DNA of 64,000 bases, taken from positions 4,352 to 68,351 of the forward strand of contig JBBIOM010000004.1 of the NCBI GenBank assembly GCA_037443365.1. Reading direction: 5' to 3'. This DNA is from Armatimonadota bacterium. Lineage in GTDB: Bacteria > Sysuimicrobiota > Sysuimicrobiia > Sysuimicrobiales > Humicultoraceae. A program made the position numbers and the translations under genes. Positions 1 through 64,000 of the stretch are shown one piece after another. Within the stretch, counting starts at the first letter, position 1. Each line of letters begins with the position of its first letter. Under the pieces are notes generated by a model that was given only the letters and a program-made list of their open reading frames with translations, ran no database searches and was not told the origin of the DNA.

Positions 1-546
1 GAAGGTGCAGAAGGCGCACCGGTTCCAGTGGCAGCCCTCGGTCATCTGGACAACGAGCGAGCGATACCGGTCAGGAGGAAGGATCGGCACCGGGACGTAG
101 GCCGAGGCGAACCTGCAGGCGTCCGTCTCGGCAGCGCGCGCATCGAATCGGGCGGCGGACCCCAGCAACTCGGCGGCCCTTCCGGCGTCGGGATCCCCGG
201 GCATGGACCAGATGATCTCGGCCTCCCCGCCGCGCAGCGCCGTCAGGGCCCGGGCCGCGGCACCGGAGGCCTCGCCCACGAGCGCGTCGCGCGCGCCGGC
301 GTCCAGGAACTCCCTGTGCCGACGCGGATGCCGTCCCCGCCGGTCTGTGTGCTTGCGCATGACGCGCCCGTCCAGCGCGCGACGGTAGAGGCGGTATCCG
401 ACCCACGCGGACCAGAGCCGGCCGGCGTGGTCAAACGTGTAGATGGCCTCTGGGCCGTCAAACACGGTGATCACCAGCGAATCACGCTTGCAGGCGACGC
501 GCGGCGGACGTGTCGTGCTCACGCGGGTTTCTTCGCACCCCTCCAC
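1..546 (-). CDS. radical SAM-type protein, 5' part only (gene continues past the left edge)
   Basis: My own minus-strand translation; the gene is absent from the ORF track because it has no stop in the window. It reads ...YVPVPILPPDRYRSLVVQMTEGCHWNRCAFCTF. The three-Cys motif C-x4-C-x2-C is encoded at nt 33-1 in a typical GC..C.FC context. An in-frame GTG at 546 is preceded by GGAGGGA; an alternative GTG is at 522. The + strand ORF 28..699 is Arg/Gly/Pro-rich noise. Confidence 0.55.
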   Translation of the reverse strand, partial: MEGCEETRVSTTRPPRVACKRDSLVITVFDGPEAIYTFDHAGRLWSAWVGYRLYRRALDGRVMRKHTDRRGRHPRRHREFLDAGARDALVGEASGAAARALTALRGGEAEIIWSMPGDPDAGRAAELLGSAARFDARAAETDACRFASAYVPVPILPPDRYRSLVVQMTEGCHWNRCAFCTF

Positions 547-593
547 GCCGGTCCCTCCGAGCGTTCGGTACGTGGTACCATGTATGGTAGCCT

Positions 594-1970
594 ATGGCTC
601 TCTTCGACGCGGCCCCAACACGCTCCGCGGCGGTCCCGCTGGCCGCCCGGCTGCGCCCGCGCACGCTCGACGAGTTCGTCGGGCAGGAGCACCTCGTAGG
701 CCCTGGCAGGGCGCTCAGGACGGCGATCGAGCAGGATGCGGTTCGCAGCCTGATCCTCTGGGGTCCGCCGGGCACTGGCAAGACCTCGCTTGCGCTGCTG
801 ATCGCCGCAAGGACACGCGCCCACGTCGAGCAGGTCAACGCGGTGACGGCCGGGGTCGCCGACCTGCGGCGCATCATCGCCCATGCGCAGGACCGTCTGA
901 GGTTCCACCAGCAGCGCACGCTGCTGATCGTTGATGAGATCCACCGCTTCAACAAGGCGCAGCAGGACGTGCTTCTGCCGCACGTGGAGGTCGGCGTGAT
1001 CATCCTGATTGGCGCCACCACCCAGAACCCGTTCCACGACGTGAACCCGACGCTGATCTCGCGCTCCGCCGTGGCTCAGCTCGAGCCACTGGATGCGGCG
1101 TCAATCCGGGTAGTCGTGGAGCGGGCGATTGTCCACCCCGACGGCCTGGCGGATCCCAGGCTCGACCTCGATCCCGAGGCGGCCGAGTTCCTTGCCTCGG
1201 CGAGCAACGGCGATGCCCGCGTGGCCCTCAATGCGCTGGAGGCCGCATCCGCCGCGGCGGTGGAGATCGAGGGGCGCCGGCGGATCACGCTCGCGCTCGT
1301 CACCGACGCCAGTCAGTGCCGCATCCTTCCCTACGACCGGGAGGGCGACGCCCACTACGACGCGATCTCGGCGTTCATCAAGAGCCTGCGCGGTTCAGAC
1401 CCCGACGCGGCGGTGTACTGGATGGCGCGGATGCTGGAGGCGGGAGAGGATCCCAGGTACATCGCTCGCCGAATGGTGATACACGCCGCCGAGGACGTCG
1501 GTTTGGCCGATCCGATGGCCCTTCTGGTCGCCACCGCGGCCATGCAGGCCGTCGAGTTCGTTGGGCTCCCGGAGGCGCGCATACCCATGGCCGAGGCCGC
1601 CATATACATCGCTGCGGCGCCCAAGAGCAACGCGGTGGTGACGGCGATCGGCGAGGCGATGCGCGATGTCCAGCAGGAGCGTGCCGACCCGGTGCCCGTG
1701 CACCTGCGCGACACGAGCCATCCCCAGGTGGTCGAGCGCCTCGGCTACGGCGAAGGATACCTGTACCCGCACGACTTCCCCGAGGGCTTCGTGCGGCAGC
1801 AGTATCTGCCGATGGGACTCGAGAACCGGCGTTACTACCGGCCCACAGAGCACGGCGCCGAGGCCGCTGTGCGCAGGCGGCTGGAACGGCGGTGGGGGAA
1901 GGACGCCGCTCCCGCCCAGGAACAGCCCCGCGAGGGGTCGAACGACGAGAGGGACGAAGCTGGTCATTGA
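594..1970 (+). CDS. rarA: replication-associated recombination protein A (AAA+ ATPase RarA/MgsA)
   Basis: N-terminus LAARLRPRTLDEFVGQEHL, Walker A GPPGTGKTS, Walker B LLIVDEIHRF, and a MgsA-type C-terminal domain (YDAISAFIKSLRGSDPDAAVYW). Confidence 0.9.
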   Translation: MALFDAAPTRSAAVPLAARLRPRTLDEFVGQEHLVGPGRALRTAIEQDAVRSLILWGPPGTGKTSLALLIAARTRAHVEQVNAVTAGVADLRRIIAHAQDRLRFHQQRTLLIVDEIHRFNKAQQDVLLPHVEVGVIILIGATTQNPFHDVNPTLISRSAVAQLEPLDAASIRVVVERAIVHPDGLADPRLDLDPEAAEFLASASNGDARVALNALEAASAAAVEIEGRRRITLALVTDASQCRILPYDREGDAHYDAISAFIKSLRGSDPDAAVYWMARMLEAGEDPRYIARRMVIHAAEDVGLADPMALLVATAAMQAVEFVGLPEARIPMAEAAIYIAAAPKSNAVVTAIGEAMRDVQQERADPVPVHLRDTSHPQVVERLGYGEGYLYPHDFPEGFVRQQYLPMGLENRRYYRPTEHGAEAAVRRRLERRWGKDAAPAQEQPREGSNDERDEAGH

Positions 1971-2029
1971 CTTGCTGGCCGGCGGCGCTCCCTGATACCA
2001 TCAAGCCAAGAGGAGCGCGCGGTGAAGCC

Positions 2030-3106
2030 ATGAGCAGGATAGCCGTCGCCATGAGCGGCGGGGTGGACAGCGCGGTGGCCGCGGCCCTGCTCACCGAGCA
2101 GGGCTGCGACGTCATCGGGCTCACGATGATGCTGGGGCCGCAGTGCTCGCCCGAAGGTGACGGGAACACCCGGTCGTGCTGCGGCATGCGCGCGATCGAG
2201 GACGCGCACATAGCGGCCCGGCGGCTAGGCATCCGCCACCACGTGCTGGACCTGCGCGAGGAGTTCGATCGCGAGGTCGTCGGCCGCTTCTGCGATGAGT
2301 ACGCTCGGGGCCGCACGCCCAATCCCTGCATCACGTGCAACCAGGCGATCAAGTTCCGCGCTCTGCTGGAGCGGGCGGAGGCGCTGGGTTGCGAGGCCCT
2401 GGCCACCGGGCACTACGCCCGGATCGCCCCCGACGGCCGCAGCGGCAGGCTGGTGCTGCTGCGCGCCGCAGACCGCCGGAAGGACCAGTCGTACGTGCTC
2501 TATTCGCTGACGCAGGGGCTGTTGGCGCGTCTGCGCTTCCCGGTGGGCGGGTATCTCAAGGAGGAGATCCGGGCCATCGCGCGCCGAAGGAGGCTGACCG
2601 TTGCCGACAAGCCCGACAGCCAGGAGATCTGCTTCGCTCCCAGGGGACGCCACGCCGATCTCGTGGCCGAGCGGCGGCCCGAGGCATTCCTTCCCGGGCC
2701 GATCCTGGATCTTGCCGGCAGGGTGGTCGGCACTCACGCCGGGATCGCCCGATACACGGTCGGGCAGCGCCGCGGGCTAGGGCTGGCGATGGGTGTAGCG
2801 CGGTACGTGCTCGAGGTTGACGCGCGGGGCAACGCGCTCGTAATAGGAGGTCCGGAAGGGCTGCGGCGAAGTCGTCTCGAGATGGACCGGGTGAACTGGA
2901 TCGCCCCGACGCCGCTTCCGGCTGCCGCGACGGTGCGCGTGCGGTACGGGGCGCCCGATGTCCCTGCGATGCTGCACGCCCGTGGTCCTGATGGTGTGCT
3001 GGTGGAGTTCCACGAGCCCCAGCGCGCGGCTGCGCCCGGTCAGGCCGCCGCCTTCTACGACGGCGACCGCGTGCTGGGCGGGGGAATCATAGAAAGCCTA
3101 TCCTGA
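2030..3106 (+). CDS. mnmA: tRNA 2-thiouridine(34) synthase MnmA
   Basis: PP-loop VAMSGGVDSAVAA, a CCG motif, and KDQSYVL. ATG 2030 was chosen inside the longer track ORF 1316..3106, whose upstream part overlaps rarA. Confidence 0.9.
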   Translation: MSRIAVAMSGGVDSAVAAALLTEQGCDVIGLTMMLGPQCSPEGDGNTRSCCGMRAIEDAHIAARRLGIRHHVLDLREEFDREVVGRFCDEYARGRTPNPCITCNQAIKFRALLERAEALGCEALATGHYARIAPDGRSGRLVLLRAADRRKDQSYVLYSLTQGLLARLRFPVGGYLKEEIRAIARRRRLTVADKPDSQEICFAPRGRHADLVAERRPEAFLPGPILDLAGRVVGTHAGIARYTVGQRRGLGLAMGVARYVLEVDARGNALVIGGPEGLRRSRLEMDRVNWIAPTPLPAAATVRVRYGAPDVPAMLHARGPDGVLVEFHEPQRAAAPGQAAAFYDGDRVLGGGIIESLS

Positions 3107-3128
3107 TCTGGAAGGGAGATGAGCGGCA

Positions 3129-3458
3129 ATGGGACACCGAAACGACTTTGTGGCCGGGTTCATCGTGGGCGGTCTGCTGGGCACGGCAGTGGCGTTGCTG
3201 CTGGCGCCTCGCTCGGGGGAGGAGACACGCACCCGCCTGGCAGGGTCTGCGGAAGACCTGGGCGAGCGTGCGCGCGATCGCGCAGAAGAGGTCATCAAGA
3301 GACTGCGCGTCACCGCCGAGGACCTCTCGCAGCGCGGGCGGGTGAAGCTGGACGAGGGAGCCTCCAAGATTCGCGAAGCGATGGAGCGTGGTCGTGAGAC
3401 GCTCGAGGAGAAGACCAGAGGGCTCCGCGAGTGCCGCGAGGAAGAGCCGAAAGAGTAG
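3129..3458 (+). CDS. YtxH-like small membrane-anchored protein
   Basis: N-terminal TM segment FVAGFIVGGLLGTAVALLLAPRSGEETR followed by a charged helical tail; this layout is typical of the YtxH family. Confidence 0.55.
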   Translation: MGHRNDFVAGFIVGGLLGTAVALLLAPRSGEETRTRLAGSAEDLGERARDRAEEVIKRLRVTAEDLSQRGRVKLDEGASKIREAMERGRETLEEKTRGLRECREEEPKE

Positions 3459-4752
3459 CACGCTGACGCTGGCGATCCCGCAGCACCTGAGGCCCGGCCT
3501 TGAGATCGTCAGGCGGTTGCGCGAGGCCGGGTGGGAGACATACCTGGTCGGCGGGGTTGTGCGGGACCTGCTCCTTGGCCGTCCGGCCGCCGACCTGGAC
3601 ATCGCCACGGCCGCGTCCCCCCAACAGGTGGCCGCGTTGTTCGACCGGGCGGTGCCGGTGGGAATCCAGTTCGGCGTCGTGGCCGTCGTCCTGGGCGGGC
3701 ATCCCTATCAGGTGGCCACCTTCCGCAGGGAGGGCCCGTATCTGGACGGTCGCCGCCCCTCGTTCGTCGAACCCGCCAGCGCGCGGGATGACGTACGCCG
3801 GCGTGACTTCACCGTCAACGCCCTGCTGTGCGACCCATCCAGCGGCGAGATCATTGACCATGTAGGCGGCCGGGCCGATCTCGCCAGGCGGCGCATTCGC
3901 ACGGTCGGCCCACCGTCCGAGCGCTTCGCCGAGGACCGGCTACGGCTGCTGCGCGCGGTGCGGCTGGCCGCCGAGCTGGAGTTCACCTTGGATCCACGCA
4001 CTCGCGCGGCGATCGCGGGCCTCGCATCCACAATCACCGGGGTCAGCGCGGAGAGGATCCGCGACGAGCTGATACGGCTGCTGGTCGCGCCGGGCTCCAC
4101 CGAGGGCGTTCGCACGATGGCGTCAACAGGACTCCTGAGAGCCATCCTGCCCGAGGTGGCGGCCCTCTCGTCAGTGCCTGCCCCACATGCCGACGGCCCC
4201 GCCGCCGACGCGCTCGAGCACGCCTGCCGGATGCTGCGATTCCTGAGGCCGCCGGCGCCTGAGACGGCCCTTGCCGCTCTGCTCTGCCGCCTGCCCGAGG
4301 CCACCGCGCAGGAGATCTGCCGTCGCCTGCGCCTGAGCACGGCCTCGCGCCGCAGGGTCGCGGCGCTTGTCCGCGAGTTCCCCCGGTTCGGGGCGCATGC
4401 CCGCGCATCCCGGCCGGATGCCCGCCGCCTGCGGCGCCTGGGGATAGCAGGGAGTCTGCTCGCGCTGCTCCGGGCGGACCAGGAGGCCGCAGGCAGAGAC
4501 CCCGCCGCCTGCCTGCGCGCCCTGGGGCCGTTGGCCGCCAGCATCGAGGACGCCCCGGGACCGGACCATCTGGTGAGCGGCGACGACCTGATTGCCATGG
4601 GCTATGCTCCGGGTCCGGCGTTTGCCGTGATGCTGCGCGCGGTCGACGAGGCGTGGGTCCGCGGTGAGGTCGCGAACGCGGAGGCGGCGCGCGGGTGGGT
4701 ACGCGACCGCTTCCCGGCAGGTGCGACCAGCCCGCCCGTGGAACCGACATGA
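3388..4752 (+). CDS. cca: tRNA nucleotidyltransferase (CCA-adding enzyme / poly(A) polymerase family)
   Basis: Motifs LVGGVVRDLLLGRPAADLDIAT, RDFTVNAL and RLLRAVR. The start is uncertain: GTG 3388 overlaps the YtxH gene by 71 nt, and I saw no ATG/GTG/TTG between that gene's stop and the conserved helix. Confidence 0.75.
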   Translation: MVVRRSRRRPEGSASAARKSRKSSTLTLAIPQHLRPGLEIVRRLREAGWETYLVGGVVRDLLLGRPAADLDIATAASPQQVAALFDRAVPVGIQFGVVAVVLGGHPYQVATFRREGPYLDGRRPSFVEPASARDDVRRRDFTVNALLCDPSSGEIIDHVGGRADLARRRIRTVGPPSERFAEDRLRLLRAVRLAAELEFTLDPRTRAAIAGLASTITGVSAERIRDELIRLLVAPGSTEGVRTMASTGLLRAILPEVAALSSVPAPHADGPAADALEHACRMLRFLRPPAPETALAALLCRLPEATAQEICRRLRLSTASRRRVAALVREFPRFGAHARASRPDARRLRRLGIAGSLLALLRADQEAAGRDPAACLRALGPLAASIEDAPGPDHLVSGDDLIAMGYAPGPAFAVMLRAVDEAWVRGEVANAEAARGWVRDRFPAGATSPPVEPT

Positions 4753-4786
4753 GCGACCGAGCAGACCCGATTGGACGGAGGCCGGC

Positions 4787-4933
4787 ATGACAGAACGTGC
4801 TGCGTTGTACGCTGTGCTCTGGGCTCTGGGCGTCATGGTCGTGATCGGCGCGCTGCTTCCCCTCATCTGGCCCGGGCTGATCCGCTTCGTCAATCGAAGC
4901 GTGCTGAATGAGGACGGCGCCGCGGACAGCTGA
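4787..4933 (+). CDS. hypothetical small membrane protein (48 aa)
   Basis: ATG 4787 follows GGACGGAGG. One hydrophobic helix, LYAVLWALGVMVVIGALLPLIWPGL. Third codon positions are G/C-rich. Confidence 0.3.
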   Translation: MTERAALYAVLWALGVMVVIGALLPLIWPGLIRFVNRSVLNEDGAADS

Positions 4934-4981
4934 GCACGCTCCCCGCGGATTCGCCGCGCGCCTGCCAATACAAGGATATGC

Positions 4982-5869
4982 ATGCGGCCGGGTCGAACAG
5001 CCCGGAGAGCACCGGAGCCGGCGGCGCGAGGCGGAATGGTGCGGAGGAAGCCGGTGGGAGACGGGGCGCTGATCCTGGGGCTTGTCAACCAGAAGGGCGG
5101 GTGCGGCAAGACCACCACCGCCGTCAATCTGAGCGCCTCGCTGGCCGCTGAAGGTCATCGGTGCCTCCTGATAGACCTGGACCCGCAGGCGAACGCCACG
5201 GTGAGCCTCGGGATGGATCCCGCCACGCTGCGGCAGACGATCTACCACGTGCTTCTGGACCCGGACCACGCGGAGGGCGTGCCGCTGGATGCCGTCGTGC
5301 TGCCTTCGCCCGTGCGGGGTCTTGATATCGCTCCGTCCTCGATCGACCTCGCTGCCGCCGAGCTGGAACTGGCAGCACGCATCGGACGCGAGCACGCGTT
5401 GCGCAGGCGTTTGGCACCGGCGCGCGACCGCTACGATTTCGTTCTCATCGACACGCCGCCGTCGCTAGGTTTGCTCACACTGAACGCGCTGGTCGCCTGC
5501 GACGCGATCATCATCCCGATCCAGACCCACTACTACGCGTTGCTAGGGATGCGGCAGCTGATACGCACCCTCAAGGTGGTGGGCAGCGAGGTTGGCCACC
5601 AGGTCGAGATCCTGGGGGTGCTGCCGACCATGTACGACTCGCGCACAACGATCAGCAAGGAGATCCTGGAAGGCATCCACGACTTCTTCCCAAACAAGGT
5701 GTTTGAGACCACGATCCACTTCAACATCAAGCTCGTGGAGTCGTCGATGTCGGGCGTGCCGCTCTTCGTGAGCAACCCCTCATCGCGCGGCGCCAGGGAG
5801 TACTCGAGCCTGGCCAGAGAGGTGATCGCACATGTCAGGCGGTCGCGAAGAGCTGAGGCGCGGCGTTAG
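4982..5869 (+). CDS. ParA/Soj-family P-loop ATPase (orphan; no ParB nearby)
   Basis: Deviant Walker A NQKGGCGKTTTAVNL, then LIDLDPQANAT and VLIDTPPSLG. ATG 4982 has AAGGA 5 nt upstream; an alternative start is ATG 5036. The long form has an Arg-rich N-terminal extension. Confidence 0.8.
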   Translation: MRPGRTARRAPEPAARGGMVRRKPVGDGALILGLVNQKGGCGKTTTAVNLSASLAAEGHRCLLIDLDPQANATVSLGMDPATLRQTIYHVLLDPDHAEGVPLDAVVLPSPVRGLDIAPSSIDLAAAELELAARIGREHALRRRLAPARDRYDFVLIDTPPSLGLLTLNALVACDAIIIPIQTHYYALLGMRQLIRTLKVVGSEVGHQVEILGVLPTMYDSRTTISKEILEGIHDFFPNKVFETTIHFNIKLVESSMSGVPLFVSNPSSRGAREYSSLAREVIAHVRRSRRAEARR

Positions 5870-6236
5870 GAACGTCATTGAGGCGGCCTCGCGCGAGATG
5901 GGCGCCCTGAGCGATCAGCAGCGCTCCGGGGCCGGCCTGCCCGAGAGTCCGCCCGAAGGGCGCGCGGAGCGTCCGTTCCTGCGGCTGGTGCGCGAGCGCC
6001 AGGCGCCCCCCGCTCCCTTGGCGCCCAGGCCGGTCGCGGTCCAGGGGCCCGTAGCGGTGCATCCTGCGAGGGGCGTCTGCGCCGACTACCAGGACCACCA
6101 GGCCTGCTGGGAAGTTCCGGAGGCCTACTGCAACCAGGCGCTGCACGTGTGCATGCTGCGCGAGTGTCCGGTCTACGACCTGAACAGGGGCGTGCTCGAG
6201 AAGCGATTCGCCGCGAAGTTCGCGCACCTCTGGTGA
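5832..6236 (+). CDS. hypothetical protein with a low-complexity N-terminal half and a Cys-rich C-terminal module
   Basis: Third codon positions are G/C-rich in this frame. The C-terminus is GVCADYQDHQACWEVPEAYCNQALHVCMLRECPVY (5 Cys). It overlaps the parA-like gene's 3' end by 38 nt; an alternative start is ATG 5898. Confidence 0.5.
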   Translation: MSGGREELRRGVRNVIEAASREMGALSDQQRSGAGLPESPPEGRAERPFLRLVRERQAPPAPLAPRPVAVQGPVAVHPARGVCADYQDHQACWEVPEAYCNQALHVCMLRECPVYDLNRGVLEKRFAAKFAHLW

Positions 6237-6245
6237 GGGCGCGGG

Positions 6246-6893
6246 TCAGGGGTCCCAGTCGAGGTCGAGCAACTCGCGCAGGTCGGCCACCCAGGCCCAG
6301 GGACTGACGCCGCGCGCTTCAGCCTCGGCCCGGCGGGGACCGAAGCCCACGAAGCGGATGCCGGCCGCCTCCGCGGCCTGGCCGTCAATCCAGGAGTCTC
6401 CTACCAGGTAGGCAGCCCGGTGGGGCCCCGCGCGTTGCAGTATGAGTCGGATGCCGGCCGGATCGGGCTTCAGGGCAGGCGCCTCATCGCGGGTGACGGT
6501 CACGCCGATCAAGGCGGACAGCCCGAGGTCGTCCATCACGCGCTCGGTGGCGCTCCGGGCGTTGTTGGTGAGGAGGGCAAGGGTGACCCCGCGGGCGGCC
6601 AGGGCGGCAAGGACGTCGTGCACGTTGGGCACAGGCGCGGCCCCTGCCATGCCCGCCGCCTCGAAGGTCTCGATGATTGACCACGCCTGAGCGGTCAGGT
6701 GAGGGGCAAGGAGGTCGATCCGGGCGACCAGGTCGGCTATCGGGACACGCATCAAGGCCGGGCGCGGCTCGGGCAGGGCGCCGGCGGTCTCGAGCAGGTC
6801 CACCAGGGCGCCGCGCAGCGCGGTGAAATCTATGCGAGAATCAACGAGGGTGTTGTCGAGGTCGAAGATGACGAGGAGCGCAGCAGAGTTCAT
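6246..6893 (-). CDS. HAD-superfamily hydrolase (phosphoglycolate phosphatase-like)
   Basis: Motif [11 protein letters not shown], then LLTNN and a GDSWID motif. The start MNSAALL at 6893 was chosen; the longer track ORF to 7622 runs antisense through asnS. Confidence 0.75.
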
Positions 6894-6959
6894 CCTGGGC
6901 GGCCTGCCTATTGGTTCTCCGCCGCCGCCGCACTCCCTCCGCGACGAAAGGAGACAGGT

Positions 6960-8267
6960 ATGACCGACCGGACGGCGCACCGAACCATCGGCGCTCTGCC
7001 TGGCCACGTGGGAGAGGAGGTCGAGCTCAGGGGCTGGCTGCAGCACCGGCGCAGCAGCGGACGGATACTCTTCCTCCTGGTGCGAGACGGCACCGGTCAG
7101 GTCCAGGCCGTCATGAGCCGGCAGGAGGTGCCCGAGGACGTCTTCGCGGCGGCCGCCCGCCTCCCGCAGGAGAGCAGCGTGATCGTAACCGGCGTCGTGC
7201 GGGCGGATCATCGCGCGCCCGGAGGCGTGGAGCTCACCGCGAGCTCGCTGCGTGTCGTGCACGAGGCCGAGCCCTACCCCATCACGCCGAAGCCCCACGG
7301 GGTGGAGTTCCTGATGGATCACCGTCACCTGTGGCTGCGCAGCAGCCGGCAGCAGGCGATCATGCGCGTGCGGGCCGAGGTGATCCGGGCGATGACGGAC
7401 TATCTCGACGGGGCAGGCTTTCTTCGCATGGACGCGCCGATTCTCACCCCGGCGGCGGTCGAGGGGACGACGACGCTCTTTGGGACGCAGTACTTCGACC
7501 TGGGATCCGCCTACCTCACGCAGTCGGGCCAGCTCTACAACGAGGCCGCCGCCATGGCATTTGGCCGCGTCTACTGCTTCGGTCCCACATTTCGGGCCGA
7601 GAAGAGCAAGACGCGGCGGCACCTGATCGAGTTCTGGATGCTCGAGCCTGAGGTCGCATACCTGGATCTGGAAGGCTACATGGCCCTGGCCGAGGACTTT
7701 GTCTGCAGCGTCGTGGTGCGGGTACTCGACCGAGCCCGGGCATCGCTCGCCACGCTCGAGCGCGACCCGGCGCCCCTCGAACGCGTCCGCTCCCCGTTCC
7801 CAAGGATCTCATACGATGAGGCACTCGGGCTCCTGGCGGAAGCCGGGAAGCCCGTGGCCTGGGGTGATGATCTGGGAGGCGACGAGGAGACCGCGGTCAG
7901 CCAGCAGTTCGACCGGCCGGTGTTCATTCACCGCTACCCCACGCGCTGCAAGGCCTTCTACATGCAGCCCGATCCCGCCCGCCCGGACGTCGCGCTGGGC
8001 GCGGACCTGATCGCCCCCGAAGGGTACGGCGAGATAATAGGCGGCGGGCAGCGGATCTGCGACCTTGAGCTGCTGAGAACGCGCCTGGCCGAGCACGGCC
8101 TGTCCGAGTCCACCTATCAATGGTACCTGGACCTGCGCCGCTACGGATCGGTGCCGCACTCGGGCTTCGGGATCGGCATTGAGCGCACGGTCGCCTGGAT
8201 TTGCGGCATCGAGCACGTGCGAGAGGCCATCCCCTTCCCTCGGCTGCTCAACCGGCTCTACCCGTAG
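6960..8267 (+). CDS. asnS: asparagine--tRNA ligase
   Basis: Class II motifs: [21 protein letters not shown] and [30 protein letters not shown] 6960 follows AGGAGA. Confidence 0.85.
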
Positions 8268-8370
8268 GCCTTGCGCGCCGGGCCTTGCCTGGCCGCAAGG
8301 CGTTGTGGTAGCATGGCCTGGAAGACCGCTGCAGAAGACGTCCGGCTCTCCGCCGGCAGGCAGGACGTGG

Positions 8371-8399
8371 CGAGTGGGTGAGGTTGCCCGCTCGTTTTT
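8371..8399 (+). terminator. intrinsic terminator-like hairpin plus T5 tract between asnS and rimP
   Basis: CGAGTGGG (8371-8378) pairs with CCCGCTCG (8387-8394): 8 bp including one G-U, with an 8-nt loop, followed by TTTTT at 8395-8399. It ends 28 nt before the rimP start. Confidence 0.5.
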
Positions 8400-8426
8400 C
8401 ATGCGGCGGGGTGAGGAGACAGGTTC

Positions 8427-8929
8427 GTGGCGCATGCGCCCTGGAAGGAGCAGGTTGAGCACCTGGCCGCGGCAGTAGCGGTCAGGTGGGGGTATGCCCT
8501 TGTCGGCGTCGAGATCGTCGGGCGGGGCCGCCGCCCGTTGATCAGGGTCACGGTGGAGGGAGAGGAGCCCGTGACCGTGGACGCGTGCGCGAGGATCTCC
8601 GAAGAACTGGGGCGCGCGCTGGACCTGCACGACCCGATCCCGCACGCGTACGTGCTCGAGGTGGCCTCGCCGGGGCTGGACCGGCTGCTCGTGGCTGAGG
8701 GCGACTTCCGCCGGTTCGCCGGTCGCAAGATCGACCTGGCGACGCGCGCTCCCGTGGATGGACGCCGCCGCTGGAAGGGTCATCTGCGGGGTGTTGACGC
8801 CGGCAGCGTAGTGGTCGAGGCAGAGGGCCTGCTGATACGGCTGCCGCTGGAGCAGATTGCCTCGGCGCGGCTGGTTGTCGAGATGGAGGACCTTCGCCAG
8901 GATCTTGCCAAGGGGGGGCGCGGTCGGTC

Positions 8930-8933
<4 letters not shown>
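8427..8933 (+). CDS. rimP: ribosome maturation factor RimP
   Basis: YVLEVASPGLDRLL motif, and its position directly upstream of nusA. Confidence 0.85.
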
Positions 8934-10066
<1,133 letters not shown>

Positions 10067-10082
10067 CGGGCGGCCTGGGAGC

Positions 10083-10373
10083 ATGGCGAGAGTCAGGCAC
10101 GTGCCACAGCGCCAGTGTGTTGCATGCCGGAAGATCCGGCCCAAGCGCGAGATGGTGCGCGTGGTGCGCACGCCTGCGGGAGAGGTGCGCGTGGACTCGA
10201 CCGGGAAGGTGTCAGGGCGCGGGGCGTATGTGTGTCCGGATGCCGCGTGCGTAGATGTCGCGGTGCGCGAGCACCGACTGGGGCACGCGCTCGAGATGGC
10301 GATACCGGAAGCGACGGTCGAGGAACTGCGCGCCGCGGCGAGCCGCGGCGCGCAGGCTCCCGGTCGAGGCTAG
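10083..10373 (+). CDS. ylxR: YlxR/RnpM-family RNA-binding protein (DUF448)
   Basis: RQCVACRKIRPKREMVRVV...GRGAYVCPDAAC, and its position between nusA and infB. Confidence 0.85.
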   Translation: MARVRHVPQRQCVACRKIRPKREMVRVVRTPAGEVRVDSTGKVSGRGAYVCPDAACVDVAVREHRLGHALEMAIPEATVEELRAAASRGAQAPGRG

Positions 10374-10386
10374 AGGAGGCCGCTGC

Positions 10387-12927
10387 ATGCGGGTGTACGA
10401 GCTGGCGAAGGAACTGGGGCTGAGCACCAAGGACCTGATGGACGTGCTCACGACGCTCAAGGTGTCGGTCAAGAGCCACAGCAGCAGTCTGAGCGTGGTG
10501 GCCGAACAGCGCGTCCGGGTGCACATCGCGGCCACACGCCCCTCCAAGGGAAAGAAGCGCGCGGCCGCCCCGGCCGCGCCTGCGCCCGCGCCTCCGACAC
10601 CGCCCGTGGTGCGGCCCGATACCAAGACCCCGACGGGCGAGCGGATTCTGGGGGTGCGGAAGATCACACTTCCCCCGCCTCCGCCTGCGGTGGAGCCGCT
10701 GCCAGCGCCCCAGGCGCCCGTGGTGCAGCAGCCTCAGGTCGCACCCGTTGCCGTGGTTCCACCCGCCGCAGCCGTGCCGGCCGCGGCCGCGCCTCCGCCG
10801 CCCACCACCGTCGTCGAGGCGCCCCCGGCGCAGCCAGTCCCTCCGCCGCCCACCACCGTCGTCGAGGCGCCCGCTGCGCAGCCAGCCCCGCCGACCCCCA
10901 AAGAGATCCGCATCGAGCCGGTTCGGCCGCCCAGGCGCGAGGTCGCGAAGGAGGCCCTCCGCGAGCCCGAGGGCCGCGGTGTGGCTCCTCCCCCGGTGGT
11001 TCCGCTGCCGCCGCGCGCTCCTGAGGCCGGCGAGCGCCGCCGACCACCTGCAGGCCCTGGCAGGCCGCCCGGCAGGCCCACGATCCAGCCGCGCCGACCT
11101 GTGTACCGCCTGCCCCGCAGCAGGCGGCGGGCACGCCCGCGTCCTGTCGAGACCCCCGTGGTGGAGGCCGTCCTCCCGGTGGCCGCACAGGTCGAGCTGG
11201 CCGGGCCGATCAGCGTGGGCGAGCTGGCGTCGCGCCTGAACGTGGCCGCGGGCGAGATAGTGCGGCGCCTGCTCGACCAGGGTGTGCTGGCCGGGATCAA
11301 CCAGCAGATTCCGTCCGAGGTCGCCGTCCGGATCGCCGAGTCGTTCGGAACAGTCGTGGCGCGCCCGCGTCCAACCCCCGCGGGAGAGCAGGCGGCCCGA
11401 AGGATCACGCGGATGATCGTGGCCGCCGGTGAAGGCGCGGCTCCCAGACCCCCGGTCGTCACGGTCATGGGGCACGTTGACCATGGGAAGACGACCCTCC
11501 TGGACGTCATACGCCAGACGCGCGTCGCCGATTCGGAGTTCGGAGGGATCACGCAACACATAGGGGCATCCGTAGCGCGATCGGGTGACCGGGAGATCGT
11601 GTTCATAGACACCCCGGGACACGCCGCGTTCACGGAGCTGCGCGCTCGCGGCGCGCAGGTGACCGACATTGCGGTGCTGGTGGTGGCGGCCGATGACGGC
11701 GTCATGCCCCAGACCATCGAGGCCATCAACCACGCGCGGGCTGCGGGCGTGCCCATCGTCGTGGCCATCAACAAGACAGACCTGCCGCAGGCCAATCCCG
11801 AGCGCGTCATGCAGGGGCTGGCCGAGCAGGGGCTCGTGCCCGAGGAGTGGGGCGGCGACACGATCATGGTGCCGGTGTCCGCCCGGCAGAAGACCGGATT
11901 GGACCAGCTGCTCGAGATGATACTGCTCGTGGCTGACATGCAGGACCTGCGCGCCGACGTGGACCGCTCGGCGCGCGGGACGATCATCGAGTCCCGGCTG
12001 GACAAGGGGCGGGGGCCCGTGGCCACGGTTCTGATCCAGGAGGGACGCCTCCGAACAGGGGACTCCATCGTTGCTGGCGAGACCTACGGCCGCGTGCGCG
12101 CCATGCTGGATGCACGAGGTCAGCGGGCTGACCAGGCGACTCCTTCCACGCCGGTTGAGGTCTTGGGGCTGATGGAGGTCCCGGCGGCGGGCGACCTCCT
12201 GGAGGCGGTGCGCGACGAGCGCGCGGCGCGGGCGGCCGCGGAGGAGCGTCGCGAGCGTCGGCGAGCGTCCGAGATGGCCGCGGCGCCCGCCGCGGCGGCC
12301 ACCGGGATGGGAGAGGAATCAAAGGACCTGCGCGTCATCATCAAGGGCGATGCGCATGGTTCGGTCGAAGCGCTGCAGGCTGCCATTCCCAGGCTGTCGG
12401 GGCCCGAGGTGAAGGTGTCCGTGTTGCACGCGGCCGTCGGCAACGTCACCGAGTCGGACATCATGCTGGCCGCGGCCAGCCGAGCCGTCGTGGTGGGCTT
12501 CAACGTGAGGCCCGAAGCCCAGGTGCGGCGGATGGCCGAGGAAGAGCGCGTGGACCTGCGGGTGTACCGCGTCATCTACGAGGCCCTCGACGATCTGGCA
12601 GCGGTGCAGAAGGGCCTGCTTGCGCCCAAGATCCAGGAGGTTGTCCTGGGGCAGGCCGAGGTGAGACGGGTGTTCGCCATCTCCCGCCTGGGCGTCGTGG
12701 CCGGGTCGTATGTGACCGGAGGTCAGATCGTGCGCGGCGCGAAGGCCCGCGTCGTGCGTGACGGCGTTGTCGTGTACGACGGCAGGGTAGCCTCGCTGCG
12801 CCGGTTCAAGGAGGATGTCCGCGAGGTGACCGACGGGTTCGAGTGCGGCATCGGCCTGGAGCGGTTCAACGACGTGAAGGAAGGCGATCTGGTCGAGGCC
12901 TACGAGTTGCAGGAGGTATCGGCTTAG
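10387..12927 (+). CDS. infB: translation initiation factor IF-2
   Basis: [19 protein letters not shown]-terminus after AGGAGG, a Pro/Ala-rich linker, and the G domain [12 protein letters not shown] / DTPGH / NKTD. Confidence 0.95.
10792..10887. repeat. 2 x 48-bp tandem repeat inside the infB linker
   Basis: Units 10792-10839 and 10840-10887 match at 45 of 48 positions by my hand alignment. They encode [16 protein letters not shown] / [16 protein letters not shown]. Confidence 0.8.
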
Positions 12928-12971
12928 GGCAGGACGGCGCAGGCCTGGGGGACGGGCAGATCATCGTCGGC

Positions 12972-13241
12972 GTGCTAAGCGTGGAGCTGAGCCTGCCGGG
13001 CGCGCGGGGTCTGAAGGACAAGCGCCGCCTGGTCAAGGGGCTGATCGAGAGGACCCAGAGCCGGTTCCGGGTCTGCGCCGCCGAGGTGGACCACCAGGAG
13101 AGCTGGCGGCGTGCGACCGTCGCCTTTGCCTGTATCTCCACTTCCACGCGTCACGCGCACGCGGTCCTGGCCGGGATCTCTGACTTCGTCGAGCGCCAGG
13201 CGGATCTGGTCGTGGTGGGTCTAGAGGTCGAAATCCGTTGA
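12972..13241 (+). CDS. DUF503 (YlxP-like) protein
   Basis: VLSVELSLPGARGLKDKRRLVKGLIE matches the family N-terminus, and it lies between infB and rbfA. The start is uncertain. GTG 12972 is listed. Homology seems to start 4 codons earlier at ATC 12960, which has GGGGGA 7 nt upstream. The track start 12843 overlaps infB. Confidence 0.7.
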   Translation: MLSVELSLPGARGLKDKRRLVKGLIERTQSRFRVCAAEVDHQESWRRATVAFACISTSTRHAHAVLAGISDFVERQADLVVVGLEVEIR

Positions 13242-13639
13242 TGGAGCAGGCGACAATGGCTGGCACAAGAGCCCGGCGCCTGGCCGAGGTCATTAGGGCC
13301 GAGGCCAGCGAGATCATCCGCCAGGACCTGCGGGATCCCCGCATCGGGTTCACCTCCGTAACCGATGTCGAGGTGAGCGGAGACCTCCGTCACGTCAAGA
13401 TCTTCGTGAGCGTGTTGGGCGATCAGGACGCGAAGCAGAAGACCATGGAAGGGTTGGACAGGGCGACCGGGCGCATTCGCACCGCGCTGGGGGCCCGGCT
13501 GGCCATGAGGTTCGTGCCGGAGATCCACTTCCGTCTCGATGAATCCATCGAGCGGGGGGCCCGCGTGGCGTCCCTGCTTCGCGAGGTCGAATCGGAGGGA
13601 ACGCGTGGACCCTCGGGAGACGATAGCCCGGGCGCTTAG
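13241..13639 (+). CDS. rbfA: ribosome-binding factor A
   Basis: RARRLAEVIRAEASEIIRQDLRDPRIGFTSVTDVEVSGDLRHVKIFVSV. Confidence 0.9.
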   Translation: MEQATMAGTRARRLAEVIRAEASEIIRQDLRDPRIGFTSVTDVEVSGDLRHVKIFVSVLGDQDAKQKTMEGLDRATGRIRTALGARLAMRFVPEIHFRLDESIERGARVASLLREVESEGTRGPSGDDSPGA

Positions 13640-14582
13640 TTCCGCCGGCCGCGCGCTGATCGTCTGCCACCCTGACCCGGACGGCGACTGCCTGGGGGCG
13701 GCCCTTGCGCTCCACGCCGCCCTGGAGCAGATCGGGGTGGAAGCGACGGTCGCCTGCGAGGACGGCGTGCCCGGCTCGCTGGCGTTCCTGCCGGGTGCCG
13801 GACGGGTGGTCCGCGCGGTCCCTGCTGACGTTCCGATTCCCGTCGCGGCGGCGCTGGAGTGCGATACACCCGAGCGGGCCGGCTCGCTGGCAGCCGCCCT
13901 GAGGCGCGCCAGGACGCTCATCGCGATCGACCATCACGGCGAGCGTCCCATCGGTGCCCATCTGGCATACTGGGATCCCGCGGCCGCCGCGGTCGGCGAG
14001 ATGGTCATGGATCTGATAACCGAGCTTGGGGTGACGATTGATCGGCCGATGGCCGCGTGCCTGCTCGCTGCCATTGTGACCGACACGGGCGTCTTCAGGT
14101 ACGCCAACACGACGCCGCGCACCCTCCGGATTGCCGCAGAACTGATCGAGCGCGGCGCCAGCCTGAGCGAGATCGTGCGCGCAGCCTACGAGGAGCAACC
14201 CGCCCCCACGGTGCGCTTGCTCGGGCACGCGCTGGCTGCCAGCCGGCTGCACGAGGACGGGGCGGTGGCGATGACCACGGTGACGCCGGCGATGCTGGCG
14301 GCCGCCGGCGCCGGAGCGGATGACATCGAGGGCATCGCCGAGGCGCTTCGCACGATATCCGGGGTGCGCTTGGCCGTGATGGTGCACGACCGCGGGGACT
14401 CGGTCCGGGTCTCGATCCGGGCGAGAGACGGGGTGCGCGCCGATCGGATGGCCCGGGAGCTGGGGGGTGGCGGACACCCTGGCGCCGCAGGGGCCCAGAT
14501 GGGAAGCGGGCTCGATGAGGCGATGCCGCGCGTCCTTCGGGCCGCCTCGCGCGCGGTCCGTTCGGCAGGCCATGGCGCGTAA
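13605..14582 (+). CDS. nrnA: DHH/DHHA1 phosphoesterase (NrnA-like oligoribonuclease / pAp phosphatase)
   Basis: HPDPDGDCLG, AIDHH and GGGGHPGAAG motifs. GTG 13605 follows GGAGGGA. Confidence 0.75.
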   Translation: MDPRETIARALSSAGRALIVCHPDPDGDCLGAALALHAALEQIGVEATVACEDGVPGSLAFLPGAGRVVRAVPADVPIPVAAALECDTPERAGSLAAALRRARTLIAIDHHGERPIGAHLAYWDPAAAAVGEMVMDLITELGVTIDRPMAACLLAAIVTDTGVFRYANTTPRTLRIAAELIERGASLSEIVRAAYEEQPAPTVRLLGHALAASRLHEDGAVAMTTVTPAMLAAAGAGADDIEGIAEALRTISGVRLAVMVHDRGDSVRVSIRARDGVRADRMARELGGGGHPGAAGAQMGSGLDEAMPRVLRAASRAVRSAGHGA

Positions 14583-15510
14583 CCCCCAAGCGAGGGATCC
14601 GGGACACCTCTCGGGGGTGCTCAACATCCTCAAGCCGCCCGGGATGACCTCGCACGACGTGGTTGACGTGCTGAGGCGGCTGCTCGGGGTACGCAGGGTC
14701 GGACATACCGGGACGCTCGATCCCGGCGCCTCCGGCGTGCTCGTTCTGTGCGTGGGCCGGGCCACACGCATCGCCGAGTTCCTCGCGGATCAGAGCAAGG
14801 GGTATCGCGCCGAGTTCACGTTCGGGCTCGAGACATCATCCGGGGATGCCTACGGCGAGCCGCTGCAGGAGCGTGACGCCTCGGGCCTGGGTGCCGGAGC
14901 GCTGGAGTCCGCGCTGGCGACGTTCCAGGGTGCGATCCAGCAGGTCCCGCCCATGGTCTCGGCGGTACGCAGGTCCGGGCGCAGGCTCTACGAGCACGCC
15001 AGGCGCGGGGAAGTCGTTGACGTCGCCGCGCGCCAGGTCACTATCTTCGAGTGCCGGTTGATCGAGTTCGTTCCGGGCCCGCGCGCCACCGCCATGGTGC
15101 AAGTTGAGTGCTCCAAGGGCACCTACATCCGCGCGCTGGCCTGTGATCTTGGCAGGCGGCTGGGCGTGGGCGGGCACGCCTCCTTCGTCCTGCGCACGAG
15201 GGTCGGACGCTTCTCCCTCGACTCGAGTCTCACCCTGGAGGAGCTGTCCGCGGCCGAGGATCCCGGCGGGCTTCTCATTCCGCCGGATGAAGCGCTGGAC
15301 CACCTGCCCGCCGTGGACCTTGCGCCTCACCAGCGTCGGCAGGTCCTGGATGGTGTGGCGATCCCGCTCTTCCAGATCCCGGGATGGGCCCGGCTGAACG
15401 CGGATGCGCCGGTGCGCCTTCGCGACGAACGAGGCCTGGTGGCCTTGGGGCGCGTGGAGGCCGGACGCCTCATGCCGTTCCGCGTGCTCCGGGGACCAGG
15501 CGCCGGATGA
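14572..15510 (+). CDS. truB: tRNA pseudouridine(55) synthase TruB
   Basis: GVLNILKPPGMTSHDVV and GHTGTLDPGASGVLVL. Confidence 0.9.
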   Translation: MARNPQARDPGHLSGVLNILKPPGMTSHDVVDVLRRLLGVRRVGHTGTLDPGASGVLVLCVGRATRIAEFLADQSKGYRAEFTFGLETSSGDAYGEPLQERDASGLGAGALESALATFQGAIQQVPPMVSAVRRSGRRLYEHARRGEVVDVAARQVTIFECRLIEFVPGPRATAMVQVECSKGTYIRALACDLGRRLGVGGHASFVLRTRVGRFSLDSSLTLEELSAAEDPGGLLIPPDEALDHLPAVDLAPHQRRQVLDGVAIPLFQIPGWARLNADAPVRLRDERGLVALGRVEAGRLMPFRVLRGPGAG

Positions 15511-16451
15511 ACGTCATCTGGGGGTTTGACCGTCTACCCGCAGAACCTGCGCCGGCGGCGGTGGCCCTGGGAACGTTTGACGGGCTGCACCTGGGACACC
15601 GGGCCGTCATCGCGGCGCTCCTGTCGGTTGCCGCGCGCGAAGGCCTTCAAGCGGTGGCCATCACATTCGACCCGCACCCGCTGACCGTGGTCGCGCCGCC
15701 GGGTGAGCCCTTCCTCCTCACCACGATGGAAGAGCGGACCGACCTCTTCGCCCAAGCCGGAGTGGACGCCCTGCTCATCGTGCGGTTCGATGCCGGGCTC
15801 CGCGACGTTCACGGCGCCAAGTGGTTGGAGATGCTGACCGAGCGACTCCGGGCGCGTCACATGGTGGCGTCCTCGAGTCATGCCTTCGGACACCGCCGCG
15901 AGGGAGACGCCACGATGCTGCGGGATTGGGCGCTCACCCGGGGGATCGGTGTGACCGTTGTGCCTCCCGTGAGCAACGGGGGCGCGATGATAAGCAGCAG
16001 CGCGATACGCGAACGCCTGCGGGCCGGTGACGTCCAGACCGCGGCCGCGTGGCTGGGACGCTGGTACTCGATTCGAGGAATCGTGACGCCCGGTGACGGT
16101 CGCGGCCGTGTCCTGGGCGTGCCCACGGCCAACCTGCGGGTCTCCCCTCAGAAGGTGGTGCCCGGCCCTGGAGTATACGCTGCCTATGCCAGCGTGGGGG
16201 GCCGGACTCACATGGCCGCGGTCAACGTAGGCGTCCGGCCCACGTTCGGCACCGGGGGCCCCGGGGTGGAAGCGCACATGCTGGACGTCGACCTCGACCT
16301 CTACGCGCAAACGGTCGAGGTGGCGTTTGTCTCGAGGCTCAGGGACGAGCACCGCTTCTCGGACACCGAGGCGCTCAAGGCCCAGATGGCGGCGGACATC
16401 GTCGCCGTGAGGGACCTCCTGGGGCTCCGAGGGCGCTGGGGCCAGGCGTGA
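15507..16451 (+). CDS. ribF: bifunctional riboflavin kinase / FMN adenylyltransferase
   Basis: [15 protein letters not shown]-terminal domain and a C-terminal kinase domain ([18 protein letters not shown]). ATGA overlap with truB. Confidence 0.9.
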
Positions 16452-16456
16452 TCGTG

Positions 16457-16486
16457 TTTACGCCTGCTGGCAGTCTGTGCTACGAT
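16457..16486 (+). promoter_or_regulatory. candidate sigma-70-type promoter for rpsO
   Basis: TTTACG (16457-16462), an 18-nt spacer ending in TGc, then TACGAT (16481-16486). It lies about 100 nt upstream of the rpsO ATG. Confidence 0.35.
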
Positions 16487-16587
16487 ATGCCAGACCCCGG
16501 CGGGGAGCAGCGTTGCTCCGACGTCCTCCCGGCCGCGGGTGTCATTCATTTCCGGTTCCCGATCGGTCGGGACTGAGGAGAGCAGAG

Positions 16588-16854
16588 ATGCTTAGGCGTG
16601 AAGTCAAGCAGGGTATCCTCGGGAAGTACAGGCGCCATACAGGGGACACAGGATCACCCGAGGTGCAGATCGCGCTGCTCACGGAACGGATCAACCACCT
16701 CGCCGAACACCTCAAGAATCATGCCAAGGACTTCCACTCGCGGCGGGGCCTGCTGAAGCTCGTGGGGCAGCGCCGGCGCCTGCTTGCGTATCTCGAGAGA
16801 ACGGACATCGCGGCGTACCGACGGTTGGTGGAGTCACTGGACCTGCGGCGCTGA
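16588..16854 (+). CDS. rpsO: 30S ribosomal protein S15
   Basis: [51 protein letters not shown]. Confidence 0.95.
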
Positions 16855-16927
16855 CCAGGGCGACCACACGCGCACTGGGCCCGGCACGTTGCTACCCTAG
16901 TCCCTATGGGAAGGACGGGATCCATTC

Positions 16928-19180
16928 ATGAACCTCGCAGCATTGGTCCGCCGCGCTGAGGTGGAGGCAGGCCCCACCCGGATGGTGTTTGAGACCGGCC
17001 TGCTGGCGAAGCAGGCGTCCGGGGCGGTCACGGTAACGTGCGGCGAGACCGTAGTGCTCGTGACGGCGACGATGTCGGACACCGTGCGGGAGGGGATTGA
17101 CTTCTTCCCGCTGACCTGCGATTTCGAGGAACGGATGTACGCCGCCGGGAAGATCCCCGGCGGCTTCTTCAAGCGGGAGGGACGCCCCGGCGAAAGGGCC
17201 ATCCTGACCTCCCGGCTCATCGACCGGCCGATCCGGCCCCTGTTTCCTAAGGGGTTCCGCAACGACGTCCAGATCATCGCCACGGTCCTTTCCACGGATC
17301 AAGAGAGCGATCCCGGCATCGCCGCGGTGAACGGCGCCTCGGCCGCGCTCATGCTGTCGGGCATCCCGTTCGCCGGACCCATCGGCGCGGTCAGAATGGG
17401 ATTGATTGACGGCAATCTCGTCGTAAACCCGACTCTTCGGCAGGTGGAGGAACAGAGCAGCCTCGACCTGGTCGTGGCCGGCACCGACGAGGCCATCATC
17501 ATGGTCGAGGCGGGAGCCAACGAGGTTCTCGAATCCCAGATAGTCGAGGCGATGTCACGGGCGCACGCTGAGATCCGCCGCATCGTGGCCGCGCAGCGCG
17601 ATCTTGCGGCGAAGGCCGCGAGGCCGGCCCGCGTCCCGTCGCTTGTGAGGTACGACCCGGAAGTCGAAGCCGCCGTGCGCACCGCCGCCCTGCCCCTTGT
17701 GCGCGAGGCACTGGCCAGCCCGGAGAAGCTGGCGCGCGAGGATGCCCTGCGCGCGGTGGAGGAGGAGGTGGCCGCCAGGATCACCCAGCAGTTCCCGGCC
17801 GCCTCCGGGCAGATCGGCGAGATGATCACCGCGGTTGCGAAGGAAGAGGTCAGGCGGAGAGTCCTCGAGGACGGCGTGCGGCCGGACGGACGCGGACCGC
17901 GCGAGATACGCCCGCTGGCATGCGTCGTAGGCCTGCTGCCGCGCGCTCACGGGTCGGGGCTGTTCCAACGAGGACAGACTCAGGTCCTCGCGATAGCCAC
18001 GCTCGGAACGGGTGACGACAGGCAGCGCCTCGATGACATAGGCGTGCGCGAGGAGAAGCGGTACATGCACCACTACTCGTTCCCGCCGTTCTCCGTCGGC
18101 GAGGCCCGTCCCCTGCGCGGCCCGGGGAGGCGCGAGATCGGACACGGCGCCCTGGCGGAACGCGCGGTGGAACGCATGATCCCCGGCGAGGAGCAGTTCC
18201 CCTACGTCATCCGAGTAGTGAGCGAGGTTCTTGAGTCGAATGGGAGCACGTCCATGGCGGCTGCGTGCGCCTCCACCCTGGCGCTGATGGACGCGGGTGT
18301 TCCCATCCGCGCCGCGGTGGGAGGGATCGCAATGGGGCTGGTCTCCGGCGCAGATGGCAGGCACGCCGTCCTGACCGACATCCAGGGCATTGAGGACGCC
18401 ATGGGCGACATGGACTTCAAGGTGGCCGGGACGCGCGAAGGCGTGACCGCCCTCCAGATGGACATCAAGACATCGGGCATCCCGCTGGAGGTGTTCGCCG
18501 AGGCGCTGGAGCAGGCCCGGGAGGCCCGGCTGGTGGTGCTGCAGGCGATGTCCGATGCCCTGCCCGCGCCCCGCACCGCGCTGTCGGCCCACGCCCCGCG
18601 CATCCTGACGCTGCAGATCAACCCGGATAAGATCCGCGAGATCATAGGCCCCGGCGGCAAGGTGATCAACAAGATCACCGCCGACACCGGCACCAAGATA
18701 GACATCGAGCAGGACGGGCGCGTGATGGTGGCCTCGGTGGACGAGGAAGCCGCGCGGCGCGCCGTCGCCATGATCGAGGCCATCGTGCGCGAGGTGCAGG
18801 TGGGGGAGACCTACCAGGGACGTGTTACAAGGCTGATGAACTTCGGCGCATTCGTGGAGATCCTGCCCGGCAAGGAAGGCCTGGTGCACATCTCCGAGCT
18901 CGCGTACACGCGTGTCAACAAGGTCGAAGACGTGGTCAAGGTGGGCGATGAGCTTCGCGTGAAGGTCAAGGAGATTGACTCCCAGGGGCGCGTGAACCTC
19001 ACGCACCGCGGCACGCTCCCGCCGCCGGAAGGGTGGGAGGAAGAGGAGGGCGAGCCCCAACCGGTCGACGTCGAGCACAGGCCGCGGTTGCCGCGTGCGC
19101 GCCCGGGCGACTCCCGGGGCGGGCGCCCGCCGCGGCGGCGCGAGGGCGGAGGTAGGCCGCCCCGCAGGCCGCACGCGTAG
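16928..19180 (+). CDS. pnp: polyribonucleotide nucleotidyltransferase (PNPase)
   Basis: Two RNase PH domains, then KH ([10 protein letters not shown]) and S1 ([28 protein letters not shown]) domains, plus an Arg/Pro/Gly-rich C-terminal tail. Confidence 0.95.
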
Positions 19181-19200
19181 TCACGGCACGGCCCCTCTCG

Positions 19201-20505
19201 ATGGAACCGACACGCAGATCGGTCCTGCCCAACGGCATCCGTGTGATCACGGAGACCATGCCGGGGGTCCGCACCGCCACGATCGGCCTGTGGGTGGGGG
19301 CCGGCTCGCGGTACGAGGCACGGGATGTCCACGGCGTTTCGCACTTCATCGAGCACCTGTTCTTCAAGGGGACGGTGAGCAGGACGGCCCTGGCAATTGC
19401 GCAGGCCGTGGACGCGCTGGGCGGGCAGATGAACGCCTTCACGGACAAGGAGCACACGTGCATCCATGTGAAGGTCCTGGCCGATCACCTCCCGCCGATG
19501 GTGGAGCTGATGGCCGACATGGTGCTCAACTCCGCCCTTGACCCCGCGGCGATCGAGCGTGAACGCCAGGTCATTACCGAAGAGATCAAAATGTACGAGG
19601 ACTCGCCCGACGCGATGGTTCAGGACCTCATCGCCCAGACGATCTGGGACGGGCATCCTCTGGGCCGGCCGGTCATCGGGACGCGCAAGACCGTCTCGCG
19701 ACTGGGGCGCCAGGACTTCATCGGCTACATCAAGGAGCGTTACCGGCCCGACAACACGCTCCTGGCCGCGGCCGGGGATGTCGAGCACGAGGCGATCGCC
19801 GACCTGGTGGCGCGGCATCTCGGCTCCTGGGACGGTCTCGCGATCCCGCAGGAGACCGTCACCCCCACGCCCAGGCCGGCCGTGGCCATCCGTTCGAAGG
19901 AAATCGAGCAAGTGCACATCTGCATGGCCACGCGCGGCTGTCGGGCGGCCGATGAGGACCGGTACGTGCTGGCCGTCCTCGACAACCTGCTCGGGGGAGG
20001 AATGAGCAGCCGTCTCTTTCAGGAGATCCGGGAGAAGCGCGGGTTGGCGTACAGCATCGCCTCGTATCCGGCCTCATACCGCGAGGGCGGGCTGTCGGTC
20101 ATATACGCGGCCACGAGCCCGCAGAACGGCCCCGAGGTAGTGCACCTGATCCTGGAGGAGGTCGCGAAGCTGTTCGGTGCCGTTGCCGAGGTGGAGCTGC
20201 ACCGCGCCAAGGAATCGCTCAAGGGCGGCATCATGCTGCCGCTTGAGAGCACCGGGAGCCGGATGAGCAAACTGGCGGGCTCGGAACTATATCACAGCCG
20301 GCAGATAGACCTCGACGAGATCCTGGGGCGCATTGATGCTGTGGACGCGGCAGCGGTGCGGCGGATGGCAGCCCAGATATTCACTCCCGACCAGATGGCC
20401 ATGGCCGCCATCGGGCCGTTTGGTGCGCACGGCACCCCCCGCGCGCCGCTTGAGCGCGCCTTCAGACGGTCGGTCGGCATCCTGGCCGGCCGACCCACCG
20501 TCTAG
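19201..20505 (+). CDS. M16-family (pitrilysin-like) zinc peptidase
   Basis: Inverted zinc motif [11 protein letters not shown], and its position after pnp as in Bacillus (ymxG/mlpA). Confidence 0.85.
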
Positions 20506-20584
20506 ACGCCCCGCCCGGACTCCCGGCGCGCTGCCCGAAGCCCGCCGGGGGGAGTACCGGCAACGGCGGCGAATCCCTCCTGGC

Positions 20585-21391
20585 ATGAACGCGATCCGAG
20601 TGGCCGTCAGTGGTGCCGCCGGGCGTATGGGCCGGACGGCCATCCGCGCCATCGCCCGCGAAGGCGACATGCAGATCGTCGCCGCGCTTGAACGCAGCGC
20701 ATCCGCCGGGCCTGACGCCGGCGAGCAGGCAGGCATCCGGCGACTGGGAGTGACCACGACCGACAGCATGGAGACCGTCATTGCCGCCTCGCCGGACGTC
20801 CTGGTGGAGTTCGCGCCGGGGCTGGTCGCCGCGGCGCACGCCCGCGCCGCGATCGAGGCCGGCATCCGGCCGGTCGTGGGCAGCACAGGGATACCGACGG
20901 GCGAGATCGAGGGCCTGGGCGAGATGGCTGCTCGGCGCGGCATCGGCGCCGTGGTGGCGCCCAACTTCGCCGTGGGCGCGGTGCTGATGATCGAGTTCGC
21001 CAGGATCGCCGCGCGCCACCTCCCACACGTGGAGGTAGTCGAACTGCACCACGACCGCAAGCGCGACGCGCCGTCGGGCACGGCGCAGAAGACCGCGCGC
21101 GTCATTGCGGCGGAGCGCGCCGCGCTTCCCGGCGATGCGCCCATCGACGAGGAGATGGTCGCGGGTGCGCGTGGCGGCGTCGTCGAGGGCATCCGCGTGC
21201 ACAGCGTGCGCCTGCCTGGCCTGGTGGCTCATCAGGAGGTCATCTTCGGCGGAACGGGCCAGGTGCTCACGATACGGCACGACTCGACGAGCGAGGAGTC
21301 GTTCATGCCGGGACTGCTGCTTGCGGTCCGGCGCGTGATGTCACTCGACCGCCTGGTCTACGGCCTGGAGCATCTGCTGGTGCTGGGCTAG
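20585..21391 (+). CDS. dapB: 4-hydroxy-tetrahydrodipicolinate reductase
   Basis: VAVSGAAGRMGR nucleotide-binding N-terminus and ELHHDRKRDAPSGTA. Confidence 0.85.
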   Translation: MNAIRVAVSGAAGRMGRTAIRAIAREGDMQIVAALERSASAGPDAGEQAGIRRLGVTTTDSMETVIAASPDVLVEFAPGLVAAAHARAAIEAGIRPVVGSTGIPTGEIEGLGEMAARRGIGAVVAPNFAVGAVLMIEFARIAARHLPHVEVVELHHDRKRDAPSGTAQKTARVIAAERAALPGDAPIDEEMVAGARGGVVEGIRVHSVRLPGLVAHQEVIFGGTGQVLTIRHDSTSEESFMPGLLLAVRRVMSLDRLVYGLEHLLVLG

Positions 21392-21410
21392 TCACCCTGG
21401 GGGGACGGTT

Positions 21411-22484
21411 GTGACCGAGGGTCTGCGCGTTGCGGTGATCGGCGCCACCGGCGTGGTGGGCGGCGCCATGGTCCGGGTTCTTGAGGAACGGAGGTTCCCC
21501 GCAGGAACGCTCCGGCTGTTCGCGACGGCCCGATCCGCCGGCCGAGTTGTGCTCTTTCGAGGCGAAGAGACACGAGTGGAGGAGACCAGCGAGGGCCCGC
21601 CCGAGTGCGACCTGGCCCTGTTCGCCGGAGGCGATGACGCCAGCCGACGCCTGGCGTGGGCCGTCGCGGGAGCCGGCGCGGTGGCGGTGGATAACTCGTC
21701 AACGTGGAGGATGGATCCCCGAGTCCCTCTCGTTGTTCCCGAGGTCAACGCGCACGCAGCGCATGCCCACGTGGGCGTGATCGCCAATCCGAACTGCGTC
21801 GCCGCGGCCCTGGTTGTGGCGCTGAATCCGATACATCGCGCGGCCGCGATCCGGCGCTGCATCGTGGCCACCTACCAGTCCGTCTCGGGCGGCGGCGCCG
21901 ACAACATGCGCGCGCTCCTGCGGGAGAGCCGTGGACTGCTCGAGGCTCCAGAAGCCCTGGAGACCGGAGACGCGGAGCGCATCGCGGCCGCCGCGGGGAC
22001 TCCTTCGCCAGTGGCCTTCAACATCAGGCCGCAGTGGCGGTGGGAGCCCGACGGAGAAACGGAGGAAGAGAGCAAGATCGTCGCGGAGACGCGCAAGATA
22101 ATGGCCGCCGACTTCCCGGTGAGCGTGACGGCCATGCGGGTGCCTGTCATGGTTGGGCACACGCTCGCTGTCCATCTCGATCTGAACCGGCCTACGACGC
22201 CCGAAGAGGCCCGCGCCGTCCTGCGGAGCGCACCAGGGGTGGAGGTCGTGGACGACCCCGCCTCCGATCGTGTGCCGACCCCGCTGCTGGCCGCGGGCCG
22301 CGACCCGGTCTACGTCGGGCGTCTGCGAGGCGACCGGTTCGACCCGCACATGCTGAAGATGGTGGTCTGCTCCGACAACCTGCGCAAAGGCGCCGCCCTG
22401 AACGCGGTGCAGATCGCCGAGTACCTGCTGGCCGCAGGCCTGCTGCGCGGCCGGAGCGAGAGCGCGCAGTCCCGGGGGGGATAG
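21411..22484 (+). CDS. asd: aspartate-semialdehyde dehydrogenase
   Basis: VAVIGATGVVG, an active-site NPNC, and a SDNLRKGAALNAVQIAE C-terminus. Confidence 0.9.
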   Translation: MTEGLRVAVIGATGVVGGAMVRVLEERRFPAGTLRLFATARSAGRVVLFRGEETRVEETSEGPPECDLALFAGGDDASRRLAWAVAGAGAVAVDNSSTWRMDPRVPLVVPEVNAHAAHAHVGVIANPNCVAAALVVALNPIHRAAAIRRCIVATYQSVSGGGADNMRALLRESRGLLEAPEALETGDAERIAAAAGTPSPVAFNIRPQWRWEPDGETEEESKIVAETRKIMAADFPVSVTAMRVPVMVGHTLAVHLDLNRPTTPEEARAVLRSAPGVEVVDDPASDRVPTPLLAAGRDPVYVGRLRGDRFDPHMLKMVVCSDNLRKGAALNAVQIAEYLLAAGLLRGRSESAQSRGG

Positions 22485-22486
22485 CG

Positions 22487-23413
22487 ATGGCGTACTTCGG
22501 CCACCTGATAACCGCAATGGTGACGCCATTCGACGCCGAGGGCCGGGTTGACTACTTGCGGGCCGCGGCGCTAACGAACCGCCTGATCGCGGGCGGAAAC
22601 GATGGCCTCGTGGTCGCCGGCACCACCGGGGAATCGCCGACGCTCTCCGATGAAGAGAAGGTCCGGCTCTTCGGCGTGGTGAAGGAAGCCGCCGGGACGC
22701 GCGCCAGGGTGATCGCCGGCACCGGCACATACGACACCGCGCATTCGATTCACCTTTCCAGGGAGGCCCACCGCGCCGGCGCCGATGGGCTGCTGCTGGT
22801 GAACCCGTACTACAACAGGCCGTCTCAGGATGGGCTCTACGCCCACTTCCGCGCCGTCGCCGAGAGCACGCCGCTGCCGGTGATGCTGTACAACATCCCG
22901 GGGCGCACCGGGGTGAACTGCGCGCCCGAAACGATCGCGCGTCTCGCCGAGATTCCCAACATCGTTGCCGTCAAGGAGGCCGCGGGGAGCCTCGATCAGG
23001 TTTCGGAGATCCGCGTCAGGACCCCGGAACGGTTCAAGATCTACAGCGGGGATGATAGCCTGACGCTGCCCAAGCTCGCGGTGGGCGCGACCGGAGTCGT
23101 AAGCGTTGCGGGGAACCTGACCGGTCTGGAGATCAAGGCGATGATCCGGGCCTTCCTGGCAGGGAAGGTGGCCGAAGCGTTGCGCCTGCACTGCCGCCTG
23201 TGGCCGCTGTTCAAGGTTCTGTTCATCACCACCAACCCGGTGCCGGTGAAGGCCGCCATGCGCATGGCCGGTTTCGACTGCGGGCGTGTCAGGCTCCCTC
23301 TCGTGGACGCCACGCCCAAGGAAGAGGAGCAGATCCGCGGGGTCCTGCGCGCGCTGGGGCTGATGCCAGGACAGCCCTGCGACCCGGCGGAGGGCACGTG
23401 CTCGAGCTCCTGA
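22487..23413 (+). CDS. dapA: 4-hydroxy-tetrahydrodipicolinate synthase
   Basis: ITAMVTPF, GTTGESPTLS, YNIPGRTG and AVKEA (catalytic Lys context). The start was placed by residue counting from the stop. Confidence 0.9.
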   Translation: MAYFGHLITAMVTPFDAEGRVDYLRAAALTNRLIAGGNDGLVVAGTTGESPTLSDEEKVRLFGVVKEAAGTRARVIAGTGTYDTAHSIHLSREAHRAGADGLLLVNPYYNRPSQDGLYAHFRAVAESTPLPVMLYNIPGRTGVNCAPETIARLAEIPNIVAVKEAAGSLDQVSEIRVRTPERFKIYSGDDSLTLPKLAVGATGVVSVAGNLTGLEIKAMIRAFLAGKVAEALRLHCRLWPLFKVLFITTNPVPVKAAMRMAGFDCGRVRLPLVDATPKEEEQIRGVLRALGLMPGQPCDPAEGTCSSS

Positions 23414-24204
23414 TCCTGGGTGTCGTTCAGGGGCTGACCGAGTTCCTACCGGTCAGTAGCACGGCCCACCTGCTGTTCGCCGAGCACTACCTGGGCATGC
23501 ACAGACCCGGGCTCCTGCTGGAGGGCGTGCTGCACCTGGGCACGGCTGCGGCTGCCTGCCTGCTGTTCTGGCCGGACGTGGTGCGGATCGCCCGATGCAT
23601 ACCAGGGCTCCTGCGCGCTCGCGGGCGGCCAGCAGGGCGCACTTTGGAGCCCTCCGAACGGATGACGATCGCGATCGCGGCGGCCACAGCGGTCACGGCG
23701 ATTCTGGGCCTGGCGCTGGCCAGCCCGCTGGAGCGCATGTTCGACTCGGTCCAGGCCACGGCGGCGCAGCTCCTGATCACGGGCATCATCCTGCTCCCCA
23801 GTCGCGAGCGCGGATCGCGCGGCGCCGGCGATGTAACGGCGTGCAATGGCGTGATCCTGGGTTTGGCGCAGTCCCTGGCGATCGTGCCGGGGATCTCGCG
23901 GTCAGGGGCCACCATCATCGCCGGCCTGGCGCTGGGCATGCGGCGCGCCGAGGCCGCGCGCCTCTCGTTCTTGATGTCTATTCCGGCCATCGCAGGAGCC
24001 GGCGCCTACGCGTTGAAGGACGCCACGGTGGCCGCTCGATTGGGGTATGCGCCGCTCGAACTGCTGGCCGGCGCGGTTGTTGCCTGCGTCTTCGGCGGGC
24101 TGGCCATCTTGTTGCTGGTCGACATCGTGAAGCGACAGCGCCTGATTCTCTTCAGCGCCTACTGCTGGGTGGTAGGCCTGCTGGTACTGCTGACGACGAG
24201 GTAG
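23398..24204 (+). CDS. uppP: undecaprenyl-diphosphate phosphatase
   Basis: GVVQGLTEFLPVSSTAHL and PGISRSGATI motifs; multi-TM protein. Confidence 0.9.
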   Translation: MLELLILGVVQGLTEFLPVSSTAHLLFAEHYLGMHRPGLLLEGVLHLGTAAAACLLFWPDVVRIARCIPGLLRARGRPAGRTLEPSERMTIAIAAATAVTAILGLALASPLERMFDSVQATAAQLLITGIILLPSRERGSRGAGDVTACNGVILGLAQSLAIVPGISRSGATIIAGLALGMRRAEAARLSFLMSIPAIAGAGAYALKDATVAARLGYAPLELLAGAVVACVFGGLAILLLVDIVKRQRLILFSAYCWVVGLLVLLTTR

Positions 24205-24208
24205 ACGC

Positions 24209-26461
24209 ATGGCCAGGCGACGGCAGCCGCGCCCTCCCTCACACAACCGCCCGGTGGCTGCCGGGTGGATCCTCGTGTTGGTCGCGCTCGTGCTCGGTCT
24301 GGCGTTTCTCCCGGGTGCGACCGGCATCCCCGCGGTGTTGGCCCGGTGGCAACGCCTCCTCCTTGGGACGGCGGCCGTGGCGCTGCCGGTCTACACCCTT
24401 GTTGCCGGGCTGATCCTGATGGCCGCGGGCGAACGCGCCCGCCTGAGCAGGAGGATCGGCGGGTTCCTCTTGGGATCAGTGACGGCACTGCTGGCGCTGC
24501 ACGCGCGATCCGCCGGGGCGGACCTATGGAGCGACGGGCTGGCGGGAAAGGGTGGCGGTGCAATCGCCGGGGGTCTCACGTGGATCCTGGCGCGAGGGTT
24601 GGGGCCCACCGGGATGCGGGTGGCCATTGGCGTCCTTGCGGTGGTAAGCCTTGGAATGCTGACCGGCCTGACGCTCGCTTCCGCCGGGGCCGGGCTGCGT
24701 GCCGCCGCGCGCGGGGCGGTGCTCATTGGGCGCGTGATGCTCCGCCTGGGCGCGCGCCTGGTCCGTGTCGTGGCCCTCGCGTTGCGCGATGCCTGGGCCT
24801 CGATTCGGGCCCGCCTCCGCCTGCATGTGGCGCGCCGAGCCGCCAGGCCTGCGCCGCCTCCTCCTGCGGCGCCGGTCGAACCCGCACCCGCGCACGAGGC
24901 GCCGTCCCGGCTGGCCCCGGCCGAACCGGAAGGCGCTCCGGCGGCCGCGCTCGATGCGCAGGCCAAAGCCAGACCTCGCCCCAGGCCCGCGAAGCCCCTG
25001 GAACAGATCCAGCAGGAGCGGCTCGACTTCGCGGCGGTCGAGTACCGCCTGCCACCTGTCTCCATGGTCGGCGAGGGCGCGGCGGCCAGGGCGCGCGGCC
25101 GTGTGGACCCGGCCGACACGGCCAGGGCACTGGAGCAGACGCTCGAGAGCTTCGGGGTGCGCGCGCGCGTCGTGCACTGGGAAGTTGGGCCGGTGGTGAC
25201 GCGCTACGAGGTTCAGCCGGAGCCCGGGGTCAAGGTGCAGAGGATCACCAGCCTCACCAACGACATCGCCCTCAATCTGGCCGCCCAGAGCGTCCGGATC
25301 GAGGCGCCGATCCCGGGCAAGTCGGCGATCGGGATCGAGCTGCCCAATCAGAAGGCCAGCATGGTGCACCTGCGCGAGATACTGGGAGCCGAGATCTTCC
25401 AGAAGGCCACCTCGCCGCTGGTCGTCGGGGTGGGCAAGGATATCGCCGGGCATCCCATCGTCGCGGACCTTGCCGAGATGCCCCACCTGCTCATCGCCGG
25501 GGCAACCGGGTCAGGGAAATCGGTGGCCCTGAACGCGATGATCGCCAGCCTGCTGTTCCGCTGTACCCCCCGCCAGGTGCGCTTCGTCATGATTGACCCC
25601 AAGCGCGTGGAGCTCACGGACTACAACGCGATCCCCCATCTCCTGACACCCGTGGTCACGAACCCGCGCCAGGCAGCCAGCGTGCTCAAGGACATGCTGA
25701 GAGTAATGGAGCAGCGTTTCGAGATGTTCGCCTCGGCGGGCGTGCGCAACATCCAGGGCTACAACCAGCTCGCCGACGTCGAGCCCCTGTACTACATCGT
25801 CATCATCGTGGACGAGCTGGCCGACTTGATGATGGTGGCTCCGGCCGACTTCGAGGACATCATCTGCCGCCTGGCCCAGATGACCCGGGCCACCGGCATC
25901 CACATGGTGGTGGCGACGCAGCGGCCCTCGGTGGACGTGATAACCGGGCTGATCAAGGCGAACATCCCGTCGCGCCTGGCGTTCGCGGTCTCCAGCCAGG
26001 TGGACAGTCGGACGATACTGGACGGCCCGGGAGCCGAGAAGCTGCTGGGCCGGGGCGACATGCTCTTCATGCCGCTGGGCGTCTCACGGGCGATCCGCGC
26101 CCAGGGCGCCTACATCGCCGACGACGAGATACGCACGCTCGTTGGGTGGTGGCACGAGCAGGGCTCGCCGGTCTACGACACGGCGTTGATCGAGGCGCAG
26201 GAGTCCGCGGCCATCGAGGAGTCGGCCGACGGGGAACGGCTCGTAGAGGCCGCCCGCCTGGTTGTGCGAACAGGGTACGGCTCGGTCTCCCTGCTTCAGA
26301 GGAAGATGCGCATCGGTTACGTGACGGCGGCCCGGCTCGTGGACGAGCTGGAGGCCCGCGGGATCGTGGGGCCTGTGCAGGGGAGCAACCCCCGCGACGT
26401 CCTCGTGGGCCTCGATGACCTCGACCGCCTGCTTCGCAAGAAGACTCCCCCGGCCCCGTAG
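24209..26461 (+). CDS. ftsK: DNA translocase FtsK/SpoIIIE
   Basis: N-terminal TM segments, a Pro/Ala linker, the motor domain (LLIAGATGSGKSVALN, IVDELADLMM, ATQRPSVDV) and a gamma domain (LLQRKMRIGYVTAARLVDELE). Confidence 0.9.
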   Translation: MARRRQPRPPSHNRPVAAGWILVLVALVLGLAFLPGATGIPAVLARWQRLLLGTAAVALPVYTLVAGLILMAAGERARLSRRIGGFLLGSVTALLALHARSAGADLWSDGLAGKGGGAIAGGLTWILARGLGPTGMRVAIGVLAVVSLGMLTGLTLASAGAGLRAAARGAVLIGRVMLRLGARLVRVVALALRDAWASIRARLRLHVARRAARPAPPPPAAPVEPAPAHEAPSRLAPAEPEGAPAAALDAQAKARPRPRPAKPLEQIQQERLDFAAVEYRLPPVSMVGEGAAARARGRVDPADTARALEQTLESFGVRARVVHWEVGPVVTRYEVQPEPGVKVQRITSLTNDIALNLAAQSVRIEAPIPGKSAIGIELPNQKASMVHLREILGAEIFQKATSPLVVGVGKDIAGHPIVADLAEMPHLLIAGATGSGKSVALNAMIASLLFRCTPRQVRFVMIDPKRVELTDYNAIPHLLTPVVTNPRQAASVLKDMLRVMEQRFEMFASAGVRNIQGYNQLADVEPLYYIVIIVDELADLMMVAPADFEDIICRLAQMTRATGIHMVVATQRPSVDVITGLIKANIPSRLAFAVSSQVDSRTILDGPGAEKLLGRGDMLFMPLGVSRAIRAQGAYIADDEIRTLVGWWHEQGSPVYDTALIEAQESAAIEESADGERLVEAARLVVRTGYGSVSLLQRKMRIGYVTAARLVDELEARGIVGPVQGSNPRDVLVGLDDLDRLLRKKTPPAP

Positions 26462-26547
26462 CCGGGGAGCGCCCGAGGGCAGGCAGAGGACTCCCACCGG
26501 TTAGCCCAGAAGCACCACACGCACGCCAGGCAGCAGGTGAGAGAGGG

Positions 26548-27624
26548 GTGGTTGGGATGAGGCAGGTCGCGGTGCGCGCCGTGACGATCGTGCTCGTGAC
26601 GCTCGCGTTGCTGGTTTGGTCGGTGGGCCCTTCGGTCGCGCAGGCACAGGCCCCCAAGAAACTGCTCATAGGAATGGTCTATGACGTGGGGGGGAGGGGC
26701 GACCTGTCCTTCAACGACATGGCCTACGCAGGGCTGTCGCGCGCGCAGAAGGAGTTCGGGGCCAGGGTCCAGACCAAGGACCTGGAGCCCGCCGCCGGCG
26801 GCGAGAACCGGGAAGAGCTGCTGCGCCTCCTGGCCGGTGAGAAGTACGACCTGATATTCGGCATCGGGTTCCTTTTCACCGACAGCATCACCCGGGTTGC
26901 CAAGGCGTTCCCGGGCGTGAAGTTCGGCATCGTGGACGGGTTCATCGACAAGGAACCCAACGTGGCCAGCCTGCTGTTCAATGAGCACGAGGGCTCGTTC
27001 CTGGTGGGCGCCGCCGCGGCGCTCAAGTCCAAGACGGGCAAGATCGGGTTCGTCGGCGGCATGAAGATCCCCCTGATCGAGAAGTTCGAGGCGGGCTACA
27101 TCGCGGGAGCGAAGTACGTCAAGCCAGCCATCCAGGTCTTCTCCGACTACGCCGGGACGACCGGCGAGGCGTTCCGAGATCCGGTCAAGGGGAAGGAACT
27201 CGCAACAGCCCAGTACGACCGCGGCGCGGACATCATCTACCACGCGTCGGGCGGCACCGGGATCGGCGTCTTCGAGGCGGCGGCGGCGAAGAAGAAGTGG
27301 GCGATTGGCGTGGACGCCGACCAGTCCCTGACGGTCAAGCCCGATCAGCGCGCCCGCATCCTCACCAGCATGATGAAGCGCGTGGACGTGGCGGTCTTCT
27401 CCACGATCAAGGCCATCGTGGGCGGCACCTACAAGGCGGGTGTCCAGTCCTTCGGGTTGAAGCAAGGCGGCGTGGGCTACGCCGTCAACGACTACAACCG
27501 CGAGATGGTGAAGGACATCGTGCCGCGGCTGGAAGCCCTCAAGAAGGACATCGTGGCCGGCAAGATCAAGGTCCCGAGCGACAAGACGCAGCTGGAGGCG
27601 TTCCTGAAGGGAATCAAGCGTTAG
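26548..27624 (+). CDS. BMP-family (PnrA/Med-like) ABC transporter substrate-binding protein
   Basis: Signal peptide, then GMVYDVGGRGDLSFND and FVGGMKIPLI motifs, followed by ABC ATPase and permease genes. Confidence 0.8.
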   Translation: MVGMRQVAVRAVTIVLVTLALLVWSVGPSVAQAQAPKKLLIGMVYDVGGRGDLSFNDMAYAGLSRAQKEFGARVQTKDLEPAAGGENREELLRLLAGEKYDLIFGIGFLFTDSITRVAKAFPGVKFGIVDGFIDKEPNVASLLFNEHEGSFLVGAAAALKSKTGKIGFVGGMKIPLIEKFEAGYIAGAKYVKPAIQVFSDYAGTTGEAFRDPVKGKELATAQYDRGADIIYHASGGTGIGVFEAAAAKKKWAIGVDADQSLTVKPDQRARILTSMMKRVDVAVFSTIKAIVGGTYKAGVQSFGLKQGGVGYAVNDYNREMVKDIVPRLEALKKDIVAGKIKVPSDKTQLEAFLKGIKR

Positions 27625-27631
27625 GTCCGTC

Positions 27632-27660
27632 GCGGGGGCGGCGCCCGGCGCCGCCCCCGC
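27632..27660 (+). other. perfect 12-bp GC hairpin between the binding-protein gene and the ATPase gene
   Basis: GCGGGGGCGGCG (27632-27643), loop CCCGG, CGCCGCCCCCGC (27649-27660). Only TT follows, so this is not a classical terminator. Confidence 0.6.
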
Positions 27661-27667
27661 TTCACAG

Positions 27668-29194
27668 ATGTCCGCCGTAATCGAGCTCACGCAGATCACC
27701 AAGCGCTTCCCCGGCGTGCTGGCCAACGACCGCATCTCGCTGGCCGTATCTCCCGGCGAGATCCACGCTCTCGTGGGTGAAAACGGCGCGGGCAAATCCA
27801 CCCTCATGAAGATACTCTACGGGCTCTATGAGCCCGACGAGGGATGGATAGCGATCCGTGGGAACCGTGTGACCCTCGACAGCCCCAGCCGCGCCATCAC
27901 CGTCGGAATCGGGATGGTGCACCAGCACTTCATGCTCATCCCGCGCTTCACCGTGGCCGAGAACGTGATTCTGGGATCCGAGCCGGCCCGGGCCGGCCGG
28001 TTGTCCATGAGTGAGGCGCGCAGGCGGATCCGTGCTCTCGCCGACCAGTACGGCCTGGCCGTTGATCCGGACGCGGAGGTCGGCGCCCTGTCGGTGGGAG
28101 AGCAGCAGCGCGTGGAGATCATAAAGGTGCTCTACCGGGGCGCCGAGGTGCTAATCCTGGATGAGCCCACCGCGGTGTTGACGCCCCAAGAGGTCGACGA
28201 CCTCTTCGCCAACCTTCGGCGCCTGCGCGCCGAGGGCAAGACGATCCTGTTCATCAGCCACATCCTGGAGGAGGTTCTGGACATCGCGGATCGCATCTCC
28301 GTGCTGCGGCGTGGTCGCGTCGTCGGAACGCTCGAGGCGGCGCGCGCGACCAAGGCGCAGATCGCCGAGATGATGGTGGGGCGTCCGGTACTGATGGAAC
28401 TCGATGTGCCCCCGGCCAGACCCGGGCCTGTGCGGCTCGAGGCAGCAGACCTTGTGGTGCCAGGGTCCCGAGGCAGGATGGCGGTGCGCGGCCTGTCGTT
28501 CCAGGTCAGGGAGGGTGAGATCCTGGGCATCGCCGGGATAGAGGGGAACGGGCAGAGCGAGCTGGTTGAGGCGCTCGTGGGATTGCGGGCCCCGTCGGGG
28601 GGACGGCTGCGGATCATGGGCGAGGACATGACTCAGGCAGGGCCGCGCTCGATCAGGATGATAGGCGTGGCCCACATACCCGAGGACAGGCACCGACGCG
28701 GCCTGGTCCTGCCCATGGAGGTGTGGGAGAACCTGATCCTGGGACACCACTTCCGGCCGGAGTTCGGGGAAGGGATGCTGCTGGATCGCGGCGCGATCGA
28801 GGGCTTCGCACGCGAGCGCGTGGATCGGTTCGATGTGCGCACACCCTCGCTTCGAACCCTGGCGCTGGCACTCTCAGGGGGCAACCAGCAGAAGGTGATC
28901 GTGGCGCGCGAGTTCGGTTTCGCACCGTCTGTGCTGATCGCCGCCCAGCCCACGCGGGGCCTCGACATAGGCGCCACCGAGTTCGTGCGGCGCCAGATCC
29001 TCGCGGCCCGTGAGGCCGGGATGGCCGTGGTCCTGGTCTCGGCGATGCTGGAGGAGGTGCTCTCGCTGGCCGACCGCGTGGCGGTCATGCACGCGGGGGA
29101 GATCGTGGCCGAGTTCGCCCGGGGCGCGGCGACACCGCGCGAGATCGGCCTCTACATGACCGGCGCCCGGCGCACCCAGGAAGTGCCCGCGTGA
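27668..29194 (+). CDS. ABC transporter ATP-binding protein with two ATPase domains (sugar/nucleoside type)
   Basis: Walker A GENGAGKST, the signature sequences LSVGEQQR and LSGGNQQK, and ILDEPT. Confidence 0.9.
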   Translation: MSAVIELTQITKRFPGVLANDRISLAVSPGEIHALVGENGAGKSTLMKILYGLYEPDEGWIAIRGNRVTLDSPSRAITVGIGMVHQHFMLIPRFTVAENVILGSEPARAGRLSMSEARRRIRALADQYGLAVDPDAEVGALSVGEQQRVEIIKVLYRGAEVLILDEPTAVLTPQEVDDLFANLRRLRAEGKTILFISHILEEVLDIADRISVLRRGRVVGTLEAARATKAQIAEMMVGRPVLMELDVPPARPGPVRLEAADLVVPGSRGRMAVRGLSFQVREGEILGIAGIEGNGQSELVEALVGLRAPSGGRLRIMGEDMTQAGPRSIRMIGVAHIPEDRHRRGLVLPMEVWENLILGHHFRPEFGEGMLLDRGAIEGFARERVDRFDVRTPSLRTLALALSGGNQQKVIVAREFGFAPSVLIAAQPTRGLDIGATEFVRRQILAAREAGMAVVLVSAMLEEVLSLADRVAVMHAGEIVAEFARGAATPREIGLYMTGARRTQEVPA

Positions 29195-30333
29195 GCGCGC
29201 AGGTTCGCCTGGGACTGCTGCAGGCCGCCGCCCCACTGCTGGCGATCGCGTTTGGCGCGCTGGTCGCCTCGGGGATAATCCTGGCGATCGGCGAAGACCC
29301 GCTCGAAGTCTATGCCCTGATGCTGCGATTCAACCTGACCCGGTCTGACAGCGTGGCCGCGATCCTCTTCAAGGCGACCGCGCTGACATTCGCGGGCCTG
29401 GCCGTGGCCCTCGCGTTTCGCGCCAACCTGTGGAACATCGGGGTGGAGGGGCAGTACGCGGTGGGAGCGTTCGCGGCGGCGCTGGTGGCGTTTGGGGTTA
29501 ACGGGCTGCCCGCCTTCATCCATCTTCCCCTGGCGATCCTGGCCGGCGTGGCGGGAGGGGCGATCTGGGCGCTGCTTCCAATCGTGCTGAAGCTCAGGCG
29601 CGGCGCGCACGAGGTCATCACCACGATCATGATGAACCACATTGCCGCGGCGCTGGTGCTGTACCTGCTCGCCGACGTCTTCCGCGACCCGACGCAGGCG
29701 GGCACGCCGCGCGTGCGCACCCCCCTGTTCCTTGACAGCGCCCGGATACCTCCGCTGCGGCCGTTGCTACAGCAGTTCGGGATAGGAATTCCTGAGCACT
29801 CGGCGCTCAACTGGTTCCTGGTGCTGGCGGTGGTGCTGTGCCTGGCCGCGGCATATCTGCTTGCGCGCACCCGCTTCGGGTACGAGGTCCGCGCCGTGGC
29901 GCTCAACCCGCACGCGGCCGAGGCCGCCGGGGTACGCATCGCGCGCACCCAGTTCCTGATGTTCCTGGCAAGCGGCGCAACGGCCGGGCTTGTGGGGCTC
30001 TCCGACATACTCGGGTTCTTCGGGTACTTCGACATCGACTTCCCGAAGGGGCTTGGCTTTCTGGGGATCTCCGTGGCACTGCTGGCCAGAAACAACCCGA
30101 TGGGAGTCGTCCCTGCGGCGCTGCTGCTGGGCTTCCTCGACCGCGGCGCGCAGGGAGTCCAGGTGTTCGCGGGGGTCCCGCGCGAGGTAATCACGATCCT
30201 GCAGGCCGTGATCATCCTGGCGATTGTAGTGGGGTACGAGTTGGTGACGCGTTACGTCCGCGCGCAGCGCAAGCGCGAGGCGGAGCGTGCGGTGGCCGCG
30301 CCGTCCGACGCGGTCATGCAGGAGGGGGGATAG
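29191..30333 (+). CDS. ABC transporter permease
   Basis: Multi-TM protein, GTGA overlap with the ATPase gene, in the BMP operon. Confidence 0.8.
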   Translation: MSAQVRLGLLQAAAPLLAIAFGALVASGIILAIGEDPLEVYALMLRFNLTRSDSVAAILFKATALTFAGLAVALAFRANLWNIGVEGQYAVGAFAAALVAFGVNGLPAFIHLPLAILAGVAGGAIWALLPIVLKLRRGAHEVITTIMMNHIAAALVLYLLADVFRDPTQAGTPRVRTPLFLDSARIPPLRPLLQQFGIGIPEHSALNWFLVLAVVLCLAAAYLLARTRFGYEVRAVALNPHAAEAAGVRIARTQFLMFLASGATAGLVGLSDILGFFGYFDIDFPKGLGFLGISVALLARNNPMGVVPAALLLGFLDRGAQGVQVFAGVPREVITILQAVIILAIVVGYELVTRYVRAQRKREAERAVAAPSDAVMQEGG

Positions 30334-30336
30334 GCC

Positions 30337-31317
30337 GTGGAGCTGGTGGCAGCCCTCTTCAACATGGCGCTGCTGGCGTCCGCGGTCCGGCTGACAGTGC
30401 CCATACTGCTCACCGCGATGGGCGCCGTCTACTCTGAGCGCGGCGGCGTCGTGAACATCGGTCTGGAAGGCATCATGATAATGGGCACGTTCGTAGGTGC
30501 CTCGGTAACCCACGTGGTCGCGGTGTCCATCCCGGCGGCCGGGGCAGAGGCCGGCGCGGCGCAGGCGCTCGCCCCGCTGGCGGGCATGCTGGCGGCAATG
30601 GCCGCCGGCGTGGCGTTCTCGCTGATACACGCCGTTGTCGCCGTGACGTTCAGGGTGGACCAGATCATAAGCGGCGTGGTGCTGAACATGCTCGCGGTCG
30701 GGCTGGCGCGGTTCCTGAACATCCTGATCTTCGGCGTGGCCACGCAGTCGCCCGGCATCAGCGGGTTTGAGCCCGTCAGCGTACCCTTGCTGCGCGAGGT
30801 GCCGGCCCTGGCGCCGCTTGCCACCGGCATCTCGCCGGTAATCCCGCTGGCGCTGGTACTGCTGGTGCTGGGCCAGTGGGTGCTGCTGCGGACCGTCTTT
30901 GGGCTGCGCCTGCGATCCGTGGGCGAACACCCTCTGGCCGCGGACACCCTCGGGATCAACGTGGCGGTGATGCGATACGCGGGGGTGCTGATCAGCGGCG
31001 CCCTGGCCGGGCTGGCGGGCGGGTACCTCTCCATCGAACAGGGCCGGGGCTACCTGGAGGGGATGACCCAGGGGCGTGGCTTCATCGCCCTGGCCGCCAT
31101 GATCTTCGGCAACTGGTGGCCGCTTGGGGCGCTGGGCGCCTCCGCGCTCTTCGGGTACTTCGACGCGCTCAGTCTGCGTGTGGTGCACACGGGGGTGCCC
31201 TACCAGTTCATCACGGTGCTGCCGCACATCGCCACCATCCTGGTGCTCGCCGGCTTCATGCGGCGGGCCGTGCCGCCGGCCGCGGACGGAATCCCGTACA
31301 CCAAGGAAGAGGCGTAG
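30337..31317 (+). CDS. ABC transporter permease
   Basis: Multi-TM protein; second permease of the same operon. Confidence 0.8.
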   Translation: MELVAALFNMALLASAVRLTVPILLTAMGAVYSERGGVVNIGLEGIMIMGTFVGASVTHVVAVSIPAAGAEAGAAQALAPLAGMLAAMAAGVAFSLIHAVVAVTFRVDQIISGVVLNMLAVGLARFLNILIFGVATQSPGISGFEPVSVPLLREVPALAPLATGISPVIPLALVLLVLGQWVLLRTVFGLRLRSVGEHPLAADTLGINVAVMRYAGVLISGALAGLAGGYLSIEQGRGYLEGMTQGRGFIALAAMIFGNWWPLGALGASALFGYFDALSLRVVHTGVPYQFITVLPHIATILVLAGFMRRAVPPAADGIPYTKEEA

Positions 31318-31321
31318 GGGC

Positions 31322-32158
31322 GTGATCCGCATCCGCGCGTACGGCCCCGTGACCCAGATACGCATGGCCCGGGCCGTGGCCGGGCGGCCGCTCTACTGGA
31401 CTTGCGCCTACCATGTGGACGGTCTGCTGATCGATACGGGTTGCCGGCGCACCGCCGGTGAACTGGTCGCCGCCCTCGCCGGATACGAGGTGACGCAGGT
31501 TGTCAACACGCACCACCACGAGGATCACGTCGGGGGGAACGCCGCGGTAGAAGCGCGCTTCGGCATCCGGGCGCGGATTCACCCGCTCGGGACCGAGCGG
31601 CTTCGCTACCCTGGGACAGAACTGCCGCTCTATCGGTGGTTTGTGTGGGGAAGGCCGACCCCGTACGATCCCGCGCCCCTGGGCGAGCGTGTCGCAACCG
31701 GGCGGTACGCCTTCCGCGTCATTCATGCGCCCGGTCACAGCGACGACCAGGTGGTGCTGTTCGAGGAGCGCACGGGCTGGCTGTTTGGCGCCGACGCCTA
31801 CCTTGGTCAGCGGGTCATGTACCTGCGGCGGGACGAGCGGCTGCATGAGAGCCTCGAATCGCTGCGCAGGATCGCCGCGCTTCCGATAAGCAGGCTGTTC
31901 TGCGGCCTGGGCGCGGTCTGTGACGACGGTCCGGCGGCTCTGCGCGGCAAGATCGCCTTCTGGGAGGAGATCTGCCAGCGCGCAGGAGAACTGCACGCCG
32001 CCGGCAGATCGGCGGGAGAGATTCGCCGCGCCCTTCTGGGGGCTGAGGGATTCCTGAACTGGGTCAGCGCCGGGGACTTCGCCAAGCAGCATCTGGTGAA
32101 CCAGGCGCTCCTGCAGGACTGCGGGGCTTGCCCCGGGGGCAGGGACGCGCGGGCCTGA
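31322..32158 (+). CDS. metallo-beta-lactamase-fold hydrolase
   Basis: VVNTHHHEDHVGGN motif. GTG 31322 was chosen inside track ORF 31124..32158. Confidence 0.65.
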   Translation: MIRIRAYGPVTQIRMARAVAGRPLYWTCAYHVDGLLIDTGCRRTAGELVAALAGYEVTQVVNTHHHEDHVGGNAAVEARFGIRARIHPLGTERLRYPGTELPLYRWFVWGRPTPYDPAPLGERVATGRYAFRVIHAPGHSDDQVVLFEERTGWLFGADAYLGQRVMYLRRDERLHESLESLRRIAALPISRLFCGLGAVCDDGPAALRGKIAFWEEICQRAGELHAAGRSAGEIRRALLGAEGFLNWVSAGDFAKQHLVNQALLQDCGACPGGRDARA

Positions 32159-32178
32159 GCGGGAACAACACGGGTGTC

Positions 32179-32997
32179 GTGAGAACGCCGACACCGCCGC
32201 AGGACCGATCCAGGGCCGCCAGCATCGGCGCCACGCTCCGATCGGCGCGCGGGGCGCGCGGTATCTCACTGGACGAGCTGCATGCGCGCACGAAGATCAG
32301 CGTCGCCCACCTCGCGGCGCTCGAGGAAGGTCGCCTCGACGCGCTACCTCCGTTGGCGTTCTCGAGGGGCTTCCTTCGCACGGTGGCCCGTGAGCTGGGC
32401 GTAGATCCCGAGCCGCTGGTCAGAGACCTTGTCGCGATCATGCCGGCGGCGGATGCGGAGCCCGCGGAGGCCATGCAGCGCCTGGGGTCGCCCATCGTCC
32501 AGGGTACAGCGGCCTCGCCCCTCAGGCGGCGGATCACCTTCCTGGCAATCCTGGTAATCCTTGTCCTGACCTCGGCGGTGGCTCTGCTCACGCGCCAGAT
32601 CTGGGAGTTCGCGCAGCCCGTGCCTGCCAAGGGCCCTCCCTCGGCGACGGCGACGCCCGAGGCTGCGGTGCCATCGCCGGCTCCACTCCCATCCCAGGTT
32701 CCTGCCCCGCGCGAGGAACGGGTGCCACCGGGCGCGCCGCGCACGCGAGAGGATGTGACGATCGAGGTGCGTGCCTCGGGCCGATCGTGGCTGCTGGTTC
32801 GGACCGGGGAAAACCGCCTGTTCGAGGGGTTCATCAGCGCCGGGCAGGTGATGCGGTGGGTAAGCCCGGCCCAGATAACGCTGCGCGCGGGCAACGCCGG
32901 TGCCTTGACCGTGATCGCGAACGGCAACGCGCTAGGGGTCTACGGACGCCTGGGCGAGGTCGTGGAGCGCACTTTTCGACCAGGCGCAGCGCCTTGA
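32179..32997 (+). CDS. RodZ-like helix-turn-helix membrane protein (DUF4115 C-terminus)
   Basis: HTH ISLDELHARTKISVAHLAALEEG, TM ITFLAILVILVLTSAVALL, and a C-terminal beta domain SWLLVRTGE...LRAGNAGALTV. The start is ambiguous (32128 or GTG 32179). Confidence 0.6.
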   Translation: MRTPTPPQDRSRAASIGATLRSARGARGISLDELHARTKISVAHLAALEEGRLDALPPLAFSRGFLRTVARELGVDPEPLVRDLVAIMPAADAEPAEAMQRLGSPIVQGTAASPLRRRITFLAILVILVLTSAVALLTRQIWEFAQPVPAKGPPSATATPEAAVPSPAPLPSQVPAPREERVPPGAPRTREDVTIEVRASGRSWLLVRTGENRLFEGFISAGQVMRWVSPAQITLRAGNAGALTVIANGNALGVYGRLGEVVERTFRPGAAP

Positions 32998-33016
32998 GGG
33001 GTTCCTGCTGCAAACC

Positions 33017-34255
33017 ATGCGCGCCGAACTGATATCTGTCGGCACCGAATTGCTCCTCGGGCAGATCACCGACACAAACGCGGCCTACCTGGCCAGGCTG
33101 CTGGCCGCGTGGGGTGTGGATGTGCTCGCGAAGCAGACAGTGGGCGACAACCTCAACCGTGTCCGGGAGGCGGTGGAACTCGCGCTGTCGCGCTCGGACC
33201 TGGTGATCACGACCGGAGGCCTGGGGCCGACCGAAGACGACTTGACGGGTGAGGCAGTGGCTCTCGCCGCGGGCCTGCCGCTGGTCCACCACCAGGAGAC
33301 AGCCGATCGCATCGTCGAGTTCTTCGCCCGGCGGGGCCGGAGGGCCGTGGACTCGGTCTTCCGGCAGGCCAGAATCCCGTCAGGGGCTCGCGTCGTCCCG
33401 AACCGAAGGGGCACGGCGCCCGGGCTCGTTGTCCCGATTGGGCGCCAGGTGGTCTTCATGTTCCCGGGCGTGCCCGCGGAGATGGAGCAACTGGTCGCTG
33501 ACGGGCTGGTGCCCTGGCTAACCGAGCACGCCGGAGACCAGGTCATACGGTCGCGCGTGCTGCGCGTCGTCGGCATGGGTGAGTCGCTGGTCGAGGAACG
33601 CGTTCGCGACCTCATCCACGGCGACAACCCGACCGTAGCGCCGCTCGCCAAGCTGGGTGAGGTTCAACTTCGAATCACGGCCAAGGGACGGCCCGCGGCC
33701 GTCGAGGAGATGATAGACCGGGTCGAGGCGTGTCTGCGTGAACGGCTGGGGGACGCGGTTGTGGGCGCGGACGACGAGACGCTCCCGGGGGCGGCGGCCC
33801 GTCTCTTGATCGCGAGCGGGCTCACGCTGGCGGTGGCCGAATCATGCACCGCGGGCCTCCTGACCGCGCGCCTGACCGAGACCCCGGGCAGCTCGGCGTT
33901 CCTGCTAGCGGGATTCGTCGCCTACAGCAACGAGGCCAAGGTGCGGGATCTCGGCGTGCCGCCCGACACGATTGTGGCACACGGCGCGGTCAGCGCCGAG
34001 GTTGCCAGGGCGATGGCCCAGGGTGCGCGAGCCCGGACAGGCGCCAGCATCGGCGTGGCGATCACCGGAGTTGCCGGCCCTGATGGAGGCACGCCTGCCA
34101 AGCCCGTTGGACTGGTGCACCTCGCGCTGGCCACGGAGACCTGCACGCGCAGCGAGGAGTGGCGGTTCAGCGGCGAGGCCGGGAGGGCCGGGGTGCGCCA
34201 CCTGGCCGCGCAGGCAGCGCTCAACTTGCTAAGGCTTCACCTGCTTGGGCGATGA
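33017..34255 (+). CDS. cinA: competence/damage-inducible protein CinA (MoCF-binding domain plus PncC-type amidase domain)
   Basis: MRAELISVGTELLLGQITDTNA N-terminus, C-terminal AESCTAGLL...VAITGVAGPDGG, and its position upstream of recA. Confidence 0.85.
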   Translation: MRAELISVGTELLLGQITDTNAAYLARLLAAWGVDVLAKQTVGDNLNRVREAVELALSRSDLVITTGGLGPTEDDLTGEAVALAAGLPLVHHQETADRIVEFFARRGRRAVDSVFRQARIPSGARVVPNRRGTAPGLVVPIGRQVVFMFPGVPAEMEQLVADGLVPWLTEHAGDQVIRSRVLRVVGMGESLVEERVRDLIHGDNPTVAPLAKLGEVQLRITAKGRPAAVEEMIDRVEACLRERLGDAVVGADDETLPGAAARLLIASGLTLAVAESCTAGLLTARLTETPGSSAFLLAGFVAYSNEAKVRDLGVPPDTIVAHGAVSAEVARAMAQGARARTGASIGVAITGVAGPDGGTPAKPVGLVHLALATETCTRSEEWRFSGEAGRAGVRHLAAQAALNLLRLHLLGR

Positions 34256-34842
34256 CACTTCACCGCACCTTCATCGCGGTCGAGCTTAGCGCCGAGGCCC
34301 GGCGCCTGGCGGCGGGGGCCCAGGAGCGGCTGCGCGCTGCCGGGGCCGCGCTGCGGTGGGTGCGTCCAGAGCTCCTGCACTACACCCTGTGCTTCCTGGG
34401 CGAGATACCGGCTGCGCAGGTGGCCCGTGCGGTTGTCGCGACGCGCGCGGCCGCAGTCGGCGTGGCCCCGTTCTCGGTGACGATCGGGGGCCTGGGCGCG
34501 TTTCCCAGCCTGGCCAGACCGCAGGTCGTTTGGCTCGGGTGCACGGAGGGGGCCATGGCCCTGGAGAACCTGGCTGGCCGGGTAAGGGCCGCGTTGAGCA
34601 GGGACCGAATCCCCATGGACTCCAGGCCGTTCCGGCCTCACCTGACACTGGGCCGCGCGAAGGACGACCGCCAGTGGGGGGACATCGTACGGGCGATCGG
34701 CGCGCACCGCGACATCGCCATCGGCCTCGAGTGGATCAGGACGGTCACGGTGATGGAGAGCCGCCTGACACCCCAGGGTCCGGTCTACACGCCACGGGAG
34801 CAGGTTCATCTGGGCCACGGATTGAATTCCAGGGAGGGCTAG
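34252..34842 (+). CDS. thpR: RNA 2',3'-cyclic phosphodiesterase (2H family, ThpR/LigT)
   Basis: Two H-x-T-x motifs (HYTLCFLG and PHLTLGR). ATGA overlap with cinA. Confidence 0.75.
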
Positions 34843-34887
34843 GCACCAAATCTGGTACATCGGCACGCCCTGATTGTCTTTGCAGGA

Positions 34888-34916
34888 TTGACAAGCGAAC
34901 ATTTGTTTGGTATTCT
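34888..34916 (+). promoter_or_regulatory. recA promoter with an embedded LexA (Cheo-type) SOS box
   Basis: TTGACA (34888-34893), a 17-nt spacer, then TATTCT (34911-34916). The spacer holds CGAACATTTGTTTG (34896-34909), close to the Gram-positive consensus CGAAC-N4-GTTYC. Confidence 0.6.
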
Positions 34917-34946
34917 CAAGGCGTCGCGGTCGGGAGGTCGCACGAG

Positions 34947-36047
34947 ATGACTGAGCGTCAGCGGGCATTGGACCTGGCCCTCTCCCAGATTGAGAAGCAG
35001 TTTGGCAAGGGCTCCATCATGAAGTTGGGCGAGGCCGGCGCGAGACTCCAGGTCGAGGTCATTCCAACCGGGGCGCTCAGTTTGGACCTGGCCCTGGGCG
35101 TCGGCGGGGTTCCAAGGGGGCGCGTGGTCGAGATCTACGGCCCCGAGGCATCGGGCAAGACCACGCTCGGCTACCACATCATCGCGGAGGCGCAGCGTGA
35201 GGGGGGCGTGGCCGCGTTCATAGACGCCGAGCACGCGCTCGATCCGTCCTACGCCAAGGCGGTGGGGGTGGACGTGGACAACCTGATCCTCTCGCAGCCC
35301 GACAGCGGGGAGCAGGCCCTGGAGATAGCCGAGACCCTCGTGCGCAGCGGCGCCGTGGACGTCGTGGTCGTGGACTCGGTGGCGGCGCTGGTGCCGCGTG
35401 CCGAGCTCGAGGGCGAGATGGGCGACGCGCACGTGGGACTGCAGGCGCGCCTCATGTCACAGGCCCTGCGCAAGCTGGTCGGCACGATCAGCCGGTCGCG
35501 CACGATAGTCGTCTTCATCAACCAGATCCGCGAGAAGATCGGCGTCATGTTCGGCAACCCGGAGACAACGACGGGCGGCAGGGCGCTCAAGTTCTACTCG
35601 TCGGTCCGCATGGAAATCCGCAAGATCGAGAACATCAAGAGCGGGGACGAGGTCCGGGGGATGCGGGCGCGTGTCAAGGTCGTCAAGAACAAGGTCGCGC
35701 CTCCGTTTCGCGATGCGGAGGTGGACATCTACTACGGTCACGGGATCTCGCGCAGCGCCAGCATTTTGGATGTGGCCACGGCGGTAGGGTTGGTGCAGCG
35801 CACCGGGGCCTGGTTCACATACGGCGACCTGCGCCTGGGGCAGGGGCGCGACAACGCGCGCGAGTTCCTTGACAGCAACGCCGAGGTGGCCAACGAGATA
35901 GACCGCCGCGTACGCGAGGCGCGCGGGCTGGTTCGCGGGGGCGAGGCGACCGCGGCTCCGACAGCCGACCCTGAGGCCCGTCGAGTGCAGGCCGCGGCGC
36001 GCCCCGCTCCACCAGCGCGTCCTGCCACCGCGAAGCCCCGGGGGTAG
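34947..36047 (+). CDS. recA: recombinase RecA
   Basis: [11 protein letters not shown], Walker [20 protein letters not shown] and [15 protein letters not shown] lies upstream of ATG 34947. Pro/Ala-rich C-terminal tail. Confidence 0.97.
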
Positions 36048-36065
36048 GCGACGGAGTCCGGGCCC

Positions 36066-36740
36066 GTGGATGAGGCCGCGAGCCCGCGCGTATCGCGCGT
36101 GCGCACGTGCGCACGCGACGCAGGCATCCGGCAGGTGGAGATCCAGGGTCTGGGACGGATCCGCATAGACGCCCGAACCGCTGACGCGCTCGGCCTGGTC
36201 GAGGGCCGAGTCCTCGCACCAGACGAGGTCACGCGTCTTGTCGAGAGTTCAGGGCGCCTGAGGGCACGGGAGGTGGCCCTGGGCCTGCTGCGTCGCAGGC
36301 TGCGCAGCAGGGCCGAGCTGGAGATCGCGCTGCGGCGCCGCGGTGTGGCGCGCAAGGAGGCGCTGGCCGTCATCGGAGATCTGGCGCGATCGGGGTGGAT
36401 AGATGATGCCCGGTTTGCGCGCGCCTGGATCGCCGACCGCATGGCCCTGCGCCCGGGCGGCGCGCGCAGGCTGAAGGCGGAACTACTGGCGCGCGGCGTG
36501 GCGCAGGCGGTGATCGCCGAGGCGCTCGCGGACCGGTTGTCGCCTGAGCAGGAGGAGGCCCTGGCCACCCGCCAGGCTCAGGAACGTCAGCGACGCCTCC
36601 GGGGGCTGCCCCCGCACGTGGCGCAGAGGCGCCTTGCGGCGTGGTTGGGGCGCCGCGGCTACTCGCCCGGCACCATAGCCAGCGCCCTGCGAAAGGCGGG
36701 ACGCCCGGACGCGGGCGACCCTGATAGCGATACCCCATGA
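36066..36740 (+). CDS. recX: recombination regulator RecX
   Basis: Repeated three-helix units (RSRAELEIALRRRGVARKEALAVIGDLARSGWIDDARFARAW), directly after recA. Confidence 0.8.
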   Translation: MDEAASPRVSRVRTCARDAGIRQVEIQGLGRIRIDARTADALGLVEGRVLAPDEVTRLVESSGRLRAREVALGLLRRRLRSRAELEIALRRRGVARKEALAVIGDLARSGWIDDARFARAWIADRMALRPGGARRLKAELLARGVAQAVIAEALADRLSPEQEEALATRQAQERQRRLRGLPPHVAQRRLAAWLGRRGYSPGTIASALRKAGRPDAGDPDSDTP

Positions 36741-39709
36741 CGATCTCGCTCTCTGATCCCGCCGGGACACTCGAGGACCTCACGCCCGGCCAGGCCGCCG
36801 CGGTAACGCACGGCGACGGCCCGCTGCTCATCGTCGCCGGCGCCGGCACCGGGAAGACGACCGTGATCACGCGCCGCATCGCGTGGCTGATCTCCACCCG
36901 GCGCGCGCGCCCCAGCGAGATCCTCGCGCTCACCTTCACCGACAAGGCGGCCGCCGAGATGGAGACGCGCGTGGACCAGCTCGTGCCCTACGGGTACGTC
37001 GACGCCTGGATCAGCACGTTCCACGCCTTCGGCGACAGGGTGCTGCGCGATCAGGCAATCGAGGCCGGGCTGGCCCCGGACTTCCGTGTTCTGTCGCGCC
37101 CGGAGCAGTTCGTGTTCTTCCGCGATCGCCTCTTCCAGATGCCGCTCGAGAGGTACAGGCCGCTGGGCGATCCCACGCGCTACATCGACGCCCTGCTCAC
37201 CTTGATCGCGCGCGCGAAGGACGAGGACATCTCTCCCGAGGCGTACGAGGCCTGGGCGGAGCGCCTGGCCCTGGAGGGACAGGCCGGTGAGACCGAAACG
37301 GCTCCCGGAGAGGACGCCGGGGCGCACCGTGAACTGGCCCGGGTCTACGCGGCCTACCAGCGCCTTCTGCTGGAGGCGGGTCGGGTCGATTTCGGCGACC
37401 TGATCTCGATCCCGCTCCGGCTGTTCCGCGACCGCCCCGATATCCGCAGGCAGTATCAGGAGCGGTTTCGCTACATCCTGGTGGACGAGTTCCAGGACAC
37501 GAATCACGCCCAGTTCGAGCTCGTGAAGATCATGGCCGCCGGACACCGCAACATCACGGTGGTGGGAGATGACGACCAGGCGATCTACAAGTTTCGCGGG
37601 GCGGCGATAAGCAACATCCTGGGGTTTGCGGCCGCGTATCCCGACGCCACACAGGTGGTGCTCACCGAGAACTTCCGCTCGCCCCAAACGGTCCTCGACG
37701 CCGCCTATCGCCTGATAAGGCACAACGATCCCGACCGGCTGGAGGCGCGCAACCAGCTCGACAAGCGCCTCGCCGCCCGCACCCCGGACCGGACTCCTGT
37801 CCGGCACATCCACTACGACACCCTCTCAAGCGAGGCCGAAGGCGTGGCGGAGATGATCGCCGACCACATCCGATCAGGCGGGCGCGCGCGGGACTGCGCC
37901 ATCCTGGTGCGGGCCAACCGTGACGCCGACCCGTTCATGCGCGCGTTGAACCTTCGCGGGATCCCCTGGTGGTTCTCGGGAACGCGCGGGCTCTACGACC
38001 GGGAGGAAGTGAGGGTGGCGCTGGCGTTCCTGCGCGTCCTGGCCGATCCCGCCGACAACCTGAGCCTGTACTACCTGGGCACGTCAGGCCTCTACGAGAT
38101 CGACGGCGCCGACATGGCGCTGGCGCTCAACCAGGCAGGCCGCCGCAACAGATCGCTGGAGCACACCCTCCGCAACCCGCGCTCCGCGCAGGGGCTGGGT
38201 GCCGAGATCTCTCCCGAGAGCAGGGCTTCCGTTGCCCGCATGCTCGAGGATCTGGACGAGATGCGCGCGCTGATGCGTCACCACGCCACGGGGCGCGTGC
38301 TCTACGAGTACCTGGTCACCCGCACGGGTTACATCCGCCGGCTGGCCACCTCGGGGCTGCCCGGCGACGAGGTGAAGGTGGCGAACCTGGCCCGCCTCTT
38401 CGACATCGTGGCGCGCCACGGCGAGGTCGCCGTGTACGATCGTGTACCCGAGTTTGTGCGCCGCATGGAGGACCTGATCGCCGCCGGGGACGACCCCCCA
38501 TCGCCGGAGCCCGACCCGGATTTCGACGGCGTGCAGGTCCTGACCGTGCACAAGGCCAAGGGCCTGGAGTTCCAGATGGTGTTCCTGGTCAACTGCGTGG
38601 CCGATCGGTTCCCATCGCGCGGCCGCTCCGAGCCGCTGCGGATTCCCGACGACCTGGTGCGCGACAAAGAGGTGCTGCCCTCGGGCGACAGCCACCTGCA
38701 GGAGGAGCGGCGGCTGTTCTACGTCGGCATGACGCGCGCGAAGCAGCGCCTCGTGCTGACAAGCGGACGGGACTACGGAAACGTGCGCCCGCGCAAGATC
38801 AGCCGGTTCGTGCTGGAGGCCCTGGACGAACCGGCGGTTGAGGTGGCGGTGCTCGGGGTCTCGGCGGTCGAGTCGATAGCACGGCACGCCCCTCCAGCGG
38901 ATGCGCCCGTGGTGCTGCCTGGCATCCTGCCGCCCGAGGCGACCGTGAATCTCTCGTTCCGGCAAGTGGACGACTACCAGATCTGTCCGCTCAAGTACAA
39001 GTACACGCACGTGCTGCGCGTGCCGCTGCTGCGCGACCACCGTGTTGTGTACGGCGCGGCCGTGCATGCCGGGGCCATGGAGTACAACCGGCGCCGCGCG
39101 CGTGGACAGCCGATCGAACCCGAGCACCTGATACAGGCGTTCGAGCGCGCCTGGACCAGCGAGGGGTTCATCAGCCGCGAGCACGAGGACCAGCGAATGG
39201 CCGAGGGGCGCCAGGTCCTGCGAACATTCCTGGAGTTCCAGCGGGCCTCTGGCACGGTGCCGACGATGGTCGAGAGCAGGTTCGCGGTCCAGATCGGCAG
39301 CACGCGTGTAATTGGGCGGTGGGACCGCGTGGATCTGCATCGCCCCGACAGGGCGGGCGCGGACGATGAAGCGGTTATCATCGACTTCAAGACGGCCGAC
39401 GTGCGGGCTCAGAAGGACGCCGACCGCAGGGCCAAGGAGAGTCTCCAGCTCGACATCTACGCCCTTGCCTTCCATAGCCACTACGGCCGCATGCCCAATC
39501 GGCTGGAGCTGCATTTCCTGGGGCCCAGGCAGGTTCTGGTGGGGACCGCCACACCTACCCAAGCAAGGCTGGATGCCGCGTCTGGGGCAATCGAGGCCGC
39601 GGCCGCGGGCATCCGCAGCCGGGAGTTCACCGCGACCCCCGACTACTACCGGGCCTGCCGGTACTGCGCCTTCGCTTCGATTTGCCCCTACACCGCGGGG
39701 GAGGACTAG
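36737..39709 (+). CDS. UvrD/PcrA-family SF1 helicase fused to a C-terminal PD-(D/E)XK nuclease with a Cas4/AddB-type Cys cluster
   Basis: Helicase motifs AGAGTGKTT, VDEFQDTN, VGDDDQAIYKFRGA and TVHKAKGLEF. Nuclease motifs GRWDRVD...IIDFKT. Cys pattern: C in QICPLKY plus CRYCAFASIC (C-x2-C-x5-C). ATGA overlap with recX. Confidence 0.85.
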   Translation: MTISLSDPAGTLEDLTPGQAAAVTHGDGPLLIVAGAGTGKTTVITRRIAWLISTRRARPSEILALTFTDKAAAEMETRVDQLVPYGYVDAWISTFHAFGDRVLRDQAIEAGLAPDFRVLSRPEQFVFFRDRLFQMPLERYRPLGDPTRYIDALLTLIARAKDEDISPEAYEAWAERLALEGQAGETETAPGEDAGAHRELARVYAAYQRLLLEAGRVDFGDLISIPLRLFRDRPDIRRQYQERFRYILVDEFQDTNHAQFELVKIMAAGHRNITVVGDDDQAIYKFRGAAISNILGFAAAYPDATQVVLTENFRSPQTVLDAAYRLIRHNDPDRLEARNQLDKRLAARTPDRTPVRHIHYDTLSSEAEGVAEMIADHIRSGGRARDCAILVRANRDADPFMRALNLRGIPWWFSGTRGLYDREEVRVALAFLRVLADPADNLSLYYLGTSGLYEIDGADMALALNQAGRRNRSLEHTLRNPRSAQGLGAEISPESRASVARMLEDLDEMRALMRHHATGRVLYEYLVTRTGYIRRLATSGLPGDEVKVANLARLFDIVARHGEVAVYDRVPEFVRRMEDLIAAGDDPPSPEPDPDFDGVQVLTVHKAKGLEFQMVFLVNCVADRFPSRGRSEPLRIPDDLVRDKEVLPSGDSHLQEERRLFYVGMTRAKQRLVLTSGRDYGNVRPRKISRFVLEALDEPAVEVAVLGVSAVESIARHAPPADAPVVLPGILPPEATVNLSFRQVDDYQICPLKYKYTHVLRVPLLRDHRVVYGAAVHAGAMEYNRRRARGQPIEPEHLIQAFERAWTSEGFISREHEDQRMAEGRQVLRTFLEFQRASGTVPTMVESRFAVQIGSTRVIGRWDRVDLHRPDRAGADDEAVIIDFKTADVRAQKDADRRAKESLQLDIYALAFHSHYGRMPNRLELHFLGPRQVLVGTATPTQARLDAASGAIEAAAAGIRSREFTATPDYYRACRYCAFASICPYTAGED

Positions 39710-39741
39710 CACACCCTACTGCGGGCGGAAGGGAGGCGGGC

Positions 39742-40797
39742 GTGAGCACCCTGGATGTGGTCATGTTGGCGGCCGCGGCCGCGGCCGGCGCCGGCCTGGC
39801 CGTCCTGGCCCTGCGGCGGCGCGAGGGGCCTGACGCCGGGCTGCTGATGCTACAACAGCAGCTCGACGCGCTGCGCGGGCAGATGTCGCAACGCCTTGAC
39901 GAGGTAGGCCGCAACGTCGCCGAACGCCTGGACGCGAACCTGCAGATGGTGGGCCAGCGGTTCACGGAGACCGCGGGTCTGGTGACAACGGTGCACGAAC
40001 GGTTGAAGGGAGTGGAGGAGGCCGCCGGCCGGATCTACGATCTTGGCCGTGACCTGGCCTCCCTGCAGGAGATCCTGCGGCCGCCCAAGCTGCGCGGCGG
40101 CGTGGGCGAACTGCTCCTTGAGAACCTCCTGCGCGACCGCCTGCCGGAGTCCATCTTCGAGATGCAGCACCGCTTCCCCAACGGCATGGTGGTGGATGCG
40201 GTGATCCGCCTGGGGGATAGGCTGGTGCCCGTGGATTCGAAGTTTCCCCTGGAGGGCTTCCAGGCGATGCTGCGGTCCGCATCCGACGAGGAACGCGCAA
40301 GGACCAGGCGGGAGTTCGATCGCCAGGTCCAGGCGCACGTCAGGACCATAGCCGAGAAGTACATCCTGCCCGAGGAGGGCACGTACGACTTCGCGCTGAT
40401 GTACGTGCCCGCGGAGAACGTGTACTACGAGGCCGTCGTGCGAGGGGACGAGGCAGGAGGCCTCTACCAGTACTGCATGGAGCGCCGCGTGATCCCGGTC
40501 TCGCCCACCACCTTCTACGCGTACCTTGTGGCGCTGGTCTACGGCCTCAAGGGGCTCCAGGTGGAGCGCCAGGCTGGCCAGATCCGCGAAGGGCTGGCGC
40601 ATCTGGCGGCGGACATCGGGCTGGTCAGGGAGCCCATGGCCAGGCTGGGCGAGCAGATTCGGCGGGCCCAGAACAACTACGAGGTCGCGCGCCGGGCGCT
40701 GGACCGCTTCGGAGACCGGCTGCAGAGCCTGGGCGGCGTTCCCATTCCCGAGGGGCCCGAGGAGGCGCTGCCGCAGGCGTCGCAGCCCGATTCTTGA
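39742..40797 (+). CDS. rmuC: DNA recombination protein RmuC
   Basis: N-terminal TM and coiled coil, then GELLLENLLRDRLPE...VVDAVIRLGDRLVPVDSKFPLEGF. GTG 39742 follows GGGAGG. Confidence 0.8.
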   Translation: MSTLDVVMLAAAAAAGAGLAVLALRRREGPDAGLLMLQQQLDALRGQMSQRLDEVGRNVAERLDANLQMVGQRFTETAGLVTTVHERLKGVEEAAGRIYDLGRDLASLQEILRPPKLRGGVGELLLENLLRDRLPESIFEMQHRFPNGMVVDAVIRLGDRLVPVDSKFPLEGFQAMLRSASDEERARTRREFDRQVQAHVRTIAEKYILPEEGTYDFALMYVPAENVYYEAVVRGDEAGGLYQYCMERRVIPVSPTTFYAYLVALVYGLKGLQVERQAGQIREGLAHLAADIGLVREPMARLGEQIRRAQNNYEVARRALDRFGDRLQSLGGVPIPEGPEEALPQASQPDS

Positions 40798-40823
40798 CAC
40801 TGTTTTCGGTCCGTCGGTACAAT
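40794..40823 (+). promoter_or_regulatory. candidate sigma-70-type promoter for rny
   Basis: TTGACA (40794-40799, overlapping the rmuC stop), an 18-nt spacer, then TACAAT (40818-40823). Confidence 0.6.
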
Positions 40824-40895
40824 CGAGTGAAAGGGCAGCAAGTATCCTTCCAAACCGGAGGGTGATGCCGCAACAACCCAGCACAACCGAGGGAG

Positions 40896-42446
40896 GTGAC
40901 CACCATCGAAGCCATGGGCCCGTACGTAGTCACCGTGGTCGCGGCCCTGATCGCGCTCCTCCTCGGGTACCTCCTGCGCAGAACCATCGCCGAGGCGCGG
41001 ATAGAATCGGCCGAAGTGGCCGCACGACAGATCCTTGAGGAAGCAAGGAAGGAGGCAGAAGCCCGGCAGCGGGAAGCCGTCGTTGAAGCCAAGGACGAGG
41101 CGTTCCGCCTCAAGCGTGAAGCGGAGAAAGAGATCCGTGAACTGCGCGCGGATCTCCTGCGGCAAGAGCGGCGTTTGGCACAGCGAGAGGAGAACCTCGA
41201 GCGCAAGATCGAAGGCTTTGAGAAGCGCGAGCACCATCAGGCGGAAGAGGAACAACGCATCGCCCAACTGCGCGAGGAAGCCGCACGGCACAAGCACGCG
41301 CAGCAGGCTGAACTCGAGCGGATCGCGGGCCTGACCTCGGAGGAGGCCCGCGCCCAGGTCCTGTCGGCCGTCGAGGTCAGCACGCGGAACGAAGCCGTAC
41401 AACTCATTCGTCGCATTGAGAGCGAGGCCCGGGACGAGGGCGACCGCCGAGCCCGCGAGATCCTGGCACTGGCCATCCAGCGGTGCGCGGCCGAGCACAC
41501 GGCCGAGGTCACCGTTTCGGTCGTACCCCTTCCCAACGAGGACATGAAGGGCCGCATCATCGGCCGCGAGGGCCGGAACATCCGAACCCTGGAGAGCCTC
41601 ACCGGCGTGGATCTGATCGTTGACGACACGCCGGAGGCCGTCACGGTCTCCTCGTTTGATCCCGTCCGTCGCGAAGTGGCCAGGCTGGCGCTGGAGAAGC
41701 TGATGGCGGACGGCCGAATCCACCCCGGCAGGATTGAGGAGGTGGTCGAGAAGGCACGCGCCGAGGTCGAGGAGCGTGTGCGCTCAGACGGCGAGCAGGC
41801 CGCGTTCGAGGCCAACGTCCACGGTCTGCACCCGGAGGAGGTGCAGGTCCTGGGGAGGCTCAAGTACCGTCACTCCTATGGCCAGAACCTGCTCCGCCAC
41901 TCCATTGAGGTGTCGCTGCTGTCAGGGTTGCTCTCCACGCACTTGGGCGCCGATACGGCGCTGGCCCGGCGGGCCGGGCTGCTGCACGACATCGGCAAGG
42001 CCCTCACGCACGAGGCGGAGGGGACCCATGTCACGCTAGGGGCCGACCTGTGCAGACGCTACCACGAGCCTCCCGAGGTGATGAACGCGATCGCCTATCA
42101 TCACGGCGAGGAGGAGCCCGCGTGCCTGGAGGCGGTGATCGTGGCCGCCGCCGATGCGATCTCGGCCAGCCGGCCCGGCGCCCGCAGGGAGACCGTCGAG
42201 CTGTACATCAAGCGCCTGCAGGCGCTCGAGGAGCTGGCCACATCGTTCGACGGCGTGGAGAAGGCCTACGCGATCCAGGCCGGGCGCGAGATACGGGTCA
42301 TCGTCAGGCCGACCGAGGTGGATGACGCCGGCGCGACGATCCTCGCCCGCGACCTGGCACGCAAGATCGAGGAGCAGCTGAAGTACCCCGGGCAGATCAA
42401 GGTAACGGTCCTCCGCGAGACCCGGGTTGTGGAGTACGCGCGGTGA
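40896..42446 (+). CDS. rny: ribonuclease Y
   Basis: N-terminal TM, a long charged coiled coil, KH domain ([15 protein letters not shown]) and HD domain (LLHDIGKA). Confidence 0.9.
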
Positions 42447-42450
42447 GCGA

Positions 42451-43248
42451 GTGAACATCCTGTTTGTGGGAGATGTCACAGGGAAGCCGGGCAGGCGCCT
42501 CCTCGCTGAGCGCCTGCCCGCTCTCCGGCGGTCGCGCGATCTCGACGTCGTGATCGCCAACGCCGAGAACGCCGCAGGGGGGAGGGGCCTGACCGCGCAT
42601 GTGGCCGAGGAGATGTTCGCCGCCGGGGTGGATGTGATCACGTCCGGCAATCACATCTGGAACAACCGGGAGGCATACGATCTCCTCGACGCCGACCCAC
42701 GCATCCTGCGTCCGGCCAACTATCCGCCCGGGGTGCCCGGGCGGGGAGCGGCGGTGCTGGCGACCGCGGGCGGCGCCACGATCGGCGTGATCAACCTGCA
42801 GGGACGCGTGTTCATGGCTGAGCTGGACGATCCGTTCCGCCTGGCGCGGAGCCTTGCGAATGAGCTGCGGGCCAAGGTGCCCGCGGTGGTTGTGGACTTC
42901 CATGGAGAGGCCACGTCAGAGAAGGTCGCCATGGGATGGCACCTGGACGGCTTTGTGAGCGCGGTCATCGGCACGCACACGCACGTGCAGACGGCCGACG
43001 AGCGCGTTCTGCCCGAGGGCACCGCCTACATCACCGATGTGGGCATGACAGGACCGCGCGACGGCATCATCGGCATGGCCCGCTCGGCGGTGCTGGAACG
43101 CTTCATGACGCAGCTCCCGGCGCGTTTCGAGGTGGCCGCAGGTCCGGTAATGCTGAACGCGGTGCTGGTGACCGTCGCCGCCGACGGCCGGGCCACCGCG
43201 ATCGAGCGCATCCAGGAAGTCGCAGGGGACGGGCCGCGTGCGGATTGA
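42451..43248 (+). CDS. ymdB: YmdB-family metallophosphoesterase (2',3'-cyclic-nucleotide 2'-phosphodiesterase)
   Basis: NILFVGDVTGKPGR, IANAENAAGGRGLT and VDFHGEATSEK. It follows rny as in Bacillus. Confidence 0.85.
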   Translation: MNILFVGDVTGKPGRRLLAERLPALRRSRDLDVVIANAENAAGGRGLTAHVAEEMFAAGVDVITSGNHIWNNREAYDLLDADPRILRPANYPPGVPGRGAAVLATAGGATIGVINLQGRVFMAELDDPFRLARSLANELRAKVPAVVVDFHGEATSEKVAMGWHLDGFVSAVIGTHTHVQTADERVLPEGTAYITDVGMTGPRDGIIGMARSAVLERFMTQLPARFEVAAGPVMLNAVLVTVAADGRATAIERIQEVAGDGPRAD

Positions 43249-44101
43249 CCTTCACACCCACACCGTGGCCTCGGACGGCCTCTTGGATCCCGGAGCACTG
43301 GTCGCCGAGGCCCGGTCGCGCGGCGTGGGGATACTCGCGGTCTGCGACCACGACTCGACCGCCGGGGTGGACGACGCCGTTGCCGCCGGCAGGAAGCTCG
43401 GCGTGGAGGTCTGGCCCGCGCTGGAGCTATCCTGCGACGTCGACGATGGAGAGGTCCACCTGCTGGGGTACTTCGTGGATCATCGCCAGAACTGGTTGCA
43501 GGCGCTCCTGGGGCGGCTGCGGGAGGGCCGCTCGGACCGCGCCGCGCGCATGGTCGGCAGGCTGGCGGCGCTGGGAGCGCCGGTTGCGCATGAGCGCGTG
43601 GCGACCCTGGCGGCAGGGGGCGCGATCGGCAGACTGCACGTGGCCCGGGCGCTCGTCGAGGCCGGGCACGTACGCGACGTCAACGAGGCGTTCGACCGAT
43701 TCATCGGACGAGGGCGGCCCGCCTACGCCGAGCGGCTCAAGCTTTCCCCTGAGCAGGCCGTCGCCCTGATCCGCGCGGCCGGCGGCCTGGCCGTGCTGGC
43801 GCATCCTGGCGTGGCGAATGGTGGCGCGCGAATCCCTGCGTTGGTCGAGGCCGGCCTGGACGGGCTTGAGGTCTACTACCCGGACCACAGCCCGTCCCAG
43901 GTAGAGGAGTACAGGGCGCTCGTTGCGAGGATGGGGCTTCTGGCCACTGGCGGCACCGACTTCCACGGCGGCGCCGCCTCCACCCACATGCCGGTGGGCG
44001 GTCAGTACGTGCCCGAATCGGTAGTCGCCCCGATCCGCGAGGCCGCGGCGCACCGGAAGGCCGCTTCCGAACCGCCGGCGATCGAGATACTGCCAGGGTG
44101 A
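43238..44101 (+). CDS. PHP-domain phosphoesterase (TrpH/YciV-like)
   Basis: MRIDLHTHTVASDG N-terminus, VCDHDS, AHPG and GGTDFHG. Confidence 0.75.
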   Translation: MRIDLHTHTVASDGLLDPGALVAEARSRGVGILAVCDHDSTAGVDDAVAAGRKLGVEVWPALELSCDVDDGEVHLLGYFVDHRQNWLQALLGRLREGRSDRAARMVGRLAALGAPVAHERVATLAAGGAIGRLHVARALVEAGHVRDVNEAFDRFIGRGRPAYAERLKLSPEQAVALIRAAGGLAVLAHPGVANGGARIPALVEAGLDGLEVYYPDHSPSQVEEYRALVARMGLLATGGTDFHGGAASTHMPVGGQYVPESVVAPIREAAAHRKAASEPPAIEILPG

Positions 44102-44142
44102 TCCTGCACGACCGATTCAGAGGAGACGAGAGGAGCACATGA

Positions 44143-44358
44143 ATGCGTTGCCCCAAGTGCGGTGCCGACAATCCCCAGGGGCGCACCCTGTGTGTGCGCT
44201 GCAGTACCCGTTTGCGTCCCCTGCCCGGAGGAGGCCCCTCCCCGGCGGACCCAGGTGAGGCCCTGATGCCGCGCCTGCGCGCCGACCTGGCGCGCCTTGC
44301 CTTGGTCACGGCCGTCGTGGTGGCCGTAGCCATGGTCATGGGCACGCTTCTGCGCTGA
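44143..44358 (+). CDS. zinc-ribbon protein with a C-terminal TM helix
   Basis: MRCPKCGADNPQGRTLCVRCSTRL (CxxC...CxxC) and LALVTAVVVAVAMVMGTLL. Confidence 0.45.
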   Translation: MRCPKCGADNPQGRTLCVRCSTRLRPLPGGGPSPADPGEALMPRLRADLARLALVTAVVVAVAMVMGTLLR

Positions 44359-44364
44359 TCCGAC

Positions 44365-45762
44365 ATGCCCGAGGAGGGTCCGCCCCTGCGCCTCCTGCCC
44401 TCAGTGGACCGAGTGGTGGAGGAGTTGCGCCGGCGGGGTCTGCTCGATGCGTTCTCACGCAGGGCGGCCACGCTGGCGGTCCAGCATGCGGTGGACGAGG
44501 CGCGCCGCGCGCTACGTGAGGGAGGAGGCGGCGTGGAGCACGAAGCCATCGCGGATCGCGCCGCGGCAGTGCTGCGGCGGCAGTTCGGCGGCGGTCCCAG
44601 GCGCGTCATCAACGCGAGCGGCATCATACTGCACACAAACCTCGGACGCGCTCCCCTCTCCGTGGCGGCGCAGGCGGCGCTGGGTGAAGTCTCGTCCGGC
44701 TACTGCGCCCTGGAGATCGACCTGGAGAGCGGGGAGCGCGGCAGCCGCGCCGCGCACGTCGAGCCGCTGCTGACCGCCCTGACCGGGGCCGAGGCCGGCT
44801 TCGCGGTGAACAACGCCGCAGCCGCGGTCGTGCTTGCCCTGGCGGCCCTGGCCACCGGACGCGAGGTGCTGGTCGGGCGCGGCGAGCTCGTTGAGATCGG
44901 AGGCGGATTCCGGCTGCCCGACGTCATGCGCGCAAGCGGCGCCCGCCTCGTGGAGGTGGGAACGACCAACCGTACGTACCTGTCGGACTACGCGAGGGCA
45001 CTGGGCGAACAGACGGGCATGTTGCTGAAGGTGCATCGGAGCAACTTCTCCCAGAGCGGGTTCGTGCAGGATGTCGCGCTGTCCGAGCTTGTGGAGCTCG
45101 GGCGGAGCCGCGACGTTCCGGTCGTGCATGATCTGGGCAGCGGCTGCCTTGTTGACACGGTGCGCGTGGGACTCCCGGCAGAGCCGATGGTGCAGGCCTC
45201 GGTAGCGCAGGGCGCGGATCTGGTGATCTTCAGCGGCGACAAACTGCTGGGCGGGCCGCAGGCCGGCGTGATCGTGGGGAGGCGCGCCACGACGGACCGC
45301 TGCCGGTCCCATCCGATGGCCAGGGCCGCGCGCCTGGACAAGTTGAACCTGGCAGCGCTTGTGGCCACCCTGCGCGCCCATCTCGACCAGGACCGGGCGT
45401 GGAAGGAGATCCCGATCCTGGCGATGCTGGCGCGCGCCCCCGGGGCGCGCCGCGCTCTGGCGCGGCGCCTGGCCAGAGGGGTACTGGGGGCCGTGGGAGG
45501 GGCGGCCTCGGTGGATGTCGTGCCCACGCACGGAGAGGTGGGAGGAGGTGCGCTTCCCGGCGCCTCGATTCCGTCCTGGGCCGTCAGGATCTCCCCTGTA
45601 TCTGCGCGGCCCGAGGATTGGGCCGCACGCCTCCGGACGGGATCCGTGCCGGTGCTCGGTTTCATGCGGGAAGGCGCACTGCATCTGGACGTCCTGGCGC
45701 TGCTGCCCGGGGAGGAGCGGCGGATCCCGGCGCTGCTTCGGGCCGCCGCTTTCCCCGACTGA
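44365..45762 (+). CDS. selA: L-seryl-tRNA(Sec) selenium transferase
   Basis: [17 protein letters not shown] and [13 protein letters not shown] (PLP-Lys context); directly upstream of selB. Confidence 0.9.
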
Positions 45763-47681
45763 TGCATCCGGTCACAATCGGCACCGCAGGGCACATAGAC
45801 CACGGCAAGAGCGCGCTGGTGCGGGCGCTGACCGGCACCGACCCCGACCGCCTGGCCGAGGAGCAACGGCGCGGAATGACCCTTGATCTGGGCTTCGCGC
45901 ACCTGGACCTGCCTGGGGGCCGGCGCGTGGGCATAGTGGATGTGCCAGGACACGAAGCGCTCGTGCACAACATGCTGGCCGGGGCCGGAGGCATAGATCT
46001 GGTCATGCTCGTGGTGGCCGCCGACGAAGGCGCGATGCCACAGACACGGGAGCATGTGGACATCCTGCGCTTCCTCTGCCCCTGGGGCGGTGTGGTGGTC
46101 ATCAGCAAGATGGACCTTGGGCCTGACCCGGAATGGCTGGCCGCGGTCGAGGAGGACCTTTCCGGGCTTGTGGCTGGGACGGCCCTGGAGGGCGCGCCGC
46201 TCGTGCACGTCTCGGCCAGGACCGGCGACGGGCTGGCAGAGCTGGTGCGCGTGCTCGCACGCCTGGTGGAGCAGGTACCGGAGAGATCGGCCGACGGTCC
46301 GGCACGCATGCCCGTGGATCGCTCCTTCACGATGCAGGGATTTGGCACCGTGGTAACCGGCACGGTATGGAACGGGCGCATCCTGCAAGGGGACACCCTG
46401 GTGCTGCTGCCATCGGGCCGGCAGGCAAGGGTGCGTGGCATCCAGGTCCACGGCGTGGCTGTACCTGAGGCGACGGCGGGCAGCCGGGCCGCGGTCAATC
46501 TGGCCGGAGTCGAGAAGAGCGAGGCCAGGCGGGGCGACGTCCTGGCCACGCCCGGCGCTTTCCGCGTCACCGACCGGCTGGACGTCCGCCTGAGACTCCT
46601 TCCTCACGCGCCCGCGCTGCGGCACGCCGCGCGGCTGCACGTCCACATCGGCGCCGGCGAGACCATCGGACGCGCGGTGCTGGCCGGACGCGGCGCGCTG
46701 GCCCCCGGCGAGGAGGGACTGGCCCAGATCCGCCTGGAGGCCCAGGTGGTCGCCGTGCATGGCGATCGGTTCGTGGTGCGGCGCTACTCGCCCACGAGCA
46801 CCGTCGGGGGCGGGACCGTCCTGAACCCCGCGCCGTCGCGGCGACGCCGCGGTACACCTGCCGCGGCCGAGATGGACGCAGGCGAGAAGGGAGGCGCCGG
46901 GGCGCTCGTCGTGGCCGCGGTTACAGCGCGGGGACGCGCCGGAATGGCTCCCTCTGAGGTCGCGGCCGAATCTGGCGTGACCGAGCCCGTCGCCCGGGCC
47001 GCGCTTGCGAAGGCGGTTGAGGAGGGCGCCGTCCAGGACGTGGGCGCCCGCGTCTACGCGACGTCGGCGGTGCTCGAAACGCGCCGCGCCATAGAGGAAG
47101 CCCTGGGAGCATACCACAGGGCCGAGCCGTGGCGCCGCGGCATGCCGCGCGAGGAGCTCAAGAGGCGGGTACAGGCCGGGCCCCGCGACCCTCTGCTGGA
47201 GGCGGTGCTGGCACAGCTCTTGGGCGCGGGGGGCCTGGTGGAGACCCGAGGCTTGCTGGCGCTGGCAGGGCACACACCGAGGGTGGGGGAGGGCGAAAGG
47301 GCGCTGCGCGAGGCCCTCCTGGCGTTGCTGGAGCGGGCGGGTATCCAACCCCTCCCGGGCGGGGAAATCGAGCGCCTGGGGCCTCCCAGTGCCCTGAACA
47401 GGGCGTTCCAGGCGCTGATCGACGAGGCCCTGGCCGTGCAGATAGCGCCCGACCTGCGGATCGCCGCGCGCGCGGCGGAGCAGGCCCGGCAGGCCGTGCT
47501 CGAGATGCTCCAACAGGGTACGCCAGTGAGTGTGGCGTCGCTACGTGACCGGCTTCAGACCAACAGGAAGTACGCGCTGGCCCTGCTGGAGTACCTGGAT
47601 TCGGCGCGGGTTACGCGCCGCGTGGGCGACCGGCGGATCCCCGGCCCCCTGGCCGAGCAGCCGCTCTGGCCGCCTGGCTAG
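45762..47681 (+). CDS. selB: selenocysteine-specific translation elongation factor SelB
   Basis: [19 protein letters not shown]...[17 protein letters not shown]-Tu-like domains II/III and a long C-terminal winged-helix region. TGATG overlap with selA. The track ORF start 45399 was rejected. Confidence 0.9.
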
Positions 47682-48847
47682 TCGCTGACGCGCACATCGG
47701 TAATGCGGGTCGTGGCCGACCAGGTGGCGAACTCCTGGCAGATGCCGGGCGACAGTTCCACCGTGGCGCGGGCCGAGCCCCCCGCGGGAATCGCTCCGAC
47801 CTTGGCCACACCGGACCGGCTGTCCTGCACGAATCGGGGAGCCGGCAGCACCAGGCGACAGCCGCCCTCTATCTGAACAGCAACCGTGGCGCCTGCCACG
47901 GCAACAGGGCTGCGGTTCGTGACCACGACCACGAACCCCGCGGCAGCGCCCAGCCACTGCACTTGAGCCTCGAGCTGCTTGCCGACTATCTGCGCGAACT
48001 GCGCCATCCCCTTGATCTCACCGGCGTGCTCGGCCAGGGCACCGGTGATCTGCCCGATCGGCCGGATGACGACGGTGTAGCGACGGACGACCTCGCCCAC
48101 CTGCAGGCGAACCTCGAAGCCCGATGTCCTCCCGCGCGGCACGGGATTGGGGTAGACGGGAGCCGTTCCCTCTGCCACACGGCGCCCGGCTTCGCCAAAC
48201 GCCCGCACCTCAGCGTAGACGGACATCGCCGGGCCCTGGTTCTCCACTGTGCCTGCGACGATCAGCGTGGCATCCTCTACGCGCGCGGACGATGCCCGGA
48301 TACTCCACGCGGCAGGCTGCGCCGTGGGCGCAGCGGTGGGCGCCCCTGGCTGTGGGCGGGGCGCTGGCACTTCGACGCGCAGGCCTGTCTCTGCCCTGAA
48401 GACCTCCACCGTCTCGGCCTTCTCACGACGCACCAGGAAGGCCACACCGGCGAAGGGGTAGGAGAGAAGGTCTCCGTCCGGGGTCGCCGTGACGACGCTC
48501 GCGGACGCGCCCGCATAAGCGCTCCGAACCGCGGCGAGGGTGGAGCCAGGTCCGATGCCGCGCGCCGTGCGGCACGCCGGCGTGCGCGTGCTGATGCGCT
48601 CGACGAACCCGTAGTCGGTCACCATCTGTGCCCAGGGCTCGCGCAGGGCGTAGACCACGCGCGTTCCCGACTCCACCGCGCGCAGGGGCGTGCCCGTGGT
48701 GGCAATGGCCGCGGCCACACCCATCCCGAGCCGCACCCCGGCGATGCCGGCACCTTCCGCGATCACGCACTCGGCCGGACCTCCAGCGGACCAGCGACCC
48801 GGCGCCGCCAGCACCAGCGCGACTGCAAGAACCCACGCTCTGCGCAT
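47678..48847 (-). CDS. hypothetical exported protein (signal peptide, two-part architecture with a Pro-rich linker)
   Basis: Signal peptide MRRAWVLAVALVLAAPG. The C-terminal half has two beta-rich repeats (TLIVAGTVENQGPAMSVYAEV... and FVVVVTNRSPVAVAGATVAV...). I recognise no family. Confidence 0.5.
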   Translation of the reverse strand: MRRAWVLAVALVLAAPGRWSAGGPAECVIAEGAGIAGVRLGMGVAAAIATTGTPLRAVESGTRVVYALREPWAQMVTDYGFVERISTRTPACRTARGIGPGSTLAAVRSAYAGASASVVTATPDGDLLSYPFAGVAFLVRREKAETVEVFRAETGLRVEVPAPRPQPGAPTAAPTAQPAAWSIRASSARVEDATLIVAGTVENQGPAMSVYAEVRAFGEAGRRVAEGTAPVYPNPVPRGRTSGFEVRLQVGEVVRRYTVVIRPIGQITGALAEHAGEIKGMAQFAQIVGKQLEAQVQWLGAAAGFVVVVTNRSPVAVAGATVAVQIEGGCRLVLPAPRFVQDSRSGVAKVGAIPAGGSARATVELSPGICQEFATWSATTRITDVRVSD

Positions 48848-48937
48848 CCGCACGGCAATCACCACCTGGATACTACGACGCAACGCCCAAAGTCCCTCCA
48901 CCGGCCGTGATGCTGCGTGATCGAGAACCCGGCCTTC

Positions 48938-48966
48938 TTGCCGATCGCGCAGGGCGCGCTTACAAT
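48938..48966 (+). promoter_or_regulatory. candidate promoter for tRNA-Sec
   Basis: TTGCCG (48938-48943), a 17-nt spacer, then TACAAT (48961-48966). The -10 hexamer ends 24 nt before the tRNA 5' end. Confidence 0.5.
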
Positions 48967-48990
48967 CTAGCTGCGGCCCGAAGGCCGCGC

Positions 48991-49085
48991 GGAGGGCATT
49001 GTTCGCTGGTGCGGGCCCCGGTCTTCAAAACCGGTCGCTGGGCTTGACGGTCCAGGCTGGGTTCGATTCCCAGGGCCCTCCGCCA
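48991..49085 (+). tRNA. selC: tRNA-Sec (anticodon UCA), 95 nt with encoded CCA
   Basis: Hand fold. Acceptor GGAGGGC pairs with GCCCTCC, with discriminator G and CCA. D-stem of 6 bp, GTTCGC/GCGGGC, with a 4-nt loop TGGT. Anticodon stem CCGGT/ACCGG with loop CTTCAAA. Long variable arm of about 22 nt. T-arm TGGG-TTCGATT-CCCA. The 6-bp D-stem with a tetraloop and the long variable arm are tRNA-Sec hallmarks. Confidence 0.9.
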
Positions 49086-49135
49086 GCCCCTGCTGTGGAG
49101 GGCATAGCAGCCGCCTGACCCGAGGAGCCCCGAAC

Positions 49136-49495
49136 ATGATCTCTCATTCACGCGCAGCAGGGGGCCTGATCCTGCTTCTCATCGTCACGATATCCGCCGC
49201 GACCGGTGCCGTCATCACGAGGGCGGTGGATCAGGCCAGGGGCGTGCGGGTCTCCATGGGGTATGATGGCAGCGAAGTGCTCCTCTGGAACTCCACGGCC
49301 CAGACCTGGAGAATCTGCTCGGTGGTCCTGGACAACCGCTACGGCCTGGAGACCGCAAGCATCCCGGTGCGCACCCTGCTGATGCTTCCCAAGCGCCTGT
49401 TCGGAGCACCCGATGATTGGGAGCCGCGGCGGGCGGTCGTACGGTGTGAGGAACCCAGGAGCGGTTCCTGGGAGAGCCGGGTCAGCCCTTACTAG
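49136..49495 (+). CDS. hypothetical membrane-anchored protein
   Basis: N-terminal TM GGLILLLIVTISAATGAVI; I recognise no motif. Confidence 0.35.
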   Translation: MISHSRAAGGLILLLIVTISAATGAVITRAVDQARGVRVSMGYDGSEVLLWNSTAQTWRICSVVLDNRYGLETASIPVRTLLMLPKRLFGAPDDWEPRRAVVRCEEPRSGSWESRVSPY

Positions 49496-49551
49496 CGCCG
49501 ATACGGCGCCCGACCGATGGCCTGCTTCCATGCTGGCCGATAGGGTGAAGC

Positions 49552-50652
49552 GTGATGGGACCCGCAGACGCCGGCCGCCAGCAGCCCGGCCCGCCCCTGG
49601 CGCAGCCTGCGGCGACGCACGCCCGCAGAAACCCGATCCGGCGCCTGGCCCGGGCGCCGCTGCTGCTCAAGATCCTGGTGGCCAACGCCGGCATCGTGGT
49701 GCTGGGCGCCGTGGCCGGGACAGCGATCTCGCTCCGCCACGGTGCCGTCCATCCCGGCGCCCCGCACTACGACCTTATGATCCTCTTTGGGACAGCCGGC
49801 GTGGCGGTGAGCGTGGCCGTCAACTTCCTGGTGCTGCGGGCCGTGTTGAGGCCACTGGATCACCTGCAGCGGGCCGTGGACGCGGTGGCCGAGGGGGAGC
49901 GCGGCGTGCGCGTGGCACGCTACGGCCTCTCCGATGACCGCCTCGACCACCTGGCCGACACCTTTGACCGCATGATCGCGGCGCTGGAGGAGCAGGCCGA
50001 GCGGCTGCGGCTGTTGCCCGGGCAGATCCTCCGGGCGCAGGAGGAGGAGCGGCGCCGGGTGGCGCGCGAACTGCACGACGAGGCCGCCCAGTCGCTCACA
50101 TCGCTGCTGGTGCGCCTGCGGCTGCTGGAGCAGGCCCAGGCGCCGGAGGCGGCGCAGCAGCGGGTCGCCGAGCTGCGCCGGCTCACAGCGCGGGCCCTCG
50201 ACGACGTGCGGCGGATCGCCCTGGAGATGCGGCCCTCGGTTCTCGACGACCTGGGGCTGGCTGATGCGCTCCACGCGCACGTCGACGGCCTCAACGCGTC
50301 TGGCAGTACGCGGATCAGCCTGCTGACCGAGGGCCTCGGCGTCCGCCTGGAACCCGGGGTGGAGTTGGCCCTCTACCGGGTGGCCCAGGAGGCACTGACC
50401 AACGCCAGGCGGCACGCCCGGGCGTCGGCGGCACGGGTGCGGATCCACCGGGAGGGGTCCGACGTCGTCCTGGAGGTGGAGGATGACGGCGCCGGCTTCG
50501 ACCCGCATCAGGCCTCCTCCAGAGGGAGCGGGCTAGGCCTGGCCGGCATGCGCGAGCGCATGGGTCTGATTGGCGGGACGCTGACGATCAGGTCAGCCCC
50601 AGGGCAGGGGACCACGGTGGTGGCGCGGGTCAGCCTGAGGGAGCGGAGGTAG
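49552..50652 (+). CDS. sensor histidine kinase (HAMP, HisKA_3 and HATPase domains; NarX/DegS class)
   Basis: Two TM helices with a very short external loop, HAMP (LRPLDHLQRAVDAV), H-box RVARELHDEAAQSL, N-box EALTNARRHA, and the G motifs DDGAGF and GLGLAGMRER. Confidence 0.8.
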   Translation: MMGPADAGRQQPGPPLAQPAATHARRNPIRRLARAPLLLKILVANAGIVVLGAVAGTAISLRHGAVHPGAPHYDLMILFGTAGVAVSVAVNFLVLRAVLRPLDHLQRAVDAVAEGERGVRVARYGLSDDRLDHLADTFDRMIAALEEQAERLRLLPGQILRAQEEERRRVARELHDEAAQSLTSLLVRLRLLEQAQAPEAAQQRVAELRRLTARALDDVRRIALEMRPSVLDDLGLADALHAHVDGLNASGSTRISLLTEGLGVRLEPGVELALYRVAQEALTNARRHARASAARVRIHREGSDVVLEVEDDGAGFDPHQASSRGSGLGLAGMRERMGLIGGTLTIRSAPGQGTTVVARVSLRERR

Positions 50653-50657
50653 CCGGG

Positions 50658-51320
50658 ATGTCGGGGCCCATCCGCGTTCTGCTTGCCGATGACCACCCTG
50701 TTCTCCGTACCGGGCTGCGCACGTTGCTGGAGCAGGAACCCGACATGGCCGTTGTGGGTGAGGCCTCCGACGGGCACGAGGCGGTCGCTCTGGCGCAGCG
50801 GCTGCGCCCCGACGTGATCGTAATGGACATTAGCATGCCCGGGCTGGACGGCCTTGAGGCCACGCGCCGGATACGCGCCCTCGGCCTGTCCTCCCCCGTC
50901 TTGATCCTGACGGTGCACGCCCAGGAGCGGTACCTGTTTCCGGTGCTCAAGGCCGGAGCCGCGGGCTACCTGAACAAGACCGCGGCGGACATGGAACTCG
51001 TGGCCGCGGCGCGCACCGTAGCCGGCGGTGGGGCGTTCCTGCACCCGGGCGCCACGCGCATGCTGCTCGAGGACTTCGTGACCCGCGTGCACACGGGCGC
51101 GGAGAAGGACAGCTTCGACCGGCTCAGCGAGCGAGAGCGCGAGGTCCTGAGGATGGTGGCCTCGGGTTACACTTCACGCGAGATCGCCGACCATCTCAGC
51201 CTGAGCCCAAAGAGCGTGGAGACGTATCGCGCCCGCATCATGGAGAAACTGGAGCTGTCGACCCGCGCCGAGCTAGTGCGCTACGCCCTGCGGCGCGGCC
51301 TGCTGACAGGAGACGTGTAG
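50658..51320 (+). CDS. NarL/FixJ-family response regulator (REC plus LuxR-type HTH)
   Basis: VLLADDHPVLR, VIVMDISMPGLDG, LSEREREVLRMVASGYTSREIADHLSLSPKSVETY. Confidence 0.9.
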   Translation: MSGPIRVLLADDHPVLRTGLRTLLEQEPDMAVVGEASDGHEAVALAQRLRPDVIVMDISMPGLDGLEATRRIRALGLSSPVLILTVHAQERYLFPVLKAGAAGYLNKTAADMELVAAARTVAGGGAFLHPGATRMLLEDFVTRVHTGAEKDSFDRLSEREREVLRMVASGYTSREIADHLSLSPKSVETYRARIMEKLELSTRAELVRYALRRGLLTGDV

Positions 51321-51434
51321 CTCAGCCGGTCGGGTAGCATTCCTGCCCGGGCATCCGTAGGGAAAACTTCCGCCAAGAAAATCCGACTTTTCCTGATTTC
51401 GCACCGCCTCTGCGCCGGTCACCATAGGGGCCGG

Positions 51435-51896
51435 GTGATGGATCCGATGGCCTTCTTCCTGCTTGTGGCCGAGTGCGACGCCGATTTCCGCGAGACGCTG
51501 CGGGAGATGACCGGCGCAGTGCGAGCCGCCCTTCCGATTGATCTTGAGGTCCAGGAAGCCACTTCGGCGAGTGAGACTCGCGTCACGCTCCAGGAACGGC
51601 GTCCCGATGCGCTGCTCCTGGACTGGAATGTGACGGCCGAGGGGACCGTGCCCTTCGTTCAAGAACTCCAGGGCCTCGCCCCCGGCATACGCATCATGGT
51701 GATGCTGCCCGAGGCGGCCGGGGAGTACCGGAGGGCCGTCTGGGCGGCAGGCGCCTGCGCGGGCATGCCGCGCGACCGCCTTGACGCCGAGTGCCTGGCC
51801 ACGGCCATCTGCATCATGCAGCGCGCCAAGATGCGCGAGACGGCGCTGCGCTCCCGCGTGAGGGAACTCTGCCCGGCTACGGCCGAAGTGCTGTGA
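51435..51896 (+). CDS. stand-alone atypical receiver-like (REC) domain protein
   Basis: FFLLVAECDADFRE...PDALLLDWNV...IRIMVMLPE...AAGACAGMPRD. An Asp sits at the phospho-acceptor position, but the conserved Thr/Ser and the Lys of the K-P motif appear to be substituted. The stop overlaps the start of the oxidoreductase gene (TGATG). Confidence 0.5.
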   Translation: MMDPMAFFLLVAECDADFRETLREMTGAVRAALPIDLEVQEATSASETRVTLQERRPDALLLDWNVTAEGTVPFVQELQGLAPGIRIMVMLPEAAGEYRRAVWAAGACAGMPRDRLDAECLATAICIMQRAKMRETALRSRVRELCPATAEVL

Positions 51897-54184
51897 TGAG
51901 GGTCTCCCGCAGGGAGTTCATGGTACTCGGCACCGGTGCCGCGGGTGCGCTGGCGGCGGCCTCTGCGCCCAGCCTGCTGCGCCGGTTCTTGCCGCCTCGC
52001 CGACGCTTCTGGTACCAGAACGCCACGACCGCCATCCCGACCGTGTGCGAGATGTGCCTGTGGCGGTGCGGCGCCATCGCACACGTTGCCGACGGCCGCG
52101 TGTGGAAGATTGACGGGCATCCCGACAACCCCAAGTCCAATGGTCGGCTGTGTGCGAGGGGCTTGGGAGGCCTGGGCGAGCTCTACGATCCCGACCGGCT
52201 CAAGAAGCCCCTGATCCGCACCGGGAAGCGGGGCGAGGGGACGTTTCGAGAGGCGTCCTGGGACGAGGCGCTCGACCTGTCGGCCAAGGCGCTGCTGGAG
52301 ATCAAGGAGCAGTACGGTCCCGAGGCCGTCGCCTTCTTCGGGCACTATGCCGGGGACAAATGGTTCGTGGACTACCTGGCGCCAGCCTGGGGGTCTCCCA
52401 ACGCCGGCAAACCCTCCGTAGCCCTGTGCACCACGCCCCGAGAGGTCGCGAGCAACCTGACCTTCGGCAGGCCGATTGGTGGCCACGAGCCGGTGGACTG
52501 GGACGATGTCCGCTACCTCGTGCTTTTCGGCACCCATATCGGCGAGAACGCCCACAACACCATGATGCAGCAGTTCGCCGCAGCCCGGGCCCGGGGCGCC
52601 AAGGTCGCTGTCGTGGATCCTCGCTTCTCCACGGTGGCCTCTAAGGCCGACCGGTACCTGCCGATCAAGCCCGGCACCGACACCGCGCTGCTGCTTGCCT
52701 GGATGCACTGGCTCATCGCCCGCGGCCACTACGACGCTGATTACATAGCGCGGTACGCCGAGGGCTTCGACAAACTTGCCGAGCACGTGAAGCCCTTCAC
52801 GCCGGAGTGGGCCGCGAAGATCACCGATCTACCGGTCGAGCAGGTCGTGGAGGTCGCGAAGGACCTCTGCCGCTATCGGCCGCAGGCGGTCCTGGTGCCC
52901 GGCCGGCACGTGGTGTGGTACGGCAACGACACCCAGCGGATGCGGGCGCTGTACCTGGTCAACATCCTGCTGGGCAACTACGGCCGGCGCGGCGGGTTCT
53001 ACATCGCGGAGTCGCCGTACATCGAGGACTACCCGCTGCCGCCGTTTCCTATCGGATCCGAAGCGGGCGGCTGAGCAGGTCCTGCGCCCTCCGGTCCGGA
53101 GGGCCCCTCAGATCGGAAGCCGCGCGCCGACGGGCAGGGAGCGCGGTTCCTGCGGGGCGGCGTCGCCATCCAGGAACTGGTCGAGCCCATGGTCTCGGGC
53201 CAGCCGTACCCGATCAAGGGCCTGGTGAGCTACGCCGTCAACCTGTTCCACACCCTTCCGAATCCGGCACGCACACGCGAGGCCCTGGAGCGGCTCGACT
53301 TCCACCTGGCCATAGACATCCTGCCGCAGGAGCACACGCGCTGGGCCGACGTCGTGCTCCCCGAGTGCACCTATCTCGAGCGCTACGACGACCTCATCAC
53401 CGTGGCCCACAAGCGGCCCTTCATCGCGCTGCGGCAGCCTGTCGTTCAGCCCATGCACGACACCAAGCCGGGCTGGTGGATCGCCCGCGAACTGGGGCTC
53501 CGCCTGGGGCTGGAGCAGTACTTCCCCTGGAAGACGATCGAGGAGTACCTGGAGCAGCGCCTCAACTCGGTGGGCCTCACGCTGGAGGAGATGAAGCAGA
53601 AGGGCGTCAGCATCCAGAAGGGCCGGCCGTACCTGGAGGACTGGGAGGGGAGAGGGACGCCCTTCAAGATGACCGGGGGCAAGATCGTGATCTACTGCGA
53701 AGAACTCGCGAAGGCTGGGCACGATCCGCTGCCCCGCTACGAGCCGACCCCCGAGCCCCCAGAAGGGTACTTCCGGCTCATCTATGGCCGCGCGCCCGTC
53801 CACACTTTCGCGCGCACGCAGAACAACCCGGTGCTCGCCCGGCTGATGGCCGATAACGAGGTCTGGATCAATCGCGAGGCGGCCGCCGATCTCGGCCTCG
53901 CCGACGGTGATCGCGTCATGCTGGTCAACCAGGATGGCGCCAGGAGCGGGCCGGTCAGGGTGCGGGCCACCTCGCGCATCCGCAGGGACTGCGTCTACAT
54001 GGTGCACGGTTTCGGCCACAACGCCCCTGGGATGCGCCGGGCCCACGGTCGAGGGGCCAGCGATACGGCACTGCAAACCCGTTATGCCATCGACCCGATC
54101 AGCGGTGGAGCCGGGTTGCGAGTCAACTTCGTCCGGCTGGAGCGGGGCAGCCGCACATCGCACCGCGCGGCCGGGAGGGCGTAG
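51896..54184 (+). CDS. Tat-exported PsrA/PhsA-type molybdopterin oxidoreductase catalytic subunit, predicted selenoprotein (UGA = Sec at codon 393)
   Basis: Twin-arginine signal MRVSRREFMVLGTGAAG and Fe-S motif CEMCLWRCG...C. A Cys in SVALCTTPRE (codon 178) sits at the expected Mo-ligand position. Track ORFs 51791..53074 and 53189..54184 share a frame and are joined by one TGA (53072-53074), with no other stop between them. Family-like sequence (GVAIQELVEPMVSGQPYPIKGL) begins upstream of the second ORF's ATG, and that ATG has no Shine-Dalgarno sequence. C-terminal motif ADVVLPECTYLERYD. Confidence 0.8.
53071..53111 (+). promoter_or_regulatory. SECIS-like RNA structure immediately 3' of the in-frame UGA
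   Basis: An 11-nt spacer follows the UGA. GCCCUCC(G) at 53086-53093 pairs with (C)GGAGGGC at 53097-53104, giving 7-8 bp and a loop GGUCC/GUC that contains GU. A minor hairpin GCAG-GUC-CUGC lies at 53075-53085. The outer helix CUGAG (53071-53075) / CUCAG (53107-53111) includes the UGA. Third-position GC content drops locally. Confidence 0.6.
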
Positions 54185-54187
54185 GCG

Positions 54188-54760
54188 ATGGCGCGCTTTG
54201 GGATGGCGGTGGACCTCGATCGGTGCGTCGGTTGTCAGGCCTGCGCGGTAGCCTGCGCTGTGGAGAACGAGGTTCCCGAGGGCTTCGCGCGCCGGAGGGT
54301 AGGCGAGGTGGTCGCCGGTTGGGACCTCGACGACCTGCGTCTCCAGTTCCTGCACATGCAGTGCTACCACTGCGCCAACCCCCCCTGCATCCTGGTCTGC
54401 CCCACCGGCGCGACCTACATCAACCGCGACGGCCTCTGCCTTGTGGACTACAACATCTGCATCGGCTGCCGGGCATGCGTCTCCGCCTGTCCCTACGGGA
54501 TGCGCTACCCGCATCCGCGCGGCTTCGTGGACAAGTGCTCCATGTGTGACCACCGGATCCACAGCGACCGTCATCCGGCCTGCGTCGAAGCGTGCCCCGC
54601 AGGAGCACTGGTCTTCGGTGACCTCGACGACCCGAACAGCGCCATCAGCCAGGCCGCCGCCGCGGCAAGCCGCGTCGAGGCAGACCGCCCAGAGACCGGC
54701 GCCCGGCCCAAGTTCCTCTTCCTCAACGCCCGGGTCAGTCCGCAGGAGGTGCGTCGGTGA
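54188..54760 (+). CDS. 4Fe-4S ferredoxin-type electron-transfer subunit (PsrB/PhsB-like)
   Basis: Four Cys groups: CVGCQACAVAC, CYHCANPPCILVCP, CIGCRACVSACP and CSMCDHR...CVEACP. Confidence 0.85.
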   Translation: MARFGMAVDLDRCVGCQACAVACAVENEVPEGFARRRVGEVVAGWDLDDLRLQFLHMQCYHCANPPCILVCPTGATYINRDGLCLVDYNICIGCRACVSACPYGMRYPHPRGFVDKCSMCDHRIHSDRHPACVEACPAGALVFGDLDDPNSAISQAAAAASRVEADRPETGARPKFLFLNARVSPQEVRR

Positions 54761-55683
54761 TCGAACTTCGCGACTCGGTCCTCAACACAACACTCCATCT
54801 GTGGGGCTGGGAGGTGGCGGTCTACCTGTTCCTGGGCGGCCTGGCAGCCGGGCTGCTGATCTTCGCCTCATCGGCGCACCTGGCCGGCCGTCGGCGGGAG
54901 TACTACCCAGCGGTCCGCGCGGCGACGCTGTGGACCCCGCCGATCATCCTGGTCGGCTTGGTCTCCCTCTGGCTCGACCTGGGCAGCAAGTGGAACCCGT
55001 TCTGGTTGTACCTGACCTTCCGGCCGTTGAGCCCGATGTCGTGGGGCGCCTGGATCCTGATCGCGGTGCTGCTCACCTCCTCGCTGGCCTCGGTCCCGGC
55101 GATCGCCGCACGAGGGGCATGGCCATGGCATCGGTCGAGAACAGCCCTAGACCGCCTCGCGCGATGGGTGGGGCCGCGCGTGCGCACGCTCTCTTGGTGG
55201 AATCTTGGCATGGGCGTGGCCCTGGGGGTCTATACCGGCGTCCTCCTCGGGACCATGGTCGCGCGCCCGGCGCTCAACAGCCCGCTGCTCGGCCCGCTGT
55301 TTCTGGTCTCCGGAGCATCTACCGCCGGGGCCCTGATCGTGATCCTCATCCCCGGCGGGCCGTGGGGTCGCCTGCTGACCCGTGCCGAGGTGGCAGTGAA
55401 ACTGATCAAGTTCTCGATGCTCGGGCTGTATCTGGTTGGCCTGGCGACCTCCACCGCCTATGCACAGGCCGCCGCCGCCACGCTGGTAGCCGGTGCCTGG
55501 GCCTGGGTATTCTGGCCGGTCGTCGTGGTGGCAGGCGTGCTGGCGCCTCTGGGGATCGCGCTGGCTGAGATCGTCACACACCGTGTCAGCCGCGCCCTGG
55601 CACTGCTATCCAGTTCGATGGTCCTGGCAGGCGGGCTGGCTCTCAGGATCGTGCTGGTGTACGCCGGACAGCGCGGATTCTGA
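54757..55683 (+). CDS. NrfD/PsrC-type integral membrane quinol-interacting subunit
   Basis: About 8 predicted TM helices, N-terminal WGWEVAVYLFLGGLAAG motif, GTGA overlap with the ferredoxin subunit gene. Confidence 0.75.
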   Translation: MIELRDSVLNTTLHLWGWEVAVYLFLGGLAAGLLIFASSAHLAGRRREYYPAVRAATLWTPPIILVGLVSLWLDLGSKWNPFWLYLTFRPLSPMSWGAWILIAVLLTSSLASVPAIAARGAWPWHRSRTALDRLARWVGPRVRTLSWWNLGMGVALGVYTGVLLGTMVARPALNSPLLGPLFLVSGASTAGALIVILIPGGPWGRLLTRAEVAVKLIKFSMLGLYLVGLATSTAYAQAAAATLVAGAWAWVFWPVVVVAGVLAPLGIALAEIVTHRVSRALALLSSSMVLAGGLALRIVLVYAGQRGF

Positions 55684-55786
55684 ACCGCGAAGGGAGGGAG
55701 ACAGACTACTACCCGCATCCAGTTCGTCACGTGAAGGCCGCTCGTGAACGAGCCCGACAACAACCATGCTTCAGGGAGGGAGTTTG

Positions 55787-56236
55787 ATGAAGAGAGCACA
55801 CCTGGTCATTCTCGGCCTGGCCATCGCCATGGTCGTGGCAGCGCCGGCCGTCAGCAGGGAGTGGATCGAGCGGCCGTTCGTGACAGCCGCCGAGCGGATG
55901 CTGGCGACAATGCCGGCCGACTTCTTCCAGATGGATCCGACGGCTGTCCAGCGGCTGATGGAGACCGCTCAGCCGCTGATCCTCGACGTGCGTGAGAAAG
56001 CGGAGTGGGACGCCGAGCGCATCGCCGGCTCGGTGCACGTGCCGATCCGCGAGTTGGCCAAGTTCATTGACAGGCTGCCCGACAGCAGGGGTGCACCGAT
56101 CGTGGCCGTGTGCAAGATCGGCTACCGCGGCGGGATCGCCATGACGATGCTGCGCATGTGGGGGTACACCAACGTGCGCGCGATGCGCGGCGGGCTCGAC
56201 GCCTGGAAGGCCGCCGGGCTGCCCGTGACCAAGTAG
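55787..56236 (+). CDS. exported single-domain rhodanese (sulfurtransferase)
   Basis: Signal peptide MKRAHLVILGLAIAMVVAAPAVS, active-site loop CKIGYR (C-x4-R), and a LDVRE motif. ATG 55787 follows GGGAGGGAG. Confidence 0.75.
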   Translation: MKRAHLVILGLAIAMVVAAPAVSREWIERPFVTAAERMLATMPADFFQMDPTAVQRLMETAQPLILDVREKAEWDAERIAGSVHVPIRELAKFIDRLPDSRGAPIVAVCKIGYRGGIAMTMLRMWGYTNVRAMRGGLDAWKAAGLPVTK

Positions 56237-56269
56237 CACCGGGCCCGGGACATAGGATCGTCCAACACC

Positions 56270-56306
56270 GCGGTCCCGGGAGGGTTCCTCCCGGGACCGC
56301 CCCTTT
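56270..56306. terminator. bidirectional intrinsic terminator between convergent genes
   Basis: Perfect 14-bp stem GCGGTCCCGGGAGG (56270-56283) / CCTCCCGGGACCGC (56287-56300) with loop GTT, followed by CCCTTTG. Confidence 0.7.
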
Positions 56307-56321
56307 GCGCGACAATCCGTG

Positions 56322-56774
56322 CTAGATCCTGATGTCAACGATCGCCGAGACGCCCACTCCCTGCACGCGCCGCAGCGACTCCCATGGCTTGAGGTTGTCC
56401 ACGGGCACCAGCGCCTTGATGCGGAACGCCGCCTGGAAGTCCGCCTCAAGCATGGCCACGGCCTGCACGCGGTCAACCGCGGTCTTGGGCCCGGCGACCT
56501 GGGCGGCCCCCACGTACGCGCCCCCGGGCGAGGACGTGCCGATTGCGATGCTCAGGATGGGCACGACCTTCGTTTGCTCGCGCACCGCCACGCCGCGGTT
56601 CTGCAGGAGGTCGTTGATGAACGAGTTGATCTGGGGAGCGAACGTGCGCACGGCGTACCCGATGCCCAGCGTCTTGATGATGCCGAATATGTCCTGCCCG
56701 CTGACACCGACGGCCGTCACCCCGACAAGTGCCGCCACCGCAAGAATCACCGTCCCGGCGCGTGCCATTCGCAT
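56322..56774 (-). CDS. hypothetical exported protein (150 aa)
   Basis: Signal peptide MRMARAGTVILAVAALVGVTAVGVSG. Third codon positions are G/C-rich. I recognise no family. Confidence 0.45.
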   Translation of the reverse strand: MRMARAGTVILAVAALVGVTAVGVSGQDIFGIIKTLGIGYAVRTFAPQINSFINDLLQNRGVAVREQTKVVPILSIAIGTSSPGGAYVGAAQVAGPKTAVDRVQAVAMLEADFQAAFRIKALVPVDNLKPWESLRRVQGVGVSAIVDIRI

Positions 56775-56905
56775 TGTTCGCCTCCTGACGCCCGAGGTGC
56801 GCGGGTTTGTTGTGGTTCTCTACCGGTGTTACGCAGCGCGGCCGCGGCATGTTCCCGAGGCCGTGCGGATCAACAGCAAGCACCCTGCTGTGGTAGCATG
56901 ATGGG

Positions 56906-59566
56906 GTGACCCGCGATTCCTCGCTCACACCGATGATGCGCCAGTATCAGGAGCTGAAGGCCCGCCATCCGGGCGCGCTTCTCATGTTCCGGCTGGGCGA
57001 CTTCTACGAACTGTTCTTTGACGACGCGCGGGTGGCGGCGCGTGAGCTCGAGATCGTGCTGACCTCGCGCGAGGTGGGCAAGGGGCGGCGCGTGCCGATG
57101 TGCGGGGTTCCCCACCACGCGTTGACCGGCCACCTGGCGCGGCTAGTGGAACGCGGGTACAGGGTGGCCATCTGCGACCAGGTCGAGGACCCGCGCAAGG
57201 CCCGTGGGCTGGTTCGACGGGAAGTGACGCGCGTCGTGACGCCCGGCACCGTCATGGACGCCGCGCTGCTTCCGGCGCGCGAGCATCGCTATCTGGCTTC
57301 GTTGGGGGGCGGCGATGGCGCCTGGGGGCTGGCCGCGGTGGATCTCTCTACCGGCGACTTCCTGGCGACGGAGATTCGGGGCCCGGACGCGGACCGCCGC
57401 CTAGCCGACGAGTTAGCCCGGCTGGATCCGCGCGAGATCCTGGTCCCCGCCGGCGCTGTCCCGTCCGGCGGGGAAGGTGGGGCGGAGCAGATCGCCTCGG
57501 GCCGGTGGACGCAGTACGACGCCTGGCGCTTCGATCCCGGGGTGGCGCGTCGGGCCCTGCGCGAGCACTTCGGCGTTGCCACGCTGGATGGCTTCGGCTG
57601 CGAGGGGCTGGCCCTGGCCACGTCCGCGGCCGGCGCGCTGGTCGGGTACCTCCGGGGGACGCAGCAGGGTCCGCTTGCGCACCTGCGCGGTCTTCGCGTG
57701 TACTCCAGCGAGTCGGTCCTCGACGTGGACGAGATAACGCGCCGGAACCTCGAGCTCCTGCGCGGGCGCGGCGACGGCGGCACCCGCCACACCCTGATCG
57801 GCGCGCTGGACGAAACCGCGACCGCCATGGGCGGGCGGCTGCTCAGGGAGTGGCTGCTGCGCCCGCTCGTTGAGCCGGAAGGCATCGCGTCCAGGCACGC
57901 CGCCGTGGGCGCCGCGCTTGGGGAGCGCGGACGCAGGGAGACCGTGCGCAAGACGCTGCGCGCGATGCCTGACATCGCGCGCCTGGTGGGCAGGATCGGC
58001 CACGGGTCGGCAGGGCCCCGCGACCTATGCGCCCTGCGCGAAGGGCTCAATCTGCTCCCGGCGCTGCGCGCGGAGGTGGAACGCCTGCCCGACGCGCGCT
58101 TTGCCCGCCTGGCAGGGGCGATGGACCCGCACGCCGATGTCGCTGATCACATCGCCAGGGCCCTCGTGGACGATCCCCCAGCCGGGTTGCGCGACGGCGG
58201 GTTGATCCGGGAGGGGTACGATCCGGCGCTCGATCGGCTCCGCGAGGCCGCCTCGGGCGGCAAGGCCTGGATAGCCGGCCTGGAGGCCTCCGAGCGCGAG
58301 CGCACCGGCATTCGCTCTCTGCGCGTGGGCTTTAACAAGGTCTTCGGGTACTACATCGAGGTCTCCAACGCCAACCGTCACCTGGTGCCGGAGGAGTACA
58401 TTCGCAAGCAGACGCTGACCGGCGCCGAGCGCTACATCACGCCCGAGATGAAGGAGCGCGAGGCCGCCATCCTGGGAGCCGAGGAACGCATCGCCGCGCT
58501 CGAGCTCGAGCTGTTCGCCGCGCTGCGCGGGTCGGTGGCCGGCCGCGCCCACTCCCTGCTGGAGGCGGCCGCGGCGCTGGCCGAGGCCGATGTGCTGCTG
58601 GCGCTGGCCGAGGGCGCAGAGAGGTGGGGCTACGTCAGGCCGGAGATCACGGCCGAGCCGGTGCTCGATATCCGTGAGGGAAGACACCCGGTCCTGGAGC
58701 GCCTGCTGGAAGGCGAGCGGTTCGTGCCCAACAGCCTGAGCCTGGACGTGCGCGACCGAGGGCTGCTGATCGTCACGGGCCCCAACATGGCGGGCAAGAG
58801 CACGCTGCTGCGTCAAGCGGCGCTCATCACGATCATGGCGCAGATGGGCTCGTTCGTCCCGGCCGCCTGGGCGCGCATCGGTGTAACCGACCGGATCTTT
58901 ACGCGGGTGGGCGCCACGGACGAAATCGCCTCGGGCCGGAGCACCTTCCTGGTGGAGATGCAGGAAGTGTCGCGCATACTGCACGGCGCCACCGGGCGCA
59001 GCCTGATACTCCTGGACGAGGTCGGGCGCGGAACGAGCACCTACGACGGCATGAGCCTGGCCTGGGCCGTGGTCGAGTACCTTCACGACCGCATCGGCGC
59101 GCGCACGCTGTTCGCCACGCACTTCCACGAGCTCACGGAGCTGGCGGAGATGCTGCCCCGCGTGCACAACATCGCCATGCAGGTGCAGGAGCAGGGGGAG
59201 CGGATAGTGTTCCTCCACACGGTGGCCGAGGGGCGGGCCGACCGGTCGTACGGCATTCACGTCGCGCGACTGGCCGGAATCCCAGACGAGGTCATCGCGC
59301 AGGCGCGCCGCATCCTGGCGCAGCTCGAGGCGGCCGCGGCCCGACCCGGCGAGGCCGATGCCCCGCCCACGCCCTCGCGGGCGCGGCGGTCCAGGCAGTT
59401 GCCGCTGGCCCTCGAGCTCGCCTCCCCCCTCGAGGAGGAACTCCTGGACCTGGCCGTCGAGACCATGACCCCGCTGGAGGCGCTGCGGGTTTTGGCTGAC
59501 CTGCGCGAGCGAGCGCGCGTGCGGCGCTCCGGATCCTCGGACCGCCGCGAACGGCGCCTGCAATGA
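56906..59566 (+). CDS. mutS: DNA mismatch repair protein MutS
   Basis: TPMMRQYQELK...GDFYELFFDDA N-terminus, Walker A GPNMAGKST, LLDEVGRGTSTYDG. Confidence 0.95.
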   Translation: MTRDSSLTPMMRQYQELKARHPGALLMFRLGDFYELFFDDARVAARELEIVLTSREVGKGRRVPMCGVPHHALTGHLARLVERGYRVAICDQVEDPRKARGLVRREVTRVVTPGTVMDAALLPAREHRYLASLGGGDGAWGLAAVDLSTGDFLATEIRGPDADRRLADELARLDPREILVPAGAVPSGGEGGAEQIASGRWTQYDAWRFDPGVARRALREHFGVATLDGFGCEGLALATSAAGALVGYLRGTQQGPLAHLRGLRVYSSESVLDVDEITRRNLELLRGRGDGGTRHTLIGALDETATAMGGRLLREWLLRPLVEPEGIASRHAAVGAALGERGRRETVRKTLRAMPDIARLVGRIGHGSAGPRDLCALREGLNLLPALRAEVERLPDARFARLAGAMDPHADVADHIARALVDDPPAGLRDGGLIREGYDPALDRLREAASGGKAWIAGLEASERERTGIRSLRVGFNKVFGYYIEVSNANRHLVPEEYIRKQTLTGAERYITPEMKEREAAILGAEERIAALELELFAALRGSVAGRAHSLLEAAAALAEADVLLALAEGAERWGYVRPEITAEPVLDIREGRHPVLERLLEGERFVPNSLSLDVRDRGLLIVTGPNMAGKSTLLRQAALITIMAQMGSFVPAAWARIGVTDRIFTRVGATDEIASGRSTFLVEMQEVSRILHGATGRSLILLDEVGRGTSTYDGMSLAWAVVEYLHDRIGARTLFATHFHELTELAEMLPRVHNIAMQVQEQGERIVFLHTVAEGRADRSYGIHVARLAGIPDEVIAQARRILAQLEAAAARPGEADAPPTPSRARRSRQLPLALELASPLEEELLDLAVETMTPLEALRVLADLRERARVRRSGSSDRRERRLQ

Positions 59567-61254
59567 GCCGGATTCGTGTGCTGGAGAGATCGGTCGCCGA
59601 GCGGATCGCAGCGGGTGAGGTGATTGAGCGGCCGGCCTCGGTCGTCAAGGAACTGGTGGAGAACAGCCTGGATGCGCGGGCCGGCACGATCACGGTGGAG
59701 ATCGAGGGCGCGGGCCTCCGTCTGATCCGCGTGACAGACGACGGTGAGGGGATCCCTTCCGACCAGGCGGGCCTTGCGTTCGAGCGATTCGCCACCAGCA
59801 AGATCACAGGCGTTGAGGATCTGGAGCGCGTAACGAGCCACGGTTTCAGGGGCGAGGCCCTCCCCAGCATCGCGGCGGTCTCACGCGTGACGCTGACGAC
59901 CCGCACGCATGACGCTCCCAGCGCGGTGCGCGTAACGATCGCCGGGGGCGAACTCCTCGCAGCCGGCGCGCAGGGCGCGCCGGTCGGCACAGCGGTCGAG
60001 GTGGTCTCGCTGTTCTACAACACCCCGGCCCGCATGAAGTTCCTGCGCTCTCCCGCGCGCGAGGGGGCGCTTGTCGCCGAGGCACTGCAGCACGCGGGGA
60101 TGGCGCACCCGGAGGTGTCGTTCCGGCTCGTGGCGGACGGCCGCGAGGCCGCGTGGTGGCCGCGCGCGGAGGCCGCCGAACGCGTGGCAGAACTGATGGC
60201 AGCCGGCAGCCTCGAGGAGTTGATCCTGGCCCGGGGCACCGTGCCCGGGGGCGCCTTCCGCGCGTGGCTGGCTCGCCCTGAGCGGGGTCGGCCCAACCGG
60301 GCCGGCCAGCACCTGTTCGTCAACCGGCGTCCTGTAAGCAGCGCCATGCTGCGGAAGGCCGTGGAAGTGGGCTACGCGCAGCTGATGCCTGTCGGCCGGT
60401 TCCCGGCCTTTGCGCTCTTCTTGGAGATGGATCCCGCGGCGTTGGACGTCAACGTTCACCCCCGCAAGATGGAGGTGAGGTTCAGGGACGAGCCTCGCCT
60501 GTTCGGCGCCGTGGCGCATGGCATCCGGGAAGCGCTGCTCGCCAGCCCGCTGATTCGAAGCGCGCCTCTGCCAGCCCCGTCAGGGCCGCCCGTTGGCGTC
60601 GAGGTCCGCGCGCTGCTGCCAGAGGCATGGGAGGCCGCGGCGCGCGAGACCGCCGCGACCTACGCTCCAGGCACATACCGGCGCCTGCCCGCGCTGCACC
60701 CGATCGGGCAGCTGCTGGGCACCTACATACTGGCCGAGGGAGAGGCCGGCCTCTACCTGATTGACCAGCACGCCGCGCACGAACGCGTCCTCTACGAGCG
60801 CCTCATCGCAGCCCGCCGCGCCGGCACCGTCGCAAGCCAGGGTCTGGTGGTGCCGCTGACCGTGGAGCTCGCTCCAGCGCAGATGGCACTGCTGGCCGGT
60901 TACACCGAGCGTCTCGCCGAGATGGGATTCCAGGTCGAGCCGTTCGGCGCCAGGACCGCGATCCTTCGGGCGGCACCCGCAGGGCTCCCGGGCGAGGGAG
61001 GCACGCACCTCCTGCTGCGCGCGCTCTCAGGCCTCGAGGACGCCAGGGAGGGGGAGGACCCCTCGGAGAGGATAGCCATCGCCGCGGCCTGCCACAGCGC
61101 GATCCGCGCCGGCGACCGCCTGTCTCCGGTGGCGATTTCGACGTTGCTCGCCGACCTCTGCGCGGCCGAGGATCCCTACACGTGCTTCCACGGCCGCCCC
61201 ACGATCATCGCGCTGCCCCGCGAGCAGATCGAAAGATGGTTCCTGCGGGGGTAG
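59563..61254 (+). CDS. mutL: DNA mismatch repair protein MutL
   Basis: RIAAGEVIERPASVVKELVENSLDA, DDGEGI, FRGEAL, and a C-terminal dimerisation/endonuclease region with DQHAAHERVLYE and CHSAIRAGD. ATGA overlap with mutS. Confidence 0.95.
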   Translation: MSRIRVLERSVAERIAAGEVIERPASVVKELVENSLDARAGTITVEIEGAGLRLIRVTDDGEGIPSDQAGLAFERFATSKITGVEDLERVTSHGFRGEALPSIAAVSRVTLTTRTHDAPSAVRVTIAGGELLAAGAQGAPVGTAVEVVSLFYNTPARMKFLRSPAREGALVAEALQHAGMAHPEVSFRLVADGREAAWWPRAEAAERVAELMAAGSLEELILARGTVPGGAFRAWLARPERGRPNRAGQHLFVNRRPVSSAMLRKAVEVGYAQLMPVGRFPAFALFLEMDPAALDVNVHPRKMEVRFRDEPRLFGAVAHGIREALLASPLIRSAPLPAPSGPPVGVEVRALLPEAWEAAARETAATYAPGTYRRLPALHPIGQLLGTYILAEGEAGLYLIDQHAAHERVLYERLIAARRAGTVASQGLVVPLTVELAPAQMALLAGYTERLAEMGFQVEPFGARTAILRAAPAGLPGEGGTHLLLRALSGLEDAREGEDPSERIAIAAACHSAIRAGDRLSPVAISTLLADLCAAEDPYTCFHGRPTIIALPREQIERWFLRG

Positions 61255-62201
61255 ACGCCCTCGATCGCCTTGCCGTGCTGTGCGGCCCCACCGCGGTGGG
61301 CAAGACCGCGGTGAGCGTCGCGCTGGCCGAGCGCCTGGATGCCGAGGTGATCGCGGCCGATTCCCGCACCGTCTACCGGGGGGCCGACATCGGCACGGCC
61401 AAGCCGACCCCGGATGATCGCCGGCGTGTACGGCACCACCTGCTCGACGTCGTGGATCCGAAGGAGGCGTTCACCCTGGCCGACTACCAGCGCCTGGCTT
61501 ACCAGGCGCTGGTCGAGATCCGCGGGCGAGGACGCCTGCCACTCCTGGTCGGGGGGGCAGGGCTCTACATCCGCGCGGTTGTGGACGGGTTCTCCCTCCC
61601 GCCGGTACCTCCGGACCACGCACTGCGCGCGGGGCTGGAGGCCGACGAACGAGTGCACGGTCCCGGGCACCTGCACGCGCGCCTCGCCGCCCTTGATCCG
61701 GTCGCGGCCTCCCGCCTTCACCCGCGCAACCTGCGCCGCATCATCCGCGCGCTCGAGGTCGTGCTGCGCACCGGCCGCCCGATCTCGGAACAGCAGCGGC
61801 AGGACGGGGTTCGCCCCGGCGCCCTCTCGATGGTGGGGCTCACGATGGAGCGTGGTGTGCTCTATCGCAGGATCGACGCGCGCGTCGAGGCGCAGATGGC
61901 TTGCGGGCTGGAGGAGGAGACCCGGCGCCTCTTGGAGCAGGGAGTACCCCTGACCTCTTCGCTCATGCGGTCGCTCGGGTACCGCGAGATGGCCGCCCGT
62001 CTCGCGGGCGCCTGCGACACCGCACATGCCGTCCGGCTCCTGAAGCGCAACACCCGCCGCTACGCCAAGCGGCAGCTCACCTGGTTTGGGCGCGACGCAA
62101 GGATCCAGTGGGTGGATTCAACAGGTCTTCCGCCCTGGCACTTGGCCGAGCGCGTGCATGGTATCATGATCTCAACACTTCGTGCAGGCAGGGAGGCGTG
62201 A
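61236..62201 (+). CDS. miaA: tRNA dimethylallyltransferase
   Basis: P-loop LCGPTAVGKTAVSV, DSRTVYRGADIGTAKP, and RRYAKRQLTWF. Confidence 0.9.
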   Translation: MVPAGVDALDRLAVLCGPTAVGKTAVSVALAERLDAEVIAADSRTVYRGADIGTAKPTPDDRRRVRHHLLDVVDPKEAFTLADYQRLAYQALVEIRGRGRLPLLVGGAGLYIRAVVDGFSLPPVPPDHALRAGLEADERVHGPGHLHARLAALDPVAASRLHPRNLRRIIRALEVVLRTGRPISEQQRQDGVRPGALSMVGLTMERGVLYRRIDARVEAQMACGLEEETRRLLEQGVPLTSSLMRSLGYREMAARLAGACDTAHAVRLLKRNTRRYAKRQLTWFGRDARIQWVDSTGLPPWHLAERVHGIMISTLRAGREA

Positions 62202-63358
62202 TGCGGTCAGCGCGAGTCCAGCGAATCGGCGCTTACATGTTCGCCGACCTCGATCGCAGGCAGGCGGAGTTGCAGGCCAGGGGGGTGGACGTCATCAATC
62301 TCGGCGTGGGCGATCCCGATCTGCCCACCCCGTCCCACATAGTCCGCGCGCTCGAGGAAGGCGCGCGGGATCCGGTCACCCACCGATACCCGCCGTACCG
62401 CGGAGCGGCGCAGTTGCTGCGCGCGGCGGCCGACTGGATGGGTGCGCGGTTCGGGGTGAAGGTGGATCCCGAGCGCGAGGTCCTGGTGCTCATCGGCTCG
62501 AAGGAGGGCCTGGCGCACCTGCCCTGGGCGGTGATGAACCCCGGGGAGGTCGCACTGGTACCTGACCCGGGGTACCCGATCTACCGCTCCTCGGTGATCC
62601 TGGCCGAGGGGGAGCCGGTAGCGGTGCCGCTGGAGGCCGGCCAGGGGTTCCTGCCCGACTTCGGGCGCATCCCCGGGCACGTCCTGGCACGCGCGCGGCT
62701 GCTCTTCCTCAACTATCCCAACAACCCCACGGGCGCAACCGCAGACCTAGAGTTCTTCGCGCGCGCAGTCGAGTTCGCGCGGGCCCACAGGCTGCTCGTC
62801 GTGCACGACAACTCCTACTGCGAGATCGCCTACGACGGCTACAGGCCCCCGAGCATCCTGCAGGTGGACGGTGCACGCGAAGTGGCGGTAGAGATGTACT
62901 CGCTGTCCAAGTCGTTCAACATGACCGGGTGGCGTGTTGGGTTCGCGGTCGGGAACTCCGAGGCGGTGGACTCCCTGGGCATGCTCAAGACCAACGTGGA
63001 CTCCGGGGTCTTCCAAGCCGTGCAGCATGCCGCGGTGGCTGCGCTCAACGGACCGCAGGACGTGATCGAGCCCACGCTCGCGACCTATCGCGCGCGCAGG
63101 GATCGGCTCGTCGCGGCCCTGCGCGCGGTCGGGTGGTCGCCGCCAGTGCCCAGGGCGACGCTGTACGTCTGGATGCCGACCCCAGGCGGCGTCCCGTCCG
63201 CGGACTTCGCCGCCGAGGTCCTGGAGCGTACCGGCGTGGTGATCACCCCCGGAAGCGGATACGGCGCTTGCGGCGAGGGGTATGTGCGCCTCTCGCTCAC
63301 CACCCCGGACAAACGGCTGGATGAGGCGCTTGGGCGCATTCGGAAGGCCTATGGATAG
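62201..63358 (+). CDS. dapL: class I/II PLP aminotransferase, LL-diaminopimelate aminotransferase-like
   Basis: YMFADLD...INLGVGDPDLPTP, GSKEGLAH, NYPNNPTGA, SLSKSFNMTGWRVGF, KTNVDSGVF. The pattern matches the direct DAP aminotransferase family as I remember it. TGATG overlap with miaA. Confidence 0.65.
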   Translation: MRSARVQRIGAYMFADLDRRQAELQARGVDVINLGVGDPDLPTPSHIVRALEEGARDPVTHRYPPYRGAAQLLRAAADWMGARFGVKVDPEREVLVLIGSKEGLAHLPWAVMNPGEVALVPDPGYPIYRSSVILAEGEPVAVPLEAGQGFLPDFGRIPGHVLARARLLFLNYPNNPTGATADLEFFARAVEFARAHRLLVVHDNSYCEIAYDGYRPPSILQVDGAREVAVEMYSLSKSFNMTGWRVGFAVGNSEAVDSLGMLKTNVDSGVFQAVQHAAVAALNGPQDVIEPTLATYRARRDRLVAALRAVGWSPPVPRATLYVWMPTPGGVPSADFAAEVLERTGVVITPGSGYGACGEGYVRLSLTTPDKRLDEALGRIRKAYG

Positions 63359-63436
63359 GCCGCAGCAGGTGAGGGGGTCGGGATAATCGCCGGCATCTGG
63401 GGACTGCCTCGCAGCGCGTCGCCGACCCACCGCCGG

Positions 63437-64000
63437 ATGCTGGAGGCACTCACAAGGCGCAGAGCACCGGTGAACCGCCTGGCCGGCGCAGATGTCGTCG
63501 AGATCCTCGCGCACCTGGCCCACGCGATGCGCCGCGAGGTGGGCGTGCTCCTGGACCGCAACGGCGCGGTGGCGCACGGGATCGTAAGCCGGCGCTGGCA
63601 GCCCCTCGCCGAGGAGATGGCCCGGCAGGCAGGGGAGCGCCGGGCCTTGCTGCGGTACGTTGAGGCGCACCCTCACTCCGACGGCCGGCCCGACGAGGGC
63701 GACGCCCAGGCCCTGGAGCGTCTCGGGCTGGATCTGGTGGTCACGGTGGGAACCAGCCGCGGCCGCCCGACCGGCTTCTGGCTCCTCGAGCACGCCCGCG
63801 CCGGAACTGCCCAGGGCCGCGCCGCGACGAGCGTGGGCGGTCCATACGCGCTCGACTTGCTCGACGAGATGGAGCTGGGGCCGCTCGTACGCGCGGCCGA
63901 CGCCGCCCGACGGCGGTCCGGCGCGCGCCCGACGACCGCCGCGCGTCCGGAGCGCGCGGTCCTGATCGCCCTCGACCGTTCAGGCGACGCGGCCGCCTCG
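63437..64000 (+). CDS. hflX: probable GTPase HflX, N-terminal part (runs off the right edge)
   Basis: My own translation of an open frame not in the track: MLEALTRR...EVGVLLDRNGAVAHGIV...ERAVLIALD. This resembles the extended N-terminus plus the start of the HflX N-domain. The G domain is not in the window, so the call is tentative. Confidence 0.4.
   Translation, partial: MLEALTRRRAPVNRLAGADVVEILAHLAHAMRREVGVLLDRNGAVAHGIVSRRWQPLAEEMARQAGERRALLRYVEAHPHSDGRPDEGDAQALERLGLDLVVTVGTSRGRPTGFWLLEHARAGTAQGRAATSVGGPYALDLLDEMELGPLVRAADAARRRSGARPTTAARPERAVLIALDRSGDAAAS

Follow-up and report, generated by a model that had tools for sequence, protein, structure and literature searches.

An apparent stop codon in psrA is almost certainly a selenocysteine codon in place of a conserved cysteine that does not bind the metal

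The polysulfide reductase PsrABC of Thermus thermophilus (PDB 2VPW/2VPX/2VPY/2VPZ) has a catalytic subunit, PsrA, with a Tat signal, an FS0 motif and a cysteine as Mo ligand, and partner subunits PsrB and PsrC. All of these recur in the locus described here. Thermus PsrA also carries the same loop, with the sequence AGGC, and has Cys388 where our locus has a UGA codon that is predicted to encode selenocysteine (Sec). A literature search, with the 2008 structure paper outside its reach, found no published role for Cys388. Enterobacterial PhsA shares the overall domain architecture and the operon type with our PsrA, but the two are ~34% identical and PhsA is without the loop insertion that bears the Cys/Sec residue.

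Elsewhere in the Mo/W-bisPGD superfamily, formate dehydrogenases (FdhH/FdnG/FdhA) and the formylmethanofuran dehydrogenase FwdB have in common with our locus the combination of UGA, downstream SECIS element and SelB. Where these enzymes contain Sec, it ligates the Mo/W (UHxP motif, at about residues 140-200). Wells et al. 2020 (PMC7331816) found no homolog in the DMSO reductase family with Sec off the ligand position. A non-ligand Sec occurs in MccSep (ExtKL), a multiheme cytochrome c polysulfide reductase of Geobacter sulfurreducens that belongs to the same reaction class and has a Cys-ligated heme and a separate, mobile Sec for which an attack on the chalcogen substrate has been proposed (PMC13510729). 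However, MccSep has five c-type hemes instead of Mo-bisPGD, an unrelated fold and no sequence homology to PsrA, so that the likeness is mechanistic only. Another point of comparison is Sud of Wolinella succinogenes and the rhodanese-type polysulfide-sulfur transferases that go with Psr, as our locus encodes an exported catalytic-Cys rhodanese right after psrC. A Cys-persulfide carrier feeding Psr is an established idea; unlike in the Sud/Psr pair, the putative acceptor here, the loop Sec/Cys, would be built into PsrA itself.

We analysed a 64-kb stretch of DNA (the window) in which the gene for the catalytic subunit is split by an apparent stop codon. The gene and its neighbours are as follows.

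49552..51320, + strand: two-component system of a HisKA_3 histidine kinase and a LuxR-type response regulator (Pfam, NCBIfam)
51435..51896, + strand: 153-aa ORF with a weak receiver-like (Response_reg) match, ending in a TGA that overlaps the ATG of psrA
51896..54184, + strand: psrA, full-length catalytic subunit of 762 codons including the predicted Sec393, with Tat signal SRREFM and one in-frame TGA
52046..52153, + strand: FS0 [4Fe-4S] motif C51-x2-C54-x3-C58-x27-C86, from the translation
52427..52429, + strand: TGC codon of Cys178 at the Mo ligand position (Cys173 in the aligned 2VPW_A)
53036..53146, + strand: clade-specific loop insertion (PPFP...AGG-U-...K-P-RADG) carrying the predicted Sec, from sequence comparison
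53072..53074, + strand: UGA codon 393, predicted to be read as Sec, from the Cys column in homologs and TGA in orthologs
53086..53104, + strand: predicted SECIS hairpin with a 7-bp stem (GCCCUCC/GGAGGGC) and the apical loop GGUCC, starting 11 nt after the UGA
54188..54760, + strand: psrB, four-cluster ferredoxin subunit (Pfam Fer4_11; NCBIfam TtrB/DsrO/NrfC-like)
54757..55683, + strand: psrC, NrfD-type membrane anchor (Pfam NrfD, 118 bits)
55766..56236, + strand: exported single-domain rhodanese with signal peptide and active-site CKIGYRG (Pfam Rhodanese, 65 bits)

A preliminary description of this DNA had joined two ORFs into one 762-codon frame parted by a single TGA. The translation confirmed this: from the Tat-signal ATG (51896) onwards the frame meets a single stop codon, the TGA at 53072-53074, before it closes with the TAG at 54182-54184. 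Each half of psrA matched Molybdopterin/Molydop_binding Pfam models, and on the NCBIfam PhsA model the N-terminal half took up profile positions 1-366 and the C-terminal half began at 411. The joined product was 62% identical to PsrA of T. thermophilus (2VPW_A; residues 4-753, 1098 bits) and has the features of a PsrA-type protein, namely the Tat signal SRREFM, the FS0 motif (4/4 cysteines kept in homologs) and a Cys Mo ligand. The Mo ligand position (LCTTPRE) was Cys in all 120 homologs spanning the column, with a gap in 1 further sequence. The predicted Sec lies 215 residues after this ligand, in a loop, in contrast to the ligand Sec of the FdhA/FwdB type; the earlier placement of Sec away from the Mo ligand thus stood. 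An AlphaFold2 model of an 83%-identical Cys homolog resembled the Thermus PsrA structures with Foldseek TM-scores of 0.92-0.94. Assignment to the PhsA equivalog (NCBIfam NF012032) was rejected, as the halves scored 317.5 and 206.6 bits and their sum of 524 is below the cut-off of 694. Judged from its sequence, psrA is very probably a single gene with a predicted product of ~83 kDa, a Tat-exported Mo-bisPGD catalytic subunit with Sec393. The predicted complex is a PsrABC-type polysulfide/thiosulfate (chalcogen) reductase, whose substrate within the PsrA/PhsA/SrrA lineage is not legible from sequence.

The column of the UGA codon, which aligns with Thermus Cys388, was Cys in 120/120 full-length homologs (56-83% identity) and hence as invariant as the four FS0 cysteines and the Mo-ligand Cys. 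It is a lone invariant Cys without a conserved Cys partner. When the N-terminal fragment was used for a protein search, 114 of the best 120 matches were gene calls that stopped exactly before the UGA codon (~391-402 aa, ending in ...GG), many of them on contigs 50-400 kb long. With clustering at 90% identity, the break at this codon is shared by at least 114 clusters, and TGA was present at the position in 15 distinct orthologous DNA loci (L002, L003, L014, L017, L023, L036, L039, L042, L048, L052, L086, L087, L089, L090 and L092). Among the source names of the TGA type were Chloroflexota, Armatimonadota, Methylomirabilis and Anaeromyxobacteraceae MAGs. An unbiased sample of metagenomes had TGA in 8 of 49 loop-bearing loci and TGC or TGT in the remainder. 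Sec and Cys forms were intermingled in a tree of 222 sequences, with at least 8 switches between them. The same arrangement in more than 100 environmental gene variants points to a widespread selenoprotein family. A scan of the window for same-frame pairs of coding-like ORFs parted by TGA yielded no further selenoprotein candidate.

The residue stands where a variable loop begins, within an insertion of ~21 residues that is specific to the Thermus-type PsrA clade and is missing from enterobacterial PhsA, from Bacteroidota PsrA-like proteins and from a metagenomic sister clade. In the AlphaFold2 model of the Cys homolog, residues 396-403 had a pLDDT below 50. An attempt to place the residue by aligning this segment to FdhF/NapA was too ambiguous and was discarded as evidence. 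The preliminary description had proposed Sec in an enzyme of PsrA/PhsA type; the selenocysteine reading held, but the Sec/Cys residue is, by sequence comparison, confined to the Thermus-type clade and is not a general PsrA/PhsA feature. Since loop-less PsrA/PhsA enzymes function without it, the residue is not essential to Mo chemistry in general.

The GC hairpin that had been described 11 nt after the UGA, with a GU-containing loop and the spacing of a SECIS element, is located there: its 5' arm (53086-53092) and 3' arm (53098-53104) enclose the loop at 53093-53097. Bacterial SECIS elements have been defined by a stem of 4-16 bp, a loop of 3-9 nt with G in the first two loop positions, a UGA-to-loop distance of 16-37 nt and a minimum free energy of -7.5 kcal/mol or lower (PMC13188914). 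With 7 bp, a 5-nt loop opening with GG, 18 nt from UGA to loop and -14.8 kcal/mol, the hairpin agrees with all four of these bSECIS constraints. Folding energy as such was ordinary, since the 65-nt region (69% GC) folded no better than shuffled sequences (z-score -0.25), and the case for the hairpin therefore rests on the comparison of orthologs. Across 7 orthologs 98% of cells were paired and 3 of the 7 pairs had changes on both sides; the covariation score was reached by 0/500 shuffles, and slid controls were just 37-59% paired. We also built a covariance model from six other orthologs, leaving the window out. It gave one significant match in the window, at 53069-53114 (59.2 bits, E = 4e-9; runner-up 16.9 bits), a score to which homology of the coding sequence contributes a part. 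Covariation in orthologs had been suggested in the preliminary description as a check, and it favoured the hairpin. Rfam at gathering thresholds detected just tRNA-Sec in the window and no SECIS family. Mean hairpin energies were -13.1 kcal/mol for TGA loci and -10.1 kcal/mol for TGY loci (Mann-Whitney p = 0.002), but Cys-form loci also have stable chance hairpins and the two distributions overlap heavily, so that in this GC-rich DNA the difference is supporting evidence only. In a second clade the UGA is followed, at 17 nt, by another, different conserved hairpin, and this one hardly varies, which makes covariation uninformative there.

Selenocysteine machinery had been noted 4-9 kb upstream on the same strand, and profile searches found all three components with scores above curated cut-offs.

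44365..45762, + strand: selA, selenocysteine synthase (TIGR00474, 517 bits against a cut-off of 268)
45771..47681 (start approximate), + strand: selB with C-terminal winged-helix SECIS-binding domains (TIGR00475, 337 bits against a cut-off of 242)
48991..49085, + strand: tRNA-Sec with anticodon TCA (ARAGORN; Rfam RF01852, 70.9 bits)

The selB product matched the Pfam models SelB-wing_2 and SelB-wing_3. Profile and sequence searches found no selD within the 64-kb window. In the other loci fetched, sel genes did not adjoin psr, and the adjacency seen here is thus not a general feature. Other neighbours are more constant. The 153-aa ORF was kept directly upstream of psrA in Sec and Cys loci alike, and the two-component system was kept upstream in L001, L003, L006, L086 and L087. 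An exported rhodanese gene followed downstream in 31 of 32 loop-bearing loci compared with 3 of 17 loop-less loci (raw locus counts, with kinship ignored).

Could the UGA be something other than a Sec codon? Gene callers report two ORFs in every TGA locus, and the ATG at 53189 has an AGGA ~13 nt before it. The enzyme might accordingly be assembled from two polypeptides, a Tat-exported N-terminal one (392 aa) and a C-terminal one with its own start (~331 aa). We regard such a split gene as very improbable, because the break is always at the invariant Cys codon, a conserved and covarying hairpin follows the TGA, and unsplit homologs have a conserved internal Met at the ATG. Moreover, the 38 codons from TGA to ATG, which had been thought to resemble family sequence, are in frame and contain the conserved motif KPRADG. 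A nonsense mutation or sequencing error at a TGC/TGT codon, leaving a pseudogene, would take a single base change. One of the TGA loci (L002) has 1-nt frameshifts in psrA and psrC besides, which makes it a weak witness for TGA. However, TGA recurs in 114 protein clusters (among the best 120 matches) and 15 DNA loci, spread over different samples and lineages, which effectively refutes this reading. TGA-bearing psrA genes have 751-773 codons with exactly one in-frame stop each and no further stops or frameshifts, and their dN/dS ratios were 0.09-0.16 downstream (~0.1) and 0.10-0.22 upstream of the TGA; purifying selection is equal on both gene halves. The adjacent Sec machinery also speaks against a pseudogene. 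RNA structure that follows a stop codon can favour readthrough in general, and the UGA might be decoded as Cys, Trp or Gly without selenium, through codon reassignment or hairpin-stimulated near-cognate decoding. We consider this a slim chance at best: TGA otherwise serves as a normal stop in the window, closing 21 of 49 coding-like ORFs, selA, psrB and psrC among them, so that the codon is not reassigned, the hairpin fits the constraints for SECIS elements of the SelB type, and a dedicated selA-selB-tRNA-Sec cluster adjoins the operon. On the sequence evidence, then, the apparent stop that splits psrA is almost certainly read as selenocysteine, in place of a conserved Cys that does not bind the metal.

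What this residue does is a separate matter. SelB carrying Sec-tRNA(Sec) would bind the hairpin, and UGA 393 would be decoded as Sec, which would take the place of the non-ligand Cys (Thermus Cys388) while Mo stays ligated by Cys178. The loop Sec/Cys might then attack polysulfide, or accept sulfane sulfur from the exported rhodanese of the operon, and form a covalent Se-S(n) adduct that presents the sulfur to the Mo centre. That the residue is a catalytic nucleophile or sulfur relay of some kind has, in our estimate, slightly less than an even chance. For the boldest reading, a putative built-in mobile chalcogen arm that captures polysulfide or rhodanese sulfane sulfur and carries it, covalently bound, to the Mo centre, we would give a probability of roughly 0.4. 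The preliminary description had suggested a substrate-shuttling or resolving residue on a flexible loop, and the clade-specific insertion, the low model confidence just after the Cys and the rhodanese linkage agree with such a role. The nucleophile or relay proposal draws on the lone invariant Cys, the clade-specific loop, the low-confidence segment of the model, the rhodanese linkage and the precedent of MccSep. Alternatively, Sec may be inserted but have a regulatory or protective redox role: it might bond reversibly (Se-S) to another protein or to Mo-bound sulfur, act as a switch for oxygen protection or make a structural chalcogen contact. Loop-less PsrA/PhsA enzymes catalyse their reaction without the residue, which agrees with such a role. 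So does the chain length of 2VPW_A, where 734 residues (Foldseek) compare with 765 in the deposited sequence, leaving little room for a disordered loop and suggesting a fixed position. Against it, Sec/Cys pairs at a lone invariant Cys usually mark catalytic redox residues, and both the rhodanese linkage and MccSep favour chalcogen transfer. We think a regulatory or protective role rather unlikely, though by far the most probable of the rival readings.

A literature search found no published description of a selenoprotein PsrA family, in line with the preliminary description, which named none with this arrangement, and a catalogue from 2026 with 119 families of prokaryotic selenoproteins lacks it. 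Our results point to a widespread selenoprotein family in a respiratory enzyme class where Sec is known solely as a metal ligand. As Sec/Cys pairs reliably point to catalytic redox cysteines, they also nominate Cys388 of a solved structure as a functional residue. If the mobile chalcogen arm is real, it would give the Mo/W-bisPGD enzymes their first catalytic selenocysteine that is not a metal ligand, and would reveal a mechanistic step of Thermus-type polysulfide reductase for which we found no published description since the 2008 structure. In public data, hundreds of PsrA genes appear to have been called as two ORFs in error, which affects metabolic inference from MAGs. More broadly, a selenoprotein PsrA would tie the respiration of polysulfide/thiosulfate to the supply of selenium in communities of hot springs, groundwater and sediment.

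The plus strand of the window carries a psrABC-type operon, the first gene of which encodes the catalytic subunit of a polysulfide/thiosulfate reductase. Between the Tat-signal ATG (51896) and the TAG (54182-54184), the translated frame has 762 codons with one in-frame stop, the TGA at codon 393, confirming the single split frame proposed in the preliminary description. We consider it about 90% probable that this UGA encodes selenocysteine (Sec393) and that psrA is a selenoprotein gene. The relevant features are as follows.

44365-45762, plus strand: selA, upstream of psrA
about 45771-47681, plus strand: selB, with winged-helix SECIS-binding domains, upstream of psrA
48991-49085, plus strand: tRNA-Sec, upstream of psrA
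upstream of psrA, plus strand: HisKA_3 kinase and LuxR-type regulator
51435-51896, plus strand: ORF of 153 aa that matches a receiver domain only weakly; its stop codon (TGA) and the psrA start codon (ATG) overlap as TGATG
51896-54184, plus strand: psrA
psrA before the TGA (392 aa), plus strand: Molybdop_Fe4S4 and Molybdopterin domains; positions 1-366 of the NCBIfam PhsA profile
53072-53074, plus strand: in-frame TGA
53086-53104, plus strand: SECIS hairpin, GCCCUCC (53086-53092), loop GGUCC, GGAGGGC (53098-53104)
psrA after the TGA, plus strand: remainder of Molybdopterin, and Molydop_binding; PhsA profile from 411 onwards
54188-54760, plus strand: psrB
54757-55683, plus strand: psrC/NrfD
55766-56236, plus strand: exported single-domain rhodanese with signal peptide and CKIGYRG active-site loop

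Selenocysteine machinery had been placed upstream on the same strand, and selA, selB and tRNA-Sec are indeed found there. Between selB and tRNA-Sec, a 1.3 kb interval (47682-48990) contains a long ORF on each strand (47963-48910, plus; 47678-48901, minus), neither of which matched Pfam or NCBIfam. Nearly all confidently coding ORFs of the window (1-64000) lie on the plus strand, including the housekeeping genes nusA, infB, truB, pnp, dapB, asd, ftsK, recX, rny, mutS and mutL, among which the sel-psr block is set with no obvious island. Of the 49 coding-like ORFs in the window, 21 end in TGA (selA, psrB and psrC among them), and the codon is therefore not reassigned.

The sequence downstream of the TGA behaves as a continuation of the protein. 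Five TGA-bearing psrA genes of 751-773 codons each contained one in-frame stop, and their dN/dS against the window was 0.10-0.22 upstream and 0.09-0.16 downstream of it. From the TGA to the next ATG there are 38 codons, already described as resembling family sequence; they are in frame and include the family-wide KPRADG motif. In unsplit homologs the Met at that ATG is conserved and lies within the protein.

The joined product was 62% identical to Thermus thermophilus PsrA (PDB 2VPW_A; residues 4-753, 1098 bits). Cys178 aligned with the Mo ligand Cys173 of that structure, in agreement with the earlier proposal that the ligand is a Cys and the Sec lies elsewhere, and the UGA codon aligned with Cys388 (position counted on the printed alignment). 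When the best 120 full-length homologs (56-83% identity) were aligned with MAFFT, the residue opposite the UGA was Cys in 120 of 120. The Mo ligand and the four FS0 cysteines were equally conserved, while the remaining Cys positions of the window protein were variable. On this alignment the position shows the classic pairing of Sec with a single invariant Cys, and other orthologous loci have TGA in the same column.

The hairpin begins 11 nt after the UGA, exactly where it had been described. Its folding energy was uninformative in this 69% GC DNA (z = -0.25), and stable chance hairpins were also seen in Cys-type loci. In the window's clade, seven distinct orthologs with TGA share a 7-bp stem and a 5-nt loop (GGUCC, GGUAC, GGUGC or AGUUC), always starting 11 nt past the UGA, while the encoded peptide varies (PSGPEG, PPGPGG, ASGTEA, TSGPEV, AAGPEA, LSGAES, TSSVA). 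Across these orthologs 98% of hairpin cells were paired, and three of seven stem pairs had changed on both sides (pair 2, C-G/G-C/A-U; pair 3, C-G/U-A; pair 5, U-A/C-G/A-U). The covariation score was 0.449 versus 0.155 in shuffles and was reached by none of 500 shuffles; sliding the 3' arm by 1-3 nt as a control lowered pairing to 37-59%. The bacterial SECIS model quoted in PMC13188914 specifies a 4-16 bp stem, a 3-9 nt loop with G in its first two positions and G or U after it, a UGA-to-loop distance of 16-37 nt and an MFE of -7.5 kcal/mol or lower. The window hairpin conforms in all four respects (UGA-to-loop 18 nt; MFE -14.8 kcal/mol), which bears out the suggested match in spacing and loop. 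A covariance model built from six orthologs, leaving out the window, was searched against both strands of the 64 kb and returned 53069-53114 as the sole significant match (59.2 bits, E = 4e-9), a score that partly reflects coding homology; the next match (16.9 bits) was the reverse strand of the same hairpin. We regard the comparative sequence evidence for a SECIS element as strong.

A Chloroflexi-like Sec clade, represented by eight metagenome loci (L014, L017, L023, L036, L039, L042, L048, L052), has another hairpin, GGAGGC(A)-loop-(U)GCCUCC, starting 17 nt past the UGA and spanning about 17-45 nt after it. Its covariation is weak because the hairpin is nearly invariant. It imposes the peptide EEAGLPP where Cys forms have EESAELP, so that RNA structure visibly shapes protein sequence. 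A Cys-type (TGT) locus that is 84% identical (L006:7177-7230, metagenome contig Ga0194125_10000004) retains an intact hairpin, GGCCUCC-GGUCC-GGAGGCC, 11 nt past the Cys codon as in the Sec forms. It has the appearance of a fossil SECIS, which would fit a recent change from Sec to Cys.

The TGA recurs widely. When the 392-aa N-terminal fragment was used as protein query, 114 of the best 120 matches (57-90% identity) were gene calls of ~391-402 aa ending in GG, one codon short of the invariant Cys. Many lie in the interior of 50-400 kb contigs; they are annotated as an ordinary short 'molybdopterin-dependent oxidoreductase' and, where the source is named, come from Chloroflexi, Anaerolineae, Methylomirabilis and Anaeromyxobacteraceae MAGs. 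TGA was present at the codon in two species-representative genomes (L002, L003), in the eight Chloroflexi-like loci and in five more distinct loci reached via N-terminal fragments (L086, L087, L089, L090, L092). In the L002 operon (MAG contig CAZGNA010000005), psrA (GGCA-GTTCCGC; 10330-10345) and psrC (~13816-13842) contain single-base frameshifts, either assembly errors at 8x coverage or signs of a decaying operon. In an unbiased metagenome sample, 8 of 49 loci with the loop insertion described below had TGA and the others TGC or TGT. On a neighbour-joining tree of N-terminal regions (109 Sec-type, 113 Cys-type) the two states interleave, with at least eight switches by parsimony; the window's own clade is mostly Sec, with the Cys forms P0001, P0002 and P0004 nested inside.

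The Sec/Cys lies in a ~21-residue insertion with the pattern PPFP-xxxx-AGG-[C/U]-(10-25 variable residues)-K-x-RADG, specific to one PsrA clade, that of Thermus, Chloroflexi and Armatimonadota. The insertion is absent from a metagenomic sister clade (~50% identity), Bacteroidota PsrA-like proteins and enterobacterial PhsA, and the residue is therefore not part of the wider family's core Mo chemistry. For P0001, the closest Cys form, the pLDDT of the AlphaFold2 model (mean 88.8; TM 0.92-0.94 against 2VPW_A) fell below 50 at residues 396-403, right after Cys393. The only other conserved Cys are cofactor ligands, which makes an intramolecular structural disulfide unlikely. Among loci with enough downstream DNA, an exported rhodanese followed psrC in 31 of 32 loop-bearing versus 3 of 17 loop-less loci (Fisher p = 1.4e-8, with loci treated without regard to phylogeny); L001, L006, L086, L087, L089 and L090 are among those carrying it. 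The 153-aa ORF directly 5' of psrA is kept in Sec- and Cys-type loci alike and may encode a regulator or chaperone.

Selenocysteine takes the place of catalytic redox cysteines. A selenolate also surpasses a thiolate both as nucleophile and as leaving group (PMC13510729). From this general chemistry, the loop position, the model confidence, the lone Cys and the rhodanese linkage, we tentatively suggest, at somewhat less than even odds, that the residue serves as a nucleophile or sulfur relay, a plausible, testable and unproven role. It would attack polysulfide, or take sulfane sulfur from the rhodanese, and would then present the sulfur to the Mo site. Geobacter MccSep offers the nearest functional precedent, in which a mobile, non-ligand Sec next to a Cys-ligated heme is proposed to attack the chalcogen substrate (PMC13510729); the metal centre there is heme.

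By sequence-level criteria psrA is both a SelB-dependent bacterial selenoprotein gene and a Thermus-type PsrA; its product scores below the PhsA equivalog cut-off. phsABC itself adjoins an IS26 transposase on an E. coli plasmid (L093; NZ_CP062909, record 1527-6009), and this arrangement on IncF-type plasmids recurs in 33 Escherichia records, a mobile thiosulfate reductase unrelated to the Sec finding. In known molybdo-selenoproteins Sec is by definition the metal ligand, whereas in psrA it is not. Among the 119 prokaryotic selenoprotein families and subfamilies compiled in a 2026 review, FdhA and FwdB are the only Mo/W-bisPGD enzymes, and Wells et al. 2020 (PMC7331816) found no DMSO-reductase-family homolog with Sec off the ligand position. 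No Sec-type PsrA is modelled in NCBIfam release 20, and full-text literature searches returned no description, so that, as the preliminary description had supposed, the family appears undescribed within the literature searched. Judging from the sequences compared, the finding extends beyond this window to a Sec/Cys family that is large and scattered over the phylogeny. Bacterial Sec recoding is already known from Mo-bisPGD enzymes; what would be new is its position, in a loop that is specific to one clade and supplies no metal ligand.
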